Assembly: GCA_963804975.1 (NCBI GenBank)
Contig: CAWDSG010000002.1
Span: 53,554-117,553, forward strand
Reading direction: 5' to 3'
DNA from: an uncultured bacterium
GTDB taxonomy: Bacteria; Patescibacteriota; Minisyncoccia; Phycocordibacterales; GWA1-40-21
DNA length: 64,000 nt
The notes under the pieces are model-generated. The model was not told the DNA's origin. It ran no database searches and saw only the letters and a list, made by a program, of their open reading frames with translations. Shown here piece after piece: positions 1 to 64,000 of this stretch; within the stretch, counting starts at the first letter, position 1, and the number at the start of each line of letters is the position of its first letter. Made by a program: the position numbers and the translations under genes.

Positions 1-1
1 C

Positions 2-892
2 ATCAATCCGTTTGACCTTCCGGCCCCGAAAGAAGATGAATCACCGGCAGATGTATTGCGAAGCAACATCATCAATCTTGTCGGACTTTTTAGAATAATG
101 CTCGGCGGGCTTACCGCGGAAGAAGACGCTATTGTGGATCGGGCAATTTCGGAGACCTACGCACTCAAGGATATCACTCCCGATTCCGATTTTTCAAATA
201 TAGAGCCGCCGCTTCTTTCCGATTTTGAACTTGTGCTTTCGGGCATGAAAGGCGCCGAATCAATCGTCCAAAGACTTTCAAAATACACGAGGGGGACTTG
301 GGCTGGATTTTTAAACAGACCGACAAATATAAATATCAATTATAAATTCATTGTCTTTTCACTCCGAGATATGGAGGATGAGCTCAAACCGGTAGCGATG
401 TATCTGATTACCCATTATATTTGGAATGCTGTTAGGCGCGTTTCCAAAAAAAGATTGCTTGTCATTGACGAGGCGTGGTGGATGATGAAATCCGAGGATA
501 CGGCGTCGTTTTTGTTCTCCATGGCGAAAAGAGGCAGAAAATATTATCTGGGCCTTGCCACGATCACACAGGATGTCGAGGATTTCATCAAATCGCCTTA
601 CGGACTGCCCATATTGACAAACTCTTCCATACAAATTCTCTTGAAGCAGTCGCCGACCATAGTGGACAATTTGCAGAAAGTTTTCAATCTGACTGATGAG
701 GAAAAATATCTTCTGCTTGAATCCGATGTCGGTGAAGGAATATTTTTCGTGGGGTTAAAGCATGTCGCCATTAAAATTATCGCTTCATATACCGAAGACC
801 AGATAATAACCTCCGATCCTTCCCAGCTTCTGACTATAAAGCGGGCCAAAGAAGAGCTCTCAATGTCGGCAGGTGATATAATTAAAAATTGA
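2..892 (+). CDS. VirB4/TrbE-like type IV secretion / conjugal transfer ATPase, C-terminal part (5' end outside window)
   Basis: Frame 2 is open from position 2. Walker-B-like LLVIDEAWWMM and RGRKYYLGLATITQ motifs are typical of VirB4/TraC C-terminal ATPase domains. It is followed by secreted and pilin-like genes. Confidence 0.6.
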   Translation: MNPFDLPAPKEDESPADVLRSNIINLVGLFRIMLGGLTAEEDAIVDRAISETYALKDITPDSDFSNIEPPLLSDFELVLSGMKGAESIVQRLSKYTRGTWAGFLNRPTNININYKFIVFSLRDMEDELKPVAMYLITHYIWNAVRRVSKKRLLVIDEAWWMMKSEDTASFLFSMAKRGRKYYLGLATITQDVEDFIKSPYGLPILTNSSIQILLKQSPTIVDNLQKVFNLTDEEKYLLLESDVGEGIFFVGLKHVAIKIIASYTEDQIITSDPSQLLTIKRAKEELSMSAGDIIKN

Positions 893-893
893 A

Positions 894-1652
894 ATGAAAA
901 ATATGTTTCAAAAAACAATCAAAATTCTATTGGTGCTCTGCATCATTTTTTCAGTTCAAAATAAAGTTGCATCGGCTCAAAATACCCAGGCAACATCCGG
1001 CGAAGTTGATCTTATTGTTGAGCCCACATCTTATGTGCCGCCTTTTTATCTTGGCAAGTCTATTTTTACAAATCAAGGAACAGTGCGAGTTGTAGCGATA
1101 CCGAACATTGTGATCGGCGGGGAAAAAATAAATTCAAAAAATTTGATATTCGACTGGCAAAAAGACGGCATTCCTTCGGTTTCCGATTCGGGCATGGGAA
1201 AAGATTCCATTGTGGTAGACGGCAGCGTTCCGATAAGAGATATTGATATTTCCGTAAATGTTTCGGATTCATCCGGGAATACGCTTGCCGGCTCGTCAAA
1301 AACAATATCGGCCGATGATCCAAAAGTGCTTGTATATGAAGATAGCCCGCTCTACGGAATATTATTCAACAAAGCTGTTATCGGAGATTATTATCTCGGG
1401 CAAAAAAATGAATTGGACTTGATCGCGAAGCCATATTTTTTCAATTTATCGAGCGATTCGGGAATAGATTCAACTTATAAATGGGCAGTAAACGGAAATT
1501 ATATAAGCCCTTCGGGAAGAACCAATGAGCTTCTTCTCAAACAAACAACCACCAATCTTTCGGGCACAGCTTCCGTATCGCTTACCGTAAACAATAATGT
1601 CAGAATATTCCAATATGGAAATATGAGTTTTAATGTGAATTTTGGAATTTAA
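894..1652 (+). CDS. secreted hypothetical protein (N-terminal signal peptide)
   Basis: Hydrophobic N-terminus LLVLCIIFSVQNKVASAQ. No recognisable catalytic motif. Starts 1 nt after the VirB4-like gene stop. Confidence 0.45.
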   Translation: MKNMFQKTIKILLVLCIIFSVQNKVASAQNTQATSGEVDLIVEPTSYVPPFYLGKSIFTNQGTVRVVAIPNIVIGGEKINSKNLIFDWQKDGIPSVSDSGMGKDSIVVDGSVPIRDIDISVNVSDSSGNTLAGSSKTISADDPKVLVYEDSPLYGILFNKAVIGDYYLGQKNELDLIAKPYFFNLSSDSGIDSTYKWAVNGNYISPSGRTNELLLKQTTTNLSGTASVSLTVNNNVRIFQYGNMSFNVNFGI

Positions 1653-1664
1653 TTTTAATAAAAT

Positions 1665-2570
1665 ATGAATACAAAAAATACAATGAGATACAAAAAACTA
1701 TTCCTATGGATTTTTTTGATATTTTTAAATTTGCCGGCGCTCAAAGTATTCGCGGCTGCGGCCGTCACACAAACTTATACCCCGCTTGAACCAAACGCTC
1801 TTCCGGGCGTAACGGAAAGTGCGGCAAATTTGGGATCTTTTTTGGGATCAGTATTTAATTTCGGTATCGCTGCCGCCGTCGTTCTCGCGCTTATTATGAT
1901 TATTTGGGGAGGCATTGAATATATGACAACCGATGCATGGATGAAAAAAGGGGAAGGTAAAAAGAGAATTACGGACGCCCTTTTGGGTTTGGGCCTCGCG
2001 CTTGTATCCTGGCTTTTGCTTTACATTATAAATCCGAATCTTGTAACATATAACGGGAATCTCCTCCTTAATCCCGCTACGCCGGCAAAAACATCGCAAA
2101 CGGCTCCGATAACCAATAATGCTGCCGGATCTCAGTCAACCGCGTCGCAAACAAATTCGGCAAATACAAATCCGACCGGATCTTCCGGATGCCCTGGCCC
2201 CGCCTGCATAGATGCAAGCGGTATGCTGGCATGCAAAGACACTTCAAAGTGTTATTTGGACGGTACGTTTGCAAATGAATTGGCGATCTCTCTTGCCGGA
2301 CAAAATGCCCGTGTAACCGAAGCGTATCCTCCGACAACAGAACACGAGTCCGCCTGTCATCAAAACGGAACATGCGCCGATGTCAATTTATTGAACAGCG
2401 ATACAAATGTAAATGATGTTAAACAAGTATATGCCAGCATGGTCAATGCCGGACTTCATCCTTCATATGAAACGAGTAGCGATGCGGCATGTCAGCCGTA
2501 CCTTAACGATAATATACCCTGTATTGTAAGCCCACTGAATACCGCCCCTTCTTTCCATGTAAATATGTAA
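1665..2570 (+). CDS. VirB2/TrbC-like pilin-like membrane protein with Cys-rich C-terminal extension
   Basis: Signal peptide followed by two predicted TM helices (GIAAAVVLALIMIIWGGIEYM and LLGLGLALVSWLLLYII), the topology of T4SS pilins. The C-terminal roughly 130 aa is Cys/Ser/Thr/Asn-rich. Confidence 0.4.
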   Translation: MNTKNTMRYKKLFLWIFLIFLNLPALKVFAAAAVTQTYTPLEPNALPGVTESAANLGSFLGSVFNFGIAAAVVLALIMIIWGGIEYMTTDAWMKKGEGKKRITDALLGLGLALVSWLLLYIINPNLVTYNGNLLLNPATPAKTSQTAPITNNAAGSQSTASQTNSANTNPTGSSGCPGPACIDASGMLACKDTSKCYLDGTFANELAISLAGQNARVTEAYPPTTEHESACHQNGTCADVNLLNSDTNVNDVKQVYASMVNAGLHPSYETSSDAACQPYLNDNIPCIVSPLNTAPSFHVNM

Positions 2571-2581
2571 TGTAAACAAAT

Positions 2582-3838
2582 ATGTCCAGAAGAAATTCAG
2601 TAATTATTATAGTTTCAGTCCTGATCGTAATAATAGCCGTATTGATTTTCTTTTTTTCTCGTTCGTCAAATACAGGAATAGGAAATCAGGCATCTTCTAC
2701 GCAATCGGCGGTGAATCCTTTCGGCAACGAGCCGGGGAACAAAACATCAGGCAATACGAGCAATCCTTTCGGTACAAGCAGTTCTCAGGCAAATCAGACA
2801 AACGCCGCAAACACAAATCTAGCAAAACTTATCCAATTGTATGCAAACCCGACTTCAGGATCAATGTTTTTTACCGACAAAAACAATCAGGATGTGCTTC
2901 AGTTTGTGGAAAGAGCCACAGGCAATGTATACCGATACATCTCAGAATCGCGATCAGGAACGCCGGCACGCCTGACCGATACAACGATACCGAAAATCGA
3001 GGAGGTTGTTTGGTCCCCCGCAGGAAACGGCCTTGTCTATCGATATTTGAACAATGATACCGATATGATAAGCAGTTTTTCCGGCATGATAAGTTCAAGC
3101 ACAAATGGAAATTTGGCTCAAATTACAGGCATTTTTCTCACTCCCAATCTCACAGAAATTGTTTCAAATCCAAAAGGAGATAAAATCTTTGGTGTTATGA
3201 AAAAAAGCGATGGTTCCGGCACATACGGGATCTTGTCCAATCTTGACGGTACAAACAGAAAACAATTGTTTGATTCCCCGGTATCATTCTGGAATATATC
3301 TTGGCCAACAAACACAATAATAACTTTTGCCACAAAACCGACATATAAAGATTACGGATATTTGTATTTCTTCAACACGCAAACTTACTCTTTTGACAGA
3401 ATACTTGGTGATCTTTCCGGATTATCTACACTGACGAATGATGATGCGGGTTTGGTCGCTTATTCGGAAAGCCAGAATAACGCTTTTAATCTGGGAGTAT
3501 ACGATGTAAAAAATAAAACGGACAAAAACATCAACATAGCGACTCTTGCCGACAAATGCGTCTGGAGCACGAACGATGGCAGTGTTTTGTATTGCGCCGT
3601 TCCTCAAACGATTCCGACGGATTCTTATCCGGATGCCTGGTATCAGGGAATTGAATCTTTTTCTGATAATATTTGGAAAATTGATACAAAAACAGGAGCC
3701 ACAACACAAATATATCAAACAGGTGTGAATGAAAATACAAATATTGACGCAATAAATCTCATCATAAGTCCCGATGACAAGTATCTTGCCTTTCAAAACA
3801 AAAATGATTTGAGCGAGTGGATTCTCGCAATACAATAA
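2582..3838 (+). CDS. membrane-anchored hypothetical protein (N-terminal TM, S/N/T-rich linker, C-terminal globular domain)
   Basis: N-terminal TM IIIVSVLIVIIAVLIFFF, a low-complexity SSTQSAVNPFGNEPGNKTSGNTSNPFG linker, then roughly 300 aa with no clear motif. Confidence 0.45.
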   Translation: MSRRNSVIIIVSVLIVIIAVLIFFFSRSSNTGIGNQASSTQSAVNPFGNEPGNKTSGNTSNPFGTSSSQANQTNAANTNLAKLIQLYANPTSGSMFFTDKNNQDVLQFVERATGNVYRYISESRSGTPARLTDTTIPKIEEVVWSPAGNGLVYRYLNNDTDMISSFSGMISSSTNGNLAQITGIFLTPNLTEIVSNPKGDKIFGVMKKSDGSGTYGILSNLDGTNRKQLFDSPVSFWNISWPTNTIITFATKPTYKDYGYLYFFNTQTYSFDRILGDLSGLSTLTNDDAGLVAYSESQNNAFNLGVYDVKNKTDKNINIATLADKCVWSTNDGSVLYCAVPQTIPTDSYPDAWYQGIESFSDNIWKIDTKTGATTQIYQTGVNENTNIDAINLIISPDDKYLAFQNKNDLSEWILAIQ

Positions 3839-3848
3839 TTTTTAAAAA

Positions 3849-3872
3849 AAACTTCGCGCCGCGAAGTTTTTT
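3849..3872. terminator. bidirectional rho-independent terminator between convergent genes
   Basis: acttcgcg..cgcgaagt stem flanked by A-run and T-run (aaaaaaaacttcgcgccgcgaagttttttg). Confidence 0.5.
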
Positions 3873-3874
3873 GT

Positions 3875-4396
3875 TTAAAACAAATCTATATCCACGTATT
3901 TGATGATAACGCGCCTGTCTTTACCTTCGCCTATTGATTCAGTTTTGACATTCGGTTTGCCGCTGAGCGCTCCATGGACTATCAACCTTTCGTAAGAGGA
4001 CATTGGCTCCATTTCCACATTCGATCTCATAAGGCGCGCTTTGTCCGCAAGCGCTTCGGCTTTTGACTTTAATCTTTCGATCATGCTGGATTTATAATCG
4101 TTGATGTCAATGGAAAAATCGCCCGCTTCTTCGGATCCTTTCTGCGCCATTCTTCGCAAAATATGCGTGATGGCATTCAGTGTTTCTCCTCCTTCTCCGA
4201 TCAAAATCCCTGATTCTTTTGTTCTGATTACGAATAAATTGTTTCCTCCTAAAGAATCTTCAACTATTTCAACACTGTCAAATCCTATGTTCATAAGCTC
4301 AAGGAAACCTTCTATCATGGATTTGATAGCTGTTTTTTCGGTTTGGGATAGAGATTTTTTGCTGTGATCTTTTTTTGTAATTGTTTTTTCCTCCAT
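3875..4396 (-). CDS. jag: Jag/KhpB-like R3H-domain RNA-binding protein
   Basis: C-terminal R3H-like ERLIVHGALS...ESIGEGKDRRVIIKY. Located immediately downstream of yidC, the classical position. Confidence 0.7.
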   Translation of the reverse strand: MEEKTITKKDHSKKSLSQTEKTAIKSMIEGFLELMNIGFDSVEIVEDSLGGNNLFVIRTKESGILIGEGGETLNAITHILRRMAQKGSEEAGDFSIDINDYKSSMIERLKSKAEALADKARLMRSNVEMEPMSSYERLIVHGALSGKPNVKTESIGEGKDRRVIIKYVDIDLF

Positions 4397-4400
4397 ATTT

Positions 4401-5150
4401 TTATTTTACCATATTATTTGCTTTATTTTTTCTTTTTACGTATATTTCCTGGCCAATGGCGAATAAACTGCTTGTGATCAAATAGAGTGCCACGACAGCG
4501 GCAAAGTTCCTGGCAATAACGAATATGACTATCGGCATGATATATTTCATTTGCATATTCATGCTTCGCGATAATTCATCTTTGAAATTCGGCCCCGTTT
4601 TGGCGTCTTGATTCTTTTTGGGGACTTTCGGCATAATAATTTGCATTTGCAAAAACTGCGCGACCGCCGCCAGAATGGCAAAAAGTGTGCTCTTGCCGGC
4701 GACATTAATGCCAAAAAATGTCACGTCAATTACACTCGGAATTTTTGTGAAAGAATAAATAATCGTGTGATTCAGGTTCGGCAAACCGCCTCGTAGAAAT
4801 ATGTAATATAAAGCCATCAGTATAGGCAGCTGTATAAGCATCAGAAGAATCCCCGAAAACGGATTGATCCCTCGTTCTTTATATAAACGCATTGTCTCTT
4901 CGGCTTGTTTTTGCTTATTATCCTTGTATTTCAATTTCAATTCATTGAGCTCCGGTTCCAGCCGCTTCATTTCAAACTGGGTTTTGACGGATTTCTGGGA
5001 AAGAGGGAAAAGAATAATTTTAATTATTATGGTAAAAAGAATGACCGCCACTCCGACATTGTGAAACGGAATAATCGCGATAAAAAATATCAGCGCGTTG
5101 TAAAGCGGCGTATAAAAAACAGCTTTTAATAAAGCGTGCATAAAATCCAT
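4401..5150 (-). CDS. yidC: membrane protein insertase YidC (short form)
   Basis: Multi-TM protein with the conserved YidC/Oxa1 core GINPFSGILLMLIQLPILMALYYIF. Sits in the rpmH-rnpA-yidC-jag context. Confidence 0.85.
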   Translation of the reverse strand: MDFMHALLKAVFYTPLYNALIFFIAIIPFHNVGVAVILFTIIIKIILFPLSQKSVKTQFEMKRLEPELNELKLKYKDNKQKQAEETMRLYKERGINPFSGILLMLIQLPILMALYYIFLRGGLPNLNHTIIYSFTKIPSVIDVTFFGINVAGKSTLFAILAAVAQFLQMQIIMPKVPKKNQDAKTGPNFKDELSRSMNMQMKYIMPIVIFVIARNFAAVVALYLITSSLFAIGQEIYVKRKNKANNMVK

Positions 5151-5492
5151 TCTATACGAAAATCGGTGATTTTACAATCTGTTTGACAAAAAATTTATAA
5201 TATGCTAAGCTTTTAATATCTCGCTTGAAGGAGGAGAATGGCAAAGGGAACTCGCAAAGTCTAGCCAGCTTGTAGCAGTTTTTTGTAGAATCTTATTCTG
5301 CTATAGAGATTTCCAAAAAATTTTTATAATTTTCTTTTTTGTTCTTTCTAGAAAAAATAATAATTGTGTAAAACTAGTCAGGGGTCAGGCTTTAAATCCA
5401 CCCTGCTCAATCGTTTGCCAACTTTCCTAAAAAGAAATTAAACACAAACATTGAACTCAGAAATAATTAGGTCTTATCTGGGGACCAGCTCG

Positions 5493-5882
5493 TCATATAT
5501 TTCCTTTACTGGAACTAATGGCGAGCTTATTTTTTATATAAAATCCGACTTTTTTCAGAATTTCATCAATATCTTTTTTTATTTCGGAATAAGAAATTGG
5601 TTTTTCGGTTTTTTTAGGAAAGAAAACGATTGTTTTTTTGAAATTTTCGTTCATTTTTTTTAAATTTTCCTCAATAGCCGCGCTTATTTTTCTTTTTATC
5701 CGGTGCCGGCCGACAGATGTTTTTTCTATTTTTTTTGACACAACGATGGCAAAACCCGGCATATTGGCATTTTTCTTTGAAACTTTTGCATGCAAATAAT
5801 TTTCGGATACTGCCATCCCATTTTTTATTGCATTTTCTATGTCAGCCCTTGCAGCCCTGAATTTTCTTGATAGCATCAACAC
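5493..5882 (-). CDS. rnpA: ribonuclease P protein component
   Basis: Basic protein with GRHRIKRKISAAIEE-type motif. Directly downstream of rpmH. Confidence 0.8.
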   Translation of the reverse strand: MLMLSRKFRAARADIENAIKNGMAVSENYLHAKVSKKNANMPGFAIVVSKKIEKTSVGRHRIKRKISAAIEENLKKMNENFKKTIVFFPKKTEKPISYSEIKKDIDEILKKVGFYIKNKLAISSSKGNI

Positions 5883-5936
5883 ATTATATCCGTAAGATTA
5901 TAAAAACAAAAATCCGCCAGAAGCGGATTTTTGTTT

Positions 5937-6086
5937 TTATCTTCTTTTTTTAGAAACAGAGAGTTTGGCTCTGCCTTTCTGCCTTCTCCTTTTTATAGTG
6001 TTTCTGCCGTATTTGCTCTTGCTTCGCGCGAGAAAACCATGAGTTTTCGCTCTTTTTCTTTTATTTGGCTGATACGTAAACGACAT
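5937..6086 (-). CDS. rpmH: 50S ribosomal protein L34 (below the size cut-off of the six-frame ORF list)
   Basis: Reverse-complement translation of 5937-6086 gives [49 protein letters not shown] (49 aa). This is the canonical L34 pattern, divergent from dnaA. Confidence 0.85.
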
Positions 6087-6297
6087 AAAGAAAGTATAAA
6101 CCAAAAAAGAAAAAATGTAAAGCTTGTTCAGATAAAATTTCAGGTATAATTACAAACCTCCGAACACTCGATGTTTTTTATAAAATTTGAATTTTTTTTA
6201 TTTTTGTTTTTTAATTTTACTAATCCACTTTTTATGAACACTTTGTGAACAAAAATAAATTTTAGAGAAATTCCATATCAACCTATAATTAAACCCT

Positions 6298-7629
6298 ATG
6301 ACAGATAATAAAATCCTTTGGAATAATGTCCTCGCCCAAATAGAACTTGGCATTTCTAAAGCAAATTTCAGCATGTGGTTTAAAGATACATATATCGTAA
6401 AACAGGAGGACGGCATGGTATATTTGGGAGTTCCGAATATTTTTATAAAGGACTGGCTGATGAATAAATACCATAAAGATATTATTAAAAATCTCAGGAC
6501 TTTCGGAGAAAATGTAAGAAATGTGGAATATTTGGTCTCGAAAGAAGAAAATAAAACCCATATCAAAGAATCAACAAATGTAAGCGAGCTTCCCCTCAAT
6601 GATTTTTACATAAATAAAGAAGATAATCTGAATCCTAAATATACTTTCAAAACATTTGTTGTCGGCCCGTTCAACGAACTTGCCTATGCGGCCTCGCAGG
6701 CGATTTTGAAAAGAACAGCTACTTACAATCCTCTTTTTATTTTTGGAAGCACCGGCCACGGTAAAACGCATTTGATTCAGGCGATAGGAAACCAATTTAA
6801 AGAAGACGATCCGAGCAAAAAGATTTTTTATATGACAAGCGAGCGGTTTGTAAACGATTATTTGAATTCCCTTAACAGCGGCGAGATCAATACTTTCAAA
6901 GAGAAATATAAAAAATATGATGTTTTGATTATTGACGATATACAATTTATTTCGTCAAAAACAAAAACTCAGGAAGAATTTTTTCATCTTTTCAACAGTT
7001 TTCACGACAGCGGAAAACAACTGATATTCTCGTCGGATAAGCATCCGAATTTCATAACCGATATAGAAGACCGCATCAAATCAAGATTCAATGCCGGCAT
7101 GATTCTTGAAATTCAGAAACCGGATTTTGAATCAAGGATCCAGATATTCAGGAAAAAAGCGTCTCTGATGAATCTGGCTCTTTCAAACGAAACGGTTGAA
7201 TTTTTGGCTTCATTTGTTGAAGGCAATATACGCGAACTTGAAGGTGTTTTGAATTTGATTCTATGCCAGACCCACTTAAAAAATAAGGAATTGAATATAA
7301 GTGAAATTAAAGATCTGCTTAAAAACACATCCAAACCGAAGAAAAATGTGTCCGCAAAAGATGTAATGAGGGTTGTTTCCGATTTTTACGGGATAGACGA
7401 ATCCAGTGTATCCGAAAAAGGGAGAAAAAAGGAGGTTATCAAGCCAAGGCAGGTAATTATGTATATTCTGAGGGAAGATTTTGATATTTCGTTCCCGTCA
7501 ATAGGCGATAAGGTGGGAAACAGGGACCATTCCACAGTTATCCACTCGTATGAAAAAATCAAAAATGATCTTAAAAACAATCCTGAGCTCGTCCAGGAAA
7601 TAGAGCATATCCGTTCAATGTTGAAATGA
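6298..7629 (+). CDS. dnaA: chromosomal replication initiator DnaA
   Basis: Walker A GSTGHGKTHLIQAIGN, Walker B VLIIDDIQF, and a C-terminal DNA-binding domain. Sits in the canonical rpmH / dnaA-dnaN context. Confidence 0.95.
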   Translation: MTDNKILWNNVLAQIELGISKANFSMWFKDTYIVKQEDGMVYLGVPNIFIKDWLMNKYHKDIIKNLRTFGENVRNVEYLVSKEENKTHIKESTNVSELPLNDFYINKEDNLNPKYTFKTFVVGPFNELAYAASQAILKRTATYNPLFIFGSTGHGKTHLIQAIGNQFKEDDPSKKIFYMTSERFVNDYLNSLNSGEINTFKEKYKKYDVLIIDDIQFISSKTKTQEEFFHLFNSFHDSGKQLIFSSDKHPNFITDIEDRIKSRFNAGMILEIQKPDFESRIQIFRKKASLMNLALSNETVEFLASFVEGNIRELEGVLNLILCQTHLKNKELNISEIKDLLKNTSKPKKNVSAKDVMRVVSDFYGIDESSVSEKGRKKEVIKPRQVIMYILREDFDISFPSIGDKVGNRDHSTVIHSYEKIKNDLKNNPELVQEIEHIRSMLK

Positions 7630-7639
7630 TTGTTTATAA

Positions 7640-7824
7640 TATATGGAGAAGTTATGGAGAGTTTGTTTGAGAAGTTGTTGAGAAAAGTTTGATAAGAAAT
7701 AGATCAAAAAATAAACAACTAATAACAAACATGAGATATTTAAAAAATTAAAAATTAAACACAAAAAACAAAGGTTAAAAAAATATAAACATAAGAACAA
7801 TATTAATAATAAATATATAATAAT
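7640..7824. promoter_or_regulatory. candidate oriC element: short GAGAAGTT-type direct repeats plus a very AT-rich stretch between dnaA and dnaN
   Basis: Motifs ggagaagtt, ggagagttt, gagaagttg and gagaaaagtttga lie within about 60 bp. An AT-rich run of over 100 bp follows, running up to the dnaN start. Confidence 0.35.
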
Positions 7825-8925
7825 ATGAAAATAGAATGTATAAAAGAAAAACTCCATATCTCCGTATCAAAAGCGGAAAAAATTGTCAGTAGAAATCAGA
7901 ATTTACCCATCCTTTCTTGTTTATTATTCCAGACAAAAGGAAATAATCTTATAATAAAATCAACCAATTTGGATTTGGGTTTGGAAATTTCCATTCCGGT
8001 AAAAGTGGAAGAGCAGGGTATTGTGGCTATTCCTGCAGGAATAATAAGCAGTTTTTTAAATAATTTAAACGAAAACAAAAATATTTCACTGGAAACAAAA
8101 GAGGGAGTTTTGAGAGTTTATACAGAAAACAGCGAAGCAAACATAAAAACACTGCCACACGACGATTTTCCTACAATTCCGCTTGTTGATAACGGCAAAA
8201 TATGCAAAATGAACTCAAAAGATCTGGGGAATGGAATCAAATCGGTCATTTACAGCGCGTCCACATCTTCTGTGAAGCCGGAACTTTCAAGTGTTTATGT
8301 ATATTCAATGGAAGATCATCTGGTTTTTGTGGCAACGGACTCATTCCGCCTTGCGGAAAAAACCATAAAAACAAAGAAAAACATGAATCTTCCCGGCATT
8401 CTCATACCGTTTAAAAATGCCTCGGATATTTTAAAAATAATCGACACAACCGACGAAGAAATAGAAATAAATTCAACAAAAAACCAAATATCTTTCACTT
8501 TCGGAGGATTATACCTTGTTTCAAGAGTCATAGACGGGGTATTTCCGGATTACAAACAGATCATACCAAAAGAAGAAAAGACAAAAATCACAGTTTTAAA
8601 GCAAGACCTCATAAATTCATTAAAACTATCAAGCATTTTCTCGGACAATTTCAACCAAATAAACATAAATGTCCAAAAAGGGGCAAAATATGTCCAGATT
8701 AAAACCAAAAATTCAAATATCGGAGAAAACACGAATAAAATAGACGCGACAACGGAAGGCGAGAGTATTGAAGTGAATTTTAATCACCGATATATCGTAG
8801 ATTGCTTGCCGTCAATTTTCTCAGACAGCGTATCTTTGTTTTTTAACGGCATAAACAAACCGCTTATCATAAAAGGGACTTCCGATAAGACATTCATGTA
8901 TTTGGTTATGCCGATGAACAGATAA
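7825..8925 (+). CDS. dnaN: DNA polymerase III beta sliding clamp
   Basis: 366 aa with typical DnaN N-terminus MKIECIKEKLHISVSKAEKIV...LPILSCLLF. Immediately downstream of dnaA. Confidence 0.9.
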   Translation: MKIECIKEKLHISVSKAEKIVSRNQNLPILSCLLFQTKGNNLIIKSTNLDLGLEISIPVKVEEQGIVAIPAGIISSFLNNLNENKNISLETKEGVLRVYTENSEANIKTLPHDDFPTIPLVDNGKICKMNSKDLGNGIKSVIYSASTSSVKPELSSVYVYSMEDHLVFVATDSFRLAEKTIKTKKNMNLPGILIPFKNASDILKIIDTTDEEIEINSTKNQISFTFGGLYLVSRVIDGVFPDYKQIIPKEEKTKITVLKQDLINSLKLSSIFSDNFNQININVQKGAKYVQIKTKNSNIGENTNKIDATTEGESIEVNFNHRYIVDCLPSIFSDSVSLFFNGINKPLIIKGTSDKTFMYLVMPMNR

Positions 8926-8953
8926 TTCTTGTTTGTTTTTTAAAATAAAAAAA

Positions 8954-10372
8954 ATGGAAAAAATTGGCGAAAAATGCGGGATTTTTGGGGTTTATGGAAA
9001 AGGATTGGATGCAAGCCGTCTGACATTTTTTGGCTTGTACGCGCTCCAGCACCGGGGACAGGAAAGTTCCGGAATAGCATCGTCCGATGGCAAAAAAATA
9101 TACTGCTATAAAAATACAGGACTTGTTTCCCAAGTATTTAATGAAAATAAAATAAAAAAATTGCCGGGATTCATAGCAATCGGACACAATCGATATTCCA
9201 CCTCATCCGGCACAGGCAGAAAACATGCTCAGCCGATTGAAGTTTCGGACAAAAGCATAGTTCTGGCTCATAATGGCAACCTTCCGTGTATTTCCAAATT
9301 GACGGATTTTTTAAAAAAGAAAAATATTGTATTGAAAAATGCTTCCGACTCCACAATCATAACCGAAGCGTTGCATTGTCTGGCAAAAGAAGGGATGAAG
9401 CTCGAAAAAGCCGTTGAAAAGATTTTTTCTCTTATCACCGGCTCGTTTTCCATTCTTATAATGAATAAAGAAAAAATAATCGCCATTCGCGATAGTTGTG
9501 GCATACGTCCTTTTTCCATAGCTAAATTGAACGGCGGATATGTTTTTTCTTCGGAAACTTGTGCGTTCCATCCGATTGGCGCGGCTTTCATAAGAGATGT
9601 AAGGCCTGGAGAAATGATCGTTGTTGATAAAAAAGGATTGCGAAGCAGGCAGATTATAAAAGGAAAGCAAAAACTTGATATTTTTGAATTTGTTTATTTT
9701 TCAAGGCCGGACAGTATTCTACTTGGCCAATCTGTTTACGAAGTGAGGAAAAGATTCGGCGAGCGGCTGGCTAAAGAGTACCCGATAAAAGCGGACATAG
9801 TCATTCCCGTGCCCGAAACAGCCATTCCTGTCGCAATCGGCTATTCAAACGCTTCGGGCATTCCGTATGAAGCTGGTCTCGTAAAAAATAGATATATTCA
9901 CAGGACATTTATCGAGCCAGAACAACATATAAGAGAGCAGGGAGTCAAATTGAAACTGGCGCCTCTCAAAGAAATGATTGCCGGCAAGAAAATCGTCATC
10001 GTAGACGATTCTATCGTAAGAGGAACGACTTCAAAACAGATAGTAAAAATGCTTTTTGATACAGGAGTGAAGGAAGTTCATTTTTTAGTCAGCTCTCCGC
10101 CGGTGAAATTTCCTGATTTTTATGGCATTGATATTCCTGATCCAAGAAAACTTCTCGCTTCCGCAAAATGCGTGGAAGAAATGAATAAATTTCTCGGCTC
10201 TACATCATTAAATTTTCTTTCGTATCAAGGAATGATAAAATCCACCCATATTCCGGAATCGTCTTTTTGCACATCCTGCTTTACCGGCATTTACCCGATA
10301 GATATCGGGGAGAGGAAGAAAGTAATATGCGAAAATTATACGAATGATACGAATGAACAACGAAAATTATAA
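8954..10372 (+). CDS. purF: amidophosphoribosyltransferase (glutamine PRPP amidotransferase)
   Basis: N-terminal nucleophile Cys in CGIFGV, PRTase motif IVIVDDSIVRGTT, and a C-terminal Cys cluster CTSCFTGIYP. The ATG at 8954 is preferred over the upstream TTG at 8933. Confidence 0.85.
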   Translation: MEKIGEKCGIFGVYGKGLDASRLTFFGLYALQHRGQESSGIASSDGKKIYCYKNTGLVSQVFNENKIKKLPGFIAIGHNRYSTSSGTGRKHAQPIEVSDKSIVLAHNGNLPCISKLTDFLKKKNIVLKNASDSTIITEALHCLAKEGMKLEKAVEKIFSLITGSFSILIMNKEKIIAIRDSCGIRPFSIAKLNGGYVFSSETCAFHPIGAAFIRDVRPGEMIVVDKKGLRSRQIIKGKQKLDIFEFVYFSRPDSILLGQSVYEVRKRFGERLAKEYPIKADIVIPVPETAIPVAIGYSNASGIPYEAGLVKNRYIHRTFIEPEQHIREQGVKLKLAPLKEMIAGKKIVIVDDSIVRGTTSKQIVKMLFDTGVKEVHFLVSSPPVKFPDFYGIDIPDPRKLLASAKCVEEMNKFLGSTSLNFLSYQGMIKSTHIPESSFCTSCFTGIYPIDIGERKKVICENYTNDTNEQRKL

Positions 10373-10378
10373 AAATAA

Positions 10379-10756
10379 ATGGGAAAAGAACAAAAAGTAA
10401 GCAGTAAAGTATTATATCCGGAATTATCTTATAAAATAAACGGCATTTTATTCTCAATTCATAATGAAATGGGTATTTTTGCGAGAGAAAAACAATACGG
10501 AGATTTGCTTGAAGAAAAATTAAATGAAAACAATATAAAATATGAACGCGAAGTAAGAATATCAGACACCGGCGACATTGCTGATTTTATCGTTGAAGAT
10601 CAGATAGTCTTAGAATTAAAATCAGAAAGATTTATAACAAGAGATAATTACAGGCAGATTCAAAACTATCTGCAACAAACAAGATTAAAATTGGGGATTC
10701 TGGCAAATTTCAGAAGCAAGTTTTTAGTTCCAGTTCGTGTTATCCGCATAGATTAA
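10379..10756 (+). CDS. GxxExxY-family protein (PD-(D/E)xK-like)
   Basis: Family pattern seen: N-terminal HNEMGIFAREKQYGDLLEEKL, IVLELKSE, and C-terminal KLGILANFRSKFLVPVRVI. Confidence 0.7.
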   Translation: MGKEQKVSSKVLYPELSYKINGILFSIHNEMGIFAREKQYGDLLEEKLNENNIKYEREVRISDTGDIADFIVEDQIVLELKSERFITRDNYRQIQNYLQQTRLKLGILANFRSKFLVPVRVIRID

Positions 10757-10814
10757 GAATTAAAAGTTTTCGCAGACATTCGTAATATTCGCATAATTTT
10801 CGTATAATATTAAT

Positions 10815-11069
10815 ATGTTTGATATAGGAAAATATCTGGAAAAATTCAAAAAATTCTCGCAGTCGCGGGATTTTTTGAGAAATTCCGTCGCCGAAGCGAT
10901 AAAAGAAATCTGCAATATTGAAATTGATCCGAAAAAAATTGAAGTGAAAAATGGAATTGTCAGAATCAGCGAAAAACCGGTGATAAAAACAGAAATTTTC
11001 CTGAAAAAATCAAAAATTCTGAATAATTTAAAAGAAAAGAAACACATTGACATTTTTGACATTATCTGA
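10815..11069 (+). CDS. small hypothetical protein (possibly DUF721/DciA-like)
   Basis: 84 aa, basic, near dnaA/dnaN. Only loose resemblance to DciA-type proteins. Confidence 0.3.
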   Translation: MFDIGKYLEKFKKFSQSRDFLRNSVAEAIKEICNIEIDPKKIEVKNGIVRISEKPVIKTEIFLKKSKILNNLKEKKHIDIFDII

Positions 11070-11150
11070 TATCATTTCAATTGGAGTAAACATTCGTGTT
11101 TATCGCTTGCTCTCTTTAAAATAAAATAAGAAAAAGAAAGGGGACTGGTT

Positions 11151-11942
11151 ATGAAAAATAACTCTGCCCAAAAGAAGGAAATCCGTCTGGCGACTGCCGG
11201 ACAGATAAAGGATCTCTGCGCTGTAGCGGTGCAAGGAATCCCGGCAAAAGTTGCTTTTGGAGATGCCGAAGCCGCACTTCTCAAAAAAGAGCGGTTGGTG
11301 AAGCATATTCAAAACTTTTTTCGCCAATTACCAACCGAATTACCTAGGAATCTCGCCGAAGCCCTTGCTGAATCCGAAGCGTTTACCAGGGAGTGTTTCG
11401 GTTTGAAAAACATTCCTTCGCTGTCCAAGCTTTTTGTTTTGCCGGAAAAACTGCCGTACGATGTTTTCGCGGCTTTTGTTCCCGCCGGCGCGGATTACCG
11501 CGATTGCGTAAATGCGATGAAAAAAGCCAGGAAGGGTCTCGCTGTTTACGAAGAGGAGGATGTGAACAAGTACTCCAATTCGCAAGCGGTGGACAAATCA
11601 CGTCTTTATCTCATTGAGCGTTCAGAACGCCCAAATAAAGACACGATGGGTTTGTCTCCGGATAAACTCATTGAAACGGGGAAAACTTTTCTCGGCCTCG
11701 GTCCGTACGCTGTTGTGATGGGACAATACCACATGGCAACGGGGAAATACTTGGATCTGGAAACATGGACTTGGTTTCCAAAAGATCGGCTTCTGGATAA
11801 GAATGGTTGCAAGACTGGCGAGGTCGCGAACGGCGACTGGCGCCCGGACGGCACGAGGGTCGGGTTCGGCTGGAGCATCGCGGCGGGCGAGTACGCCTGC
11901 GCCGGTGCTCGCTTGGCAACCGAGGTTCCCCTTAAATCTTAA
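11151..11942 (+). CDS. DGR target (variable) protein; C-terminal 33 codons form the variable region
   Basis: 263 aa with no signal peptide. GC is clearly elevated versus flanks. The C-terminus GEVANGDWRPDGTRVGFGWSIAAGEYACAGARL is encoded by the VR. Confidence 0.75.
   Translation: MKNNSAQKKEIRLATAGQIKDLCAVAVQGIPAKVAFGDAEAALLKKERLVKHIQNFFRQLPTELPRNLAEALAESEAFTRECFGLKNIPSLSKLFVLPEKLPYDVFAAFVPAGADYRDCVNAMKKARKGLAVYEEEDVNKYSNSQAVDKSRLYLIERSERPNKDTMGLSPDKLIETGKTFLGLGPYAVVMGQYHMATGKYLDLETWTWFPKDRLLDKNGCKTGEVANGDWRPDGTRVGFGWSIAAGEYACAGARLATEVPLKS
11817..11916 (+). repeat. DGR variable repeat (VR)
   Basis: A 100-bp copy of the TR. There are 16 mismatches, all at positions where the TR has A (A to G/C/T). 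A 16-bp GC-rich shared 3' end gccggtgctcgcttgg is IMH-like. Confidence 0.85.
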
Positions 11943-11964
11943 AACTTTTTTTCTTAATCCTTAC

Positions 11965-12006
11965 ACTGCATTGAATGGCCCCCATAGCGTTCAATGCAGT
12001 TTTTTT
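11965..12006 (+). terminator. perfect 11-bp stem hairpin plus T-run immediately downstream of VR (DGR homing hairpin and/or terminator)
   Basis: Stem actgcattgaa ... ttcaatgcagt with a 14-nt loop tggcccccatagcg, then tttttt. Confidence 0.6.
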
Positions 12007-12182
12007 ATATAATAAAAACGGCTGTTAAGCTGGTTTTGCAAAAACAAAACGACAGTTTGCCAAAATATAGAAATTGCTTGCTATTTTTTATACTAAGCTC
12101 GCAAAACCTCGGGAAAAACGCAGAAAATTTTGTAAAAGATTTTCGGTGATATGGACGAAAGATGGCAATAAAGCTTCCCAGT

Positions 12183-12282
12183 GGCAAGGTCGCGAACGGC
12201 AACTGGAACCCGGACAGCACGAAGGTCAGGTTCAACTGGAACAACGCGGCGAACGAGAACGACTACGCCGGTGCTCGCTTGG
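12183..12282 (+). repeat. DGR template repeat (TR), rich in AAC codons
   Basis: About 27 adenines, including roughly nine AAC triplets in the VR reading frame. Lies within a 54-codon micro-ORF (12162-12326). Followed by the hairpin aaaggagc..gctccttt. Confidence 0.85.
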
Positions 12283-12303
12283 AAATTTCTCGCAAAAAGG
12301 AGC

Positions 12304-12609
12304 TTAACTGGCTCCTTTTGTGTTGATATAATTGAGCCATCCATTAGCCATTTTTGAAATTTCTATAATCTGGTTTGAAAGATGAAGATAACAATTTTCC
12401 CCAATAATACAAAGCTCTTTTTCCGTTCTTATGAGATTTTGCAAAATATTGATTTTAATTCTCAATAATTCCAAGGATTCTTTCTTGGCAATTTTTGATT
12501 TTAAAGCTGATTCTATGGCAAGAGACAGTATTTCAATGCAAGTTTTTTCCACAAGAGCGTGTATTCCCAATTTATCTCTTTTGGAAAGTTTTTGGCTCAA
12601 GACATACAA
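12304..12609 (-). CDS. avd: Avd-like four-helix-bundle protein (23S rRNA intervening-sequence protein family) - DGR accessory variability determinant candidate
   Basis: C-terminal ...LELLRIKINILQNLIRTEKELCIIGENCYLHLSNQIIEISKMANGWLNY matches the conserved helix 3-4 pattern of the family (EExxxLxxxLEEIxKMLNGLI). Positioned between the TR and the RT but on the opposite strand. Confidence 0.6.
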   Translation of the reverse strand: MYVLSQKLSKRDKLGIHALVEKTCIEILSLAIESALKSKIAKKESLELLRIKINILQNLIRTEKELCIIGENCYLHLSNQIIEISKMANGWLNYINTKGAS

Positions 12610-12637
12610 ATCTTTATATAGTATTCTTATTTTATGA

Positions 12638-13684
12638 ATGATAGGAATATTGTCTGCGGGGGGGGGGCGTCATAGTTTGAATTTTTATGATGTAATATCT
12701 GTTAAAAATTTATTTGAAGCTTGGCAAAATTTTTCTAAAAACAAAAAATCAAAAACGGAAGTTGCCAAGTTTGAATTGAATCTTGAAGAAAATCTGTTTA
12801 ACTTACATCAAGAATTGATGGCCGAAATCTGGAATCCGAAACCATATATAAAATTTTCTGTTTGCGACCCGAAACTCCGCGAAATACACAAAGCCGATAT
12901 AAGAGATATGATTTTATATCAAGTTGTGTACCAATCATTATACCAGATTTTTGACCTGGTATTTATTTTTGATTCATATTCATCAAGAAAAACAAAAGGA
13001 ACTCATGCGGGAGTTGAAAGATTTGTGGAATTTGCGAGAAAAGTTTCAAAGAATTACAAAACCGGCGGATATGCTTTGAAATGCGACATTAGAAAATTTT
13101 TTGATTCAATAAACCATAAAATATTGATTGGTTTTATAAGAAAGAAAATTACTGACGAAAAACTTATGGCAATTATTGAGAAAATAATATATTCATTTGA
13201 AAAAAGTCCGGGCAATGGTTTGCCGCTCGGCAATGTCACAAGCCAGCTTTTTTCAAATATTTATCTCAATGAACTTGACCAATTTATCAAACACAAACTG
13301 AAAGCGAAATATTACATAAGATATTGCGATGATTTTGTGATTTTAAGCGACACTTTGGAGTTTTTAGATTTTTGCTTATTAAAAATTAAAGATTTTTGTT
13401 CAAAACACCTTTTAATAGAGCTTCATCCAAATAAAATCCATATACAAAAACTTAATTCGGGAACTGATTTTCTAGGATATGTTTGCTTGCCTCACAGAAA
13501 AGTTTTGAGAACAAAGACCAAAAACAGGATTTTGAAGAAAATAAACAAATTAAAAATAGATTTTAATGATAGAAAAATAGATCAAGAAAAATTGGAGCAA
13601 ACTATGCCATCTTATTTGGGAATGTTAAAACATTGCAATGGCGAGAAGATAAAGGAACAAATAGAAAGAATTTTTACTGATTAA
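12638..13684 (+). CDS. DGR-type reverse transcriptase
   Basis: RT motifs are present, with the YxDD box as YIRYCDDFVIL. The DGR-specific LGNVTSQ sits where group II intron RTs have QGxxxSP. A G10 homopolymer runs through codons 7-10, so the exact 5' end is uncertain. Confidence 0.9.
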   Translation: MIGILSAGGGRHSLNFYDVISVKNLFEAWQNFSKNKKSKTEVAKFELNLEENLFNLHQELMAEIWNPKPYIKFSVCDPKLREIHKADIRDMILYQVVYQSLYQIFDLVFIFDSYSSRKTKGTHAGVERFVEFARKVSKNYKTGGYALKCDIRKFFDSINHKILIGFIRKKITDEKLMAIIEKIIYSFEKSPGNGLPLGNVTSQLFSNIYLNELDQFIKHKLKAKYYIRYCDDFVILSDTLEFLDFCLLKIKDFCSKHLLIELHPNKIHIQKLNSGTDFLGYVCLPHRKVLRTKTKNRILKKINKLKIDFNDRKIDQEKLEQTMPSYLGMLKHCNGEKIKEQIERIFTD

Positions 13685-16259
13685 TCGTAATCGGTATCGT
13701 AATATCTCCCTCGTTGTACACACTGTCATACACCACAACTTTCAATTGGTTTGTTCCTATAATGAGCGAATTGACCGAAGATGGCACGAAATTAAGCACA
13801 AACGGCGAAGTATCAGAAGTGCCTATCAATTGGTCGTTTAAGTAGAAATTTGCCCGCGCCGCAGGGTAGTTTGAATTTATGGAGGGCGATACTGTAATCC
13901 TGCTGTTCTGGCTATACTGCGCAGTTGAATTCGGCGATAAAATATTTATTTTCGGTTTGTTTGCCGCGGTATGTACATCATCATAAGTGGTTGGTTTTTG
14001 AACAACGGGCTGTGGATGTGCCGAAATCCATTGTTGCACTCCATATTCCCAAGAATTAAATTGTGCGTCATCGCTCGGATTTGAAGGCGGAGGGCCGTTT
14101 GGATTTGATTTGTCCACCCAATACAAAACAGAATGGATATTCGGCACAGCCACTTCTTCTTTTGTTTCAGGCGGAGTCGTATCGGTCGCGAGCTTGCCTG
14201 AAATTTTGTCTATAAAATACGTATCATCGCCCTGCCAGATTCCGCGGAGCACCGGTTTGAGTGTCTGATCAACCGGCTCTGGTTTTATAAAATCATCCAC
14301 AGATGTGCTTGCAAGCGCGGCGGCCATCAACTGTTGCCAAAGCGGCGCGATAATCAGCCCCGCGACATTTTTTACCATCGGCGTGTTATCATTATTTCCC
14401 GCCCATGCTCCCACAGCGATATCGGGCGTGTAGCCGAATGTCCATACGTCTTTATAATCGTTCGTAGTCCCCGTCTTTGCGGCAACTTGCCTTCCAGAAA
14501 ACATGAAAACGGAGTTTGTCCCGTATTCCGGCGCCTTGGCCGCATTGTCCGACAGAACATCATTCATAATATCCGCAATATTCTGTTGTAAAACTTGCTG
14601 GCTGTTCGATGTGTACTGCTCGACAATATTCCCGTTTGCGCCTTCAACTGAAAGAATGCCCGTGTAAGGATTTCTTACGCCTTCATTTGCAAAAACTCCA
14701 TAAGCGCTTGTCATATCAAGAAGCGAAACCTCTCCTCCGCCGAGAACAAGCGTAAGGCCGTATTGATTCGGATCGTCCGAAAGAGTCGTGATTCCCATTA
14801 CCTTTGCCGTATTGAGCGAATCTTGCTGTCCCGCGAGATAAAAAAGCTTGATGGAGGGAATATTTAAAGACAAATCAATCGCGGTTCGGAGCGTTACAGG
14901 GCCGCGATACAATCCGTCAAAATCCTGAGGCATATAGCATGCCGTGGACGATGATATTACCGTATCGGGATTGATCTGCTGGCCTTCCGGTGTGCATGTG
15001 CTTTGAAATTCCGTCGGGACATCAAAAAGAACGGTGTCCGGAGTATATCCTTTTTCAAAAGCGGTCGCATAGATGAAAGGTTTGAATGTCGAGCCCGGCT
15101 GTCTGTGGGCCAAAGCCACATTAAACTGTCCGTCAGTCGTTGTGGAAAAATAATCGCTTGAACCTATCATGGCGAGAATTTGCCCGGTTTTCGGATCAAT
15201 GGCGACGGCGGCCGTGTTTGACGCGTTGAAATTCTTTTCAAGCGTAGGCATATAATTTTTTATTATCTCTTCCATTTTTGCCTGCAGATTATAATCAAGC
15301 GTTGTGACGACTTTGTACCCGTTTTGCATAACGGCATCTTCGCCATATTTACCCACAAGATATTGTTTGATGAATTGCACGAAATGCGGAGCGAGGATAC
15401 CGGTCGGAGACGGGGGCAGAAACTGCACATTTTCTTTTATCGCTCCATCGTACTCTTCCTGCGTGATAAATTTATTGTCAAGCATTTTTTGCAGGACCAG
15501 ATTTTTTCGCGCATCAAGCTCGTTTTTATTTTGCCCGTATGGAGAATAATATGTCGGAGCGTTTGCTATGGCGGCGATGTACGCGGCCTGCGCAAGCGTG
15601 ACGGATGCCGAACTTGTGCCGAAAAACATCTGGCTTGCTTCCTCAACGCCGTAAATATTTCCGCCGTAAGGATTTTCGTTGAGATAAATCGAAAGTATAT
15701 CGTTCTTACTCATTGTTTTTTCAAGCTCAATCGAAAGCACCCATTCTTTCAATTTTCTTGAAATCGTTTTCTCGTTTGTCAGAAGAGAATTTTTGATGAC
15801 CTGCTGGGTTATTGTCGAGCCACCCTGGCTGAAACTGCCGGAAAGGATATCGGCGAATATTGAGCGTATGATGGAAGTTACTTTTATTCCGCCATGCTGG
15901 TAAAAACCGGGATCTTCTATCGCAATCGTCGCATTTTTCAGGTTCTGGCCGATTTCATCAAAAGGCATTACAGTCCTTTTTTCGCCTTGATGGATATCAT
16001 AAAGCAACACGGTGCCTGTCCTGTCATATATTTTTGTGGACTGGGTTACTTTTATGGCGCTAAATGAAGAAAGGTCCGGCAGTTTGAAAGTGGAGACCCA
16101 AAGGGCAAGCAAACCTGACCCGACCAAAAACAAAAAAATCAAACCCCAGAAAATTTTTTTCCTCGTGCTGATTTTTGTCGAAAGGGCGTCTTTGCGCAAA
16201 GAATGGACGACTCTTTTTGTTTTTGCCTTTATATCCGATATTTCCAACATAGTAGGCAA
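13674..16259 (-). CDS. bifunctional class A penicillin-binding protein (glycosyltransferase + transpeptidase) with C-terminal extension
   Basis: GT motifs EDPGFYQHGGI and GGSTITQQ, TP motif STFKPF, and an N-terminal TM anchor. The roughly 150-aa C-terminal extension is of unknown function. Confidence 0.9.
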   Translation of the reverse strand: MPTMLEISDIKAKTKRVVHSLRKDALSTKISTRKKIFWGLIFLFLVGSGLLALWVSTFKLPDLSSFSAIKVTQSTKIYDRTGTVLLYDIHQGEKRTVMPFDEIGQNLKNATIAIEDPGFYQHGGIKVTSIIRSIFADILSGSFSQGGSTITQQVIKNSLLTNEKTISRKLKEWVLSIELEKTMSKNDILSIYLNENPYGGNIYGVEEASQMFFGTSSASVTLAQAAYIAAIANAPTYYSPYGQNKNELDARKNLVLQKMLDNKFITQEEYDGAIKENVQFLPPSPTGILAPHFVQFIKQYLVGKYGEDAVMQNGYKVVTTLDYNLQAKMEEIIKNYMPTLEKNFNASNTAAVAIDPKTGQILAMIGSSDYFSTTTDGQFNVALAHRQPGSTFKPFIYATAFEKGYTPDTVLFDVPTEFQSTCTPEGQQINPDTVISSSTACYMPQDFDGLYRGPVTLRTAIDLSLNIPSIKLFYLAGQQDSLNTAKVMGITTLSDDPNQYGLTLVLGGGEVSLLDMTSAYGVFANEGVRNPYTGILSVEGANGNIVEQYTSNSQQVLQQNIADIMNDVLSDNAAKAPEYGTNSVFMFSGRQVAAKTGTTNDYKDVWTFGYTPDIAVGAWAGNNDNTPMVKNVAGLIIAPLWQQLMAAALASTSVDDFIKPEPVDQTLKPVLRGIWQGDDTYFIDKISGKLATDTTPPETKEEVAVPNIHSVLYWVDKSNPNGPPPSNPSDDAQFNSWEYGVQQWISAHPQPVVQKPTTYDDVHTAANKPKINILSPNSTAQYSQNSRITVSPSINSNYPAARANFYLNDQLIGTSDTSPFVLNFVPSSVNSLIIGTNQLKVVVYDSVYNEGDITIPITINQ

Positions 16260-16316
16260 ATTATAGCATTTATCGCAAAAGATGAAAAAAATGCCATTTT
16301 ATGGTAGATTTTATGT

Positions 16317-17516
16317 ATGATAAGCACCGATCCAGAAAAAATAGAAGAGTTTTTAACGCGCGGAATTGAAAATATATTTCCCAGTAAAGAATTTGTAAAA
16401 AAACAGCTTCAAAGCGGAAAAAAGCTGAAAATGTATCTTGGAATTGATCCGACCTCTCCAACGCTTCATATAGGCAATGCTGTTCCGCTCAAAAAACTTG
16501 CTGAATTTCAAGCTCTTGGGCATGAAGCGATTTTGCTTATCGGTGATTTTACCGCGACAATAGGCGACCCGACGGATAAAATGGCAGCAAGAAAACAATT
16601 GACAAGGAAACAAGTGCTTAAAAACTGCAGACAATATAAAAAACAGGCGTCGGTGTTTTTAAAATTTGGATTTGGCGGCGCAAAATTGAAATATAATTCC
16701 AAATGGCTTGCAAAACTTTCATTTAAAGAACTGGTTGATCTTGCTTCTAATATGACATACGCCCAGACCATAAAACGCTCAATGTTTCAAGAGCGAATGA
16801 AAGAAGGAAAAGATGTTTATATAAATGAATTTTTGTATCCTCTGATGCAGGGATATGACAGCGTTGTTATGGACGTTGACGGAGAAATCGGCGGAAATGA
16901 CCAGATGTTCAATATGCTTGTTGGGCGCGATCTTTTGAAAAAGATAAAGAATAAGGAAAAATTTGTCATTACCACCAAGCTTTTGACTGATAATTCAGGA
17001 GTTAAAATGGGGAAAACCGAAGGAAATATGATTAATTTGAACGATATTCCGGAAGAAATGTTCGGCAAAGTAATGAGCTGGACTGATGGAATGATTTTGC
17101 CGGCATTCGAGCTTTGCACAGATGTTTCAATGGAAGAAATAGGAAAAATCAAGAAAGATCTTGAAAGCGGAGCAAATCCACGCGACGCAAAGATGCGACT
17201 GGCGAAAGAAATCGTCAAAATTTATCACGGAGCCGAAAAAGCGGATAAAGCCGAGAAGAATTTCATTGAGACCTTTAAAAAAGGCGGATTGCCGGAAAAT
17301 CTTGAGGAAATAAAAGCAGAAAATGTAAAATTACTCTCGGAAGTTCTGGTCGGTGCAAAAATTGTTGATTCAAAAAGCGATTTCAGGCGCCTTGCGGAAG
17401 AAGGAGCAGTTTCCGATGCCGTTTCTGGCGAAAAAATAACCGATCCAAATTATAAAATTGAAAAAAATATTACACTTAAGGTAGGTAAGAAAAGATTTGT
17501 GAAGATAAGTTTATAA
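16317..17516 (+). CDS. tyrS: tyrosyl-tRNA synthetase
   Basis: HIGH-type motif PTLHIGN, AEFQALGHEAILLIGDFTATIGDP, and KMSKS-type KMGKT. A C-terminal S4-like tail is present. Confidence 0.85.
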   Translation: MISTDPEKIEEFLTRGIENIFPSKEFVKKQLQSGKKLKMYLGIDPTSPTLHIGNAVPLKKLAEFQALGHEAILLIGDFTATIGDPTDKMAARKQLTRKQVLKNCRQYKKQASVFLKFGFGGAKLKYNSKWLAKLSFKELVDLASNMTYAQTIKRSMFQERMKEGKDVYINEFLYPLMQGYDSVVMDVDGEIGGNDQMFNMLVGRDLLKKIKNKEKFVITTKLLTDNSGVKMGKTEGNMINLNDIPEEMFGKVMSWTDGMILPAFELCTDVSMEEIGKIKKDLESGANPRDAKMRLAKEIVKIYHGAEKADKAEKNFIETFKKGGLPENLEEIKAENVKLLSEVLVGAKIVDSKSDFRRLAEEGAVSDAVSGEKITDPNYKIEKNITLKVGKKRFVKISL

Positions 17517-17526
17517 ATTTTATTTT

Positions 17527-17973
17527 TTAATGAGGTTTACGTAATTCACTATTTATTTCTTTATTCCAGTTGGTTAATTCATAAAAATCCATTACTTCCC
17601 GCGCTTTTATTTTTTTAATTCGTTCTTCTGGCATTGGTATTTCCAGATCAGTGATTTTATACTGCAGCTTATCTCCCTCAAGCTGCTTTAAATTTTTTCT
17701 AGGTATTGTGTCAGTGTTAATTTCATAAACATAAATATCTTCATCAGGAGAAAAAAGTTCTGGATTTTCAAATTCTATTTTCTTTTTATCCTGATTAATC
17801 TTTGTGATCCCTTCCGGGCTTATTCCCATAGCTATGGCATAGCCATAATCAGAAGAAAAATAAATAGCATTATCCAATTCCTCAGATGGAACACCAGAAA
17901 GGGATTCGCTTTTTTGCGCCTGTTGCGGTTCCAAAGCATCAAGTAATTTTTTTGAAGCATGATAAAGTTTCAT
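17527..17973 (-). CDS. hypothetical protein
   Basis: 148-aa ORF divergent from ruvC. No recognisable motif. Confidence 0.35.
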   Translation of the reverse strand: MKLYHASKKLLDALEPQQAQKSESLSGVPSEELDNAIYFSSDYGYAIAMGISPEGITKINQDKKKIEFENPELFSPDEDIYVYEINTDTIPRKNLKQLEGDKLQYKITDLEIPMPEERIKKIKAREVMDFYELTNWNKEINSELRKPH

Positions 17974-18018
17974 AAGAGTATTATATCAAATAATATTAAA
18001 TTTGGTTATAATTGTCCT

Positions 18019-18522
18019 ATGAAAATAATTTCAATTGATCCGGGATACGAAAGAATGGGCGTGGCAATAATAGAAAAAACTACCCTGGCCGGGCAGGCAG
18101 GAAAAGAAACTTTGGTTTTTTCTGAGTGTTTCAAGACATCGGCAAAAATTCTGCATGAAGAAAGATTAAAACTTATCGGGCAGGAAATAGAAATCCTAAT
18201 AAAAAAATACAAGCCGGAGGCAATGGCGATAGAAACATTATTTTTTACAAACAACCAAAAAACAGTGATGCAGGTTTCAGAAGCAAGGGGAGTGATGCTT
18301 TATGTTGCGGCAATTGCGAAACTGAAAGTTTTTGAATTCTCGCCGATGGCCATAAAAGTCGCAGTGACTGGTTATGGCAAAAGCGAAAAAAACCAAGTGA
18401 CAGAAATGGTGAAAAAACTTATAAAAATAGGCAGAAATATCAAGTATGACGATGAGTACGATGCAATAGCCGTTGGGCTTACTTATTTTGCTTCCCATCC
18501 TTACCATTCAGCCGGATTATAA
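18019..18522 (+). CDS. ruvC: crossover junction endodeoxyribonuclease RuvC
   Basis: MKIISIDPGYERMGVAI N-terminus and C-terminal DAIAVGLTY catalytic region. The ATG at 18019 is preferred over the upstream extension. Confidence 0.85.
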   Translation: MKIISIDPGYERMGVAIIEKTTLAGQAGKETLVFSECFKTSAKILHEERLKLIGQEIEILIKKYKPEAMAIETLFFTNNQKTVMQVSEARGVMLYVAAIAKLKVFEFSPMAIKVAVTGYGKSEKNQVTEMVKKLIKIGRNIKYDDEYDAIAVGLTYFASHPYHSAGL

Positions 18523-18761
18523 TCCAATGCATCTTCATCATCTTCAGCTTCAAGAAGTGCTTCTTCCTCAAGAAGAGGGTCTACCACAAGCGGATCCACA
18601 ACCGGAACAACTGGTTCTTCAAAAGCATCAAGCACGCCATCGGACAGAGTTCCGATATCTTTGATTTCTTCTTCGCTTTTCATTTCTTTTTCTGCAGGTA
18701 CAACTTTCTTTACGTCCTTTGTTTTTTCGGATTTTGTATTTTTTTTATCTTTAGTTTTCAT
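18501..18761 (-). CDS. small highly acidic hypothetical protein
   Basis: 86 aa, Lys-rich N-terminus and Asp/Glu/Pro-rich C-terminus. Could be a spurious ORF. Confidence 0.25.
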   Translation of the reverse strand: MKTKDKKNTKSEKTKDVKKVVPAEKEMKSEEEIKDIGTLSDGVLDAFEEPVVPVVDPLVVDPLLEEEALLEAEDDEDALDYNPAEW

Positions 18762-18865
18762 CCCCGATAAATTTAATCACTCTTTTTGAGCTAATGTTGA
18801 TATTTTCCAAAATTATAGGAAAAAAGCAAATAGGCGGAACTGTGGATAACTAATGGCTAGAATTA

Positions 18866-19396
18866 TTATTCGGCATTAGTATAAATATCCTGCACTTCCT
18901 CGTTGTTTTCCAAATCATCTATGAGTTTTTCAAGTTTTGCCGCATCTTCATCAGACAGCAGAATAGTTGTCTTCGGTACCCAGCCGTCAATTGTTTTCTC
19001 AAATGCCCACGATGCGCTTCCTTGGGCCGCAAGAGAGGCGCCGTTTTCGGACAAAATATGCTTCACTTCCGCAGCAGCTTTATTCCTGTTTGTGGTCAAA
19101 ACATCAATAATAATAGCCGCTCCGCCCGGACCGTATGCTTCATAAACATTTTGCTCCATATCTTCAGCATCAGCACCCATGGCTTTTTTAACAGCCCTTT
19201 CAATGTTGTCGCTGGGCATATTTACCGACTTGGCTTTTTCAATGGCCGCTCGGAGTCCAGGCGAGGAAAGGTCTCCTTTGGCTTTCTTTGCTTCAATCTG
19301 AATTGCTTTTGCCATCTTGCCGAAAAGCGCGCTTTTTTGGGCATCGGTTTTTTCCTTCAATCTTTTTATTTTTGAAAATTTATTGTGTCCGCTCAT
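18866..19396 (-). CDS. yebC: YebC/PmpR-family (DUF28) protein, short form
   Basis: N-terminus MSGHNKFSKIKRLKEKTDAQKS matches YebC MAGHSKWANIKHRK. Adjacent to ruvB. Confidence 0.75.
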   Translation of the reverse strand: MSGHNKFSKIKRLKEKTDAQKSALFGKMAKAIQIEAKKAKGDLSSPGLRAAIEKAKSVNMPSDNIERAVKKAMGADAEDMEQNVYEAYGPGGAAIIIDVLTTNRNKAAAEVKHILSENGASLAAQGSASWAFEKTIDGWVPKTTILLSDEDAAKLEKLIDDLENNEEVQDIYTNAE

Positions 19397-19405
19397 AAAT
19401 TATAA

Positions 19406-20446
19406 TTACAAAAGTTTATTTTTACTTTTTATATTCAAATGTTTTCTCGCTCTGTCTGTAATTACTCGGCCTTTCGGAGTTCTTTCTATAAATCCAAGCT
19501 GCAGTAGATACGGCTCATAAACATCTTCTATGGTAGCCTGCTCTTCCGAGAGCGAAGCGGCTAGGGTATTGAGCCCCACGGGGCCGCCGTTGAATTTTTC
19601 CTCTATGATTTTAAGCACAGCCCTGTCCTCCGGATTAAGTCCGACTTCATCAATTGCAAGCATATCAAGAGCTTCTTTTACCAATTTATTTGTAAGCTTC
19701 TGTTTTCTTATTTGAGCCAGATCGCGTCCTCTTTTAAGCAAGTAATTGGCAGTTCTTGGCGTAGAGCGGCTTCTTTTTGCAATCTCTTTTTTGGCTTCGG
19801 AATCAATTTCAACACCGAGTATCTTTGCCGATCTTTCAATAATTTTTTCTATCTCTTCGGGCGAATAAAATTCAAGCTTATAAACACCGCCGGAAAAACG
19901 GGAACGGAGCGGAGCGGAAAGCATTGCTATTCTTGTCGTGGCCGCGATCAAAGTAAAAGGAGGAAGCTCAAGTTGAATGGTGCGAGCGGACGGGCCTTTG
20001 CCGATAATAATATCAAGCGAGCCGTTTTCCATGGCAGGGTAGAGAACTTCCTCAATAGTTTTGTTTAAGCGATGAATTTCGTCTATAAAAAGAATATCGC
20101 CGGGCGTTAGGTTTGTGAGTATTGCGGCAAGATCACCGACTTTTTCAATCGCCGGACCGGAAGTTGATTTTATTTGGGCGCGGGTTTCTTTTGCAATCAA
20201 GTTTGCCAGAGTTGTTTTCCCGAGACCCGGAGGGCCATAGAAAAGCAAATGTTCCGGCGGATGCTTCCTTTCCGCGGCGGCTTTCAGCAAAATTTGCAGA
20301 TTATCTTTGATGTTTTTCTGCCCGATGTATTCGTTCCAAGTGCTTGGCCTAAGTGTCTGGTCAAGAAACTTAACGTCACTGTTTGCGTGGCTTAAATTAT
20401 TATTATTTTCGGAACTGGGAGTTTTTTTGCCGTTTTTTCTTGACAT
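19406..20446 (-). CDS. ruvB: Holliday junction branch-migration ATPase RuvB
   Basis: Walker A LLFYGPPGLGKTTLA, Walker B ILFIDEIHRL, and a winged-helix C-terminus. Confidence 0.9.
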   Translation of the reverse strand: MSRKNGKKTPSSENNNNLSHANSDVKFLDQTLRPSTWNEYIGQKNIKDNLQILLKAAAERKHPPEHLLFYGPPGLGKTTLANLIAKETRAQIKSTSGPAIEKVGDLAAILTNLTPGDILFIDEIHRLNKTIEEVLYPAMENGSLDIIIGKGPSARTIQLELPPFTLIAATTRIAMLSAPLRSRFSGGVYKLEFYSPEEIEKIIERSAKILGVEIDSEAKKEIAKRSRSTPRTANYLLKRGRDLAQIRKQKLTNKLVKEALDMLAIDEVGLNPEDRAVLKIIEEKFNGGPVGLNTLAASLSEEQATIEDVYEPYLLQLGFIERTPKGRVITDRARKHLNIKSKNKLL

Positions 20447-20781
20447 AATATTTTTTTATGCTATACTTCTACAAGAGCTCATGAACGGGGCTTTTTATTT
20501 TTTCAACGAGTTTTTTAACAGGTTCTGAATATGAATCTCTAAACAATTATTCTCGCAAGAGGTTACGAGTTTTTCTTCAAGGACGTTTTGGTTTATTTCT
20601 TCGGAAATATTGCTGAAGTTATCCTTAAAGGCTAATTTAACTTTTTACCGCCAGGTTTAAAGTATTGTTTAGAGATTTATGTTTTGAACCTTTCCCGATA
20701 ATTTTTTTCGGGCGAATCTCCATATTTTTATACTATATCGTCAAAAAACTTTTGCAAGCCCTGCAAATTCTTAAAACACAC

Positions 20782-22464
20782 TTAATTTTCCGTTTCAAGG
20801 TCTATAACAGAACCAAGTTCTTCCAAAGTGCTTATGCCACGGAGCACTTTGAGCACTCCATCCTGCTTCATATCCAAAATATTCTGAGACCTGGCGGCTT
20901 CTTTTATTTCCCTGTCGCTTGAGTTGGCCATAATAACTTTTTCCATTTCTTTTGTTGAAATTATGGCTTCGACTATGGCTATCCTGCCTTTATAGCCGGT
21001 ATCGTTGCATTTGTCGCAGCCGACAGCCTGCCAGATTTTTTTCGTCTGAACGCCGAGAAGATATGTTTTGTCGCTTATGCTTTCCAATACTTTCTTTATA
21101 ATATTTTTTTCTTTCTCATCTGGACTTTTTTCCTTCCTGCAATAAACGCAAAGCTTCCTCAACAATCTTTGCGCCATGGAAACATTCAAAGCCGAAGGGA
21201 TTGTCTTAGGATTTACTTTCAGATCTATAAGCCGAGGAAAAGCGCCGGCGGCGGAATTCGTATGCAGGGTGGAAAATACCAAATGTCCCGTAAGCGCGGC
21301 TTGAATGGCAGTGCCGGCGGTTTCCGCATCGCGAATTTCTCCGACCATTATCACATCCGGATCTTGTCTCATGGCGGCGCGAAGCCCCGAAAGAAACGTA
21401 TATCCTTTGTCTTCCTCAACCTGGGTTTGGACAATTCCGCCCAAATGATATTCAATTGGATCTTCGATGGTGATGATTTTTATATCAGGACTATAGATTT
21501 TTTTCATAAAAGCATAAAGCGTCGTGGTTTTTCCGCTTCCGGTCGGTCCGGTGATGAGAAGCATTCCGTTCGGCCTGCTTATCTCTCGTATAAGTATATC
21601 CAAAGTTCTCTTTTCTATGCCAAGCTCCTCAAGAGGCACTGCTATGGATTTTGGATTCAGCAATCTCATCACGATTGATTCGTTGTAGGCGCCGGGCAGT
21701 ATGGATGTCCTGATTTCAATCTCGCTGCCTTTGATCTTGATGCTGAAACGGCCGTCCTGCGCTTCGTCTTTGATGTTCAGCTTCATTCCGGAAAGCAACT
21801 TAATCCTTGAAAGCAATAAAGAATATGTAGCGCCGTCAAATTGGTATGTATCTATAAGGACGCCGTCTATCCTGAATCTTACTCTGACAGAATCTTCCTG
21901 AGGTTCTATGTGCACATCGGATGCGCCGAGAGCAAGCGCGCCGGCAAGAATAATTTCCATGATTTTTGAAATGCGGTACGTCTGCTTCACGCCCAAAAGA
22001 TCATCCATCAATTTCTTGATGTCTTTTATATGCGTGACTTTTTCCATAAGCATCACGACTTGGTCGCTTGAAATATCAAAAGTGCCCGCCACGCTTTCCG
22101 ATGAATATGACAGATCTTTGTATCTTTCCCATGCTTTTTCCAAACTTTTTTTGGATGCCATGAAAACATTCGGGAAATAACCCTCATTTGAAAGGCGGTT
22201 CAATATGGAAATCGTTTTTTGGTTGTTAGGGGAAATAATGGCAACCTGAAGTTTTTTTCCGACCATATCAAAGATAGCGATATTTGATTGCCGCGCTTCT
22301 TCTTCGTTTACAAGCCGGAGCGCATCGCTGTTGACGCGGATCGGGCCGAGATCCAGATAATTATAGCCATATCGCGAAGCCAGAATTTTCACGACATCCT
22401 CTTCCTCGTTTTTGCGCATTTCTTCCTCGCGTTTTTTTTCCTTTGTCTCGTCAAAGTCCACCAT
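20782..22464 (-). CDS. pilB: type IV pilus / type II secretion assembly ATPase (PilB/GspE family), copy 1
   Basis: N-terminal GSPII_E_N-like domain, Walker A LITGPTGSGKTTTLY, and IMVGEIRD. Confidence 0.85.
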   Translation of the reverse strand: MVDFDETKEKKREEEMRKNEEEDVVKILASRYGYNYLDLGPIRVNSDALRLVNEEEARQSNIAIFDMVGKKLQVAIISPNNQKTISILNRLSNEGYFPNVFMASKKSLEKAWERYKDLSYSSESVAGTFDISSDQVVMLMEKVTHIKDIKKLMDDLLGVKQTYRISKIMEIILAGALALGASDVHIEPQEDSVRVRFRIDGVLIDTYQFDGATYSLLLSRIKLLSGMKLNIKDEAQDGRFSIKIKGSEIEIRTSILPGAYNESIVMRLLNPKSIAVPLEELGIEKRTLDILIREISRPNGMLLITGPTGSGKTTTLYAFMKKIYSPDIKIITIEDPIEYHLGGIVQTQVEEDKGYTFLSGLRAAMRQDPDVIMVGEIRDAETAGTAIQAALTGHLVFSTLHTNSAAGAFPRLIDLKVNPKTIPSALNVSMAQRLLRKLCVYCRKEKSPDEKEKNIIKKVLESISDKTYLLGVQTKKIWQAVGCDKCNDTGYKGRIAIVEAIISTKEMEKVIMANSSDREIKEAARSQNILDMKQDGVLKVLRGISTLEELGSVIDLETEN

Positions 22465-22605
22465 ATGGCACTATCATACCACAGGAAGCCGAAAAGCCAT
22501 ATTTAAAGCCATAATGAAGGGTGCAATAAGGGCGTATGGAAAAGTACTTGACTTTTTTCCAGTTTAGTATATAATAGCAACGTTAATAAATTTGATATAA
22601 AAAAT

Positions 22606-23724
22606 ATGAAAAACACAAATATTACAAATAAATATCTTTTGGCGATCGGAACTCTTTTGCTTATCGCTGTTTTTGCTGTAGGTTTGCCGATTGCGGTTTC
22701 AGCACAGGAATATACTGATGGAGGCGGCTACTATACCGATGGAGGAGGATATGATTACACTGATGGAGGCGGTTATGGCTATACCGATGGAGGGGGTTAT
22801 TATGAGACATCGCCTTCTGCTTATTATGTTTCAGGCGGAAGTTATTACGGTGGCGGCTATTATGGATATCCTTCTTACTATTCCGGTTCAACGGTCACTT
22901 CAGGAAGTTTTTCCGGAGGCAATACTTACAATGTAACTCCAACATATACTTATCTTACACCAACAGTTTCTTCAGGAAGCTTTAACGGCGGAAACGCATA
23001 CGGATATAATTATGGATATAACTACGGTGCGCTCAACGGTTCTTGCTCGGCCTCATTCAACACAGGCGTAACAAACGGTCCCATGGTTACTTGGACAGCG
23101 TCTGCTTCAGGCGGAAACGGCATATATAATTATTACTGGACGGGCGACGAAGGCCTTGTAGCTTCCGGCCAATATGTTTCAAAAACATATGTGACAAACG
23201 GCGTGAAGAACGCGTATCTTACGATCAGCTCCGGTGACGGACAGACAATCACAAGGACTTGTTCAGCCACTGTCGGGAATCAGGTTTTGGCTTACAGCGC
23301 GACAAACCCGACTTTGCAATCCATTTATTTGAGTGATGTTCCGGCTACCGGTGCGGGCGATGTTGCTAAAGTTATCGGATTTCTCTCAATGCTTTTGCTC
23401 TGGAGCGCTGGACTCTCATACATATTCTTGAAAAGAAAAGAAAAAATGGAAAATCCAATAGTTGCATCTGTTGCAGCATCGGATATGAAAGACAACGCAA
23501 ATTCATTGCAGAATTTCCAAATGGAAATCAGCTCGGACAAACAGGCGATAGAGTCCATAGAGACATACGCGAGAATGAACAAAGTGTTGCTTTCAAGTGA
23601 TGCGGTTATGGAACTTGCCAAGCTTTCAAGATTGAACAAAATCAATCCGAAAAATGCAATAAGGGAAATGAGCCAGAATCAATGGACAGCAGTGGGAGAA
23701 AAGGATTTGGCGAAATATCTCTAA
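22606..23724 (+). CDS. Gly/Tyr-rich repeat surface protein with internal sorting-signal-like segment
   Basis: Signal peptide, then 4x YTDGGGY tandem repeats and GY-rich low complexity. PATG, a hydrophobic stretch and KRKEK follow, then a roughly 90-aa tail. Confidence 0.45.
   Translation: MKNTNITNKYLLAIGTLLLIAVFAVGLPIAVSAQEYTDGGGYYTDGGGYDYTDGGGYGYTDGGGYYETSPSAYYVSGGSYYGGGYYGYPSYYSGSTVTSGSFSGGNTYNVTPTYTYLTPTVSSGSFNGGNAYGYNYGYNYGALNGSCSASFNTGVTNGPMVTWTASASGGNGIYNYYWTGDEGLVASGQYVSKTYVTNGVKNAYLTISSGDGQTITRTCSATVGNQVLAYSATNPTLQSIYLSDVPATGAGDVAKVIGFLSMLLLWSAGLSYIFLKRKEKMENPIVASVAASDMKDNANSLQNFQMEISSDKQAIESIETYARMNKVLLSSDAVMELAKLSRLNKINPKNAIREMSQNQWTAVGEKDLAKYL
22711..22803 (+). repeat. tandem 21-24 bp coding repeats (YTDGGGY units)
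   Basis: tatactgatggaggcggctac, tataccgatggaggaggatat, gattacactgatggaggcggttat and ggctataccgatggagggggttat lie in tandem. Confidence 0.7.
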
Positions 23725-23907
23725 TTACAACTCCAAAAACAACAAAAAATCCCTAAAATAAGGGATTTTTTGTTGCATAAAACCTTTATTTTTAGCCCTT
23801 AATTTTGTATTGACAAAAATCTATTATCGTGTATAATATTCAGCAGCAGTACAGTAAGCGCAGAAGTTCATTGTTGTAAAATCTCATCTACCATAGGAGG
23901 TAGAAAG

Positions 23908-24588
23908 ATGGCAAAACAAACAAACGTTTTCAATTTAAGTGCAGAGCAGAAAAACGTAGTACGGTGGTTTGCTTTGGGGTTAGCTACGGTGTTGTTTTTG
24001 TTTTTGACCGCCGCTATTTTCATTCCTTCCACTGCCGGCATTGTTGCTTTAAAGGGATATTTTTTTCCTACCAAGAGCAATACGTTTTTCGCACCGGCGC
24101 CAGTTACTGGTAGCGGTAAGAATCAGCAAGCATCAAGGAGTATATCTCCGGCTGTTTCTCAACCACCGATCATTAGGCAAACAGGCCTTGTTAATCTTAC
24201 CAAGATTAATATCGGTGGGAAAAAAGAGTCAGTCGTTACTCATCGAAAAGTTTGCGACAAGAAACGCACTGAAACGCCCAAAGCTCAATTTCAACAAAGT
24301 GCTGACGTTGAAGTTCCGCCTCATACCGTTGATGTATATAACGGGAGCGGTGGATATGTGATGGTGTTCCGTTTGAATCCTGATAGGATGGAAATAGCAT
24401 CGTCGGGAGAGGAAGGTCTTGTGACAAAAGTGGCGGCCCGAGATCGTACCCTTGGTATGTGGCTCGAGTTCAAGGTTTCTGGAAAATCAGGTTATTATTC
24501 CAGACCTTACAATTTTGTCCATAACAAAAGCAGGACCCACTATGTTGTGAACGTGGGGACGAGAGATATAGCTGTTTCCGAGGACTAA
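23908..24588 (+). CDS. hypothetical membrane-anchored protein
   Basis: N-terminal TM WFALGLATVLFLFLTAAIFIP. Two tandem hairpins follow the stop. Confidence 0.4.
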   Translation: MAKQTNVFNLSAEQKNVVRWFALGLATVLFLFLTAAIFIPSTAGIVALKGYFFPTKSNTFFAPAPVTGSGKNQQASRSISPAVSQPPIIRQTGLVNLTKINIGGKKESVVTHRKVCDKKRTETPKAQFQQSADVEVPPHTVDVYNGSGGYVMVFRLNPDRMEIASSGEEGLVTKVAARDRTLGMWLEFKVSGKSGYYSRPYNFVHNKSRTHYVVNVGTRDIAVSED

Positions 24589-24695
24589 AAATTCTCGGGA
24601 CAGAGAACGGGGTTTTCGAAAGGGAATCCCGTTTTTTTATTGGTGTGATTTCCGCTTTGCGGAAATCACGCCGATTTTTATGTTAAAATTGAATA

Positions 24696-25133
24696 ATGAT
24701 AATTGTAAGCAAAAGCTTAAAGGAGACCGAGAAAATAGCCGAGGATTTTATGAAAAAACTATCAGTAAGTTTTTTAGGCGAACAGGCGCTTATTGTCGGA
24801 CTTTACGGGGATCTGGGTTCCGGCAAAACAACTTTTACGCAAGCGGTCGGCAAGAATTTTGATGTCAAAGAAGATATAACAAGTCCGACTTTTGTGATTG
24901 AAAAAATTTATGATACGAAAGATAAGAATTTTAAAAAGCTTGTTCATATAGATGCATACCGCCTGGATTCGGGTAAAGAACTTCTGAAGCTTGATTGGCA
25001 GAAAATTGCTTCAGATCCGAAAAATATTATTTTTATAGAATGGCCGGAAAGAGTGAAGGATATTTTGCCGGAGAATCATCTGAAGATTAACTTTAAATTT
25101 TTGAGCGAGTTTGAGAGGGAAATTGAAATATAA
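24696..25133 (+). CDS. tsaE: tRNA threonylcarbamoyladenosine biosynthesis protein TsaE
   Basis: P-loop LYGDLGSGKTTFTQ, SPTFVIE, and HIDAYRL. Confidence 0.8.
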   Translation: MIIVSKSLKETEKIAEDFMKKLSVSFLGEQALIVGLYGDLGSGKTTFTQAVGKNFDVKEDITSPTFVIEKIYDTKDKNFKKLVHIDAYRLDSGKELLKLDWQKIASDPKNIIFIEWPERVKDILPENHLKINFKFLSEFEREIEI

Positions 25134-25224
25134 AATGACAAAATTATATTTATGTGGTATTATGTAAAGCAGTAAGCTCGTTGTTGTTTCAAAAACCAAT
25201 CAATTGAAGTTCTAGGAGGTTAAA

Positions 25225-25716
25225 ATGGAAAGTAAAAGAATTAATTCTTCGGAATCTTCTCTTACTGCGGAACAAAGAGAAAAACAAAGACAAAAGGTAA
25301 TGGAATCTGCAGCACTTATGGCTTTACCTTTTTCGGACTTAGGTCCATCAGCACCGAAAACACCTATGGTGGCTTCGCGCTCACCGAGGAATATCAAAAG
25401 AACCATTGCCATTTTGATAGCAGTTCTAGCTGCTATCGGTGTGCTTGTCGGAATATCTATTCGGCAAGATCATTTTGTCAGAGTGGAGAATGGCTCTCTG
25501 GATAAAAAAATTCAATCTTTTTATTTGAAAAACGGACAAAAAGTTTATTTTTCTAAATCTAAACTTTCGTCCGGAGAGGGAGAGACATATCCCTGTAAAT
25601 CAACGAACGGATTCTTTTGGGTTGAAGTTACAGCAGAAGATGGAACTAAAAAAGATCTTCAGAAGAAATTTGATTTTGGCAAGGGGAATGCCTTCACATG
25701 GACAATCTTCAATTAG
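25225..25716 (+). CDS. hypothetical single-pass membrane protein
   Basis: Charged N-terminus, TM TIAILIAVLAAIGVLVGISI, and a roughly 100-aa C-terminal domain. Has a strong SD, aggaggt. Confidence 0.4.
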   Translation: MESKRINSSESSLTAEQREKQRQKVMESAALMALPFSDLGPSAPKTPMVASRSPRNIKRTIAILIAVLAAIGVLVGISIRQDHFVRVENGSLDKKIQSFYLKNGQKVYFSKSKLSSGEGETYPCKSTNGFFWVEVTAEDGTKKDLQKKFDFGKGNAFTWTIFN

Positions 25717-25838
25717 CGAAAATCCGAAGTTTGCAAAGTAGGCAAGTTTTTAAAAGCTTGCCTATTTTTTATGCTAAAATTCATATGCTATTCAAAGTTT
25801 TACATTTTTTAATTTTAAAGTGCGCTATAATATAATCA

Positions 25839-28331
25839 TTGTTCCAAATGAAAGAAAAAGCAAAACAAACAAAAAAAACCCTAGTTCTCTTAGACGTTCA
25901 CGCGATCATTCATCGCGCCTATCATGCGCTGCCCGAGTTTGCCACAAGCAAGGGAGAGCCGACGGGCGCGCTTTACGGGCTTTCCACGATGCTTCTGAAA
26001 ATCATAAACGATTTGAAACCGGATTATATTATTGCCTGCTACGACCTGCCGAAGCCGACTTTCCGCCACGAAGCTTATAAGGAATACAAAGCCGGTAGGG
26101 CAAAAGCGGATGAGGATCTCGTTTCACAATTAAAAAGATCTTACGATATTTTCAACGCATTCAATATCCCGATTTATTCAAAAGAAGGATATGAGGCGGA
26201 CGATGTTATAGGCACAATAGTAGAGAAAACAAAAAAAGAAAAAGATTTAAATACAGTAATTGCTTCCGGAGATATGGACACTCTTCAGCTTGTGGACGGC
26301 GACAAGGTCAGAGTTTATACCTTGAAAAAAGGAATCAAAGATACGATTATTTATAACGAAAGAGCCGTGATGGAAAGATTCGGTTTTTCTCCTGAACTTT
26401 TGGCGGATTACAAAGGGCTTTGCGGAGACCAATCGGATAATATCATCGGCATAAAAGGCATTGGAGAAAAAACAGCAACCGAGCTTATCCAGAAATTCGG
26501 TTCTATTGAAGATATTTATAAAAAACTGAAAAAAGATCCTAAGCAGTTTGAAAAAGCCGGAATAAAAGAAAGAATTATCGGGCTTTTGAAAGAAGGCGAG
26601 GAAGAGGCGAAATTTTCAAAAATGCTCGGCACTGTAAACAGAAATACGCCGATAGATTTTAGAATTCCGGGAAAAACCTGGAAAGAAAGTGCGGATATTG
26701 AAAAAATCACTTCGGTATGGAGCGATTTGGAATTCAGGACTTTAGGCCAGAGATTGAAAGATACGATAAGCGGAAAACCAAAGCACGAAAATTTGCCCGA
26801 GCATAAAGAAAAAACAGAAAAATCCGGAGCAAAAAGAACAGAAATAAAAACAGGATTATTTGCGAGCGAAGAAGACGGACAAAAATTCAGGGAGCTTGCC
26901 GTGATGCTCTGGCTCATCAATTCGAATATAACGAGCCCGACCGAGGAAGACATATTTAATTTTACGAAAGCCAAAAATTTGGCCGAAGCGGAAAAAATCC
27001 TGCTTGAAGAAATGAAAAAAAGGGAACTTATGAAGGTTTGGCTGACGATAGAAAAGCCGCTTATTCCGGTAATCGAAAAAATGCAAGAATTCGGAGTTAA
27101 AATCGACAAAAAAGAGCTGGCGACTTTGTCAAAAAATTATCATGAAAAATTATCGGCTCTTGAGAAAAAAATATGGAAACTTGCAGGAGGAGAATTTAAT
27201 GTAAACTCTCCAAAACAGCTTGGAGAAATACTTTTTACGCGGCTTGGCCTAAAACCCAAGAATCAAAAGAAAACCGGCTCGGGCGCAATGTCTACAAAAG
27301 AATCGGAGCTTGAAAAAATGCGCGAAATGCATCCGATAATTGATCTTGTAATCGAACACCGGGAATTTCAGAAGCTTCTTTCCACATATATAGATGTCAT
27401 TCCGGATCTGCTTGATAACAATGACAGATTGCACGCGAAATTCTTGCAGGCCGGAACGACCACGGGAAGAATGGCCTCGTCAAATCCGAATCTTCAGAAT
27501 ATTCCGAACGAAAGCGAGCTCGGTAGGAATATAAGAGCGGCTTTTATTGCAGATCCGGGCAAAAAACTTTTGGCGTTTGATTATTCGCAGATAGAACTTC
27601 GAATCGCAGCTTTTCTTTCCGGCGATAAAAAAATGATTGAAATTTTTAAAAATGAAAAAGATATTCACACAGCAGTTGCCGCGGAGGTTTTCAATGTTCC
27701 GCTCGATAGGGTGGACAAGGAAATGAGGCGAAGGGCGAAAGTCATAAATTTCGGAATAATGTATGGAATGGGCGTGAACGCCCTGCGCGTAAATCTAAGT
27801 TCTGTTCCGACTCTGATAACGGAAGCCCGTCCCGGCTATGCCGGAATCGTCAGCAGGGAAGAAGCGCAGAAATATCTGAACGCATATTTTGAAAAATTTT
27901 CCGGTTTGGCAAAGTTCTTGGAGAACGTAAAAATTGAAGCGAAAGAAAAAGGATATACGCAAACTCTTTTCGGCAGAAGAAGGTATTTTGAAGGACTGCG
28001 TTCCAAAGTGCCTTTTATAAAAGCGATGACGGAAAGAATGGCGGTGAATGCGCCGATGCAGGGCACCGAAGCGGATTTCATAAAACTTGCTATGGTAAAA
28101 ATAGACGAATTCTTGGTCAAAGAAAAATTGGATGAAAAAGTCAGATTGATGCTTCAAGTCCACGATGAGCTTGTTTATGAAGCGGACGAAAAACTTGTCC
28201 GCGAGATTGATCCGAAAATAAAAAATATAATGGAAACACTTGTGCCAAAAACCGAGACGAAAGGTATTGTAATGAAAGCCGACGCTTCAGTCGGGGAAAA
28301 TTGGAAGGAGATGAAGAAAATAAATAGCTAG
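25839..28331 (+). CDS. polA: DNA polymerase I (5'-3' exonuclease + polymerase domains)
   Basis: N-terminal 5' nuclease LLDVHAIIHRAYHALP. Polymerase motifs are RRRAKVINFGIMYG and QVHDELVYE. Confidence 0.9.
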   Translation: MFQMKEKAKQTKKTLVLLDVHAIIHRAYHALPEFATSKGEPTGALYGLSTMLLKIINDLKPDYIIACYDLPKPTFRHEAYKEYKAGRAKADEDLVSQLKRSYDIFNAFNIPIYSKEGYEADDVIGTIVEKTKKEKDLNTVIASGDMDTLQLVDGDKVRVYTLKKGIKDTIIYNERAVMERFGFSPELLADYKGLCGDQSDNIIGIKGIGEKTATELIQKFGSIEDIYKKLKKDPKQFEKAGIKERIIGLLKEGEEEAKFSKMLGTVNRNTPIDFRIPGKTWKESADIEKITSVWSDLEFRTLGQRLKDTISGKPKHENLPEHKEKTEKSGAKRTEIKTGLFASEEDGQKFRELAVMLWLINSNITSPTEEDIFNFTKAKNLAEAEKILLEEMKKRELMKVWLTIEKPLIPVIEKMQEFGVKIDKKELATLSKNYHEKLSALEKKIWKLAGGEFNVNSPKQLGEILFTRLGLKPKNQKKTGSGAMSTKESELEKMREMHPIIDLVIEHREFQKLLSTYIDVIPDLLDNNDRLHAKFLQAGTTTGRMASSNPNLQNIPNESELGRNIRAAFIADPGKKLLAFDYSQIELRIAAFLSGDKKMIEIFKNEKDIHTAVAAEVFNVPLDRVDKEMRRRAKVINFGIMYGMGVNALRVNLSSVPTLITEARPGYAGIVSREEAQKYLNAYFEKFSGLAKFLENVKIEAKEKGYTQTLFGRRRYFEGLRSKVPFIKAMTERMAVNAPMQGTEADFIKLAMVKIDEFLVKEKLDEKVRLMLQVHDELVYEADEKLVREIDPKIKNIMETLVPKTETKGIVMKADASVGENWKEMKKINS

Positions 28332-28461
28332 ATTCTATAAATACTAAATTAATTGAACTATTACGTTTGTTTACAAAAAATTATTTAGTGATAGTATCAA
28401 TTCAAACGTTCACTATCATTACAAAAACAAAACCTTAATATCCAAACTATAGGAGGATCAA

Positions 28462-28758
28462 ATGGCAGAAATTGATGATGAACAGGAAGAAGAGACGTCT
28501 GATTACGAAGATGAAATTTATGAAGAAGAAACCGTGTTTATTATGAGGGGATGGACTCCAAAATTAATAAACACTTACTATTGTAAAAGATGTAAGGATG
28601 CCGGAATTGAACATAAAGTTATTGATATTCCAGGACCGATAACTGATGATGAATGTGATTTTGGTCCGGGACTTCCTACTACCATGCGTCACTGCACTGG
28701 ATGTAGCGCAGAAGATGGTCCATGGGTAAGTGCGGAGTTGGTAGGATGTTGGGATTGA
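28462..28758 (+). CDS. small acidic protein with 4-Cys zinc-ribbon-like motif
   Basis: Asp/Glu-rich N-terminus, then CKRC...CTGC. Strong SD aggagga. An imperfect inverted repeat lies upstream. Confidence 0.4.
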   Translation: MAEIDDEQEEETSDYEDEIYEEETVFIMRGWTPKLINTYYCKRCKDAGIEHKVIDIPGPITDDECDFGPGLPTTMRHCTGCSAEDGPWVSAELVGCWD

Positions 28759-28831
28759 TGAGAAATTATTCGCAAAAGTTTTTTGTGAGTGATCGACCAA
28801 CTTTGTGCGAAAGCCAAGGTTGGTCGATTTT

Positions 28832-29917
28832 TTATTTCTGTCCTTCCAAAAACTTAATCACCACTTCATTTGAAAGAATCATTTCAACGTATGCTCTAAT
28901 CCTTTCTGGGTCGGCGTCTTTGTAAAGTTCCGTCAGATGCTTAATTTCTTTTTCCAATCTTTCCTTTTCAGGTTCAATTTTTTCTTCAAGAGAAATTTTC
29001 TGCAGAACTAACTGGGTTTTTGCCCGTTTTTCCGCGTCTGGTCTCCATTCTTTTTTCAAATCATCCCAAGTTTTCTTTATGTGTTTTAAATAATCTTCCG
29101 GCTGAAGCCCCATTTGCGCGATATCGGCTTTGAATTGTCCTTCCATCTTATCAAGCTCGCTTTCAATGAGGATTTTCGGCATCCCAATCTTTGATTCATT
29201 GGTGATTTTTTCAAGCATTTCCATTATTTTCTTGTCTCTCGCTTTCATTTCTTTTTCCCCGGCGATATTTTCTTTCAGCTTGATTTTAAAATCGGCGACA
29301 TCGCTGAATTGTCCCAATTTTTTTACGAATTCATCATTCAATTCCGGCAATTTTGTTTCCTCATGCTTACAATTTTCATCATGAGTATGACTTGCCCCGT
29401 GAAGTTCTGAATTTTTTACTTCACTGGGGTTTTGATGCGCATACATTCTTTTTATTTCTTCTATCGTTTCTTCAACTTGTTTTTCCGTTACTTCTTCCGG
29501 TTTTATTTCTTTTTCGTTTTCTTTCTTGGCGATTTTTTTGTAATCTGCAAGCTTCACTTCCGGCATTACTGTTACTTTTATCTTGAATTCTAAAGGAGCG
29601 CCGAGAGCAATTTTGCTTATGCTGATTTCCGGCCTGCCGAGAAAATTTATTTTTGATTCGGCGATTATTTCAATAGCGCAGTCGTTGATCGCCATTTCTC
29701 CAGCTTCTTCAAGCAAGCCGATATCGCCAATTTTTTCTTTCAGCTTGTTATCTGGCACATGGCCTTTGCGGAAACCCGGTAATTCGGTAACATCTTTTAT
29801 TTTTTTGAAGGCCTTATCTTTGTATGCCTCAAGCGCTTCTTTTGAAATCTCTGCGGTTATTTCCGCAATGCAATCCGGAAGATTTTTGGTTTCTTTTATA
29901 GTGTATATTTTTGTCAT
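28832..29917 (-). CDS. tig: trigger factor (short form)
   Basis: N-terminal ribosome-binding signature LPGFRKGHVP. The acidic C-terminal arm is helical. Confidence 0.7.
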   Translation of the reverse strand: MTKIYTIKETKNLPDCIAEITAEISKEALEAYKDKAFKKIKDVTELPGFRKGHVPDNKLKEKIGDIGLLEEAGEMAINDCAIEIIAESKINFLGRPEISISKIALGAPLEFKIKVTVMPEVKLADYKKIAKKENEKEIKPEEVTEKQVEETIEEIKRMYAHQNPSEVKNSELHGASHTHDENCKHEETKLPELNDEFVKKLGQFSDVADFKIKLKENIAGEKEMKARDKKIMEMLEKITNESKIGMPKILIESELDKMEGQFKADIAQMGLQPEDYLKHIKKTWDDLKKEWRPDAEKRAKTQLVLQKISLEEKIEPEKERLEKEIKHLTELYKDADPERIRAYVEMILSNEVVIKFLEGQK

Positions 29918-29990
29918 TCCAAGAGTGTAACGGAAAACAAGATAAAATGCAAAAGGCGGCTCGCTTCGCGAGCCGCCTTTTGCATTTTAG

Positions 29991-30206
29991 TTATTTTTTA
30001 GGATTTTCCGAATCGAGAGTGGTAGCGGTATTATTTATTTGTTCCGTAGTTGTAGAATTTTGCTGATTTTGCAGGGCCTGAAATTCTTTTTGTTTTTCAA
30101 TTCTTTGCCCGAAAAAGTAAATTCCGCCGAAAACTAGCATCAAAATCACTATTAGAATTCCTGATAAAGTGCCAATTTCATTTTTTTGATTATTTTGCGT
30201 TTGCAT
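29991..30206 (-). CDS. small single-TM membrane protein
   Basis: 71 aa with TM GILIVILMLVFGGIYFF and a Q/N/T-rich tail. Confidence 0.3.
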   Translation of the reverse strand: MQTQNNQKNEIGTLSGILIVILMLVFGGIYFFGQRIEKQKEFQALQNQQNSTTTEQINNTATTLDSENPKK

Positions 30207-30318
30207 TGGAGTGTCTTTATATTTTGAATTCTAAAACAATATCTCAGATATTGCAAGTGTTTTGCTAAAAAGAGCGGTTTTGCTTCGCAAAACCGCTCTT
30301 TTATTTTGGCAAGTTTTT

Positions 30319-31524
30319 TTATTGAGTTTCTTTTTCACCTTCTATCTCGTCTGCCTCCACATATTCTCCTTCCACTGAAATAATATCTATTTTCCATCCG
30401 GTGAGCTTCGCGGCCAATCTGACATTCTGTCCGCCCTTGCCGATAGCGAGCGATTGCTGGTCTCTCGCCACTTCCACAGTCGCTTTCTTTTCCTCATCAT
30501 TCGTTTCTATTGAAAGGATTCTTGCCGGCGAAAGAGCTTCTTCTATGAATTTTTTCGGATCGGCCGACCATTCTATGATGTCTATTTTTTCTCCGCCGAG
30601 CTCGGACATGACGGTCGTGACTCGGACTCCGCGCTGGCCGACAAGCGAGCCGACAGGGTCTATATGGTCGTCTTTTGAAGACACTGCGATTTTTGACCTT
30701 GAGCCGGCTTCCCGCGCGATTGATTTTATCAAGACGGTGCCCGCGCCAAGCTCCGGGGATTCGCTTTTGAACAATTCCTCCAAAAATCTCGGATGGGAAC
30801 GGGAAAGGCGCAAGAAAATTCCTTTCGGAGTTTCTTCCACTCTGTAAAGGTATGCCCTGATTCTTTCTCCCGGCTTGTATCTTTCTCCTGGAATCTGCTC
30901 TTCATAAGGCAAAATAGCGGTAGCTCTGCCCATATCCACAAAAAGATTTCCTCTTTCAAGGCGCTGAACGGTACCGATGACAATAGTGCCTTCCTTTTCT
31001 CCGTATTCGTTGAAGACAGAAACTTTTTCTGCTTCTCTGATTTTTTGGACGATGACCTGTTTTGCGGTCTGGGCTGCAATCCTGCCATAGTCGCTTTTCT
31101 CCTCAAGAGGGAAGACGAGTTCATCTCCGACTTTAGCGTCTTTTTTTATTTTTTTCGCGTCTGCCAGGAAAATATGATGCTCTGGATTGTAATAGACGAT
31201 TTTTTCCCCTTTCTCGTTCAATTCCTCTTTTTCCTCATCAAATCTTCTGGATTTTTTAAACCGCTCTTCCGCTTCTTTGTCTTCCTTTTTTTCTTCACGC
31301 ATGACCACGCTGTCTTTATCCACGACGGTTTTCACCTGGATGAATTCCATTTTTCCGCTTGAAAGATCGATTTTGGCTTTTATGATCTGGCCTCTTTTGC
31401 CGTATTCTTTTTTATATGCGGTAGCGAGGGCCATTTCTATGGCCTCCACCATTTTTTCTTTCGGTATGCCTTTTTCCTGCTCCATCTGCTCTATGACCGA
31501 ATTTATGACTTTTAGATCTATCAT
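30319..31524 (-). CDS. nusA: transcription termination/antitermination factor NusA
   Basis: NusA N-terminal domain MIDLKVINSVIEQMEQEKGIPKEKMVEAIE, S1 domain, and KH domains with VGQRG...VRVTTV. Confidence 0.9.
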   Translation of the reverse strand: MIDLKVINSVIEQMEQEKGIPKEKMVEAIEMALATAYKKEYGKRGQIIKAKIDLSSGKMEFIQVKTVVDKDSVVMREEKKEDKEAEERFKKSRRFDEEKEELNEKGEKIVYYNPEHHIFLADAKKIKKDAKVGDELVFPLEEKSDYGRIAAQTAKQVIVQKIREAEKVSVFNEYGEKEGTIVIGTVQRLERGNLFVDMGRATAILPYEEQIPGERYKPGERIRAYLYRVEETPKGIFLRLSRSHPRFLEELFKSESPELGAGTVLIKSIAREAGSRSKIAVSSKDDHIDPVGSLVGQRGVRVTTVMSELGGEKIDIIEWSADPKKFIEEALSPARILSIETNDEEKKATVEVARDQQSLAIGKGGQNVRLAAKLTGWKIDIISVEGEYVEADEIEGEKETQ

Positions 31525-31627
31525 TTGATTGATTTTTGTTAGTTTTTAAAAAAATGGGTTCGCCATCGGCGAACCTAATACCGCTCTATCATACACAATT
31601 GTCTTTTTTTGTCAATATTTGATATAA

Positions 31628-34315
31628 TTGTATCAGTATTATCAATTTAATCATACAAAATTCACATTTATGAAAAAAATTCTATTGGTTTCATCGGTGC
31701 TTGTTTTTTGCCTCTTTGCCGTTAACTCGGCTTCCGCCCAAGTTGTGGCGCAAAATACATCTTCAGGCGGCGTTGTCGTTGCCACGGTAAATATATATAA
31801 CGCAAAAATCGTATCGCAGGACGGCAGGAATTTTGCATTGTCTTTTGAACTTTCAAATGAATCCGGCGTCCAGCCGCAAGTGGAATATTCCGTCAGATTG
31901 ACAGAAAATTCATCGTCCGGAGAAACTTTGGTGGATGAAAAAGTTTATGATAAAACTATTTCTCTTGATCAGAAAACAACCATCAATCAAACCATAAATT
32001 ACAGCGTGCCGAATGCGCTTCCTGCGGGCACATATGGCATTTGGATTATGAGCAGGAATGAAAGCGGTTTGCCTCTTGCCATTGCCTATGTCGGAGACGT
32101 GAAAATTGCGGCGAGCGTGGCAGGCACCGTTGAAATAATTCCCGATTCCTGTTATCTGACTGCGGGAACAAGTACTCAAAAATATTCTTTGTCTCAAGGT
32201 ATTTTGATTTCAGATTCGGATAAAATAATTGAAACTTGCAAAATTGCGAGCAATTTATCAAAAGGCGCGGTTCTTACTCCGAAATTTGAAACAAGAAGCA
32301 ACAGTGTTTTTGGTACAGATGTGGCGCAGTCCGGCGGAGCAACGGGTACGATAGAAATTAAAAACGGCGCGAATGATATATCTCTTGCATTGCCGAAAGC
32401 AACGGCGCCGGGAAATTATGTTTCTATTTTATCGCTCGCCTCTTCCGTAGGACAAATAACTTCAAATGAAGTTACAGCCAATTACACCATCAAAGGTTTG
32501 AGCGGAACTATACAAAATGTCATTCTTGATAAAACTTTTTACAAAGCAGGCGATATGGCCAATCTCCAGATATTCAGGACATTATCGGGAATTGTTTCAA
32601 CGACAACGATAACCACTTCAATAACGGACGGTCAGGGCAACGCCTGTTCAAATTCCGCGGAAGTGCAAATACCGTCAAATATCTTGATAACGAATATGCA
32701 GATACCGATTGCCAAAGATTGCGCCAATCCAAAAGCGAATATCACTTTATCGGCAAACGGAACAATTCTTGATTCAAAAGATTTTCAAATTACAACTCCT
32801 GCAAATCTTCTGCCTAAACCTGCAATCAATGCAAATAATCTGATTATCATAATAATCATCGTTTTGATTTTACTGATGATTATTTTCAGAAAAAAGAAAC
32901 AGCCGGCAGTCAGCGCACTTATTTTTATTTTTCTGCTTGCATCCGCTCTGTTTGGTTTTTCAAAAAATGTTTCAGCAAATACCGTATCATTCGGCTTTTC
33001 TTCAAATGATCCATCCATAGGTTGTGGAAATTATTGCTATGTCAACATAGTGACAGGTTTGGATAAAAGCTCTTATACTCCAAGTGGAAACATGATTGCT
33101 TCAAATTTTTCCGCATCCAATATACTTGTAAATATTACCGTGCAAGGATATATTGATTCAGGTTCCCATTCCACAATAGCGTCACTTACCTATTTTTCAA
33201 GCGGAGGCCAAACAAGCGTGAAAAATTTTACAGCTCCCGCATCTGCCGGTTCGCATAATTTTAATGTATATAATTATTTTTGTCAGGTAGTTCCAATATT
33301 TGGAAGCTGCATTTCCGGCACCGGTGGCAGCAAAACTCAAGCGATTCCATTTACCGTTTCTGCTCCTCTGACAATCAGCATCTCTGCCAATCCTTCCATC
33401 GTCACTTCCGGCGGCCAGACAACTATTACTTATAGCGGTTCAAATACAAGCGCTTACACACTTTCCTCAAATCCTGATATGGTGGCATTATCAAAAACTG
33501 TAAAAGTTGCCAATACTGATTTAAATAATGTTGCTACGGTTTTACAATCGGCAAATAATTTGAATGGTAATCCTTTTAACTATACGGTGCCTGTCAACAT
33601 TTCTCAAACTACAACTTTCACTCTTTCAGCTACCGGGACGGATGGCGTGACAACTGCATCAACCAGCACGATTGTGAATGTAGCGGGCAAGAGCTGCGCC
33701 GATTGCGCTAATGGTACCGGTTTTCAGGCCCCGGCCAATGTCTATGCGACCACCACCTGCAGCAACATGCAACCGATCATAACGTGGACAAATCTTGACA
33801 GTAACGTTGAAGATTATATATACAGGGGAGCGACGTTGATAGCGACAATAACAGGAAATTCATATCAAGATAATGCGGTTGCATTATCAAACGGCAAGCA
33901 ATATTCATATACAATCCAAGAATATGACGCAGGCGCCGCCAGCACTTCTCCGATGTCTGCAGCCAGTTCATTTACTTATAGTTCTTGTCCTAAAGCGCAG
34001 CAGCCGATAACATCTTCTACTGATTGTTCAGCAAGCCAGGCAGGTTCCCCAATTATTTATGTGAATAAGGCAATGACTTGGACAATGGAAAATCTTGATC
34101 CAAAATTTATCGTGTCCAGCACCATTTGGAGCGGCACCGATTTGCCTTCCGCCGGCATAACCACAAACGGAACGTCATTGAGCAAAATTTACACAACAGT
34201 CGGTTCAAAGACGATAAACGCTACTACGACGGGCACTATAGATGGAAGTTCTACTTACACGGCGACTTGTTCCACAACAGTAAAATTGAAACAGGGGATT
34301 ATTCAGGAAATATAA
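31628..34315 (+). CDS. large predicted surface/cell-wall-associated protein with internal TM-Lys stop-transfer followed by a second signal-peptide-like segment
   Basis: N-terminal signal peptide and roughly 400 aa rich in S/T/N/G. At about aa 405-450 the segment IIIIIIVLILLMIIFRKKKQPAVSALIFIFLLASALFGFSKNVSANT occurs. A roughly 440-aa S/T-rich C-terminal region with several Cys follows. Confidence 0.5.
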   Translation: MYQYYQFNHTKFTFMKKILLVSSVLVFCLFAVNSASAQVVAQNTSSGGVVVATVNIYNAKIVSQDGRNFALSFELSNESGVQPQVEYSVRLTENSSSGETLVDEKVYDKTISLDQKTTINQTINYSVPNALPAGTYGIWIMSRNESGLPLAIAYVGDVKIAASVAGTVEIIPDSCYLTAGTSTQKYSLSQGILISDSDKIIETCKIASNLSKGAVLTPKFETRSNSVFGTDVAQSGGATGTIEIKNGANDISLALPKATAPGNYVSILSLASSVGQITSNEVTANYTIKGLSGTIQNVILDKTFYKAGDMANLQIFRTLSGIVSTTTITTSITDGQGNACSNSAEVQIPSNILITNMQIPIAKDCANPKANITLSANGTILDSKDFQITTPANLLPKPAINANNLIIIIIIVLILLMIIFRKKKQPAVSALIFIFLLASALFGFSKNVSANTVSFGFSSNDPSIGCGNYCYVNIVTGLDKSSYTPSGNMIASNFSASNILVNITVQGYIDSGSHSTIASLTYFSSGGQTSVKNFTAPASAGSHNFNVYNYFCQVVPIFGSCISGTGGSKTQAIPFTVSAPLTISISANPSIVTSGGQTTITYSGSNTSAYTLSSNPDMVALSKTVKVANTDLNNVATVLQSANNLNGNPFNYTVPVNISQTTTFTLSATGTDGVTTASTSTIVNVAGKSCADCANGTGFQAPANVYATTTCSNMQPIITWTNLDSNVEDYIYRGATLIATITGNSYQDNAVALSNGKQYSYTIQEYDAGAASTSPMSAASSFTYSSCPKAQQPITSSTDCSASQAGSPIIYVNKAMTWTMENLDPKFIVSSTIWSGTDLPSAGITTNGTSLSKIYTTVGSKTINATTTGTIDGSSTYTATCSTTVKLKQGIIQEI

Positions 34316-34452
34316 AAAAAGTGCTTGACAAATTGGTGAATATAGTATAACCTACAGGCAGATGTTAGTAAAGGTTTCTCTCTAAATGGGGGGATTCCAA
34401 TACCCCTATAAAATTAATAAGAAATCAAAAATAAACAACCAAGGAGGTTGTC

Positions 34453-34920
34453 ATGAAACATTTATTGATGTTAACGGTTTTGTTGTTAACAAGTTCTTTG
34501 CTTGCGATTGTCGGATGCAGTAATCCGTCTCCGGCAGGGCCAGGTCCTTCGCCGACATTAACGCCGACGGTAACAGCAATCCCGACAAAAACGATTCGGT
34601 GTGATATTAACATCACTGCATCGTCTTCCTCGGATCCAGTAACGATTGATTATTTGGATGCGAGTGTTGTTGGGGGAGGAGTATCGCAGCAGATTATTCT
34701 TCCGGTAGGCATATCATCAAAATCGTTTACTTTCACGGCTGTTGTAGGTGGCGAATTTCAGATAAAAGTAAGATATAAGGCTGTTAGCGTACCATCTACT
34801 ATAACGATTGCAATTTATCAAAATACGATATTGATAGATAATCCTTCCGCAACCGATGGTTCATCAGCTGGACCAGTAACATTTACTTATGGACCGTTTG
34901 CAATTGCATCTTCACCTTAA
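34453..34920 (+). CDS. small lipoprotein (lipobox LAIVGC)
   Basis: Signal peptide plus lipobox, and a P/T-rich linker. Strong SD aaggagg. A terminator hairpin lies downstream (aagggttcg...cgaaccctt plus T-run). Confidence 0.5.
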   Translation: MKHLLMLTVLLLTSSLLAIVGCSNPSPAGPGPSPTLTPTVTAIPTKTIRCDINITASSSSDPVTIDYLDASVVGGGVSQQIILPVGISSKSFTFTAVVGGEFQIKVRYKAVSVPSTITIAIYQNTILIDNPSATDGSSAGPVTFTYGPFAIASSP

Positions 34921-35102
34921 AGAAAAATTTTGGTTTCAAAAAAGGGTTCGTTTGGCATTTGCTTATAGCATTGCCGGGCGAACCCTTATTTTTTAAATTT
35001 TTTATAAATTTGTCAATCCCAAGGTCTCACCTCAGAGTTTTTTAGATGAGAACATATAAAGATTTTCTTTAGGTTGGACCTAAAGAATTTAAAAAAATAG
35101 CC

Positions 35103-35140
35103 CTAGTGAGTTTATATAATTAATTATATAAACTCACTAG
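35103..35140. repeat. perfect 38-bp palindrome between convergent lipoprotein genes (bidirectional terminator or protein-binding site)
   Basis: ctagtgagtttatataatt / aattatataaactcactag. Confidence 0.6.
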
Positions 35141-35174
35141 AGCCGTAAACTAAAAATTATTACATGTGCAACTA

Positions 35175-35651
35175 CTATTTGGTAAGCGCCAACTGCCCAT
35201 TCGTAAATGGTCCTGAACAAGAATTATTGCCTTTGTATGTTCCATTAATTGTGGTGTTCGTTAAAGCAGCGGATCCTGAAAGATTTATTGTACAAGTTGC
35301 ATATATTGGTGATTGAATGCCGCCAACTGGCACAGCCATCGTAAAATTTAAAGTTGTTCCTGAAATTGTTCCTGAAACTGTACCATTGATGACAATACTG
35401 CCTCCACTGCCTGCTCTGGCTAAAAAAGTACCGCTTATACTGTCCCCTGATTGCACAATCTGCCAAGTGCATGGTCCTGGTACTCCCGCTCCTGACGAAT
35501 CCGCCACTGAACCAGACCATGTTCCGGTAAGATTCAACGCAAGCGTTGGCGTTGATGTCGAATTTTGCGGCGATGTTGAAGATTTACCGCACGAGATCAA
35601 AAACATTGAAACAAACACAGCAACTGCCAAAAACAACAATAACTTTTTCAT
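35175..35651 (-). CDS. small lipoprotein (lipobox LISCG)
   Basis: Signal peptide plus lipobox, S/T/G-rich. Divergent from the radical SAM gene. Confidence 0.5.
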   Translation of the reverse strand: MKKLLLFLAVAVFVSMFLISCGKSSTSPQNSTSTPTLALNLTGTWSGSVADSSGAGVPGPCTWQIVQSGDSISGTFLARAGSGGSIVINGTVSGTISGTTLNFTMAVPVGGIQSPIYATCTINLSGSAALTNTTINGTYKGNNSCSGPFTNGQLALTK

Positions 35652-35800
35652 GTCTTCCTCCTAGAAGTATTTCCTTTATTTGATTCTAAAGGGTAAGGGG
35701 TCTCCTTATTGCGAGAACCTTTACTGACACCTGCTTGTATGTCATACTATATACATCAGTTTGTCAAGTACGCATAATAACACGTACATTACTCGTGCTC

Positions 35801-35829
35801 TTGACTTTATATTATTTATTTTGTACAAT
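35801..35829 (+). promoter_or_regulatory. sigma70-like promoter upstream of the radical SAM gene
   Basis: TTGACT, a 17-bp spacer, then TACAAT. Sits about 40 bp upstream of SD aaagaaggtg and the ATG at 35871. Confidence 0.45.
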
Positions 35830-35870
35830 TACAATAAATTTAGTTCATTAAAAAAGAAAGAAGGTGCAGA

Positions 35871-37163
35871 ATGTATAAAACGCTTTCAGGTCCAATTGCT
35901 GTGCAGATTGAGATAACCGAATTGTGCAATAACACATGCATGCATTGTTATAACTTTTTCAGACACAATGGTTATGTTTGTAAAACCATGTCCGAAAAAG
36001 AAGTTTCAATAGTTGTGAATGAATTACGGAAGCATCAAGTTATCAGGGGAACTATTACCGGAGGAGAACCGCTTATGGTCCCCGATATTTTTTTGAAATT
36101 GGTCGATGGAATGGCATCGATGGGAATGAGTATATCGGTGAACACCAACCTCATTTTTTTTAATGAAGCCATCGGAACCGAGCTACTCAAAAAAGGAGTC
36201 AAGGCCATATTGACAAGTATCATCGCTGATACCCCGGAATTACATGATTTTATAACTCAAAACCCGGGAAGTTGGGAAGGAACCATAAACGGAATCAAGC
36301 TTGCTAAAAAGATGGGTTTTCGAGTTTCAGCAAACATGGTTCTAACAAAATGGAATATCCAAAGAGTTCGTGAAGTCGGTAATCTTGCCAGTTCGCTCGG
36401 TGTGAATACATTTGGAGCGACTCGCGCTTGTTCTCCGGGTCCTATTGCGGAAGATTTTCATAAAAATATTATTTCCGTTGAGGAACTCCGAGAGAGCATA
36501 AAAATCCTCTATGAGTTAAAGGACAAGTGGAATTATCAAGTCGATGTTTTTGAACACTATCCTTGGTGTGCAATTAGCGACCTTGAGAAATACTCTCATC
36601 TGGCGAGAAGGACCTGCACAGCCGGAATAACGAGCTGTACAATAGGTACGGATGGCCAACTAAGGCCTTGCGGTCATTCCTCAATGAAGTACGGAAATAT
36701 TTTTTCCGAAGGAATATCAACTCCTTGGTTAAAAATGGCGGATTTGAGGAAACGTTTATATTCCGAATCGTGCAGAAAGTGCAGCTTATTTATGAAATGC
36801 ACTGGTGGTTGTCCGACAGAGATTCAGAATTCCCGGAACAAAAAGGATCCACATTGTATAAGCAAAAAGGACGTGGTTTCCCTTCCGGTAAAAAAAGAGA
36901 ATATCGTTGTATCATCGGATCCAGATTGTATCTACACTCTGAACAGTAAAATAGTTTTGCGCTACGAGAAGTTTGGAGGTACAATAGGATCTAGAGACAG
37001 CGATAAATTGTTATTTGCTGATAAGGAACTTTTTGATATCCTCATGAGTTTGAGGAATCAAAAGTTTTCTATCAGACAAATTTCCATTGAGTTCTCCAAG
37101 GATCTAGATCAAATTCTTCCGATATTTTCTTCTCTATTCTCGAAAGGATTTCTGGTCCAGTAA
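35871..37163 (+). CDS. radical SAM / SPASM-domain peptide-modifying enzyme
   Basis: N-terminal CX3CX2C (ITELCNNTCMHCY) and the GGEPLM motif. The C-terminus is Cys-rich and SPASM-like (CTAGITSCTIG...RPCGHSS...CRKCSLFMKCTGGCPTE). Confidence 0.85.
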   Translation: MYKTLSGPIAVQIEITELCNNTCMHCYNFFRHNGYVCKTMSEKEVSIVVNELRKHQVIRGTITGGEPLMVPDIFLKLVDGMASMGMSISVNTNLIFFNEAIGTELLKKGVKAILTSIIADTPELHDFITQNPGSWEGTINGIKLAKKMGFRVSANMVLTKWNIQRVREVGNLASSLGVNTFGATRACSPGPIAEDFHKNIISVEELRESIKILYELKDKWNYQVDVFEHYPWCAISDLEKYSHLARRTCTAGITSCTIGTDGQLRPCGHSSMKYGNIFSEGISTPWLKMADLRKRLYSESCRKCSLFMKCTGGCPTEIQNSRNKKDPHCISKKDVVSLPVKKENIVVSSDPDCIYTLNSKIVLRYEKFGGTIGSRDSDKLLFADKELFDILMSLRNQKFSIRQISIEFSKDLDQILPIFSSLFSKGFLVQ

Positions 37164-37210
37164 ATTTTGATTTTTGATCCCAAAAAAGGAGGTGATGGGC
37201 ATGAAGTTCC

Positions 37211-37345
37211 TCGGATTGCAAGAAAAAAGCGAGACGAGTCAGGACGCTTCTGTTTTGAGCAATCCTGAAGAGTGCGACAGCGACTGCTACTATGACTGTA
37301 ACACGGAGTCCGATCATGCAGGAGCGAACGGATAAGTTTCTTCCG
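37211..37345 (+). CDS. 44-aa Cys/Asp/Tyr-rich peptide - candidate RiPP precursor (below the size cut-off of the six-frame ORF list)
   Basis: GGAGG lies 8 nt upstream of ATG 37211. Translation is MKFLGLQEKSETSQDASVLSNPEECDSDCYYDCNTESDHAGANG. Sits 48 nt after the rSAM stop and is followed by a strong terminator. Confidence 0.55.
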
Positions 37346-37371
37346 AAGCACTCAATAAGCGAGCGGCAACA

Positions 37372-37401
37372 ATATGTTGCCGCTTTTTTATAGATATAAT
37401 A
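37372..37401 (+). terminator. rho-independent terminator after the peptide gene
   Basis: Stem agcggcaac ... gttgccgct with loop aatat, then ttttttat. Confidence 0.6.
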
Positions 37402-37425
37402 AATTTATTTTGCTATAATTAATAT

Positions 37426-38130
37426 ATGGAAAAACCTTCTCAAGTAGTCAAATTTGTTATTGATAAAGATTTGGATATTAAAAACCATTTCATTGCTTTA
37501 GATGCATATAAAATAAACAAAGAACGTGGAATCTCGCAAATTAAAGAAGAAGGTTCAGAAAATCTTTTGAAACTAAACTCAAATAAAGAGATTCAAGCAG
37601 AAATCGAAAAAACCATAGAACCATATTATAGGCAACAAGAGAAACTTCTTTCCCTTGCTGATGATATAAATAAAGAATGGATAAAAATCGAAAAAGACGT
37701 TATCCATAAACTTGAAACAATCCATAAATTTCCTTTTTCATTTACCTCAATAAAGGGAGTTTTGTCCTCGGCAAATAGATTTGGGTACGATTCAAATGGT
37801 GGATGGTTTGCAACGAATATGCGACAGAATAAATATATTTGCATAGATGTTGCAACTCATGAGCTAATGCATTTTATGTTTCATAAATATTATGATCAGA
37901 TTTGTAAAGAAAAAGGTTTATCCAAAAATCAGATGTGGGATATAAAAGAATCTTTTACTGTGTTGTTAAATATTGAATTTAATCAGTTTAGATTTCAAAG
38001 TGATAATAGCAAAGGATCACCATTACATATGGCATTAAGAGAAATAATAAAAAAATCTTGGGAAAAAAATCATGACTTTGATAAAGCTTTGGAAGAAGCC
38101 ATCAAATATATCAAAAGTATTGATAAGTAA
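37426..38130 (+). CDS. HExxHxxxH-motif protein, putative zinc metallopeptidase (ImmA/IrrE/DUF955-like signature)
   Basis: ATHELMHFMFH motif in a 234-aa soluble protein. No other homology recognised by eye. Confidence 0.4.
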   Translation: MEKPSQVVKFVIDKDLDIKNHFIALDAYKINKERGISQIKEEGSENLLKLNSNKEIQAEIEKTIEPYYRQQEKLLSLADDINKEWIKIEKDVIHKLETIHKFPFSFTSIKGVLSSANRFGYDSNGGWFATNMRQNKYICIDVATHELMHFMFHKYYDQICKEKGLSKNQMWDIKESFTVLLNIEFNQFRFQSDNSKGSPLHMALREIIKKSWEKNHDFDKALEEAIKYIKSIDK

Positions 38131-38140
38131 AAAACCTGAA

Positions 38141-39892
38141 ATGCGCATAGATTCAAAACAACTGAAAGATTTTTTAATAGATTCCGGCCTTATTACCCGG
38201 AGCGAATATGACGATATTGAAAAACAGATTGAAAAGGGCGCTTCAAAAGACGCTATTGAAAAAGTCCTGGTCAGCGAGGGGAAAATCTCCGAGGATGATT
38301 TGCGCCGCGCGCAGGCGTATGTTTTCGGCATACCGTTTGTGGATTTGAAGGATCAGAAAATAGATTTTTCGGTCCTTTCCCTTATTCCGGAGCCGGTGGC
38401 GAGAAAAAATAACATTATCGCTTTCAAAAAAAATCCTGATTCCCTTGAAGTGGCGATGCTTGATACCAACGATCTTTCTTCCATTGAATTCATAAAAAAG
38501 AAAGTCGGTTTGAGGATTCTGCCGCGGCTTACCGATACCGAATCCATCAAAAGCGCAATCTTACAATACCAAAAAAGCTTGAAGGCCGAATTCGGCGACC
38601 TGATACAGAAAGATATCCTTGCCCTGAAAAATGCCGGCGAGCTCGGAGATCTTGGAGAAGGATCTTTAAAAAAAATAGCAGAAGACCTGCCGGTTGTGCG
38701 CATCGTGGAAACGCTCCTGAAACATGCTATTTTACAGAACGCATCCGATATTCACATAGAGTGCATGGAAAACGATTTGCTCATACGTTATCGCATAGAC
38801 GGCATTTTGCACGATGCTATGATTCTGCCTAAAATCGCGGCGACATCCATTACGGCGAGGATCAAAGTGCTTTCAAACCTGAAGCTTGACGAAAAACGCC
38901 TTCCGCAGGACGGGCGATTCAAGATAGAAATAAACGGCGAAAAAGTTTCTTTCAGGGTTTCAATCATTCCGACTTATTTCGGAGAAAAAACCGTCATGAG
39001 ATTGCTCCGGGAAAACGTCGGCAATTATTCTTTGGAATCAATGGGTTTCCACGGCGAGAATCTTGAAAGAATCCACGAGGCAATGAGGCGCGCAAACGGC
39101 ATGATTCTCACGACCGGCCCGACCGGCAGCGGAAAAACCACGACGCTTTACACGATTCTTGAATTGCTCAACACTCCCGATGTGAATATCGCGACCATTG
39201 AAGACCCGATTGAATATCAGGTATCTCGGATAAATCAGACGCAAGTGAAGCCCGATATCGGCTTTTCTTTTTCAAACGGACTTCGCGCTCTTGTGAGGCA
39301 GGATCCGGATATCATAATGGTCGGAGAAATCAGAGACAATGAAACCGCTTCGCTTGCCGTCAATGCCGCGCTCACGGGTCACTTGGTGCTTTCAACGCTT
39401 CACACGAATTCCGCTTCTGGCGCGGTTCCTCGGCTTATTGATATGAAAATAGAGCCATTTCTTTTGGTTTCCACAATTAATATCGTCATGGCGCAAAGAT
39501 TGGTCAGGAAACTTTGCAAAACCAAGAGCAAATATATTCTTTCAAAAATTGAACTTGCTTCGCTTGCAAAAATCGTAGACCTGGACCGCGTGCTCGCTGT
39601 GCTCAAATCGGAAAATATTGTCGGAAAGGATGACGATTGGCCAACGATATATTTTTACAAGGCAACCGAATCGGCGGAATCTAAAGACGGCTACAGCAGC
39701 AGAATCGGCATCCACGAAGTGATGAAAATGTCGCCAACGATACAGAATCTGGTCATGAAAGGCGCGACGTCGCAGGAAATAGAGAACCAATCCAAAAAAG
39801 AAGGCATGATTACTATGGTTGAAGACGGAATTTTCAAATGCGTTCAAGGTTTGACGACGATTGAAGAGGTCTTAAGAGTGGTAACGGAATAA
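38141..39892 (+). CDS. pilB: type IV pilus / type II secretion assembly ATPase (PilB/GspE family), copy 2
   Basis: GSPII_E_N-like N-terminus, Walker A ILTTGPTGSGKTTTLY, and IMVGEIRD. Heads a pilC-pilin operon. Confidence 0.85.
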   Translation: MRIDSKQLKDFLIDSGLITRSEYDDIEKQIEKGASKDAIEKVLVSEGKISEDDLRRAQAYVFGIPFVDLKDQKIDFSVLSLIPEPVARKNNIIAFKKNPDSLEVAMLDTNDLSSIEFIKKKVGLRILPRLTDTESIKSAILQYQKSLKAEFGDLIQKDILALKNAGELGDLGEGSLKKIAEDLPVVRIVETLLKHAILQNASDIHIECMENDLLIRYRIDGILHDAMILPKIAATSITARIKVLSNLKLDEKRLPQDGRFKIEINGEKVSFRVSIIPTYFGEKTVMRLLRENVGNYSLESMGFHGENLERIHEAMRRANGMILTTGPTGSGKTTTLYTILELLNTPDVNIATIEDPIEYQVSRINQTQVKPDIGFSFSNGLRALVRQDPDIIMVGEIRDNETASLAVNAALTGHLVLSTLHTNSASGAVPRLIDMKIEPFLLVSTINIVMAQRLVRKLCKTKSKYILSKIELASLAKIVDLDRVLAVLKSENIVGKDDDWPTIYFYKATESAESKDGYSSRIGIHEVMKMSPTIQNLVMKGATSQEIENQSKKEGMITMVEDGIFKCVQGLTTIEEVLRVVTE

Positions 39893-39934
39893 AAAAATTT
39901 CACTAAGATTTGGTTTGATACACCAATATTTCAT

Positions 39935-40330
39935 ATGATTAAGAAACTTATAAAAATAGTATTTTGGCTCGTTTTTATTTATTCTATAATTTTATTTTTA
40001 TCAACATCAGTTTTTGATAACTATTTAAGAAATAATCTTAATATTGATCCATATTTATATATGAAGAATATTAATATTGTAATGTTATTAGGATTTCTGC
40101 TTATTGCTTTGTTTATCTATATTATTGGACAAATGATTTTTAATCACATAAAGAATAAAAAAACAGGATTACCAGCTGGTCAAATTATTGCAACAAAGTA
40201 TGTCATATTAAGCATGATTTTATTTGTTCTTACATTTTTTAATTGGATATATTTAACTGCAGTATTTCAGCCAATGTGTGGAAATTGCTCAGCATCAACT
40301 CCTAATGTTCAGCAAATTCCAAAAATATAA
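39935..40330 (+). CDS. hypothetical 4-TM membrane protein (very AT-rich)
   Basis: Four hydrophobic helices; the local composition is AT-rich. Confidence 0.35.
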   Translation: MIKKLIKIVFWLVFIYSIILFLSTSVFDNYLRNNLNIDPYLYMKNINIVMLLGFLLIALFIYIIGQMIFNHIKNKKTGLPAGQIIATKYVILSMILFVLTFFNWIYLTAVFQPMCGNCSASTPNVQQIPKI

Positions 40331-40385
40331 TTTCTATTCCGCTGACTGAAGGAAGTTAAAACTTGTTTTGTGATACAATTTAAAC

Positions 40386-40868
40386 ATGAAAAAGACAAAT
40401 ATCTATATTGATGGCAACAATTTATATCGTTCAGCTAAAGAATTAGGTTTTGAGATTGATTATAAAAAGTTAAGAGGTTGGCTTCGGCAGAAATATAATC
40501 CAACTGCTGTTTATCTCTTTATCGGACTCGTGCCGGAAAGGGTGAAGTTTTACGAGCATCTGCAAAGCTGCGGTTATGTTTTGGTATTCAAACAGACCGT
40601 TTCCATCGGAGAAAAAGTGAAGGGAAATTGTGATGCTGAATTAGTATTAAAAACCGCGTCTGATTTTTATGAAAAATCTTTTTCTTCCTGCATTCTTATA
40701 ACAGGGGATGGTGATTTTGGTTGTCTAGTTGAATTTCTGCGGGAAAAGAAAGCGATTGAGCGTGTCATCGCACCAGATGAAAAGAAATGTTCAATTTTAC
40801 TAAAAAACAAAAACATAGAAATCACCTTTTTGAATAATTTGTATCATAAATTTTCAAGTAAGATCTAA
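40386..40868 (+). CDS. NYN-domain (LabA/DUF88-like, PIN-fold) protein
   Basis: IYIDGNNLY N-terminal motif and ITGDGDFGCLVEFL, characteristic of NYN-domain proteins. Confidence 0.65.
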   Translation: MKKTNIYIDGNNLYRSAKELGFEIDYKKLRGWLRQKYNPTAVYLFIGLVPERVKFYEHLQSCGYVLVFKQTVSIGEKVKGNCDAELVLKTASDFYEKSFSSCILITGDGDFGCLVEFLREKKAIERVIAPDEKKCSILLKNKNIEITFLNNLYHKFSSKI

Positions 40869-41113
40869 AAGAAAAAGCCCCCAATGCAGACGGATCTGCA
40901 TCAGGGTCTTTTCCGTAGTGATGCCAATATTATATACCTGCCATATCTTTTATGCAAGTAGCTGTATAGGGAATTGAAAAAGTTCACTTCTGCTCCACTA
41001 GCTAGAGGAAGTAAGAACACATTTTATTTTTGACAACGTACATTCAATATGATATTCTATGCATGAATTAAGTAATAAATAAAGTAATAAATACGATTAA
41101 GGAGAATTTTATA

Positions 41114-41368
41114 ATGTTCTTTCAAAAGCTTGTGATGTGGCTTAAACAACATGTTTTTAAAGTAAAGCGGAAACAGGTTGTTTCTCAGCTAACTCTTCAA
41201 AGAGGAATTGAAAAAATCAACCATATATCTTCCATTAGCATGAAAGAGATGGAGAAATCGGGACTTATTTCTCGTCAGTCTCCAAATCACAACTTTGGAG
41301 GAGTTCATTACGATAAGGACGGTGATTGGAGTCCCAATGACTGCTCGGCAGATTGTGGCGGCCTATGA
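41114..41368 (+). CDS. small hypothetical protein
   Basis: 84-aa ORF with a plausible SD aaggag. The C-terminus is CSADCGG. Confidence 0.3.
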   Translation: MFFQKLVMWLKQHVFKVKRKQVVSQLTLQRGIEKINHISSISMKEMEKSGLISRQSPNHNFGGVHYDKDGDWSPNDCSADCGGL

Positions 41369-41543
41369 TGTTTAAAGGTCTAAGAGGTCATGTGCATAAT
41401 ATGCATCTTGACCTCTTTTTAATAGCTGATTCATTCCAAAACGATCTCAACATCGTTCTAGATAGGGGAGAACGTTTTTGGAGGAAGTCAGAATCTATTT
41501 TTTCAATAAATATGATAAAATATAGCTAGTAAATGTCTGTTAT

Positions 41544-42761
41544 ATGGAAAAATTCAAATTCAAAGCCATAGGGAAGAATAAAGAGATTTACGAGGGGATC
41601 AGGGAATCCGAAGATAAATTTTCCCTGTACAACGAACTCAAAGCGGAAGGCAGCACGCTTGTCATAGCGGAAAAAATCGGCCGCGAAAGACATTGGTTTG
41701 ATCCGATAATCGCTCTTTTCGGCGGAGTTCCGGAATACCAGAAAATAATTTTTACCAAAAATCTCGGTCATATGATTGACGCTGGGCTTCCTATCGCAAA
41801 AAGTTTGTCGGTTTTGGAAAAGCAGATTAAAAACAAACATTTCAAAAACATCATTCTTTCAATTGAAGCGGAAATCAGGAAAGGTCAGACACTCTCTGAT
41901 GCCGCGGCGATGTATCCGCATATATTTTCAAATCTGTTTGTATCCATGGTAAAGGCGGGAGAAGAGTCCGGCAAACTTTCGGAATCTCTTGGGATTGTCG
42001 GCGAGCATATGGACAGCGTGTATAAATTAAAAAAGAAAATCAGAGGAGCAATGATTTATCCGGGCATCATTATCTCTCTTATGATTGTAATCGGAATACT
42101 TATGCTTATTTATGTGGTGCCGTCGATTACGGCAACATTCGAAAGTTTGAACGAAACATTGCCGGTATATACTCAAATTTTGATTTCCTCGAGCAATTTT
42201 TTGAAAAATAATATAGCATTATCTCTTTTTTCAATCATTGCTCTTGTCCTCGTTATTTATTTTTTCTTACTTTCCAAAATCGGCAAGCGATTTTTTGATT
42301 CCGTTTCGTTGAAATTGCCCGTTATCGGAGAAATAATAAAAGAAACAAACTCGGCCAGCATGACGCGGACCATTTCGTCTTTGCTGTCTTCGGGCGTGTC
42401 ATTTGATAAAGCGATTCTTATTACGGGCGATGTGGTGGGCAACGTTTTTTTCAAGGATATTTTGAGCGAAGCAGTTATAAAGGTGGAAAAAGGGGAAACA
42501 ATATCAAGCGTTTTCCTCGCGAATACGCGTTTGGTTCCTGATTTTGTCGGAGAGATGATGGGCGTGGGGGAAGAAACCGGCCGATTGCCGTCAATGCTTA
42601 TGGAAGTCGCCGTTTTTTATGAAAATTCCGTTGATCAGAAGACAAAAGATATGTCCACCATCATTGAGCCGGTGCTTATGATAATCATCGGCATCGCAGT
42701 CGGGTTCTTTGCTCTCGCGGTTATCAAGCCGATTTACTCCGTGATGAACAACATAAGCTGA
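41544..42761 (+). CDS. pilC: type IV pilus assembly platform protein PilC/GspF
   Basis: Two GspF repeats with three TM segments, and MEKFKFKAIGKNKEIYEG N-terminus typical of PilC. Confidence 0.85.
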   Translation: MEKFKFKAIGKNKEIYEGIRESEDKFSLYNELKAEGSTLVIAEKIGRERHWFDPIIALFGGVPEYQKIIFTKNLGHMIDAGLPIAKSLSVLEKQIKNKHFKNIILSIEAEIRKGQTLSDAAAMYPHIFSNLFVSMVKAGEESGKLSESLGIVGEHMDSVYKLKKKIRGAMIYPGIIISLMIVIGILMLIYVVPSITATFESLNETLPVYTQILISSSNFLKNNIALSLFSIIALVLVIYFFLLSKIGKRFFDSVSLKLPVIGEIIKETNSASMTRTISSLLSSGVSFDKAILITGDVVGNVFFKDILSEAVIKVEKGETISSVFLANTRLVPDFVGEMMGVGEETGRLPSMLMEVAVFYENSVDQKTKDMSTIIEPVLMIIIGIAVGFFALAVIKPIYSVMNNIS

Positions 42762-42790
42762 TTTAAAATTCAAAAATAAGTTAAGTAAAA

Positions 42791-43243
42791 ATGCGCAATT
42801 GCAGTAAAAAAAATGGATTTACGATTATTGAGCTTATAATCGTGCTTGCGATTATCGCGCTTTTAGCCGCTGTGGCAAATTTTTCTTTCTCGCAGCTCTC
42901 CGGCAGCCAGTCGGTGGACAAAGCGTCATTATCTGTATATTCAATTTTGACCAAAGCTCATTCATCAGCGGTTTCCGGAATAGACGCTTCGGATTTTGGC
43001 GTGCGGATTTTTAAAAATAAAGTCACATCTTTTGAAGGGACATACGGCAATTCGAATGCCGATTATGTTCTCTCAAATCTTGTCGCCATTGCGACATCAA
43101 GCGGAATCGGCACCGATATTATTTTCAATAATCTTTACGGCAACACAACCGCAAGCGGGACAATCAGCATATATTTGATCGCGAATCCAAAAACGTCGAG
43201 TACAATCCAGATATTTACCACAGGAGCAATCCAGAGAAATTAA
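42791..43243 (+). CDS. type IV pilin / pseudopilin (prepilin N-terminal motif)
   Basis: KNGFTIIELIIVLAIIALLAA is a class III signal with Glu at +5. Confidence 0.75.
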   Translation: MRNCSKKNGFTIIELIIVLAIIALLAAVANFSFSQLSGSQSVDKASLSVYSILTKAHSSAVSGIDASDFGVRIFKNKVTSFEGTYGNSNADYVLSNLVAIATSSGIGTDIIFNNLYGNTTASGTISIYLIANPKTSSTIQIFTTGAIQRN

Positions 43244-43252
43244 AAATAAAAA

Positions 43253-43747
43253 ATGCGAAAAAATAATTTTAAAAAAGGAATAAGTCTTGTTGAAATGCTT
43301 GTGGCAATTTTTATTTTTTCCGTGGTGCTCAGCGCGCTTGTCGTTACAAGCAATATGTACCTTTCCGGAGCCGACGACAGTTTAAAATCGGCCAAAGGGG
43401 CGTATTTTGCCGAAGAGGGAATAGAAGCAATAAAAACGATCAGAGACGCAAGTTGGACGAATATTTCAACTCTTTCCACAAGCACGCTATATTATCTCTC
43501 ATTCAATATTTCTTCTTCAACGAATTATTTATGGACTACGACGACGATAGCCACATCAACCGACGGCTTTATCAGAAAAATCACTTTATCGGCCGTGAAT
43601 CGAGATTTCACGGGGCATATTGTTTCAAGCGGGGGAACAACTGATGCAAACACCAGGCTTATTGCCGTATCGGTTTCATGGCTTTCAAAGTCTGGCACGA
43701 CGACGAAATCGTTATCCACGTATATAACCAATATCATGGGAAATTAA
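43253..43747 (+). CDS. type IV pilin-like protein
   Basis: KKGISLVEMLVAIFIFSVVL prepilin-like N-terminus. Confidence 0.7.
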   Translation: MRKNNFKKGISLVEMLVAIFIFSVVLSALVVTSNMYLSGADDSLKSAKGAYFAEEGIEAIKTIRDASWTNISTLSTSTLYYLSFNISSSTNYLWTTTTIATSTDGFIRKITLSAVNRDFTGHIVSSGGTTDANTRLIAVSVSWLSKSGTTTKSLSTYITNIMGN

Positions 43748-44289
43748 TGAAAATATTTTCTCAAAAAAAATATAAACACGGCGGCTTTACTCTTGTGGAG
43801 ATGCTTATTTATCTTGTCATTATGACGGTAATTATGGTTGCACTCGTGCGGTCGCTCGTCATTGTATTCAGTTCAAACCGGGCCTCGTTTGTCGATTCAA
43901 ATCTCAGAAATTCCGCCTATTCGGCAATGGAAAATATGATACGGGAAATCAGGGGCTCGCAGAGTATTGATGCGGTAAATAGCGTCCTGTATCCTTCTCA
44001 GTCGGGGGTCTTACAGCTTAATCAAGTTGATGCAAGCGGGAATCCGTATATCGTAAGATTTTCCATATCCAGTTCGCTTGCGCTTAATTTGAGCGAAGGT
44101 TCCGCCGCGCCGGCGCTTGTCGGACCGATTACTTCAAATGGCACCAAAGTCATTAATTTAAGCTTTGCCAAGATAAATACCGGCAATTCACAGGCAGTCA
44201 GGATTCAAATAGGCCTTTCGGCGACAGTAAACGGCCAGACAAAAAGCCAGCAGTTTTACGGTACGGTTATTTTGCGTGACTCATATTAA
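43747..44289 (+). CDS. type IV pilin-like protein
   Basis: KHGGFTLVEMLIYLVIMTVIMVAL. The start was chosen at ATG 43747, which overlaps the stop of the previous gene. Confidence 0.7.
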   Translation: MKIFSQKKYKHGGFTLVEMLIYLVIMTVIMVALVRSLVIVFSSNRASFVDSNLRNSAYSAMENMIREIRGSQSIDAVNSVLYPSQSGVLQLNQVDASGNPYIVRFSISSSLALNLSEGSAAPALVGPITSNGTKVINLSFAKINTGNSQAVRIQIGLSATVNGQTKSQQFYGTVILRDSY

Positions 44290-44301
44290 TTTAATATTAG
44301 A

Positions 44302-46113
44302 ATGGCATTTAAAAACCCAAAAAAGAACAAAGGATTCGCAATGCTTGCCACAGCAATTGTATTTGCTCTGGCATCGGTTGTAATCGTGTTTGGGCTTACC
44401 ACGCCGATCATAAAACAAATTCTTCTTTCGCAGGATATTTGGTCGGCAAAGCAAAGTTATTATCTTTCGGAAGCCGGAGCCGAAGATGTTCTCTACCGGC
44501 TCAAAAGCGCTTCATTTACATCTTATGTCGGTTCAATGGAGCCGATAACACTCAACGGTTTTGGAGCTACAACAACACTTTCCGGATCGCTTAGCGGCAT
44601 AGACGGCATGACTCTTACAACACTATCAAATCAAAGCGGATATGATAAAAAAATTCAGACAAAAGTGAAACAAGGTTCCGGTGTTTCTTTCACATACGGC
44701 GTGCAAGTCGGAACAGGCGGAATCACGTTCAACAGCAGCGGAAAAATACTCGGCAATGTTTTTTCGGGAGGGAATATTGTCTCAAATAACTCTGCAGCGG
44801 CTATCACCGGAAGCGCAATTGTGTCGGATAGCCCGAGCATAATTTCAGATCAATCAAACGACGATCCGCCTGCGCCTTCAAATCAGATTATTTTCGGAAA
44901 TGCAGCAGCTACACAGGATATCGCTCAGAGTTTCCAAGTATCCACTTCCTCTCCGATCACGCAGATTTCTTTGTATTTAAAAAAGAACGGAGCTCCTTCA
45001 AATGTAACGGTGAAAATAGTGAAAGACAGCGGCGGATCGCCAAGCGGTAATTCTTCCGATGTTATCGCATCCGGCCCGCTTAATTCCTCGCTTGTCACGG
45101 CAAATTATGACTGGGTTGATGTGGCGCTTTCGCCGAATCCTTCTCTGACTGTCGGCATAAAATATTGGATCGTGCTTGACGGTTCCACTGGTTCGGCATC
45201 AATTGATTATATTATCGGCGCGAATCTTGATACAAGTTATGCTTTAGGAACTTCAAAGACAGGTTCGCTTGGCGGAAGCTGGTCGAATACCGGTTATGAT
45301 GCGTATTTTCGCTTGTATCTCGGCGGGTTTTTTGGACAAATTATCGGCGATGGCCAGTACAATCCTTTGCATATCGGAACGGTCGGCACGGATATGGCGT
45401 GGGCGCATAGTGCAACTTATGTAAGCGTCACAGGACCGCTCAGATGCCAAGATGAACTGTTAAATAACAAAGCATGCGATCAGTCATACGATGATCCGTC
45501 GCCGGCATCGTATCCGGTTTCAAGCGGAAATATTACTGCGTGGGAAGCTGAAGCGGCAGCCGGAGGAACGATAAACGGCACTTATGAATATACCGATTCG
45601 TCAACGCATTCGCTCGGTCCGAAAAAAATCGTCGGCAATCTGCATATCGGCGGGTCCGTTACGCTTAACATCACCGGAACACTTTATGTAACAGGCAGTG
45701 TTACGATTGATGGTTCTGGGAAAGTGCAGCTCGCGTCTTCATACGGAACGAACAGCGGCATTCTTGTCACTGACGGGACAGTTACGATCGGAGGCAGCGG
45801 CAAGGCAGACGGCGACGGACAGACAGGAAGTTATCTTATGATTATCACTACAAGCAATTGCGCCGGCGGTTCCACATGCGGAGGATCGTATGCAGTAAGT
45901 GTGTCCGGCGGCTCCGGAGCAATCGTTTTGAATGCGCAGAATGGCACAATCGACCTTTCCGGCAGCGCAGCCATAAATGAAGCGACCGCAAAGCAGCTTA
46001 TCATAGACGGAAATACGACAATTACATACCAAAACGGCCTTGCAAATCCGAATTTTTCCACAGGGCCGTCCGGAAGCTTCAACATCACGGATTGGAGGGA
46101 GCTCTCCAATTAA
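44302..46113 (+). CDS. large minor-pilin/PilX-like protein with beta-helix-like C-terminal repeats (putative pilus tip/adhesin)
   Basis: KGFAMLATAIVFALASVVIVFGL N-terminus. The C-terminus has 603 aa with repeated GSVTL/GSVTIDGSG motifs. Confidence 0.55.
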   Translation: MAFKNPKKNKGFAMLATAIVFALASVVIVFGLTTPIIKQILLSQDIWSAKQSYYLSEAGAEDVLYRLKSASFTSYVGSMEPITLNGFGATTTLSGSLSGIDGMTLTTLSNQSGYDKKIQTKVKQGSGVSFTYGVQVGTGGITFNSSGKILGNVFSGGNIVSNNSAAAITGSAIVSDSPSIISDQSNDDPPAPSNQIIFGNAAATQDIAQSFQVSTSSPITQISLYLKKNGAPSNVTVKIVKDSGGSPSGNSSDVIASGPLNSSLVTANYDWVDVALSPNPSLTVGIKYWIVLDGSTGSASIDYIIGANLDTSYALGTSKTGSLGGSWSNTGYDAYFRLYLGGFFGQIIGDGQYNPLHIGTVGTDMAWAHSATYVSVTGPLRCQDELLNNKACDQSYDDPSPASYPVSSGNITAWEAEAAAGGTINGTYEYTDSSTHSLGPKKIVGNLHIGGSVTLNITGTLYVTGSVTIDGSGKVQLASSYGTNSGILVTDGTVTIGGSGKADGDGQTGSYLMIITTSNCAGGSTCGGSYAVSVSGGSGAIVLNAQNGTIDLSGSAAINEATAKQLIIDGNTTITYQNGLANPNFSTGPSGSFNITDWRELSN

Positions 46114-46172
46114 ATTTACGGCTAAATTTCCGCTTCTTTTAAAAAGTTTATACACGTGCTATCATTTATTTT

Positions 46173-47336
46173 ATGGATAAAGACAACAAATTTGTCGTAA
46201 ATATAACTCCCGGCTCATTTTTGAAAGGCATTCTGATCATTTTGCTTTTCTGGTTTCTTTTTTATGTAAAAGACGTAGTGCTTGTCGTATTGACCGCGGT
46301 GGTCCTTGCTTCGGGAATCGAGCCCCTCATACAATGGTTCAAGAAATTAAAAGTGAAGAGGCTTCCGGCAGCGATCATTTCTTATGTCTGCTTATTTTTT
46401 ATTTTTGCCGGACTCATGTTTTTTTTCGTTCCGGCAGTTTTGAACGAAACATCTTCTTTTCTGACCGCCTTGCCGAAATACCTTGATTCAACGACTCTTT
46501 GGAATCCTCTCAATATTTCAAGTACTGATGTTTCCGCATCTCAAAAAGTCGTTCAAAGCGTATCGGAAGGAATCAGCAATCCAAGCCAGCTTGTGAAAAA
46601 CATTTCGGGAAACTCTAATGTGAGCGTTGCCAGCTCGAATTTCGGCATCGGAGATCTGATCAAGAGCGTTCAGGATATCACTTCAAATGTCGCCGGCGGA
46701 TTTGTAAAAGTCGTAAGTACTGTGTTCGGCGGACTTCTTTCATTTATTTTGATTATTATCCTGTCTTTTTATCTTGTTGTGCAGGAAGACGGCGTTGCCA
46801 AATTTTTGGGTCTTGTGACACCGATCAAACACGAAAAATATGTGGTTGATCTTTGGAAGCGGTCGCAGAAAAAAATCGGCCAATGGATGCAAGGGCAGCT
46901 TTTGCTCGGCGTGCTTGTCGGCGTGCTGCTTTATCTCGGACTTGTAATTCTCGGAGTCAATAATGCTCTCTTGCTTGCCGTTGTCTCCGGGATGCTTGAA
47001 ATCATACCGGTTTTCGGCCCGATTATCGCTTCCATCCCTTCCATTATCATGGGATTTGTCGGTGGAGGAATAACCGCGGCGCTTCTTGTTGCCGGGCTTT
47101 ATCTTATTGTCCAGCAATTTGAAAGCAACCTTATTTATCCGCTTGTGGTAAGAAAAATCGTCGGTGTTTCACCGATCCTTGTCATTCTCGCCCTTATCAT
47201 CGGCGCAAAACTCGCGGGATTTCTCGGCATTGTTCTTGCTGTGCCGACTGTTTCCACTCTTATGGAATTTCTTGATGATATAGACAGGAGAAAAACGCTA
47301 TTTTGGAAAAAAGCCGAAGAGCTTGAAAAATTATAA
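46173..47336 (+). CDS. AI-2E family transporter (PerM/UPF0118)
   Basis: Eight predicted TM helices. Conserved C-terminal [28 protein letters not shown]. Confidence 0.7.
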
Positions 47337-47341
47337 CTGCC

Positions 47342-48802
47342 GTGATCGAATTAAATTCAAAAAAATTTTATATAACGACAACTTTGGCGTACGTGAATTC
47401 CGATCCTCATGTTGGCTTTGCAATGGAACTTATTAGGGCGGATATAATTGCGCGGTACAAAAAACTGCAAGGATACGAAGTATTTTTCAATACAGGCACG
47501 GATGAGCATGGACAGAAGATTTACAATAAAGCAATTGAAAACGGAAAAACTCCTCAAGAACAGGTCAATGAATATACTGAGAAATTTAAAGCGCTCATTC
47601 CTCTTCTCGACATATCTCCGGACGTTGTTTTTACGAGAACGACGGATAAGCATCATATCAAATCGGCCGAGGATTTCTGGAAGCTTTGCTATAAGAACGG
47701 TTTTATTTACAAAAAGAATTACACAATCAATTATTGCGTCGGATGCGAGCTTGAAAAATCAAATTCAGAGCTTGTCGACGGCAAATGCCCGCTTCATCCG
47801 AATTTGGAAATAGAGCACATTGAGGAAGAAAATTATTTTTTCAAATTCTCGGCATTCCAGCAGAAACTTTTGGATTTGTATAAAAATAATCCTGATTTTG
47901 TAATCCCGGCGCACAGATTGAATGAAATAAAAGCTTTTGTTGAAAGAGGTTTGCAAGATTTCAGCATTTCAAGATTGAAAGAAAAAATGCCGTGGGGCAT
48001 TGAAGTACCGGGCGATAAAGAGCAGGTTATGTATGTCTGGTTTGATGCGCTTGTGAATTATATTTCCGCCATCGGCTGGCCAGATGATATAAAAAAATTC
48101 AATACTTGGCACAATAAAGAAAACGGAATGGTGCAATACTGCGGAAAAGACAATCTCCGCCAGCAATCGGCGATGTGGCAGGCGATGCTTATGGCTGCAG
48201 ATTTACCCGCTTCAAAAACCATTGTTATAGACGGTTTTGTTACAGGCGAAGGCGGAGTGAAAATGTCAAAATCTCTCGGAAATACCATCGATCCAACTGA
48301 TATAGTCAATGAATATGGTGCTGACGTCTTGCGTTTGTATGTTGCAAAAGAAATCGCTCCGTTTGAAGACACTCCATTTACCAAAAAAAGTTTTCATGAC
48401 GCGTATAATGCGAATCTCGCGAATGGGTTGGGGAATTTGGTAAGCAGGATAATGAAGATGGCATCAGTACATCTTGATAAACCAATAGTCGCTAAAAATA
48501 CCAAGGTAGTTTTTCCGCTTTATATTGCAGAGGCTATCAATAAATTTAATTTACAACTTGCCATAAATAGTATTTGGATAAATATTTCCCAGCTTGATGA
48601 AATGATACAAAAAGAACAGCCTTTTAAGGTAATAAAATTAAATAAAGAAAAAGGCATAGAAATTATTGAAAAGATGGTGAAAGAATTGTTTTTGATAGCA
48701 AAACTTCTTGAACCTTTTATGCCACAAACCTCTGAAATAATCAGTAATCTCATTTTATCCAATAAAATGCCGGAAAAACCACTATTTGTTCGAAAAGATT
48801 AA
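47342..48802 (+). CDS. metG: methionyl-tRNA synthetase
   Basis: [30 protein letters not shown] (HIGH region), a Cys knuckle CVGCELE...CPLH, and KMSKS as VKMSKSLGN. Confidence 0.9.
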
Positions 48803-48803
48803 T

Positions 48804-49637
48804 ATGGGAATCAAATACATAGACATTCACTCTCATTTGGATTTTCCTGACCTGTCTACCGGTCAGGCAGGTTATGGAAAAGATTTTTCAGAAGTCATAC
48901 AAAGAATGCGCGATATGGGTGTGGCGACGATTACAGTTGGCACGGATTTAGAAAGTTCAAAAAAAGCGGTGAGAATTGCCGAGGAAAATGAAAATATTTG
49001 GGCTTGTATTGGCGCTCATCCGACAGAGACGAAAGGATTTGTTTTTAAGGAAAAAGATTTCTCTGAACTTGTTAAAAATCCAAAAGTTGTGGCGATAGGC
49101 GAATGCGGGCTGGATTATTTCAAATTGACCGGCCTGCCTGCCGTTCAGGCAGGAGATATTGAATCAGAAAAAAACCGCCAGAAAAAGGAATTCATAAAGC
49201 AGATTGAGTTTTCAATCAAATATGATAAGTCGCTAATGCTTCATATTCGTGATGCACATGATGATGCGTATGAAATTCTAAAAAAGTATCCTAAAGCCAG
49301 GGGAAATCTGCATTTTTTTACGGGAAATTCAGAATTGGCAAAGAAATTTATCGCGCTTGGATTTACAGTATCTTTTCCGGGTGTTATTACTTTTCCTGGC
49401 CGGACAGGCGCAAATGAAACACAAGAAGCTGTGAAAAATATTCCGCTTGATAAAATGCATGCCGAAACAGATTCTCCTTTTGCCACACCCGTTCCATATC
49501 GTGGAAAGAGAAACGAACCGACCTATGTAATAGAAGTTATCAAAAAAATCGCTGAAATTCGGGGCGAAGACCTTGAAAAAGTTAGAACTCAGCTTCTAGA
49601 AAATGCAAAAAATACATTTGGTCTTAATTTTAAATAA
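48804..49637 (+). CDS. tatD: TatD-family metal-dependent hydrolase
   Basis: IDIHSHLDF N-terminal motif and a GECGLDY-type internal motif. Start at ATG 48804, 2 nt after the metG stop. Confidence 0.8.
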   Translation: MGIKYIDIHSHLDFPDLSTGQAGYGKDFSEVIQRMRDMGVATITVGTDLESSKKAVRIAEENENIWACIGAHPTETKGFVFKEKDFSELVKNPKVVAIGECGLDYFKLTGLPAVQAGDIESEKNRQKKEFIKQIEFSIKYDKSLMLHIRDAHDDAYEILKKYPKARGNLHFFTGNSELAKKFIALGFTVSFPGVITFPGRTGANETQEAVKNIPLDKMHAETDSPFATPVPYRGKRNEPTYVIEVIKKIAEIRGEDLEKVRTQLLENAKNTFGLNFK

Positions 49638-49652
49638 TGCTATATTTTTCTT

Positions 49653-50525
49653 ATGTCAGAACCTAAAACTTTAATTACAAAACCAAGCGCAGATTATGAG
49701 CTGATAGACAGCGGAAACGGGGAAAAGCTTGAACGATACGGAAAATATGTTCTGCAAAGACCTGATCCGCAGGCGCTTTGGGATGAAACTTTACCGGAAA
49801 AAGATTGGAAAGTAGCCGACGCAACCTTTGATGGTGACAGAAAAATTTGGAAAAAGAAAAATGACAGTATGCAAAACGAGTGGCAGATTTCTTTTGGTGA
49901 CCTTAAATTCAACATCAAACCAACAGCTTTCAAGCATACCGGAGTTTTTCCTGAGCAGGAATCCAATTGGAAATGGATTGAAGAAAAAATCAAAAAAGCA
50001 AACAAACCGATAAAAATTTTAAATCTTTTTGGATATACTGGAGGGGCAACTTTGGCGGCACTTTCTGCCGGCGCGGAAGTTACGCATGTTGATAGCTCAA
50101 AATCTTCCATTACTTGGGCGAAAGAAAATGCCGAACTTTCTGGACTAGATAAAAAACCTGTCAGATGGATAATTGACGATGCGAAAAAATTCGTAATAAG
50201 AGAAATAAAGCGAGGGAATAAATATGACGGCATAATAATGGACCCGCCATCTTTTGGCAGGGGCGCAAAAGGTGAGATCTGGAAAATTGAAAACGATCTT
50301 TTACCGCTTCTGAAAGAATGTTCAAAAATACTTTCAGACAACCTAGTTTTTTTCTTGATAAACGGCTATGCAGCGGGATATTCTTCAATCGCGTATTACA
50401 ATGCCCTAAAATCCATAATGGGGAAATATGGAGGCAGTTTTGAATTTGGCGAGCTTGCGATACAAGAATTAGAAGCTGGGCGACTTTTACCTTGTGGAAT
50501 TTTTGCAAGATGGTCACGTAAGTAA
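49653..50525 (+). CDS. class I SAM-dependent methyltransferase (RlmI/RlmK-like rRNA methyltransferase core)
   Basis: ILNLFGYTGGATLAALSAGA (motif I) and IIMDPPSF (motif IV). Confidence 0.6.
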   Translation: MSEPKTLITKPSADYELIDSGNGEKLERYGKYVLQRPDPQALWDETLPEKDWKVADATFDGDRKIWKKKNDSMQNEWQISFGDLKFNIKPTAFKHTGVFPEQESNWKWIEEKIKKANKPIKILNLFGYTGGATLAALSAGAEVTHVDSSKSSITWAKENAELSGLDKKPVRWIIDDAKKFVIREIKRGNKYDGIIMDPPSFGRGAKGEIWKIENDLLPLLKECSKILSDNLVFFLINGYAAGYSSIAYYNALKSIMGKYGGSFEFGELAIQELEAGRLLPCGIFARWSRK

Positions 50526-50569
50526 TTTATGATATAATATAGAAAATTATTAATTTAACAAAAAATAAT

Positions 50570-51352
50570 ATGGAAGAAAAAAAAGTTTGCTGTATGGAAT
50601 GGAAAAATCACAAATGCGCACACATTGCGGTAAGTATTCTTGTAATTCTCATTGCTATTTTTTTGGTCAAGGGAATATTTAATTGCGGCGGCAGAGAAAA
50701 TAAAAATACAGACCAGAATACCATTGTTGTTTCTGGAAAAGGCGAGCTTGCCGTAAAGCCGGATATCGCTACAGTTTCTTTTTCTGTAATGGAAGAAAAT
50801 AAGGATGTCTCATATGCCAGCGATGCCGTGAATACGAAAATTGCAAAAATTATGAGCACTTTGAAAGTGGACGGAGTTGATGAAAAAGACATTAAAACAA
50901 CGGATTACAGCATTTATCCGAGGTATAATTATGTAAACGCGCAAATGTATCCTTACAACGGCACACAGGTGCTTGCAGGGTATGATGTGACACAGAGCAT
51001 TGAAGTGAAGATAAAAGATCTTTCAAAAGCCGGGAAAATAATTACGGATCTTGGAACTCTTAATGTTACGAATATGAGCGGTTTGAATTTTACCGAAGAC
51101 AAGTATGATGATCTGGTAAGGCAAGCGAGGGATGAAGCAATCGCCGATGCGAGAAGCCAAGCGCAAAGTTTGGCGAAATCTCTCGGCGTGAAGCTTGGCA
51201 AAATAGTCAGTTATTCAGAAGGAAGCACCCCGATATATTATGGAATGGGCGTTTCAAATGCTGCACCTATGATGACCAAGAGTGAAGCGGTTTTGCCAAC
51301 AGGAGAGAATAAAATCACCTCGAATGTAAGCGTGACTTATGAAATTAAATAA
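50570..51352 (+). CDS. SIMPL-domain (DUF541) protein with N-terminal membrane anchor
   Basis: TM, then VVSGKGELAVKPDIATVSFSV, the typical SIMPL start. A GC hairpin gcggcgcc..ggcgccgc lies downstream. Confidence 0.7.
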   Translation: MEEKKVCCMEWKNHKCAHIAVSILVILIAIFLVKGIFNCGGRENKNTDQNTIVVSGKGELAVKPDIATVSFSVMEENKDVSYASDAVNTKIAKIMSTLKVDGVDEKDIKTTDYSIYPRYNYVNAQMYPYNGTQVLAGYDVTQSIEVKIKDLSKAGKIITDLGTLNVTNMSGLNFTEDKYDDLVRQARDEAIADARSQAQSLAKSLGVKLGKIVSYSEGSTPIYYGMGVSNAAPMMTKSEAVLPTGENKITSNVSVTYEIK

Positions 51353-51480
51353 ACTTTGCGGATAAGCTCAAATGCGAAAGCGGCGCCGCAGGCGCCGCCC
51401 TTGCATTCATTTCTTGTTCTATGGTATCATTCATTTAAGCCCGTTTGGGCGGTTTTTTAAAGAAGGTATAAAAATTCATT

Positions 51481-51663
51481 ATGTCAAAATTATCGGATTA
51501 TATCAGGGATTCAAAAGAAGAAATGAAACACGTGAGTTGGCCGACGCGAAAACAAACATTTATTTTTATGGCGCTTGTCATTATTATTTCAATCGTTGTT
51601 TCTGCATATCTCGGCTTTTTTGATTACATATTCTCTTCAATATTGAAGAGCGTTGTTTTTTAA
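51481..51663 (+). CDS. secE: preprotein translocase subunit SecE
   Basis: 60 aa with a single C-terminal TM. Immediately upstream of nusG. Confidence 0.8.
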   Translation: MSKLSDYIRDSKEEMKHVSWPTRKQTFIFMALVIIISIVVSAYLGFFDYIFSSILKSVVF

Positions 51664-51672
51664 TTAAACGCT

Positions 51673-52221
51673 ATGGCAAAACAAATAATAGAGGAAGGAA
51701 GACATTGGTACGCCATACATACCTACGCCGGCTATGAAAACGCTGTTGCCAGGAATCTGAAGCAAAGGATTGATTCTTTGAATATGAACGACAAGATTTT
51801 CAATGTCGTTGTTCCTGTTGAGAAAAAAATAAAAATAAAGGGAAACAAAAGAGTGGAAGAGGATGAAAAAATATACCCCGGCTATATTTTAGTTGATATG
51901 ATTGTCACCGATGAATCGTGGTTTGTCGTCAGAAATACGCCTCGCGTGACCGGTTTTGTCGGAGCGGGAGTTTATCCGGTTCCTCTTACCCAAAAAGAAG
52001 TGGACTTTTTCCTCGGAAGAATGGAATCCGGCGGATCAGCCAAGCACGTGGTGGATTTTTCTGTGGGCGAATCCGTGAAAATCGTGGACGGCCCGTTCAA
52101 GGATTTGGAAGGCAAGATTTCGGAGATAGACAGCGAAAAAGGCAAGGCAAGAGTCATGGTTTTGATGTTCGGCAGAGAAACATCGGTTGAACTTGATTTG
52201 CTCCAGATTCGCAAGGCATAA
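51673..52221 (+). CDS. nusG: transcription termination/antitermination factor NusG
   Basis: NGN domain WYAIHTYAGYENAV and KOW GESVKIVDGPFKDLEGKI. Confidence 0.9.
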   Translation: MAKQIIEEGRHWYAIHTYAGYENAVARNLKQRIDSLNMNDKIFNVVVPVEKKIKIKGNKRVEEDEKIYPGYILVDMIVTDESWFVVRNTPRVTGFVGAGVYPVPLTQKEVDFFLGRMESGGSAKHVVDFSVGESVKIVDGPFKDLEGKISEIDSEKGKARVMVLMFGRETSVELDLLQIRKA

Positions 52222-52284
52222 CTTTACTTTTTATCGGTTTCCTGATAATTTAACTTGGCCTCTAAATCAAATAATTAAAAAACT

Positions 52285-52707
52285 ATGGCAAAAAAAATAA
52301 TAAAAAAATTGAAACTTCAAATACCTGCTGGCAAAGCCAATCCTGCTCCGCCGGTTGGCCCGGCTCTTGGCCAGGCAGGCATAAATATCGGAGATTTTGT
52401 CAATAAATTCAACTTAGCCACAAAAAACCAGATTGGCGATATTCTTCCTGTGGTTATTACGGTTTATGAAGACAGATCTTATAATTTTGTACTTAAAACT
52501 CCTCCGACAGCCACCCTTATTTTGAAAGCTTTGGGACTGGAAAAAGGTTCCGGCAATCCGAACACGAAAAAAATCGGCACGCTTACAAAAGCCCAGGTCA
52601 AAGAAATTGCAGAGAGGAAGCTCGTGGATATGAACGCAAACGATATCAATGCCGCCATGAAAATGGTGGAAGGCGCAGCAAAATCAATGGGCGTTGAAGT
52701 GCGATGA
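52285..52707 (+). CDS. rplK: 50S ribosomal protein L11
   Basis: [26 protein letters not shown] is a highly conserved L11 N-terminus. Confidence 0.95.
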
Positions 52708-52826
52708 CCCGCACTTCAACGGACCTTTTGAGATATTTTTGGAGTATTATGAACAAAAATATCCAAAAGGTGTACTGCTCCTGTAAGGAGTGGATGTAAA
52801 ATAAAACTGTAAAATATATAAAAAAT

Positions 52827-52860
52827 AAGGGCGGCAACCGAAGGTTGCCGCCCTTATTTT
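52827..52860 (+). terminator. rho-independent terminator after rplK (no rplA follows)
   Basis: aagggcggcaacc gaag gttgccgccctt followed by atttt. Confidence 0.7.
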
Positions 52861-52958
52861 AATTTCTCGGTTGACTTTTAAACTTATTTTTGCCAATATC
52901 TGAAATGGAGTTCGGATAAAAATACTTGAAAAAATAATACAAACGGGGAGGCAGAGAG

Positions 52959-53564
52959 ATGAATTTGCCGAAAGGTGCGTTTAAAATCCATCCTGAAAGC
53001 GTAAAATCTTATCTTTCTAAAATTTCAACCGGAAATTGGGGGTTTGTTGCCGGAACAAAAACTTTAGCTGAACTTATGGCTGAAATAGAAAAAGGTGAAA
53101 GTTTTTTGGCAAATGCCGGCAAGCTCGGCGTTGTTCGTATTGTTTCAGCCGTTCAGGTCACTGTCTGCTATCGGAACCTTATTTTGCTGGAGCTCTACCG
53201 TAAAAAGAACGGCAAATTTTCATATCGGCCACTTTGCGCTTCTCTTTCGGAAAAGATTAATCCCGGGGAGAAACCCAAAGAAGCGGTTTTTCGCAGTATT
53301 CGCGAGGAATTGGGTGTTTCAGCCGAAGGCAATTTGGCATCATTAGCATCTTCCAGAAGAAAGACGGAAGTCAATGATTCGGGAAGTTTCCCGGGGCTTA
53401 AAACAATCTACTATTTTTATCCTTTCAAAGTTCGTTTTCGGTCTCGGATATACAAAGCAAAAGGTTATATTACAGATGAAAAAGGACGCATAACTCGTTT
53501 CATATGGTCAACGAGAGAATCAGGGGAAAGTGTCTTTAAAGAAAATTCCTTAGAATCAGTTTGA
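52959..53564 (+). CDS. Nudix hydrolase
   Basis: Nudix box GEKPKEAVFRSIREELGV (Gx5Ex7REUxEExGU). Confidence 0.6.
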   Translation: MNLPKGAFKIHPESVKSYLSKISTGNWGFVAGTKTLAELMAEIEKGESFLANAGKLGVVRIVSAVQVTVCYRNLILLELYRKKNGKFSYRPLCASLSEKINPGEKPKEAVFRSIREELGVSAEGNLASLASSRRKTEVNDSGSFPGLKTIYYFYPFKVRFRSRIYKAKGYITDEKGRITRFIWSTRESGESVFKENSLESV

Positions 53565-53605
53565 TCGATTTTTAATCAGTGGCGCGCCGAATCGGCCGCC
53601 ACTTT

Positions 53606-54271
53606 TTATATCAAATATTTTTCTATTTCTGCAAACGAAGCCAGCTGCGGGCAATTCGCTTCATCTGTTTTTTCTTTTATATTTACCAAAATGCAATTGA
53701 TGCCAAGATCATTTGGAACGATATAATCACTTGCGATTCTGTCTCCCACATACAAAAATTGCCCAGGTTTGAATTGCGGATATTTTTTCATCCATATTTT
53801 ATAAGATGCGCCATCTGATTTTAACCCATCATTTTTTGTGATGATATTGCTGAATGAATCGGTGCGGAATCCAAGATGTTTCAATTTTAATTTTGTTATT
53901 TTTAAATTTGAACCGGTTACAAGGTCCAGATTATCGTATTTTTCCTTTAATTTCTTAATGATATCCAAGGTTTTTTTGTCAGGGCTGAGAAATTTTGCTA
54001 TATTGGCTTTTTCAAGAGCTGTTTGGACAACTTCTTTAGCGTCTGGGATGCCCAACGCTTCTAAACTTTTTCTTCCGCTAAGCCCAGTGCCGTTTTTATA
54101 CAGATCTTTAAAAAGCTTTTCAGATTCTTTTATGGTTGTTTTTTTGTATTTTGATATTATCTGATATATGTATTTTTGTATGGCAGCATCAATTTCTGGC
54201 GACTTGGGATACAGGGTCTGATCCAAATCAAAGCCGATTACTTTTATATTTTTTTTGTAATCAAATTCCAT
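53606..54271 (-). CDS. HAD-superfamily hydrolase/phosphatase
   Basis: Motif I VIGFDLDQTLY (DxDxT), motif II TGS, and motif IV GDRIASD. Confidence 0.7.
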   Translation of the reverse strand: MEFDYKKNIKVIGFDLDQTLYPKSPEIDAAIQKYIYQIISKYKKTTIKESEKLFKDLYKNGTGLSGRKSLEALGIPDAKEVVQTALEKANIAKFLSPDKKTLDIIKKLKEKYDNLDLVTGSNLKITKLKLKHLGFRTDSFSNIITKNDGLKSDGASYKIWMKKYPQFKPGQFLYVGDRIASDYIVPNDLGINCILVNIKEKTDEANCPQLASFAEIEKYLI

Positions 54272-54272
54272 A

Positions 54273-56696
54273 TCAGTTTATATTACCGACATATATTATC
54301 ACAAATTCGCCCAGATCTTTTTTAAGCTCTTTTTTATATTGCGTTATCAGATAATTCACAAGATTCTTGTCGTCATCCATATTTTTTATCTTATGGTTCA
54401 TAAACACTGCGGAAGCATAAATTTTTCCTCCGCAGACATTTGCCTGGAAAAATGCCAGCATATCGGATTGCGGATCCGTTTTTCCGGGAATATATTCGCT
54501 TATTATCGGATTATTATGCTTATCGCCCTTTTTAACAAGATAATCTATGGCTTTTTTGAGTATATTGACCCCGTTGTAATTTTCCAGATTGTCCATGATT
54601 TTATTTTTTGGCCTATCATTATTTTCTTTCGCCTGTTCGGTAAGCATTGCAACCGCATTTTTTGATTTTATTTGGCCGCTTCCTTTCAGATTGTACGGCC
54701 CGCTGTCGTTGTTCACTTCACCGCAGGGTTTGGACGGTTCGGAAAGGATTTTTTTTGTCCTTTGCTCTTCGGACAATAGCAGAATATTCGCCCTGTTTGA
54801 AAACATAAACATATCGCCGGATTTCAGGCCAAGAGCTTCTCTTAAGGGAACTACATAAGCGTCATGCAATCCAAAAACATTTTCCGGATAAGCGTTCACT
54901 ATATTGTGCGCTCTTGCTATATGGAACGAATGCAATTTCCCGTCTTCAACGAAGAATATATCGTGCGTCAAGCATGGATCATGTGAAAATTTCAGTTTTT
55001 TTGTATCGGGATCAACATAAAAAGACATATCTTTTACAGGATCGAATCTTTGGACTATAGTGGCGGAATTTTTATTTTTCAACAGAGTTTTTTTCGTTGT
55101 TCCCATCTGATCAAAGCCGAAATAAGCCCTTGTCCTTTCGCCATAAGTATATGTGCCGTCATTGTCTTTTCTTAATAATTGCTCTTTATAGGCATTTCTC
55201 ACTTCTTCGCCCGTCTGGTCTCCCTGCTTGTATATTTCGGGAAATATTTTTAATGCAGAATCGGCATTTCTATAAATCGCAAGCACCGAAGCCGATCTTG
55301 CGAGCCCTTTCCATTCATCGCCGTGATTTTCGGTCAGGCCTTCGGTATAAACTTTTCGCAATACAGCTTTATGCGCGTCCAAAAACGAATCGCTTTCAAC
55401 GGTAAGAAAAGGAAACCTCGTCTTGTTCGTCTTGAATATGGGAATAAAATCCTGGATGAACGTGTAGCCGAATTTTGACGCTATTCCAGCCCTGCTTACT
55501 TGGATGCCGATATCCAATCTGTGCAGAAAATCCATTTCGTATTTTTCAAATCTGTCCAATTTGGCGATTTCTTCAAGAATGACAGAAACACTGTTTGATA
55601 AAAGCTCAAAAACTTCTTCGCAAGCGTCAAAAGCCAGGCACATGACACGAATGCCTTTTTCATCGCTGTTTATCTTATAGTAATACTTATTATCCATTTT
55701 CAATTTGATCTGATTTTCTATAGGAACTTCTTTTGTGCCGGTTATTTTATTTTCTTTGACGAAAGATTTAACTTTTATATCATTTGACAATTCTATGTTG
55801 GCCCGCCCGAGTTCCGCGCCCAAAACGACCTGGTCAATCAGAGAAAATGAATCTTTTTCTTCACCTAAAAATTTCAAAAGGGTATATCCTATGAGAAAGG
55901 GAATTTCCGATTTTATAAAAATGATTCCTTTTTTGGTTTTTATATCAAGCCGTATGTATTTTCTTTCAGCAACCGATACTCTGAAAGGGCAGTCAAAAGT
56001 TTTATCTTTGCCGGACAATACAATTTTTGGCGGTTCAAGATACCTATATTCCTTCGGATCTATGAATATATCGCCTTTTTTCTTTGTTTTTGCCGAAGCG
56101 ACGGCGGAAATAAGCTTGTTTAAAGAGTCGTAATATATATTTTCTTTTTTATTGATTTCTTCCAGGAGTGAAAGGATTTTCGGGTCGATTTTCGGCCTCA
56201 GCCAATTCAGATAATTTTCCACTATTTTTTTACTTGCCTCATTTTTGTGCATAAATACCGGCAATACGGTAATTTCTTTTTTGAATAATTCTATTATATT
56301 TTTGCTCAGGTTCGGATAGTGAGGGGAGGCGGCAATGCCGTCTTTTATATAATTTCCTCCTTTGCCTTCCACAAATCCATTCTGCATGGCCTGAAGCAAA
56401 TTTGTGCTCGGAGCGAATGTAACGGTTTCTTCGGAAAAAAGTATGAGATATTTCTGGGTCGGATGGGCAAGGCAGTTCAATATCATTCTCTCAACGCCAT
56501 CGCGGTTTACAATAAGCGAGCCAAGCACTGCCACATTTTTCCTGTTGGAACTTTCTATGCTGTTCAGGACTTCTCCGGGAGATGTCGTGTTTGTGCAGAT
56601 GCCGATCAGGCCGTGGTCGCCTTCTTTGGGTGTTAAAAGTATCGCTTCCACCAGCGGAAATTTTGTTTTTATTTTTTTATTCGTGATTTCAGCCAT
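54273..56696 (-). CDS. 807-aa multidomain protein containing a thymidylate-synthase-fold (ThyA / pyrimidine hydroxymethylase superfamily) segment fused to about 440 aa of unknown N-terminal domains
   Basis: Residues around 480-640 align by eye to ThyA: GERTRAYFGFDQMG, DPCLTHDIFFVEDGKLHSFHIARAHN (the PCH...FQFYV..GKLSCQLYQRSxD region, with the nucleophile Cys) and LKSGDMFMFSNRANI (LKPGDF..TLGDAHIY). The N-terminal part could not be recognised. Confidence 0.45.
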   Translation of the reverse strand: MAEITNKKIKTKFPLVEAILLTPKEGDHGLIGICTNTTSPGEVLNSIESSNRKNVAVLGSLIVNRDGVERMILNCLAHPTQKYLILFSEETVTFAPSTNLLQAMQNGFVEGKGGNYIKDGIAASPHYPNLSKNIIELFKKEITVLPVFMHKNEASKKIVENYLNWLRPKIDPKILSLLEEINKKENIYYDSLNKLISAVASAKTKKKGDIFIDPKEYRYLEPPKIVLSGKDKTFDCPFRVSVAERKYIRLDIKTKKGIIFIKSEIPFLIGYTLLKFLGEEKDSFSLIDQVVLGAELGRANIELSNDIKVKSFVKENKITGTKEVPIENQIKLKMDNKYYYKINSDEKGIRVMCLAFDACEEVFELLSNSVSVILEEIAKLDRFEKYEMDFLHRLDIGIQVSRAGIASKFGYTFIQDFIPIFKTNKTRFPFLTVESDSFLDAHKAVLRKVYTEGLTENHGDEWKGLARSASVLAIYRNADSALKIFPEIYKQGDQTGEEVRNAYKEQLLRKDNDGTYTYGERTRAYFGFDQMGTTKKTLLKNKNSATIVQRFDPVKDMSFYVDPDTKKLKFSHDPCLTHDIFFVEDGKLHSFHIARAHNIVNAYPENVFGLHDAYVVPLREALGLKSGDMFMFSNRANILLLSEEQRTKKILSEPSKPCGEVNNDSGPYNLKGSGQIKSKNAVAMLTEQAKENNDRPKNKIMDNLENYNGVNILKKAIDYLVKKGDKHNNPIISEYIPGKTDPQSDMLAFFQANVCGGKIYASAVFMNHKIKNMDDDKNLVNYLITQYKKELKKDLGEFVIIYVGNIN

Positions 56697-56709
56697 TTTG
56701 CATTTATTT

Positions 56710-57597
56710 TTATTTCCAGTTTTTGCTGTTCCATGAATTTGGAAGATATTCCGGCATCGTATGCTCGTCCGTTTTATCGGAATTCATAGAAAAACAATAT
56801 ATTTTTGGATTCAAATTGAATTTGGCGGATATTTCCGCGATGAATTGCCGGCAGATGCCGCACATATTGCACGGTTCATCCGCGTATTTTGTTGAAATCA
56901 ATCCTATATGGGTTATTTCCGCATTCTTATCCATTATTGCGGAAAGTATTGCGCACATTTCCGAATGCAGCCCCAATCTTTTGTCCGGGCTTGAATATTG
57001 CCCGGCAAAATACAACGTGCTGTTTTTTGTTATGACAGCCGTGCCATAACCCGAGGCCTTATCTGATGTCGGAAAATTCCTGCTTACGCCTTTTATAGCA
57101 TATTCTTTAAGTTTTTTTATTTTATCTTCTTCATTTTTAACTTTAATATCAACTTTATTCGGGGAAATATCCGAATTTTTCGTCATAGAAAGGATATTTG
57201 GTTTCGGATTGTAATATTCGGCCAGTTTTATCGCATTTTCCGCCGATAAAAGCGTTTTTCCTTCGGAATTTATCATTTCGTACGATATCGGAACGCCGGT
57301 TCTTATAGAATGGTCGATTATTATCTCAACAGTTTGCGGTAAAACCAAAACATCGGCATCAAAATTATCCGAAAGCGTGATTATCTTCTTGATTTTATAA
57401 TCTTTTGCCGAGGAAGCCAGCATCAGGGAAATTTGCTCCGAGCTTATATTCAACAGATGTGTGTCAGAATCCACCGAGCCGGCCGCATAAATATTCCCTT
57501 TATCCGATATGGCTACGGACGATGTTCTTTTGCTGTCTTTTTTTTTGCTGACGCACAAATTCAGGGCATCTTTTAATATTTTTGTATAATCGCGCAT
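56710..57597 (-). CDS. cdd: tandem-domain cytidine/deoxycytidine deaminase
   Basis: The C-terminal domain has HSEMCAI and PCNMCGICRQFIAE (the CDA zinc-binding signature). The N-terminal domain is CDA-like but lacks the zinc ligands. Confidence 0.65.
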   Translation of the reverse strand: MRDYTKILKDALNLCVSKKKDSKRTSSVAISDKGNIYAAGSVDSDTHLLNISSEQISLMLASSAKDYKIKKIITLSDNFDADVLVLPQTVEIIIDHSIRTGVPISYEMINSEGKTLLSAENAIKLAEYYNPKPNILSMTKNSDISPNKVDIKVKNEEDKIKKLKEYAIKGVSRNFPTSDKASGYGTAVITKNSTLYFAGQYSSPDKRLGLHSEMCAILSAIMDKNAEITHIGLISTKYADEPCNMCGICRQFIAEISAKFNLNPKIYCFSMNSDKTDEHTMPEYLPNSWNSKNWK

Positions 57598-57600
57598 ATT

Positions 57601-58500
57601 TTAAAATACGTCTATATTGCTTCTCAATCTGCTGATATTCAATTTAGTGTCGCTCCAGTCGTAATGCAGAACTTTCTTTAAAAAGTCATTGAAAAGGTGG
57701 ATCTTGTCCCTTTCGAGCTTAGGATACATTTTTTCCGATCTCTTGCTTGAAAGGCGTATAGTCGGCCTGAAAGGCATTGGGAAAGCGTAATATGGCACGA
57801 GAGAGGTTTCTTTTTGCGGTTCCACAAGGATGACGTTTATCGGTTCGTTGAGATATTCGGTGGCGTAATCTATCCTGTGGCTGCCGTCGCAGACAATGTA
57901 AAAATCAAAAGGACCGGTGTAGGGAACGCCGTAATTTATAATAGGCGCGTTTGAATTGAAAATATCCAAATATTTTATTGCACTTACCTCGTCAATGAAA
58001 AAATTCTGAAGATATCTGTTTGAGATTTTGTGGAGATATTCTTGAGCGTCCTTTACGCAGTATCCGTCAAATTTTTCCACCAGTTTGTCCAAATCCACAT
58101 AGCCGCCTTTCAGATAATAAGTGTGCTTTTCGACGATAGGCGGAATCATATGGTACGAATCTCTTCCTTCCCAGTCATAATTGATTCCCCCTTCCATTTC
58201 ATTGACCCTCATTTTTTCTCCTTTGAGAAATTCATCAACGGTTTTAATTATATCAAGCTGGTTCAAATAGATCGTCGGCTGTGGAGAAAAAAGAATCTCT
58301 CTTTTTTTGCCGTTCTGTATGGTGGGAAAATCGCACATTGATTTCGGCGGATAAACTTTCGTGAGGGAAAATTTTGCATTCGCATACGGCTTTATTTTTT
58401 CTCCTCTTTTGTCGTATATGCCCCGGAACGCCACTTTTCCGAGCACGTTTTTCAGCTCTTCAAAGCTTATTTTATTTTTAAATGTTAATTTGTGTTCCAT
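57601..58500 (-). CDS. hypothetical protein (conserved context with cdd and ThyA-like genes)
   Basis: 299 aa with no P-loop or other motif recognised. The stop is 3 nt from the cdd start, so it is probably co-transcribed. Confidence 0.35.
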   Translation of the reverse strand: MEHKLTFKNKISFEELKNVLGKVAFRGIYDKRGEKIKPYANAKFSLTKVYPPKSMCDFPTIQNGKKREILFSPQPTIYLNQLDIIKTVDEFLKGEKMRVNEMEGGINYDWEGRDSYHMIPPIVEKHTYYLKGGYVDLDKLVEKFDGYCVKDAQEYLHKISNRYLQNFFIDEVSAIKYLDIFNSNAPIINYGVPYTGPFDFYIVCDGSHRIDYATEYLNEPINVILVEPQKETSLVPYYAFPMPFRPTIRLSSKRSEKMYPKLERDKIHLFNDFLKKVLHYDWSDTKLNISRLRSNIDVF

Positions 58501-58627
58501 ATTTATCCGGTATTTATTAATAAAATATGATGAAATTTATACTATAATTATATCACTTATTAAGCAAGGGTGCGGATATCGGTTTTTAATGATATTCTAT
58601 GCTAAAGCGCTGTATTTTAATTTAAAA

Positions 58628-59050
58628 ATGATTCTAAAAATCAAAAAACTTCATAAGGACGCGAAAATACCTAGCTATGCGCATCATGACGATGCGGGAT
58701 TTGATCTGTTTTCAGTCAAAGATTTTAAGGTGAGGAAAGGCGAGCGGATTGGCGTGCCGACGGGAGTCGCAATGGAAATACCGGAAGGATATGTCGGCCT
58801 GGTCTGGGATAAAAGCGGGCTTGCCATAAAGCACGGAATAAAAACCATTGCTGGAGTTGTGGATTCAACATATCGGGGAGAAATATTCGTTGGTGTGATA
58901 AATTTCGGCGAAAGCGATTATATTTTTGAAAAGGGCCACAAAATAGCACAGATGATAATTCAGAAAAAAGAAAAAGTTGATTTTGAAGAAGCAAAGGAAT
59001 TATCCGATACTATACGAGGTGAAAATGGCTTTGGAAGCACAGGGAAATAG
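58628..59050 (+). CDS. dut: dUTP diphosphatase
   Basis: AGFDLF, GLVWDKSGLAIKHGI and GVVDSTYRGEI are the trimeric dUTPase motifs. The start is placed at ATG 58628. Confidence 0.85.
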   Translation: MILKIKKLHKDAKIPSYAHHDDAGFDLFSVKDFKVRKGERIGVPTGVAMEIPEGYVGLVWDKSGLAIKHGIKTIAGVVDSTYRGEIFVGVINFGESDYIFEKGHKIAQMIIQKKEKVDFEEAKELSDTIRGENGFGSTGK

Positions 59051-59145
59051 TTTGACAGAAAAACCGCAAAATGTTAGAGTATTGAAAGAACCTTTGATAT
59101 CAGGTTCTTTTTAATAATTTAGTCCGCTTATGCGGGAGAAAGAGG

Positions 59146-59394
59146 TTGTTTATGGGGGGACAACGACTTTCAACGCCTATTGAAAAAGTTGTAGCAAAGA
59201 ATTTAAAAAAAACAATGGAAAGGAAAAGATTAAGCCAGTTCATTCTGTCGGAAAAAGCGGGAATAAAATATGATACGCTGGAAAACTTTTTGAATGCGGA
59301 TCCTATGCATTTGGCCAATCTGGAGCATTTGGACAAATTGGCCAAAGGGCTAAAGGTTGATGTCAGGGAATTTTTCCGGCCGATTAAAAAATAA
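59146..59394 (+). CDS. XRE-family helix-turn-helix transcriptional regulator
   Basis: LKKTMERKRLSQFILSEKAGIKYDTLENF is an HTH_3 pattern. The stop is followed by a hairpin at 59418-59440 (cccttggtccatagcggaccaaggg) plus a T-run. Confidence 0.6.
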   Translation: MFMGGQRLSTPIEKVVAKNLKKTMERKRLSQFILSEKAGIKYDTLENFLNADPMHLANLEHLDKLAKGLKVDVREFFRPIKK

Positions 59395-59472
59395 AGAAAG
59401 GATAAAAACAAAACCCTTGGTCCATAGCGGACCAAGGGCTTTTTTATAGGAATTTTTAATTGAAACCGGCGG

Positions 59473-60411
59473 CTATTTTTTAGGATTTACGGGATAAAGT
59501 TTTTCGTCTATCACTCGTGTAAAGCAAACATTTCCGATTCCATGCTGCCAATTTTCGTTTGTTGTCGAATTTGTATAAATTGCCGGCATTGCGACATTTG
59601 AATTTGCCGTACTTGTGCTTGCCGCTGTTTTAAATGTGGCACAAAGTTCAAAACTATTTGCCGCAAGTTTTTTGTATTCATAAGGCAATTTTGTTTCCGG
59701 ATCTGTTGGTACTGTATACCCGCTTATCGGATCATTCAAAGCGTTTAAATTTGCCGGAACTGTGCCTTTATTTTGCCATTGCTGATAAACCAACTGGCCT
59801 TGGATGCTTGAAAGATCACTTACTCTTGTTTCATCCATCATTTTTGCTCTTTGCATTGCTGGAGAACCGATGAGAACAATTCCGTAGACAATAGCCGCCG
59901 AAACAACAACCGACACCAAAATTATTTTTATTTTAATTTTTTTGCTGTATTCAAAAACCGTTCTTCTCAAATCATAAAGTGAGGATCTGAACACCACTAT
60001 CGCAACTGCGAGAACAAAGAAAACTTTCAGGAAAAATCTCAAGGTCAGATCTTCTGCGCCGAGAAATCTATATACCAATGTTGCCAAATCAATCGCGATG
60101 GTAAGTCCGGTGACAAAAAGGGTTAGAAAAATCATCCATCTTCTTACCCACATATCTTTTTTCTCCGGATTTATTTTCAAATCTTTATTTACTATTTTTG
60201 ATATGTATAAAAACGCAGGGAAGAAAATGATAAGCGCGGCGATTGCGCCTCTGATCGTGTAATCTGTCTGGCCCAGGTATTCTCCTATGAGCGGAAAAAC
60301 ATTGTCAATTATTTGGAATACCAAAATCAGAAAACTTATCGCGCTTACATAAAGTCCGATAATTATTCCCAATGAAAGAAAAAAATCTTTTGCTGTTGTT
60401 TTTGATTGCAT
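59473..60411 (-). CDS. hypothetical polytopic membrane protein
   Basis: Five or six TM helices in the N-terminal 200 aa, with a C-terminal soluble domain. Confidence 0.4.
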   Translation of the reverse strand: MQSKTTAKDFFLSLGIIIGLYVSAISFLILVFQIIDNVFPLIGEYLGQTDYTIRGAIAALIIFFPAFLYISKIVNKDLKINPEKKDMWVRRWMIFLTLFVTGLTIAIDLATLVYRFLGAEDLTLRFFLKVFFVLAVAIVVFRSSLYDLRRTVFEYSKKIKIKIILVSVVVSAAIVYGIVLIGSPAMQRAKMMDETRVSDLSSIQGQLVYQQWQNKGTVPANLNALNDPISGYTVPTDPETKLPYEYKKLAANSFELCATFKTAASTSTANSNVAMPAIYTNSTTNENWQHGIGNVCFTRVIDEKLYPVNPKK

Positions 60412-60510
60412 AGTTTTAAATTAAATTGATAACATGCTAATTATAGCAGATTAAAGGCAGATTTTCGCAAGGCGAAAATCCGGCCTATAATATGCTATAA
60501 TAACAATATT

Positions 60511-60759
60511 ATGAGTAGACCAATAAAAATTCTTTTATCAATAGTTTCCTTAATTTTATCAATTAATCTCGTAGCGCTTTTTTCTCAATATTTTTTAATT
60601 TTTAATTTAAGTGTTTTGCTAATGTCTTTATTGGTTCTATGGGCATTGGTTTTTTGTATTTTATATTTTAAAACTAATAAAAATTTATTTTTTATTTTAT
60701 CTATAATACCCTTAATAATTTATCTAGTTTTGGTACTCATGAGTGCTCATTCAATATGA
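60511..60759 (+). CDS. small hydrophobic membrane protein
   Basis: 82 aa with three hydrophobic helices. Overlaps the argS start by 4 nt. Confidence 0.3.
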   Translation: MSRPIKILLSIVSLILSINLVALFSQYFLIFNLSVLLMSLLVLWALVFCILYFKTNKNLFFILSIIPLIIYLVLVLMSAHSI

Positions 60760-62477
60760 TTCACGAAATACTCGAAAAACTGATAAAAATTGCGCTTTCA
60801 CAGCTTAAAATAAAAGGCGCGGAAACGGTAAAAATAACCTTGGAACATCCGGAAGATATTTCAAACGGCGATTATTCCACCAATATTGCTATGGTTTTGG
60901 CTAAGCAAATGGCGCAAAACCCGAGGGAACTGGCAGAAAAAATTGTCGCAGAGATTTCAAAAAACAAACCAAAAAAAATTTCAAAAGTGGAAGTTGCAGG
61001 TAATGGGTTCATCAATTTTTATTTATCGGATGATTATTTTATAAAAAGTATTGCCGAAATTTTGAAAGAAAAAGAAAAGTTCGGCAGAAATAAAATTTTT
61101 AAAAAACAAAAATTTTTAATTGACCATACAGACCCGAATCCTTTCAAAGAAGTTCATATTGGACATTTGATGAACAACACAATCGGCGAATCTATTTCGC
61201 GTATAGCCAAGGAAAACGGAGCTGAAGTAAAAGCGGTAACTTATCACGGCGATGTAGGCCTTCATGTGGCAAAAGGAATTTGGGCTTTAAAAAAACATCA
61301 CACAGAGCCGAAAAACATAACAGCAGATATTCTTGGAAATATGTATAAAATCGGGAATACCGCTTATGATGAAGACGAAAAAGCAAAAATAGAAATAGAA
61401 GAAATAAACAAAAAACTTTACGAAAAAGACAAGGAAATTTACAATGGTTATTATTTGCCCGGAAGAAAGGTGAGTTTGGAATATTTTGAATCTCTTTATA
61501 AAAGATTGAACAGCAAATTTGCGCATCATTTTTATGAAAGCGAGGTAAGCGAAATAGGGAAAAAACTTGTTGAAAAAAATATCGGAAAAGTTTTTGAAAA
61601 AAGCGAAGGAGCCATAATTTTTAGAGGAGAAAAATATGGCTTGCATACCAGAGTTTTCATAAATAAACTTGGTTTGCCTATTTATGAAGCGAAGGAGATC
61701 GGGCTGGCAGTACTCAAAAGGAAATTTTTCAAATATGACAAATCCATAACGATAACCGGAAATGAACAGAGCTCGTTTTTCCAGGTTCTTGAAGTTGCGA
61801 TAGGAGAAATTTTTCCGGAATTGAAGGGAAAATTACTGCATGTTTCGCATGGTCTTCTTAAGCTTCCGGAAGGAAAAATGTCCTCCAGAGCGGGACAAAT
61901 TATTACTGTTGAAACGCTAATAAATCAGGTCAAAGAAAAAGTTATGGAAAAAATTTCTAACAGAGATTTTTCCAATAAAGAGAAAGATAAAGTGGCGGAA
62001 GAAGTGGCGATTGGTGCAATCAGGTATTCCATACTGCATCAAACAACAGGAAGAGATATTATTTTTGATTTTGATAAGTCAATTTCTTTTGAAGGAGATT
62101 CTGGACCATATTTGCAATATTCATATGCACGAGCAAAATCAATTTTAAGAAAAGCGAAAGAAGATGGTGTAAGATATAAAGTTAACCCCAGTCAAATAAA
62201 AAACCAATTTGACGGGGCAAGTACTAGCGTACTTGAAAAATTACTTTATAGATTTCCTGAAGTTGTGGAAAGAGCAGGGAATGAATATTCACCGCATTAT
62301 ATTGCTACCTATTTGATTGAACTTGCCTCGGCTTTTAATAATTTTTATGGAAAGGGAAAAATTGTAGATAAAACAGATGTTAATTCACCTTATAAAATTG
62401 CTCTTACAGAAGCATTTTCGATAGTTTTGAAAAACGGGCTCAATTTGCTCGGAATTCAAGCACCGGAAAAAATGTAA
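60756..62477 (+). CDS. argS: arginyl-tRNA synthetase
   Basis: HIGH motif HTDPNPFKEVHIGHLMN and a DALR anticodon-binding C-terminus. Confidence 0.9.
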   Translation: MIHEILEKLIKIALSQLKIKGAETVKITLEHPEDISNGDYSTNIAMVLAKQMAQNPRELAEKIVAEISKNKPKKISKVEVAGNGFINFYLSDDYFIKSIAEILKEKEKFGRNKIFKKQKFLIDHTDPNPFKEVHIGHLMNNTIGESISRIAKENGAEVKAVTYHGDVGLHVAKGIWALKKHHTEPKNITADILGNMYKIGNTAYDEDEKAKIEIEEINKKLYEKDKEIYNGYYLPGRKVSLEYFESLYKRLNSKFAHHFYESEVSEIGKKLVEKNIGKVFEKSEGAIIFRGEKYGLHTRVFINKLGLPIYEAKEIGLAVLKRKFFKYDKSITITGNEQSSFFQVLEVAIGEIFPELKGKLLHVSHGLLKLPEGKMSSRAGQIITVETLINQVKEKVMEKISNRDFSNKEKDKVAEEVAIGAIRYSILHQTTGRDIIFDFDKSISFEGDSGPYLQYSYARAKSILRKAKEDGVRYKVNPSQIKNQFDGASTSVLEKLLYRFPEVVERAGNEYSPHYIATYLIELASAFNNFYGKGKIVDKTDVNSPYKIALTEAFSIVLKNGLNLLGIQAPEKM

Positions 62478-62497
62478 AAATATTATAAAACCAAAAT

Positions 62498-63151
62498 ATG
62501 GATAAAAATATAAACATACCTCCAATAGGAGAAAATAGTCAGGAAAATATAGAAAAAGAAAAGAAACGTCTTGCAGATTTTTTACATGGTTACGATCTTT
62601 CTGAAGAAGAAATTCATTTATTAACTGGTTCTAAAGATGATGTCGAAAGACAGCAAGACATTGATATGTTTAAAAAACATAATATTTCTGAATTCGAAGC
62701 TAATTTATTAATAGATTTGTGTTGGAATAATTTAGAAAATAGAGAATGGATTGAAAAGGAAAAGATTCTTAATTTGCTTAAAGAAAAAGGGTTTAACGAT
62801 GAAACCCGATCTTTTGTAATAAATTGGAAAATGGAACAAAAAATTTTAGTATTTAAAGAAAATACAAGTAAAGCAAGTATTTTACTTTCTCTGGAAATGG
62901 TTGATTTTTATGCCTTTGCAAATAATCTGGAGGAGGTTTTTGCATATCTTAAAGATATTCATAAACAACTAATTTATGATACAAGTCTTACACAAGGAGA
63001 TAAAAAAGAGATTTCTGAAAAACTTTTTGCAAAAATATTTTCTTCCGCGGAAATTGTTCAACAATTGAATATAAAAGAGTTTGACCAAGAAGCCGAAAGA
63101 AGAGATTATACTGAACTTTTTAAAAAAATTGATGGTTTTAAATTAAATTGA
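62498..63151 (+). CDS. hypothetical protein
   Basis: 217 aa, soluble, no motif recognised. Confidence 0.4.
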   Translation: MDKNINIPPIGENSQENIEKEKKRLADFLHGYDLSEEEIHLLTGSKDDVERQQDIDMFKKHNISEFEANLLIDLCWNNLENREWIEKEKILNLLKEKGFNDETRSFVINWKMEQKILVFKENTSKASILLSLEMVDFYAFANNLEEVFAYLKDIHKQLIYDTSLTQGDKKEISEKLFAKIFSSAEIVQQLNIKEFDQEAERRDYTELFKKIDGFKLN

Positions 63152-63160
63152 AAAATAAAA

Positions 63161-63193
63161 AAGAGCGGGACGCAAAGCGTCCCGCTCTTTTTT
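63161..63193 (+). terminator. rho-independent terminator
   Basis: agagcgggacgc aaa gcgtcccgctct followed by ttttttt. Confidence 0.65.
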
Positions 63194-63230
63194 TCCATTA
63201 AAAATCTGATACAATTGAAAAAGCAATAAT

Positions 63231-64000
63231 ATGGCCGAAAAAAACAATCAAAAACAGGAGAAATCGCAAAAAACCGCTGTAAAAAGCAAAATAGCCGAAA
63301 GAGAAGAGGAAATTTTGCAATTCTGGCAGAAAAAGGAAATTTTCAAAAAAACACTTGAAAAGCCGTCAAAAGGCGAATTCATATTTTATGATGGTCCGCC
63401 TTTTGCCTCCGGACTTCCGCACTACGGGCATATTCTTGCCGGCACCATGAAAGATTATATCGGCAGATACGAGACGATGAAGGGTATGTATGTGCCGAGG
63501 CGCTGGGGCTGGGATTGCCATGGCCTTCCCATTGAAAATCTTGTTGAAAAGGATCTGGGTTTGAAATCGAAAAAAGATATAGAAGATTTTGGTTTGGAAA
63601 AATTCAACGATATCGCCCGGACAAAAGTTTTCACTTATGTTGATGACTGGAAAAAAGTTATTCCGAGAATGGGCCGTTTTGTGGATATGGAAAACGATTA
63701 TAGGACGATGAATCCGACATTCACCGAAACTGTCTGGTGGATTTTCAAAGAACTTCATAAGAAAGGTCTGGTTTATGAAGGATTCAAATCAATGCACATT
63801 TGCCCTCATTGCGAGACGACACTTTCCAATTTTGAAGTCGGACAGGGATACAAAGATATCGCCGATATTTCCATAACCGCAAAATTTGAGCTTGCTGACG
63901 AACCGGGAACTTATTTTCTGGCATGGACCACAACTCCGTGGACTTTGCCCGGAAATGTTGCTTTGGCTGTTGGAAATGACATTGATTATGTAAAAATGTC
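63231..64000 (+). CDS. ileS: isoleucyl-tRNA synthetase, N-terminal part (3' end outside window; not in the listed six-frame track, where only a minus-strand shadow ORF 63366-63758 appears)
   Basis: Manual translation gives MAEKNNQ...FIFYDGPPFASGLPHYGHILAGTMKDYIGRY...WDCHGLPIE...LAWTTTPWTLPGN. These are the class I HIGH region and the WTTTPWTLP signature of IleS. Confidence 0.9.
   Translation, partial: MAEKNNQKQEKSQKTAVKSKIAEREEEILQFWQKKEIFKKTLEKPSKGEFIFYDGPPFASGLPHYGHILAGTMKDYIGRYETMKGMYVPRRWGWDCHGLPIENLVEKDLGLKSKKDIEDFGLEKFNDIARTKVFTYVDDWKKVIPRMGRFVDMENDYRTMNPTFTETVWWIFKELHKKGLVYEGFKSMHICPHCETTLSNFEVGQGYKDIADISITAKFELADEPGTYFLAWTTTPWTLPGNVALAVGNDIDYVKM

Follow-up and report, generated by a model that had tools for sequence, protein, structure and literature searches.

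A VirB2-like pilin with a putative zinc-peptidase domain in an origin-proximal T4SS operon of Paceibacteria

A relaxase-less T4SS located close to dnaA was described in Paceibacteria in 2025 (Quinonero-Coronel et al., PMC12102498). Most Patescibacteria genomes with VirB2 were reported there to lack a recognisable VirB1, and pilus biogenesis in this group seems independent of a VirB1 hydrolase (PMC12102498). The T4SS of a Saccharibacterium, the one species tested, is essential, as are its pilins (Wang et al. 2023, PMC10633639), and in Paceibacteria, some of which parasitise methanogenic archaea, T4SS pilins of the parasites rank among the genes of unknown function with the highest expression (PMC10936435).

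Here we present a computational analysis of the module that opens a 64,000-nucleotide stretch of DNA (the window). An earlier note, made from the sequence alone, had described it as a T4SS-like module of CPR origin, and the related loci indeed come from MAGs of Patescibacteria (Paceibacteria/Parcubacteria). With the Patescibacteria T4SS (PMC12102498, PMC10633639) the locus shares an MPF-FATA-related VirB4, a PF18895 VirB2-like pilin near virB4, no relaxase among the ten largest window ORFs scanned, and a place beside dnaA, dnaN, rnpA and rpmH, where the system is reported to lie in Paceibacteria; TrsD and PrgI/VirB3 are found just upstream in relatives. As a whole it is a routine instance of the published system; the domain in the pilin tail is the new point. 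The searched portions of PMC12102498 and PMC10633639 mention neither pilins with enzymatic C-terminal domains nor conserved Ig-like and TolB-like genes flanking the pilin. Our reading, to which we give a probability of about 0.7, is that the module represents the four distal genes of an origin-proximal, relaxase-less Paceibacteria T4SS operon of MPF-FATA (monoderm) derivation, the pilin of which displays a putative wall-cutting peptidase outside the cell.

Gene content and chromosomal setting of the module

The four ORFs of the module share one orientation and are separated by gaps of 1, 12 and 11 nt. The features, with the evidence for some of them in brackets, are as follows:

2..892, plus strand: VirB4-family T4SS ATPase fragment, C-terminal 296 aa, open at the window edge (profile matches)
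894..1652, plus strand: secreted tandem Ig/FN3-like protein, 252 aa
1665..2570, plus strand: fusion gene of pilin and putative peptidase, 301 aa and stop codon
1665..1754, plus strand: signal peptide, residues 1-30 (sequence; invariant alignment column A30)
1770..2045, plus strand: VirB2-like pilin core, residues 36-127
2046..2198, plus strand: low-complexity Ser/Thr/Asn/Gln/Ala-rich linker, residues 128-178 (pLDDT; weak conservation)
2199..2567, plus strand: putative zinc-peptidase domain of Hedgehog/DD-peptidase fold (LAS, M15-like), residues 179-301, 8 Cys
2582..3838, plus strand: membrane-anchored protein, probably with a TolB-like beta-propeller, 418 aa (orthologue profile; weak matches of members)
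3845..3873, two-way: intrinsic-terminator-like hairpin (folding on both strands)

The co-oriented, nearly gapless arrangement and the bidirectional terminator noticed earlier were both recovered. The hairpin, composed of an A-run, a CTTCGCG/CGCGAAG stem and a T-run, separates the module from the convergent jag gene, and its predicted folding on the two strands gave dG values of -13.3 and -13.9 kcal/mol, with z at -3.1 and -3.7; a simple terminator scan gave no call for it.

Judged by its profile matches, the first ORF is a VirB4/TraC-family ATPase, as had been proposed from the motifs LLVIDEAWWMM and RGRKYYLGLATITQ. Both are present, LLVIDEAWW being of Walker B type; the conserved motifs include RGRKYY..TQ. 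The fragment matched NCBIfam conju_CD1110 (NF045971, VirB4-like) at 7e-45, TraC (TraC-F-type) at 5e-28, VirB4_CagE at 5e-19 and Pfam P-loop_TraG at 2.5e-18. Its residues 1-256 align with positions 478-733 of the 752-position NF045971 model, and the 296-aa piece, with the N-terminal part outside the window, scored 153.5 bits against a cut-off of 325. An identical contig (L001) lengthens the ORF to 493 aa, and the 610-aa orthologue from the relative L004, 91% identical, reached 365 bits against conju_CD1110 (cut-off 325) and carries the Walker A motif AKAGSGKS. Neither FtsK nor a competence ATPase, the other families considered for this ORF, topped the match list (CedB only 9e-7), and the VirB4/TraC assignment stands.

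The remainder of the system had been expected upstream of the window. In relatives the system comprises a secreted protein of 756 aa, a polytopic one of 755 aa, another of 208 aa, PrgI/VirB3, TrsD and VirB4. Where VirB4 is 73-91% identical, PrgI passes its Pfam threshold (43 bits vs 27) and the TrsD-like protein has matches to NF041427 and to the N-terminus of VirB4; the two genes were detected in 61-62 loci, and they and the gene of the polytopic protein are conserved.

For the second gene the prediction of a secreted protein was correct, as a signal peptide precedes two tandem beta-sandwich domains of the Ig/FN3 type; most orthologues are of ~335 aa and have one extra N-terminal Ig domain. 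The fourth gene, likewise rightly taken for a membrane-anchored protein, has a hydrophobic anchor or transmembrane helix at residues 7-26, after which low-complexity linker sequence runs to about residue 80. A profile of its 68 orthologues matched 12 TolB structures, weakly (best E 6.4e-4), and some members weakly match the propeller families DUF5050, DPPIV_N, Peptidase_S9_N and PD40. We assign a TolB-like beta-propeller to the ectodomain with moderate confidence, since the evidence consists of sequence profiles and not of a predicted structure. In contrast to TolB of Tol-Pal, a transmembrane anchor and a disordered linker replace the N-terminal alpha/beta domain, a Tol-Pal context is lacking, and the organism is a monoderm. 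The gene keeps its position in 75 loci, and together with the Ig protein it flanks the pilin in about 70 genomes.

The gene order VirB4, Ig-like, pilin, propeller, jag-yidC-rnpA-rpmH, dnaA was collinear in all related Paceibacteria loci that could be checked (54/54); in the window dnaA starts at 6298 and dnaN at 7825. Median identities among loci were 82% for VirB4, 64% for DnaA, 48% for the pilin and 37% each for the Ig protein and the propeller, VirB4 conservation thus exceeding that of DnaA. GC content shows no break and the composition is not atypical. The module is a fixed, vertically inherited chromosomal operon adjoining dnaA, not an ICE. The earlier note had considered an ICE flanked by integrase or relaxase, and membership in an ICE or other mobile element moving DNA between cells draws on the kinship of VirB4, nearest to conjugative ATPases of Firmicutes and mycoplasma ICEs (conju_CD1110, Mbov_0397 family), and on a weak match of the pilin to a mycoplasma ICE pilin-like family (2.2e-5, below cut-off). 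We regard it as highly improbable in view of the constant order up to yidC and dnaA, the degree of VirB4 conservation and the even GC content. Neither relaxase nor VirD4 occurred among the ten largest window ORFs, to which the scan was confined, and inspection of the 20-kb loci by synteny alone showed no integrase. Within this scope the marks of an ICE (integrase, relaxase, T4CP, variable location) were not found; proximity to dnaA, dnaN, rnpA and rpmH without a relaxase among the scanned ORFs was. In Patescibacteria relaxases occur in only 103 genomes, and only 15 of 109 relaxase genes lie close to virB4 (PMC12102498).

The pilin and its C-terminal domain

The signal peptide and the two-helix arrangement of conjugative pilins, pointed out previously, were upheld. 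The product of the third gene passes Pfam T4SS_pilin PF18895 marginally (28.3 bits, gathering score 26.6), all 32 long pilin orthologues match this family (best 2.3e-12), and the AF2 model predicts a helical hairpin (helices 56-88 and 92-122), the two long hydrophobic helices being joined by the basic loop KKGEGKKR. On the marginal Pfam match and the predicted hairpin, the third gene is a VirB2-like pilin. Cleavage of the signal peptide probably occurs after VFA, Ala30 being invariant among 30 homologues. In about 60 loci the pilin gene is the second one downstream of virB4. The protein also resembles archaeal conjugative pilins of the Ced/Ted type. However, classical VirB2/TrbC/TraA and archaeal CedA1/TedC pilins (e.g. 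PDB 8dfu, 8dft) have ~70-120 residues when mature and no extra domain, whereas the window pilin adds a 50-residue linker and a 123-residue enzyme-like domain.

This extension had been described as a Cys/Ser/Thr-rich tail of roughly 130 aa. It does exist, but its length past the pilin core is ~174 aa, of which ~123 aa (179-301, 8 Cys) are folded and residues ~128-178 form the linker. The low-complexity composition applies to the linker, which is predicted to be disordered (pLDDT ~41-58 over residues 131-180, <50 at 142-145 and 152-173) and is weakly conserved in the homologue alignment; for the rest it does not hold, as the model predicts a well-folded Hedgehog/LAS domain.

By alignment and predicted structure, residues 179-301 have the LAS/Hedgehog-DD-peptidase fold, and the "Cys-rich tail" is a folded, M15-like domain of zinc-peptidase type. 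Its best structural matches are Hedgehog signalling domains, not bacterial enzymes. In the alignment with Shh, H232-x6-D239 and E269 fall on H141, D148 and E177, and from this alignment and the predicted model we assigned His232 (2358-2360), Asp239 (2379-2381) and His298 (2556-2558) as putative Zn ligands, with Glu269 (2469-2471) as the putative catalytic residue. Among 121 representatives, one per 50%-identity cluster, His232, Asp239, Glu269 and Glu219 are 100% conserved, which makes an active-site-like pattern. Position 298 is His in the window protein and in 77/121 representatives and Ser in 32/121, and the window pilin's own subfamily keeps the His. As it is debated whether Hedgehog N-domains themselves act as peptidases, fold and motifs are no proof of catalysis.

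The Pfam scan gave no match within residues 179-301 even at E<=1; the domain falls outside PF01085 HH_signal, PF08291 Peptidase_M15_3 and the other M15 families, and is for this reason filed under the fold and not under a named family. Compared with enzymes of this fold (MEROPS M15 VanX/VanY/LdcB, M74 MepA, phage L-Ala-D-Glu endolysins) and with the Hedgehog N-domain, it lies below every Pfam family threshold, has a Cys-containing insertion (Cys276, Cys286) between the Glu and the last His, invariant Cys231 and Cys237 flanking the metal motif, and is fused to a pilin. At E<=1e-3 the family comprises 378 clusters (50% identity). In the best 150 of these, a pilin core lies N-terminal to the domain in 132 cases and the domain ends a median of 2.5 residues from the C-terminus; across 81 loci it never formed a separate ORF of its own. 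The domain is essentially pilin-specific, occurring almost only in this fusion.

Elsewhere, pilins encoded in this slot end in tails of SLT, HH_signal/M15, Ig or coiled-coil type. There is a clear SLT domain in L036 (57 bits), a weak SLT match in L078 and a lysozyme-like motif without Pfam support in L057, while the L070 tail passes HH_signal (33 bits), together with Peptidase_M15_3. Adhesin-like tails comprise He_PIG Ig, dockerin/EF-hand and coiled coils, and in about half of the orthologous pilins the tail is short or is of a type (coiled-coil, Ig, dockerin) in which no wall-hydrolase domain is recognised. In L004, the closest relative (DnaA 91% identical), the pilin is of 171 aa and ends without a tail; for the machine itself the tail is thus dispensable. 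With a recognised hydrolase tail missing from about half of the pilins, and with gain and loss of the tail between the close relatives L004 and L002, a variable host-facing module fits better than a housekeeping assembly factor.

Proposed function and alternative readings

In the most likely reading, the pilin presents, outside the cell, an enzyme that cuts peptidoglycan; its activity and target we infer. With the signal peptide removed, the pilin would sit in the membrane as a helical hairpin with the basic loop facing the cytoplasm and both ends outward, which would bring the Cys-rich peptidase domain outside the cell on a flexible linker of ~50 residues. VirB4 and the upstream PrgI, TrsD and polytopic-membrane proteins would pull pilins out of the membrane and polymerise them, forming a pilus or tube of conjugative type. 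Conjugative pili of solved structure expose the C-terminus of the pilin on their outer surface, and the peptidase would thus decorate the filament. The displayed domain would act on peptidoglycan, cutting its peptide stems or cross-links, either in the own wall, letting the filament out (the job of VirB1 elsewhere), or in the wall of an attached host cell, and the system would serve host interaction (macromolecule exchange or uptake) rather than plasmid or ICE conjugation. A bolder version, in which an active endopeptidase tethered on every subunit, or on a subset at the tip, digests through the host wall and opens a cytoplasmic conduit, we consider rather doubtful.

Some points count against this picture. 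Among them are the lack of a Pfam peptidase match, the pilin score just above its Pfam threshold, the Ser at position 298 in 32/121 representatives and the tailless pilin of L004. An appendage of 170 residues per subunit might clash sterically with pilus packing, and the tail might be cleaved off in maturation; the C-terminus of RP4 TrbC is cleaved in this way. Envelopes of methanogens generally lack bacterial-type peptidoglycan, and hosts of this kind count against an explanation by peptidoglycan cutting.

PrgK and TraG of pIP501 are membrane-anchored wall hydrolases of monoderm T4SS, and they, with TcpG and CD419/TrsG, resemble the window domain in being extracytoplasmic, membrane-tethered and encoded in the T4SS operon (a wall hydrolase is only a candidate role here). 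They differ in that a simple transmembrane anchor bears SLT, CHAP or M23/LytM domains, while the window domain is LAS-type and the pilin itself is the anchor. The domain might act as a VirB1 substitute on the own wall only, the pilin part serving mainly as a membrane anchor, with no peptidase-bearing filament. Monoderm T4SS need such a membrane-anchored hydrolase and a recognisable VirB1 is absent in most VirB2-bearing Patescibacteria (PMC12102498), the organism makes its own peptidoglycan (PBP1A gene at 13677-16259), and the classical VirB1 domain, SLT, is fused to the L036 pilin. We nevertheless find this unlikely, as the window's operon and most related ones have a sole pilin gene, so that the same pilin would also have to build any filament, and as about half of the orthologous pilins do without a recognised hydrolase tail, with gain or loss even between L004 and L002. 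Even less credit is given to a binding module without catalytic function, which, as an adhesin or ligand like animal Hedgehog N-domains, would tether the pilus to a host surface molecule. Hedgehog domains as the better structural matches, adhesin-like tails in the same slot and the Ser at position 298 in about a quarter of representatives speak for it, but the four residues invariant in 121 representatives, the His298 retained by the window's subfamily and the recurrence of wall-lytic types in the slot (L036, more weakly L078, and L057 by motif) argue for an enzyme.

The machine may also be an importer of DNA, RNA or other host macromolecules, like archaeal Ced or H. pylori ComB, and not an exporter. 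The weak similarity of the VirB4 fragment to the DNA-import ATPase CedB (9e-7), the resemblance of the pilin to Ced/Ted-type pilins and the lack of relaxase and T4CP among the scanned ORFs are consistent with it, uptake has been speculated upon (PMC11665869, PMC12857230), and uptake of host RNA was reported in a cultured relative (bioRxiv 10.64898/2026.06.21.733656). The sequence itself, however, does not settle in which direction transport runs, and the similarity to CedB is far below that to conjugative VirB4. We hold import to be possible, though not the probable case. It concerns the direction of cargo and is compatible with a pilin displaying a peptidase.

What the T4SS does in Patescibacteria, whose system is the only one of monoderms to have pilins, is acknowledged to be an open question (PMC10633639, PMC11665869, PMC12857230), and widespread pilins with their own wall-hydrolase-like domain would be a concrete answer to the puzzle of biogenesis without VirB1 (PMC12102498). 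The domain is small, soluble, expressible and assayable, and offers a natural epitope for locating the pilus. If the filament is indeed armed, the tails (LAS, SLT, lysozyme-like, Ig, dockerin, coiled-coil) would constitute a host-range cassette in an arms race with host envelopes, and the hypervariable pilin tail may report host specificity.

Layout of the module and identity of its genes

Four co-oriented genes, separated by gaps of 1, 12 and 11 nt, make up the module and end at a two-strand hairpin, which confirms the tight arrangement described in the earlier note.

Features of the module and its surroundings (module genes from the ORF listing together with a reading of bases 1-4500)
2-892, + strand: VirB4-family ATPase gene, open at the window edge
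894-1652, + strand: second gene, Ig-like secreted protein
1665-2570, + strand: pilin gene
2582-3838, + strand: fourth gene, propeller protein
3845-3873, both strands: A-run/GC-stem/T-run hairpin, separating the module from jag
3875-4396, opposite strand to the module: jag, downstream of the module
4401-5150, opposite strand to the module: yidC, downstream of jag
6298-7629, + strand: dnaA, beyond rpmH
7825-8925, + strand: dnaN, after dnaA

The genes rnpA and rpmH come next after yidC, opposite in strand to the module, whose GC content (39-44%) is not distinct from the neighbourhood. The hairpin at 3845-3873 was absent from the output of a simple consensus terminator scan and was recovered by direct folding, with z of -3.1 and -3.7 against shuffles on the two strands. 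The strongest terminator-like hit within the first 6.4 kb of the window is an 18-bp-stem hairpin followed by a T-run at 5900-5940, placed between an rnpA-like ORF (5493-5882) and an rpmH-like ORF (5937-6104) and overlapping the final few bases of the latter.

Family searches with the 296-aa VirB4 fragment were led by NCBIfam conju_CD1110, a VirB4-like conjugal transfer ATPase (7e-45), followed by TraC-F-type (5e-28), mycoplasma ICE VirB4 (3e-25), VirB4_CagE (5e-19) and Pfam P-loop_TraG (2.5e-18), while the sole import-type ATPase among the families matched was CedB (9e-7). As the VirB4/TraC families lead by many orders of magnitude, an FtsK/HerA or competence ATPase is rejected; the earlier note had named FtsK or a competence ATPase as the result that would refute it, and its assignment to VirB4 is upheld. 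A public contig of 6.6 kb (L001), identical in sequence, lengthens this protein to 493 aa. The reading of the third gene as a VirB2-like pilin is likewise borne out: residues 60-122 pass Pfam T4SS_pilin (PF18895), by the narrow margin of 28.3 bits against a gathering score of 26.6, and the same family is matched by 32/32 longer orthologues from related genomes (best 2.3e-12).

No exact match was found for the second gene product (252-aa ORF); its public gene call (P0218) has 249 aa, three residues fewer, and presumably begins at a later Met. Most relatives encode ~335 aa at this place, with an extra N-terminal Ig domain that is missing from the window version and from six related loci (L002, L012, L033, L039, L050 and L079). 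A profile built from 68 orthologues of the fourth gene product retrieved 12 TolB structures (best E 6.4e-4), and a few orthologues weakly matched the propeller families DUF5050, DPPIV_N, Peptidase_S9_N and PD40; judged from its sequence, the protein is most likely a beta-propeller that a disordered stalk links to a membrane anchor. Since the Ig-like and propeller genes flank the pilin in ~70 genomes, both are probably integral to the T4SS, and spacer, adhesin or wall-spanning scaffold are guesses at their roles. Taken as a set, the identities of the module genes are assigned with high confidence.

Fold and conservation of the pilin tail

Behind the pilin core and a linker (residues 128-178), the window pilin carries a C-terminal domain (residues 179-301) for which modelling predicts a LAS / Hedgehog-DD-peptidase fold. 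An alignment of 30 homologues contains the conserved block ..ITE.YPPT..H.S.CH.NGTCADV.....YE....C....C....FHV, and its profile matches, among PDB entries, the N-terminal domains of Sonic, Indian and Desert hedgehog, with a best E of 6.6e-4. In the alignment to Shh, His232-x6-Asp239 corresponds to His141/Asp148, and Glu269 to Glu177. Comparison of the LAS-type tail with known enzymes gave 8.3 to murein endopeptidase MepA, 8.2 to VanX, 8.0 to VanXY, 7.5 to LdcB and VanYB, 6.4-6.8 to phage L-Ala-D-Glu endolysins and 6.2 to a Streptomyces DD-peptidase. The tail had been described previously as Cys-rich, and so it is; a mere low-complexity or disulfide-knot sequence is ruled out by the high-confidence fold together with the hedgehog profile match. 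None of the Pfam peptidase families matched the window pilin, even at E<=1, and the tail thus represents a separate sequence family within this fold.

Across 121 divergent tail-family sequences Glu219, His232, Asp239, Glu269 and Cys237 are invariant, and Cys231 is kept at 99%. The column of window residue 298 is occupied by His in 77 of the 121 representatives (P0077-P0217) and by Ser in 32; Cys276 and Cys286 are Cys in 77/121 each, a count equal to that of His298 though not necessarily from the same sequences. Serine at this putative third zinc ligand may point to a subfamily whose metal site differs or which is inactive.

To see how general the fusion is, 1.84 billion cluster representatives were searched exhaustively with HMMER, the 125-residue tail serving as query; 378 proteins matched at E<=1e-3. 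Among the best 150 of these the pilin core is present in 132, in each case N-terminal to the LAS-type domain, and the latter ends a median of 2.5 residues before the protein C-terminus. The 17 exceptions are mostly fragment-like (12 are shorter than 180 aa and several have no start Met). No stand-alone ORF of the LAS-type domain was found in the 81 related loci.

The locus and its pilin slot in relatives

Relatives were collected by scanning GTDB species representatives with the pilin alignment, followed by tblastn with the window proteins. The scan gave 80 loci, nearly all from Patescibacteria, Paceibacterota or Parcubacteria. Wherever VirB4, Ig protein, propeller protein, yidC and dnaA were all detected (54 loci), the locus is collinear without exception, running VirB4, Ig protein, pilin, propeller protein, (jag), yidC, dnaA. 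Genes upstream of VirB4, detected in 40-62 loci, lie outside the window and their order was read in the relatives.

Genes upstream of VirB4 in relatives, in order
1: secreted protein, ~756 aa
2: polytopic membrane protein, ~755 aa, no family match; VirB6-like by topology and position only
3: protein of ~208 aa
4: PrgI/VirB3, Pfam 43 bits against 27
5: TrsD-like protein, 214 aa, homologous to the VirB4 N-terminus
then VirB4, 610 aa, passing the conju_CD1110 cut-off

The PrgI/VirB3, TrsD-like and polytopic genes agree with the earlier expectation that the rest of the T4SS lies upstream. VirB4 is effectively split in L004 (6426-7067 and 7080-8909) and its equivalents in ~60 loci: in terms of the conju_CD1110 model, the TrsD-like protein accounts for about the first 140 positions and the 610-aa ATPase begins near position 164.

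Median identity to the window is 82% for VirB4, 64% for DnaA, 51% for YidC, 48% for the pilin and 37% each for the Ig and propeller proteins (~60 related genomes, L002-L081; VirB4 compared over window 2-892, DnaA over 6298-7629). An ICE, raised as a point to check in the earlier note, is therefore rejected, given the fixed place beside the origin in 54/54 loci and a VirB4 more conserved than DnaA. Neither VirD4 nor a relaxase was found among ten large ORFs scanned elsewhere in the window; the ten comprise housekeeping genes, ATPases of type IV pili and ORFs without a family match. One of them encodes PBP1A, from which it follows that peptidoglycan is made by this organism. The assembly ATPases of type IV pili, two in number and of PilB/GspE type, lie at 20785-22464 (-) and 38072-39889 (+) (E 1e-132 to 1e-156) and indicate that the genome encodes type IV pilus machinery apart from the T4SS. 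ORFs at 31628-34312 (+) and 44302-46110 (+), of 895 and 603 aa, had no NCBIfam match at E<=1e-5. An 807-aa ORF at 54276-56696 (-) has two weak matches, one through residues 433-612 to a methanogen-type thymidylate synthase (6e-16) and one through residues 46-152 to tetrahydromethanopterin S-methyltransferase subunit A (2e-9), an odd pairing in a bacterium.

The tail following the pilin core is at most 20 aa in 23 and longer than 120 aa in 42 of the 84 pilin ORFs at this slot.

Longer tails in the pilin slot
LAS-type: six distinct related loci and the window (L001 duplicates the window sequence)
Second Cys/His-rich type: 10 loci (L017, L018, L021, L037, L058, L059, L061, L075, L079, L080)
Passing Pfam HH_signal, with Peptidase_M15_3: L070
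SLT lytic transglycosylase: L036 (57 bits), L078 (weak)
Lysozyme-like motif, without Pfam support: L057
Ig domain: L062
Dockerin/EF-hand repeats: L035
Long coiled coils: about ten

By DnaA identity L004 (91%) is the closest relative, and its 171-aa pilin is without a tail, whereas that of the more distant L002 (81%) carries the LAS tail, hence tails are gained, lost or swapped among close relatives. The second tail family has the motif ..ITGGTE.GH..H.PG...VD....HIHVQF, with its pilin ORFs mostly around 9.8-10.9 kb in their loci, and by eye looks LAS-like or peptidase-like. Its profile (A6) found nothing in the PDB, and comparison with the profile of the window pilin homologues (A1) was uninformative, as three such sequences were already in A1 and the pilin core dominated the score. 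Tandem pilin pairs occupy the slot in L016 (1379-2353 and 2386-3345) and L024 (8443-9264 and 9311-10897); both L016 pilins share a similar ~170-aa tail with the motif D.DG ... IVGDVGP..GE.S and no Pfam match.

Possible display of a putative peptidase on the filament, and its role

By analogy with VirB2/TraA pilins, the pilin hairpin would sit in the membrane with the basic loop facing the cytoplasm and the N- and C-termini facing out, and VirB4 would power the extraction of pilins and their assembly into a polymer. Conjugative pili of solved structure expose the pilin termini on their outer face, with the loop lining the lumen; the C-terminal domain would thus be extracytoplasmic, displayed on the filament via the ~50-residue linker, and its eight cysteines are consistent with that location. 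We assign the displayed-peptidase mechanism moderate confidence, about 0.5. To our knowledge, every bacterial member of the fold that has been characterised cuts peptidoglycan or precursor peptide bonds, which makes a peptidoglycan peptide stem or cross-link the likeliest substrate by analogy.

The target may be the wall of the cell itself, with the tail as a substitute for VirB1, a component inferred to be unnecessary for the Patescibacteria T4SS (PMC12102498). It may instead belong to the host, and the rapid turnover of tails makes us lean towards this host-facing role. Alternatively, the tail may be cut off in maturation and then released, or may bind its target without cutting. Methanogen envelopes are generally without bacterial-type peptidoglycan. 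Some Paceibacteria are parasites of methanogens, and T4SS pilins are there among the most highly expressed unknown genes (PMC10936435).

The module itself belongs to an already published system: the Patescibacteria T4SS, also reviewed elsewhere (PMC12857230, PMC11665869), has MPF-FATA ancestry, TrsD, PrgI and VirB2-like pilins, lacks relaxases and in Paceibacteria adjoins dnaA (PMC12102498), and in a Saccharibacterium, whose pilins were reported, it is essential (PMC10633639). The searched literature, incomplete in coverage, contains no description of the pilin-hedgehog fusion, and the searched texts on the Patescibacteria T4SS are silent on hedgehog-like or other enzymatic pilin domains; within this published system the pilin-peptidase architecture thus appears new. 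For a secretion ATPase, conservation above that of DnaA reflects unusually strong constraint; together with the fixed origin-side position, it marks this T4SS as a core function of the chromosome rather than part of a mobile element.

Follow-up and report, generated by a model that had tools for sequence, protein, structure and literature searches.

Rewriting a functional protein without restraint is costly, and diversity-generating retroelements (DGRs) are most abundant in CPR bacteria. Their regulation is largely obscure, and we know of no natural on/off control defined outside phage life cycles. DGRs of CPR/Patescibacteria were reportedly described by Paul et al. in 2017. How such an element might be held in check on a bacterial chromosome is the question raised by a DGR in the 64,000-nucleotide stretch analysed here (the window). 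Comparison of related lineages suggests a simple means of control, namely a slippery homopolymer lying where the genes for both mutagenesis-machinery proteins overlap antisense.

Identity and architecture of the element

That the region is a DGR is practically beyond doubt, and we describe it as a chromosomal element of the TR-(avd)-RT type in a Paceibacterota-like (CPR) bacterium (Table 1). An earlier note on this DNA had counted 16 differences between 11817-11916 and 12183-12282, all with A in the TR and G, C or T in the VR, and our alignment returned exactly these 16. The ungapped repeat proved slightly longer than first noted (104 nt, offset 366) and takes in a 17th mismatch outside the shorter repeat (11917 C versus 12283 A); all 17 of 17 lie at TR adenines and none elsewhere (P ~ 9e-12 for the adenine content of the TR). 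The TR had also been described as a string of AAC codons in the VR frame, and the codon count agrees. Adenines of the TR fall in codon position 1 or 2 of the target frame in 29 of 30 cases, and the VR substitutions hit these two positions only. A degenerate TR search found no second VR within the 64-kb window.

The identical GC-rich 3' end reported earlier is indeed there, as the 17 bases that follow the last variable site (11900-11916, CGCCGGTGCTCGCTTGG in both VR and TR). The 17th mismatch lies just beyond it and appears as GGCA in the VR versus GGAA in the TR; the same difference recurs in five related lineages (L001, L005, L021, L022 and L051), and three more (L019, L017 and L042) have TG opposite AA at this end instead. 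Because a difference recurs at the same place in these eight other lineages, comparison indicates that the 11917/12283 mismatch is a fixed difference of the IMH/IMH* type, of putative function, rather than a product of random mutagenesis.

Table 1 Features of the DGR region, in positions of the window
Feature	Positions	Strand	Description
Target (variable protein) gene	11151-11942	+	263 aa; N-terminal helical region and C-terminal C-type-lectin/FGE-like domain (predicted)
VR	11816-11919	+	Target gene's last 34 codons but 7; ungapped repeat versus TR
IMH-like VR end	11900-11919	+	17-nt identical GC-rich block, then fixed C (11917) opposite TR A
Intrinsic terminator of target gene	11965-12007	+	13-bp stem, 10-nt loop, U7; dG -17.9 kcal/mol, z -5.0
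TATAAT box	12008-12013	+	Putative -10 of separate TR-RNA unit; promoter function predicted
Structured TR-containing RNA	12019-12322	+	~304 nt: leader helices P1, P3, P3a, P3b; TR; P2; 3' hairpin P4
P2 5' strand	12069-12075	+	AGAAAUU; pairs with 12284-12290
TR	12182-12285	+	30 adenines; eight AAC codons in VR frame
P2 3' strand	12284-12290	+	AAUUUCU; shares last two TR bases
Hairpin P4	12291-12322		Between TR and avd 3' end; avd stop codon in loop
avd (accessory variability determinant)	12304-12673	-	ATG 12673-12671; body in frame with ATG only at tract 9 or 12
G10 tract (C10 on avd strand)	12658-12667		Pro-Pro-Pro in avd; Gly-Gly-Gly in upstream RT frames
DGR reverse transcriptase (RT)	12677-13684	+	335 aa from TTG

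The adjacent RT had been credited with the DGR-specific GxxxSQ motif, and the residues G-N-V-T-S-Q are present in a protein that matches RVT_1 (E 3.7e-20) and has its best PDB match in Bordetella phage bRT (8ub7, E 1.7e-34), against 2e-17 from the top-ranking group II intron RT. Both GNVTSQ and YCDD are invariant in alignment A2, and the longer LPLGNVTSQ is invariant in three lineages. Other RT classes were considered and rejected: the group II intron model TIGR04416 scored 132.9 against a cutoff of 300, retron and defence (Drt) models scored far below their cut-offs, and Rfam gave no intron or retron RNA match.

The Avd-like gene that the note had placed between TR and RT, on the opposite strand, belongs to the bAvd family: the open reading frame as assembled (12304-12609, 101 aa, TTG start) scores 37.3 bits, and the 122-aa frame-corrected protein reaches 42.2 bits with PF22296 (cutoff 40, profile positions 3-106) and also matches NF033474 (E 1e-8). 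The view that its inversion is unusual did not stand, since architecture B3, TR-(avd)-RT, is the norm in CPR bacteria and accounts for 90% of their DGRs (Wu et al. 2018, PMC5758913). The order target, TR, reverse-strand avd and RT places the element in this CPR B3 group, with which it shares gene order, orientation, a single adjacent target, a CPR host and a VR unclassifiable by sequence; its architecture is no different.

The target had been suggested to be atypical, with no C-type-lectin signature obvious by eye. A confident AlphaFold model (pLDDT 90) speaks for a usual target, with a C-type-lectin/FGE-like fold comparable to Mtd, TvpA and TaqVP. In this model the VR codes for the last beta-strands, as would be expected of a DGR variable protein that displays its VR on a C-type-lectin fold. 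Sequence identity to TvpA (2y3c), TaqVP (5vf4), Mtd (1yu0) and FGE-like enzymes is just 5-12%, and none of the 83 members of the target family matched any Pfam family. Among variable proteins of this fold the target is small (263 aa), has a poorly conserved three-helix N-terminus and carries no signal peptide, lipobox or TM segment; the lack of a signal peptide and TM, also remarked on earlier, was confirmed by a hydropathy scan only (maximum KD(19) 1.09).

The surroundings of the target needed some revision. A perfect hairpin does follow the VR, but it has 13 rather than 11 bp (arms 11965-11977 and 11988-12000), starts 46 nt past the VR and is an intrinsic terminator, since U7 comes directly after the stem; relatives have a hairpin and T-run of different sequence at the matching place. 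The higher GC noted for this segment holds in part (target 45-49% and VR 59%, versus a window mean of 39%), but the nearby PBP gene is itself mostly 42-50%, and the contrast arises because the flanks are unusually low in GC (27-33% in avd, the RT gene and small upstream ORFs). In a relative with a 59% identical target, the same cassette sits beside the same PBP1A and TyrRS genes.

The structured TR RNA

Using RNAalifold on an alignment of ten lineages, we obtained a consensus for the TR-containing RNA with 94.6% of cells paired. Changes on both sides are found in 28 of its 53 pairs, compared with 14.6 +/- 2.3 in shuffled alignments (0/500) and 5-7 when pairing partners are slid. Six pairs of P2 are invariant and one covaries (U-A in six lineages, C-G in three and U-G in one), and the P4 stem shows compensatory changes across the ten lineages. 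Eight of the ten also retain the TATAAT box straight after the terminator. This covariation indicates that the TR lies within a separately bounded RNA of ~300-310 nt, with predicted promoter, transcript ends and priming site; no Rfam family matched it. Hairpin P4 is a candidate bidirectional terminator and/or Avd-binding stem-loop, and stem-loops just downstream of the TR were found in 207 of 278 DGRs by Handa et al. (doi 10.1101/2023.10.23.563531).

Several of these features recall the Bordetella phage BPP-1 DGR (mtd-avd-TR-brt), which has the closest solved RT. The two elements share GxxxSQ, an Avd-family protein, adenine-only TR/VR differences with AAC codons and a GC-rich, IMH-like VR 3' end with a difference that distinguishes TR from VR. 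They also have in common, with reference to the BPP-1 cryo-EM RNP, an RNA helix formed between sequences on either side of the TR and a stem-loop that follows the TR immediately. In contrast to the phage-borne BPP-1 element, the window DGR is chromosomal and adjoins the origin region, and we found no relatives of it in IMG/VR. Here avd is inverted, with its start overlapping the RT start, and the TR has its own terminator-bounded unit with a ~160-nt conserved structured domain upstream; in place of a 140-nt downstream spacer, 7 nt and one hairpin follow the TR. The VR is followed at a distance by the terminator hairpin rather than by a GC-rich cruciform beside the IMH, and the homopolymer tract is a feature of the window DGR. 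A conserved structured domain upstream of the TR, unlike the Bordetella downstream spacer, may offer a handle on how general cis-priming is.

A G/C tract between the avd and RT starts

The element had been called complete, which calls for a qualification: avd as assembled is out of frame with its own ATG, from which it is severed by the G10 tract. The avd ATG and an RT ATG upstream of the TTG lie head to head in an antisense overlap of ~40 nt, in a shared codon register and with the tract between them. We checked the frames at each tract length from G9 to G13: of two alternative upstream RT ATGs, the one at 12634 is in frame at G9 or G12, and that at 12638 at G10 or G13. In the papers searched we found no mention of an antisense overlap of avd and RT starts, of a G/C tract with its phase distribution or of a covariation-supported leader structure.

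Composition sets the tract apart. It is the sole run of G or C of at least 7 nt in the 64 kb. Coding need does not explain a pure C run, because CCC is the rarest Pro codon (11.8%; P = 0.0016 for three in succession). The tract is thus a 5' coding homopolymer of at least 7 nt that is over-represented relative to composition and codon usage, as in contingency loci. The tract persists across lineages with saturated dS, and sequence comparison finds it retained over a large clade of CPR DGRs. The avd body, for its part, is under strong purifying selection, as judged from dN/dS of 0.10-0.22 among three out-of-phase lineages; in IPIIHKIRILYKD, all five differences between the window and L001 are synonymous.

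Tract length also varies among identical or near-identical genomes, another mark of contingency loci. An independent assembly of the same strain has 13 rather than 10 and otherwise 0 mismatches in 3520 nt; because both lengths share a phase, this difference is not an ON/OFF switch. Lengths of 7 and 9 with identical tract flanks occur in modules that are 87% identical, and relatives overall carry 6-10 nt. The related lineages comprise eleven with out-of-phase tracts (the window; L001-3; L004-12; L042-46; L017; L021; L022; L047-48; L049; L050; L060) and three with the avd ATG in phase (L018; L020; L051-56), after discounting L057 and L058 (lengths 5 and 7), whose source assemblies have many indels. 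Out-of-phase lengths of 7, 8 and 9 came out identically in 9, 3 and 5 independent short-read assemblies, respectively (JGI, ENA megahit and Logan). Within a lineage, unbiased samples contained no in-phase allele (8, 8, 8; 7 in nine assemblies), and ON and OFF lengths were seen between lineages only, not within one strain with reversible switching. An ATG 1-3 codons upstream of the tract is kept in every lineage while the neighbouring bases vary, and in L019, which has no tract, both ATGs are in frame. Read-through of GG(G) was seen in 28 of the 120 closest RT clusters, and another 55 were called with truncated N-termini, a ratio of ~1:2 that equals the random-phase expectation.

Recent activity was evident in sister lineages, where 79 of 80 between-sample VR differences fell at TR-adenine sites. 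By comparison, these were 20/20, 20/20, 20/20, 2/2 and 2/2 among L051-L056, 9/10 for L047 versus L048 and 8/8 for L042 versus L043. At most one site differed outside the VR over the remaining kilobases in L053, L048 and L043; L052 and L055 have a divergent upstream stretch as well. In-phase and out-of-phase sister lineages alike vary in the VR between samples, and the assembled phase is no predictor of activity, since the out-of-phase pairs L042/43 and L047/48 have diversified recently. Recent diversification in out-of-phase lineages fits transient switching, RNA-level rescue or an irrelevant tract. The two assemblies of the window lineage carry the same VR, and no VR variants of P0001, P0002 or P0007 were found in their 90% clusters.

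Readings of the tract and their consequences

We think it probable, taking the statement as a whole, that this is a DGR in which Avd output, and in many relatives RT output, hangs on tract slippage. By analogy with the Bordetella phage paradigm, an RT-Avd complex would bind the TR RNA and reverse-transcribe the TR with misincorporation opposite adenines; the cDNA would then replace the VR up to its GC-rich, IMH-like end and rewrite at most 13 codons of the ligand-binding face. With avd out of frame at a tract of 10 and in frame at 9 or 12, Avd production would depend on slippage, most likely a reversible slipped-strand change in DNA length, possibly with RNA slippage too. Hypermutation would then be confined to a stochastic minority of cells or proceed at a low level.

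More tentatively, though as a serious candidate, we propose that the tract acts as a genuine contingency switch for the mutator, such that one slipped-strand change toggles the Avd ATG and, in most relatives, the RT ATG too. Most cells would be genetically stable while a stochastic minority tries variants of the lectin-fold protein, an arrangement that would amount to second-order phase variation, with a random switch set over a diversity generator. Poly-G/C contingency loci of Campylobacter, Neisseria and Haemophilus undergo slipped-strand phase variation. Like them, the locus combines an early coding run of G or C (7-13 nt) in an AT-rich genome, lengths that vary between near-identical genomes, in- and out-of-frame alleles across relatives and a gene body under selection. 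It differs in that the tract sits in the antisense overlap of two genes, where one change affects both, and in that it would govern a mutagenesis device rather than a surface structure, with ON and OFF distributed between lineages.

A tract that works at the RNA or translation level, by RNA polymerase slippage on the C/G run or by +1/-1 ribosomal slippage of tRNA-Pro on CCC-CCC-CCC, would correct the frame in a steady, small share of products and give low Avd at any DNA length. Transcriptional slippage at long homopolymers rescues frameshifted genes in AT-rich endosymbionts, and such rescue would suit the recent VR diversification of out-of-phase lineages at TR-adenine sites (one site excepted), the constancy of their lengths in the 3, 9 and 5 independent assemblies of three lineages, and the fact that lineages differ in needing a +1 or a -1 correction, as polymerase slippage could supply. 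DNA length does change, however (10 versus 13, and 7 versus 9), and efficient polymerase slippage would call for tracts longer than 6-8 nt; we consider this reading unlikely. It is distinctly improbable that the tract lies outside the avd coding sequence altogether, its length neutral, with translation starting downstream at ATT/ATC or at a lineage-specific TTG or ATG before PIIH and the G run serving as ribosome-binding site or 5' leader of the RT gene. Avd can start downstream of the tract, as a canonical TTG right before PIIH in L022 and L060 and two protein clusters that begin MPIIH (P0170 and P0174) indicate at the place where the window has ATT (12648-12646); the random-like ratio of phases would also follow, the RT TTG of the window, L001, L005 and L049 lies 9 nt beyond the end of the G run, and the target gene itself carries a GGGG-type Shine-Dalgarno. 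Yet the upstream ATG is maintained throughout, and it opens the full frame both in L019, which lacks the tract, and in the in-phase lineages. Between the tract and the conserved helix a canonical start is missing in most lineages, no Shine-Dalgarno precedes the ATT, and many relatives lack an RT start after the tract, so that their RT must read through it.

Two readings would remove any present role for the tract in a working element. A decaying or silenced copy, in which the avd frameshift is inactivating and the A-specific differences between VR and TR date solely from past activity, could explain an avd assembled out of frame, the identical VRs of the window lineage and the absence of variants in the three 90% clusters. 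We judge it very unlikely: the RT, TR, RNA helices and avd body are all intact, the dN/dS values of avd at saturated dS would be impossible for long-dead genes, out-of-phase sister lineages diversify, and the two assemblies differ in the tract alone. Sequencing or assembly error, with all real genes in frame, is scarcely credible. Homopolymers of 10-13 are error-prone, the lengths of 5 and 7 do come from two indel-rich related contigs, and the calls of 10 and 13 may share reads, but the lengths of 7, 8 and 9 were exact across different pipelines, long genes elsewhere in these contigs and in the window are intact, and mistakes would need to be both systematic and lineage-specific.

If the tract is irrelevant, the locus is another typical CPR DGR, with a new, unannotated family of lectin-fold targets. 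If the contingency switch that we propose is real, it would occur widely in a large clade of CPR DGRs, as the in-phase and truncated RT calls among the nearest clusters suggest, and would explain how often annotation shows CPR avd and RT genes as truncated or absent. These ultra-small symbionts would then hedge their bets on DGR activity at the level of the mutator.

Gene content and genomic setting

The element is, in our judgment, securely identified as a diversity-generating retroelement (DGR), to the point of near certainty. The plus-strand open reading frame (ORF) ending at 13684 matches RVT_1, and among solved structures it is closest to 8ub7, the DGR reverse transcriptase (RT) of Bordetella phage (E = 1.7e-34; best group II intron RT, 2e-17). 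Both the DGR-type RT motif (LPLGNVTSQ, accompanied by YCDD) and the Avd-like gene described in the earlier note were recovered, the latter as a minus-strand ORF matching the bAvd Pfam family and the NCBI DGR Avd model. No Pfam or NCBIfam model matched the 263-aa target protein, whose family comprises 195 representatives at 50% identity, and a scan of 83 family members with the same models revealed no meaningful Pfam domain. The variable repeat (VR) covers target residues 223-256, on the last beta-strands. This placement makes the target a canonical lectin-fold variable protein of a new sequence family rather than the atypical target that had been suspected; the reported absence of a signal peptide or transmembrane segment held up, with no hydrophobic stretch by hydropathy (maximum KD(19) 1.09).

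The element resides in the chromosome and is inherited vertically. It lies downstream of yidC, dnaA and dnaN and upstream of PBP1A and TyrRS, and a Paceibacterota metagenome-assembled genome (MAG) with a 59% identical target has the same layout (target (+), avd (-), RT (+), PBP1A (-), TyrRS (+)) beside dnaA and dnaN. A prophage or other phage origin was rejected because of these flanking genes, and no RT relatives were found in IMG/VR. The layout corresponds to architecture B3, TR-(avd)-RT, where TR is the template repeat; because B3 makes up 90% of CPR DGRs (Wu et al. 2018, PMC5758913), the inverted avd, previously called unusual, is the norm in CPR. Of the GC contrast described earlier, the part concerning VR and TR stands, as both repeats stand out, but the target gene (45-49%) differs little from the PBP gene (mostly 42-50%). 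The contrast arises mostly from low-GC flanks (27-33%) against a genome value of 39%, and a foreign high-GC island was rejected since only these flanks and the repeats deviate.

Several features of the surroundings were also recorded. The DGR is ~3.5 kb from the dnaA-dnaN origin region (1-4211 in the related locus L001), with the target gene pointing away, as in the related MAG; BPP-1 retrohoming is reported to prefer targets directed away from oriC (2026 study, PMC12875486). The GxxExxY / PD-(D/E)XK_3 gene and 84-aa ORF immediately upstream of the target (GC 27-33%) also occur in L059, while L001 has NT5C and other small ORFs there. Nine contigs of one lineage (L004-L012; target starts 68-181) all end ~150 nt upstream of the target gene, with an rve-type transposase at the break point in one contig (L013, 183-1175), probably reflecting an insertion sequence copy next to the DGR. 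The avd-RT modules of L005 (900-2800) and L042 (reverse complement) are 87% identical in DNA, with TR, VR and target of different sequence classes; on this comparison, it appears that closely related RT-avd modules swap TR plus target as a single unit.

Features of the element and its surroundings in the window
Feature	Position	Remark
Origin-region genes	3875-8925	jag/KhpB-like, yidC, dnaA, dnaN
dnaA	6298-7629	
dnaN	7825-8925	
GxxExxY / PD-(D/E)XK_3 gene	10379-10756	
84-aa ORF	10815-11069	
Target gene	11151-11942 (+)	
VR, full ungapped repeat	11816-11919	
TATAAT-like box	12008-12013	directly 3' of terminator
P1	12019-12032 with 12053-12062	
P2, long-range	12069-12075 with 12284-12290	AGAAAUU with AAUUUCU; 3' strand overlaps last two TR bases; one pair covaries, U-A to C-G
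P3	12078-12089 with 12157-12168	nine covarying pairs
P3a, P3b		two small hairpins
TR, full ungapped repeat	12182-12285	
P4 hairpin	12291-12322	avd stop codon within loop
Annotated avd ORF	12304-12609 (-)	opens at TTG
Upstream RT ATG	12634 (+)	
Further RT ATG	12638 (+)	in frame at tract 10 or 13
Tract	12658-12667	G10 (C10 on avd strand)
avd ATG	12673-12671 (-)	
RT TTG start	12677 (+)	

Repeats and the RNA around the template

Alignment of 11817-11916 with 12183-12282 reproduced the adenine-specific divergence reported earlier: all 16 mismatches carry A in the downstream copy and G, C or T in the upstream copy. The ungapped repeat is slightly longer and includes a 17th mismatch, C at 11917 against A at 12283. 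With 30 adenines in the 104-nt TR, the chance of 17 of 17 mismatches falling on A sites is ~9e-12. In the target-gene frame, 29 of the 30 adenines occupy codon positions 1 or 2; eight codons of the TR are AAC, and TR and VR differ in 13 codons. The final 17 bases common to both (11900-11916) are GC-rich. The GGCA (VR) / GGAA (TR) difference recurs at the same spot in five related elements, and three more have TG opposite AA at the 17th-mismatch site; for this reason we read that mismatch as the distinction between the 3' end elements IMH and IMH*, not as mutagenesis. The hairpin following the VR, previously given as 11 bp, has a 13-bp stem that begins 46 nt past the VR, with U7 after it, which identifies it as a terminator; relatives carry terminators of unrelated sequence at the same place. 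A degenerate search of the window (TR with A->N, whole and in 30-nt pieces) matched only the known VR and TR, so the element has a single target.

Conservation of the 170-nt stretch linking the target terminator to the TR, and of the 40 nt that follow the TR, exceeds that of the target protein, and a TATAAT-like box directly follows the terminator in ten lineages. The TR-containing RNA is predicted to extend from ~12019 to ~12322. RNAalifold predicted 53 pairs, on which 94.6% of cells pair. Pairing is maintained through two-sided changes at 28 of them, compared with 14.6 +/- 2.3 in shuffles (0/500 reach 28) and 5-7 when partners were slid. An Rfam search over 11700-12800 (E cutoff 1) returned chance matches only and no family. 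The Bordetella DGR RNA requires that sequences flanking the TR on either side form a duplex and that an Avd-binding stem-loop follows the TR closely, and such RNA elements were detected in 207/278 DGRs, CPR included (Handa et al., doi 10.1101/2023.10.23.563531). By analogy, P2 and P4 fit this scheme as candidates for the duplex across the TR and the post-TR stem-loop. The Bordetella phage DGR has a 140-nt spacer downstream of the TR with primer and RT-binding elements, whereas the large conserved RNA domain in the window is upstream of the TR, with almost nothing downstream; a complementarity search alone did not locate a cDNA priming site in the window RNA.

Overlapping starts and the G/C tract

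The Avd profile match to the annotated ORF begins only at position 15, and the avd frame upstream of its TTG remains open and conserved: the window and L001 show five differences in IPIIHKIRILYKD, all synonymous. With this stretch included, the Pfam score climbs from 37.3 to 42.2 bits (cutoff 40) and the match reaches profile position 3. Further upstream is an ATG followed by C10. At this length the frame from the ATG stops after 13 codons; with a tract of 9 or 12 it yields a 122- or 123-aa Avd beginning MTPPPADNIPIIHK. An internal Avd start at the annotated TTG was rejected, being not conserved as a rule (TTA or CTA in L005, L049 and L050), with avd not called at all in L004-L012.

The RT TTG start is 3 nt from the avd ATG. 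Read on the other strand, the avd ATG is a His codon of the RT frame, and the upstream RT ATG is the His codon of the Avd IIH motif; the two N-termini therefore overlap antisense for ~40 nt in the same codon register, and one tract length frames both primary ATGs. Only avd is cut off in the window, since the RT retains a further ATG and a post-tract TTG; many relatives have no RT start after the tract.

The tract, 740 nt away from the VR, is the sole G or C run of at least 7 in the 64 kb. Among proline codons CCC is the least used (11.8%), yet the tract stays a homopolymer across lineages with saturated synonymous sites. Its length is unstable. Over the 3520 nt that correspond to window 10259-13775, a Logan assembly of a different run, ERR10755942, shows no mismatch and departs from the window only in its tract of 13, not 10, and two avd-RT modules sharing 87% identity have tracts of 7 and 9 between identical flanks. 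Observed lengths were compared with those needed to place the avd ATG in frame with the avd body.

C-run length and phase of the avd ATG in the window and related DGR loci
Locus	C-run	Needed	Phase
Window	10	9	out
L001-3	8	9	out
L004-12	7	8	out
L042-46	9	8	out
L017	10	9	out
L021	10	9	out
L022	10	9	out
L047-48	10	9	out
L049	10	9	out
L050	8	9	out
L060	6	5 or 8	out
L018	9	9	in
L020	10	10	in
L051-56	10	10	in
L019	no tract		both ATGs in frame

The out-of-phase lengths 8, 7 and 9 were recovered in 3, 9 and 5 independent short-read assemblies, respectively, and are therefore not random errors. A uniform programmed frameshift was rejected, as a +1 or -1 correction is needed depending on lineage. Two further loci, L057 (~2379; tract 5) and L058 (~2505; tract 7), are 98.6-99.3% identical to L051 (tract 10) and resembled within-lineage polymorphism; they were excluded and their unreliable tract lengths not counted because the assemblies carry 12-13 gap openings and fragmented genes. 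Among the out-of-phase window, L001 and L005, avd dN/dS values of 0.10, 0.12 and 0.22 indicate that the gene is not decaying.

Diversification and possible routes to an in-frame product

To obtain an unbiased view of the VR, we compared loci retrieved via the Avd protein. In the in-phase group L051-56, the VRs differ from L051 at 20, 20, 20, 2 and 2 positions across samples, all at TR adenines; L053 shows no difference from L051 outside the VR in 4.4 kb, and L052 and L055 carry an additional divergent stretch upstream. Among out-of-phase loci, L042 and L043 have 8 VR differences, all at TR adenines, and L047 and L048 have 10, 9 of them at TR adenines, with one difference elsewhere in 2.6 kb. 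In the latter pair (L047 645-2022, L048 1917-3294), neither avd nor RT has an in-frame canonical start (RT called at 258 aa), yet the VRs differ. These DGRs therefore undergo diversification in natural populations, even with an assembled tract that is out of phase. In the window lineage the VR is identical in both assemblies and the 90% cluster of the target protein holds no variant, so present activity of this particular element is unproven.

The tract is selected as a homopolymer, unstable in length and random in phase across lineages, while the genes are intact and constrained. Together with recent activity of out-of-phase lineages, this excludes simple decay, and random sequencing error is likewise excluded by the reproducibility of tract lengths across independent assemblies; some slippage-based route to an in-frame product is therefore required. 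The most economical route would be a reversible slipped-strand DNA change at the tract, of the sort that other AT-rich bacteria show at poly-G contingency loci. Its main rival, slippage of RNA polymerase or the ribosome at the tract, would also restore the frame and could coexist with DNA slippage. Phase variation is defined by ON/OFF polymorphism within a strain; none was seen at the tract in the assemblies compared, and we therefore do not count the tract among proven contingency loci. A reading of the tract as a mere RT leader, with Avd starting downstream, gains from two lineages that have a TTG before PIIH, but it is weakened by conservation of the avd ATG in every lineage, by its use in tract-less and in-phase lineages, and by the many relatives in which the RT must read through the tract.

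The element is a new member of a kind already known, a B3 DGR of CPR whose lectin-fold target comes from a family not yet curated. The literature searched, which did not include Paul et al. 2017, described neither the antisense overlap of avd and RT starts, nor the shared hypervariable homopolymer, nor a leader-dominated RNA structure, and held nothing relevant tying homopolymers, slipped-strand change, phase variation or frameshifting to DGRs or avd.

The 120 nearest RT clusters (P0180-P0299) bear on how such genes are annotated. The window's own RT is absent from these matches, though its target (P0001) and 101-aa Avd (P0156) are in the collection. Based on the protein calls, 28 clusters have a start ahead of the tract and continue through GG(G). 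In 55 the called start falls within the conserved N-terminal motif or beyond it, in 22 it lies immediately past the tract position, and the remaining 15 do not have the feature. The 28:55 ratio is the random-phase expectation, and these calls suggest that disrupted 5' frames, with mis-annotation as a consequence, are common among the CPR DGRs of this clade.

Follow-up and report, generated by a model that had tools for sequence, protein, structure and literature searches.

We found that the run of ten G nucleotides near the 5' end of a DGR reverse transcriptase (RT) gene also lies within the 5' end of the oppositely oriented avd gene, in a short segment where the two genes overlap head to head. 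The tract is conserved in related Patescibacteria, its length differs between near-identical genomes, the reading frames on its two sides are scattered over all three phases and the start segments on its far side are under selection. We consider it probable that G10 is a hypermutable contingency tract through which RT and Avd are gated jointly. We also lean, if only slightly, towards the wider reading that this is a clade-wide Patescibacteria locus at which one tract would switch RT and Avd heritably and reversibly, placing hypermutation under stochastic second-order control. Throughout, the window denotes the whole stretch of DNA that was analysed (64,000 nt), and all coordinates refer to it.

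Anatomy of the tract and of the RT/avd overlap

The locus carries the parts by which a DGR is recognised, namely an RT, a TR/VR pair, a target ORF that bears the VR, and Avd. Table 1 lists the coordinates of these and related features. The RT matched the RVT_1 profile (E 3.7e-20) and its translation shows the LGNVTSQ and YCDD motifs. Its best solved relative is bRT (8ub7_A, E 3.4e-35) and its homologues carry the names Paceibacterota or Patescibacteria. The VR is 84% identical to the TR and is located within the last 127 nt of the target ORF, for which no match was found in Pfam. No Rfam match was found in 11000-13800, and a PDB sequence search with the extended Avd returned no meaningful match. 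The distance between the tract and the VR is only ~740 nt.

Table 1. Coordinates of the features of the DGR locus in the window
Feature	Position	Strand	Remark
DGR target gene, 263 aa	11151..11942	+	VR at 3' end
VR (variable repeat)	11816..11919	+	17/17 mismatches to TR at TR adenines
TR (template repeat)	12182..12285	+	repeat comparison with VR
Avd reading frame	12304..12669	-	uninterrupted between the tract and its stop codon, 12304-12306
RT start ATG, family-conserved	12634..12636	+	reverse complement of the Avd His codon (motif P-I-I-H)
RT/avd coding overlap	12634..12673	.	head-to-head, codon-aligned antisense; tract in the middle
RT ORF as assembled, 348 aa	12638..13684	+	starts at lineage-specific second ATG, in frame at G10 and G13
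Poly(G.C) tract	12658..12667	.	G10 on the RT strand, C10 on the avd strand
Avd start ATG, family-conserved	12671..12673	-	reverse complement of the RT His12 codon CAT
Candidate RT start TTG, in frame	12677..12679	+	also the choice of gene callers in the two closest lineages; start codon not conserved

The first-pass annotation had reported a ten-G run in codons 7-10 of the RT ORF, and direct reading of the letters at 12658-12667 confirmed it. Within the ORF called from ATG 12638, the run consists of the third base of codon 7 (GCG, Ala) and codons 8-10 (GGG GGG GGG). It reads Gly-Gly-Gly in the RT and would read Pro-Pro-Pro in Avd. It is the only G/C run of at least 7 nt within the 64 kb window, where the next-longest G runs are two G6. 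The number of G runs of at least 10 nt expected in the window ranges from 0.006 (iid) to 0.02 (first-order Markov), or about 0.01 in round figures. The genome had been described as roughly 35% GC; we measured 39.0% for the window and 28-32% for the RT/avd region. Of the Gly codons in the window's long ORFs, 9.8% are GGG. The locus therefore shows a homopolymer of at least 7 nt early in an ORF while such runs are otherwise scarce in the genome, as is expected of a contingency locus. We rejected the idea that the G run pairs with a C-rich element, for instance the TR end or the IMH, since a C run of at least 6 nt does not occur anywhere in the window.

The RT on the plus strand and avd on the minus strand share ~40 nt at their 5' ends, and the reverse complement of 'ATG AAT AAT', the conserved start of the RT, encodes the Avd residues 'I-I-H'. 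Owing to this codon-aligned antisense geometry any change in tract length moves both genes equally. The equality of the RT and Avd offsets follows from the arithmetic of the arrangement and is therefore no independent evidence. At G10 the conserved RT ATG 12634 is out of frame and yields MNDRNIVCGGGAS*, and with G9 or G12 it comes into frame and yields MNDRNIVCGGG(G)RHSLNFYDVIS. Likewise the conserved Avd ATG (12673-12671, minus strand) is out of frame at C10, where it yields MTPPPRRQYSYHS*, and in frame at C9 or C12, where it yields MTPPP(P)ADNIPIIHKIRILYKDLYVLSQKLSKRDKLG.... The predicted N-termini at the locus are MNDRNIVCGGGRHS... and MTPPPADNIPIIHK.... Across the translations from G9 to G12 the ORFs move in and out of frame with their start codons, which is the behaviour of a contingency locus.

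For avd, the TGA at 12670-12672 closes the frame directly upstream of the tract at G10, and the sole canonical start left is TTG 12609, which gives a protein of 101 aa that lacks the beginning of helix 1. Avd as assembled (12304-12609, minus strand) matched the bAvd family PF22296 with 37.3 bits over profile positions 15-106, under the Pfam cut-off of 40. The in-phase C9 reading of 122 aa scored 42.2 bits over profile positions 3-106 and passed the cut-off. In a related locus with G9 (L100) the called avd of 120 aa begins ATG ACG CCC CCC CCC, precisely at the conserved Avd ATG. For the RT the situation in the window is more lenient: a second ATG at 12638, four bases past the conserved ATG 12634 and present in some lineages only, is still in frame at G10, so the RT itself may not be off. 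The tract had been described as a switch on the RT. Its position in the RT 5' end stands, but as it is also inside the avd 5' end it would gate both genes.

Two other readings of this region were tried and rejected. The first took the block of conserved nucleotides that precedes the RT for a structured RNA or a promoter; the block codes, on the opposite strand, for helix 1 of Avd, and this explains its conservation. The second was a promoter-spacer switch of the hif, opc or porA type. The tract is inside both ORFs and not between a -35 and a -10 element, and the sole promoter-like match nearby, on the minus strand from 12656 to 12629, begins beside the tract without spanning it.

Conservation, phase and length polymorphism in related loci

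Our sample, drawn from the matches listed, consisted of 80 loci from species-level genomes and 80 from metagenomes. Lineages are clusters at 97% nucleotide identity, and each is counted once irrespective of its kinship to other lineages. A comparison with orthologous DGR RTs had been suggested in the first-pass annotation. It revealed a G run of at least 6 nt at the homologous site in 162 of the 175 Patescibacteria (CPR) DGR loci whose contig includes the RT 5' end, among the matches listed, and the lengths were not uniform. Uniform G10 in related genomes, named in the first-pass annotation as an outcome that would speak against a switch, is thus not borne out. In the 136 lineages counted among these matches the tract ranges from 6 to 14 nt with modal lengths of 9-10 nt: it is 6 nt long in 4 lineages, 7 nt in 10, 8 nt in 12, 9 nt in 47, 10 nt in 47, 11 nt in 10, 12 nt in 3, 13 nt in 2 and 14 nt in 1.

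The RT homologues bear 'GGG(R/H)H' at their N-termini, and in the DNA this motif is a nucleotide homopolymer. In the RT bodies of the relatives among the matches listed GGG makes up 18.7% of the Gly codons, and 550 kb of flanking DNA of relatives contained four G/C runs of at least 7 nt, the longest of 8 nt. RTs across the tract-bearing clade are only about 50% identical. In the outgroup of 79 phage DGR RT loci (33-45% identity) we found no G/C run of at least 6 nt near the start, and these 79 RTs open with M-K-R-H-G-N-L-F. We also considered 'GGG' as a protein-level motif only and rejected this, because the codons are almost always GGG though GGG makes up just 10-19% of Gly codons, and because the tract-less lineages differ at this site.

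On the minus strand to the left of the tract, every locus among the matches listed has an Avd open frame of ~115-120 codons, with a conserved N-terminal region (..P-[IV]-[IV]-H-K-I-R-I-L-H-K-D-[IL]-Y..K-L-S-K-R-D-K-L-G). Beyond the tract there is a latent Avd ATG in 125/125 lineages, and a latent RT ATG is present in 121/125 (both among the matches listed). The Avd gene calls in such loci are 58-101 aa long or absent, and the RTs are called from downstream codons.

We then read the phase between the two sides of the tract in the 125 lineages with a recognisable Avd frame, among the matches listed, where we took the longest open frame together with motif inspection to assign the Avd frame and checked three sequences against Pfam: 28 lineages are in phase, 65 have one base too many (+1) and 32 have two (+2). 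Both ATGs are in frame in all 28 in-phase lineages among these matches. Among the 97 out-of-phase lineages of the matches listed, an in-frame ATG is found for the RT upstream of the tract in 16 and for Avd in 6. The out-of-phase state is tied to the slippery run, as 10 of the 11 lineages in which the tract is absent or at most 6 nt long are in phase compared to 24 of the 121 with a tract of at least 7 nt (Fisher p = 4e-6; among the matches listed). In the former lineages the RTs begin with MNN...GH and the Avds with M(T)...P-x-[IV]-H. An excess of the +1 phase is seen among the matches listed (65/125, chi-square p = 5e-5), and +1 is the commonest phase in lineages with an in-phase length of 9 as well as in those with one of 8 (Fisher p = 4e-6; among the matches listed). 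This excess is not predicted by a simple ON/OFF model and could point to a directional recoding mechanism.

The codons used in the overlap bear on the state of the frames beyond the tract. TTA, CTA and TCA have a stop codon in antisense and would close the far-side frame of the other gene. In the out-of-phase lineages these three codons account for 0 of the 156 Leu/Ser codons of Avd within the overlap, compared to 30% elsewhere in Avd (p = 2e-23). The counterpart for the RT gave 0/47 in the overlap against 27% (p = 9e-7). The far-side start segments are held open by selection, even in out-of-phase lineages.

The length of the repeat differs between identical or near-identical genomes in four lineages, which is a further property of contingency loci. 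For the locus in the window, the Logan assembly of ERR10755942 (L090) has G13 where the window has G10, with 0 mismatches over 2641 nt. The matching segment spans the target gene, VR, TR and avd, and the VR of L090 is identical to that of the window (0 mismatches). In a Taylorbacteria lineage G9 (in phase) was found in 2 assemblies and G10 (+1) in 8, at 99.9% identity and with 1-2 substitutions per 3.2 kb. In a lineage from Hainich groundwater 7 assemblies have G9 (+2) and 3 have G10 (in phase), and in the G10 assemblies avd is called through the tract with 124-125 aa. One G9 and G10 pair from Hainich has 0 mismatches over 2369 nt, and the coverage of the ENA contigs is 29-107x. Each of two Hainich haplotypes, which differ at 7 sites, shows both G9 and G10, which may reflect recurrent or reversible switching, or else recombination. 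A G9 and G10 pair was also seen in L025 and L111, respectively. Furthermore, clusters at 90% protein identity contain the same RT with N-termini in different frames. Contig breaks cluster at the tract, which may hint at mixed lengths within a population. The closest JGI lineage has G7 in 7/7 assemblies, and most multi-sample lineages among the matches listed show one tract length only. Switching would thus be too slow to scramble every consensus.

In the Taylorbacteria lineage two near-identical assemblies, both with G10 and at +1, differ by ~20 VR substitutions at TR-adenine positions. The DGR of this lineage has been active recently. As this turnover of the VR at adenine sites took place in a lineage with an out-of-phase consensus, out-of-phase loci are not dead.

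Proposed switch and alternative explanations

The mechanism that we propose for the tract would work as follows. Slipped-strand mispairing during replication would alter the tract length at high frequency, and the gain or loss of one G.C pair would shift RT and avd equally relative to their starts. One length class modulo 3, here G9 or G12, would permit full-length RT and Avd, and the DGR would be ON. At other lengths such as G10, Avd would be shortened and the RT would rely on a non-conserved start, so that the DGR would be OFF or strongly attenuated. The predicted outcome is a heritable, reversible and stochastic ON/OFF switch of targeted hypermutation. In the Bordetella system RT and Avd are both required for cDNA synthesis, and because both proteins are needed a single tract would switch the whole DGR. 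A slippage-driven phase-variation switch had already been suggested in the first-pass annotation. The range of lengths from 6 to 14, most of them frame-shifted, and the G13 variant of the same locus speak for that suggestion; what has to be changed is the state of the window, since G10 is probably not the canonical ON state. Switching at the DNA level within populations, and with it control of DGR activity, is what we infer from these comparisons of sequences.

The main rival explanation places the change of frame in the RNA or the ribosome, through stutter of RNA polymerase on G9-10/C9-10 or a ribosomal +1 shift on GGG-G and CCC-C. The tract would then be a constitutive attenuator of both genes, a small fraction of RT and Avd would be made from any length, and the DNA length would drift nearly neutrally. 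C and G runs are classical +1 frameshift sites (sufA/sufB and sufD suppressors), and Pro-Pro-Pro stalls ribosomes. Such recoding would account for the presence of all three phases in intact and conserved loci, for the far-side starts that stay open in out-of-phase lineages, for the VR turnover despite a +1 consensus in one lineage, and for the enrichment of +1 whatever the absolute length, as if one direction of slippage were favoured. However, the +1 offset is enriched yet not fixed among lineages, unlike in usual programmed recoding, and no stimulatory element was identified. Among the matches listed 22% of the lineages are in phase and so are tract-less lineages, from which it follows that high expression is tolerated, and the DNA length itself changes between near-identical genomes. 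We regard recoding as unlikely on balance, though it is compatible with phase variation at the DNA level.

A second alternative is that the tract is an ordinary coding feature: Gly3 and Pro3 would serve as N-terminal linkers, the run would be a by-product of the constraint on two strands, and other starts would be used in the out-of-phase loci. Codon-aligned antisense does force GGG opposite CCC if Gly and Pro are both wanted, 37 of the 65 +1 lineages among the matches listed have an in-frame RT ATG, GTG or TTG upstream of the tract, and the window has ATG 12638. What makes this explanation very unlikely in our view is that tract-less lineages encode, for example, SGH, EGGGH or GGKIIGQDSH at the site, so that Gly3/Pro3 are dispensable, and that Avd has a canonical in-frame start past the tract in only 19/97 out-of-phase lineages (among the matches listed) and is without a conserved internal start ahead of its conserved helix 1. 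Moreover the length varies from 6 to 14 nt, and in 78% of the lineages among the matches listed it departs from a multiple of 3 relative to the flanks.

It is hardly credible that the lengths are sequencing or assembly artefacts and that all true genomes are in phase, with the RT of the window starting at TTG 12677: homopolymers are error-prone, 7 of 25 truncated upstream flanks stop within 60 nt of the tract (p = 0.002), N-runs adjoin it in two loci (L044 and L063) and there are Nanopore assemblies among the MAGs, but equal lengths recur across independent assemblies and assemblers (8 with G10, 7 with G7, 7 with G9), also in contigs of 29-107x coverage, one assembler yields both lengths, and miscalls would be needed in 78% of the consensus sequences among the matches listed. 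Both the error and the downstream TTG start had been put forward in the first-pass annotation as an alternative to a switch. The TTG finds no support as a start either, because in most relatives this position is TGT, AGT, AAT etc., and because the RH motif, which corresponds to residues 4-5 of bRT (8ub7_A) and to the 'MKRH' N-terminus of the 79 phage RTs, would be lost if translation began there. For the same reasons, the lack of conservation of the TTG and the conservation of the upstream RH motif as far as the phage RTs, we rejected a Shine-Dalgarno-like role of the G run in initiation at TTG 12677.

Significance and comparison with known systems

No natural system of targeted protein hypermutation other than DGRs is known to us in prokaryotes, and DGRs are found with particular frequency in CPR/Patescibacteria. 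If the switch that we propose is real, RT and Avd have a minimal regulator that needs no extra protein and fits tiny genomes, mutagenesis would be confined to a subpopulation, and many DGRs that look intact yet inactive in surveys would be explained. It would constitute a stochastic switch on evolvability itself, that is, second-order control. A more practical consequence is that gene callers systematically mis-annotate these loci, and Avd is under-detected in CPR DGRs as a result.

We are aware of no earlier description of one homopolymer that gates two genes via both strands of the same codons. In the DGR literature (full-text search and surveys) we found no mention of a homopolymer, a frameshift, phase variation or an avd-RT overlap; the survey of CPR and DPANN by Paul et al. 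(2017) could mention them. What appears to be new is the single tract in a codon-aligned head-to-head overlap, and that the system it would gate is itself a mutagenesis machine.

Compared with the prototype DGR of Bordetella phage BPP-1 (mtd-avd-TR-brt), the locus shares a homologous RT that aligns from the N-terminal RH motif onwards, an Avd-family protein (PF22296), TR/VR mismatches at adenines only and a VR at the 3' end of the target. It differs in that avd is inverted and overlaps the RT head to head by ~40 nt with a poly(G.C) tract inside, and in that the RT has an N-terminal extension of ~10 residues ahead of RH.

The poly-G/C contingency loci of Campylobacter jejuni, Neisseria, Haemophilus and Helicobacter resemble the tract in their modal lengths of 9-10, their location near a coding 5' end and an AT-rich genome in which such runs are otherwise lacking, as well as in the length polymorphism of near-identical genomes and the occurrence of ON and OFF frames across strains. 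Here, however, one tract lies in two overlapping divergent ORFs and shifts both, the genes encode a machinery for mutagenesis instead of a surface structure, and the hosts are environmental Patescibacteria.

Joint control of two divergent genes by one repeat has a precedent in Haemophilus influenzae, where a single TA-repeat between hifA and hifB controls both. The hif repeat changes the spacing between the -35 and -10 elements of the promoters and acts on transcription, whereas the tract described here is within both coding regions and would act on the reading frame. Finally, slippage recoding, as in IS elements, dnaX and endosymbiont poly-A tracts or as +1 shifts at CCC-C/GGG-G, has in common with this locus that a homopolymer joins a start to an out-of-frame ORF and that +1 is commonest; in the Patescibacteria loci, by contrast, the offset is variable, both strands would need recoding and the length of the DNA itself varies.

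Contig ends and scaffold gaps at the G tract

Across the related DGR loci we found that contig ends and scaffold gaps cluster at the counterpart of the window's G10 tract (12658-12667). Among the matches listed, 25 metagenome loci have a truncated upstream flank, and in seven of them this flank ends within 60 nt of the tract (≤60 nt; binomial p = 0.002). The related DGR loci with contig ends at the tract are L014, L108, L111, L113, L127, L155 and L175. The first base of L014 falls inside the G run itself, and runs of N adjoin the tract in L044 and L063. The clustering of contig breaks fits length heterogeneity at the level of the reads, or a poor coverage of poly-G.

Variant, possibly rearranged and broken loci

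In the metagenome locus L159 the tract, which lies approximately 20 nt upstream of the RT anchor, is broken as G5-A-G3, and its phase is +2. Among the matches listed, no other locus that has a recognisable Avd but a missing or broken tract is out of phase; L159 may represent a copy that is locked OFF or decaying.

For the RT homologue P0136, a JGI member of the P0013 cluster, we observed the N-terminus MNNKGCAGGGGVIVVIFDVIN. It can be read as starting at the conserved ATG and passing through a longer tract, with the RT frame regained about seven codons further on. Judged from this sequence, the return to frame would imply a second-site indel that compensates RT alone and destroys the RH motif, the conserved RT residues just past the tract.

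In locus L099 (ENA ERZ5996431) unrelated sequence upstream of about position 1496 joins the same RT gene ~140 nt into the coding region, and this unrelated segment carries an ORF of 607 aa on the minus strand. The junction is either a rearrangement that removed the tract, avd and the TR, or the mark of a chimeric contig. We also compared near-identical assemblies: L092 and L095 differ from L091, within positions 458-586 and 633-724 of the latter, by adenine-site changes in the VR and, upstream of the VR in the target gene, by a common block of 17 substitutions, plus two 3-nt indels. Recombination or a second diversified segment could account for the block.

The TTG at 12677 and the short ORF

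The first-pass annotation had proposed, as an alternative reading, the in-frame TTG at 12677 as the true RT start. Among the matches listed, a TTG as the alternative start is limited to a few lineages. In the window, translation from the conserved ATG yields a short ORF that stops at a TAG (12673-12675), one base ahead of this TTG. In L001 and L003, the two closest lineages among the matches listed, the TGA ending the corresponding short ORF overlaps the gene callers' TTG (gtTTGAat), just upstream of the RT call. This geometry of stop and TTG could permit termination-reinitiation, yielding an RT that lacks the RH motif.

Surroundings and possible transcript layout of the cassette

Features around the DGR cassette in the window
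Feature	Position	Strand	Remark
PD-(D/E)XK_3 family protein gene	10379-10756		E 7e-20; just upstream of the cassette
Hairpin GGAGC-TTAACTG-GCTCC	12299-12319		directly 3' of the TR, at the avd 3' end
Promoter-like pair TTAACT-17-TATAAT	12304-12332	plus	within the avd 3' end; 10/12 matches
Promoter-like pair CAGACA-16-TAAAAT	12656 to 12629	minus	5' end directly adjoins the tract

The target gene is much richer in GC (45-55% across 11100-12000) than the neighbouring avd and RT (28-32% across 12300-13700). An A-run and TTTT flank the hairpin, which looks like a bidirectional terminator serving both the TR RNA and avd. It escaped the terminator scan, probably since these A/T flanks lengthen the stem. 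Should RT and avd both start at their conserved ATGs, the two transcripts would necessarily run face-to-face across the overlap of the genes. The minus-strand hexamer pair could drive a transcript that codes for a truncated Avd only.
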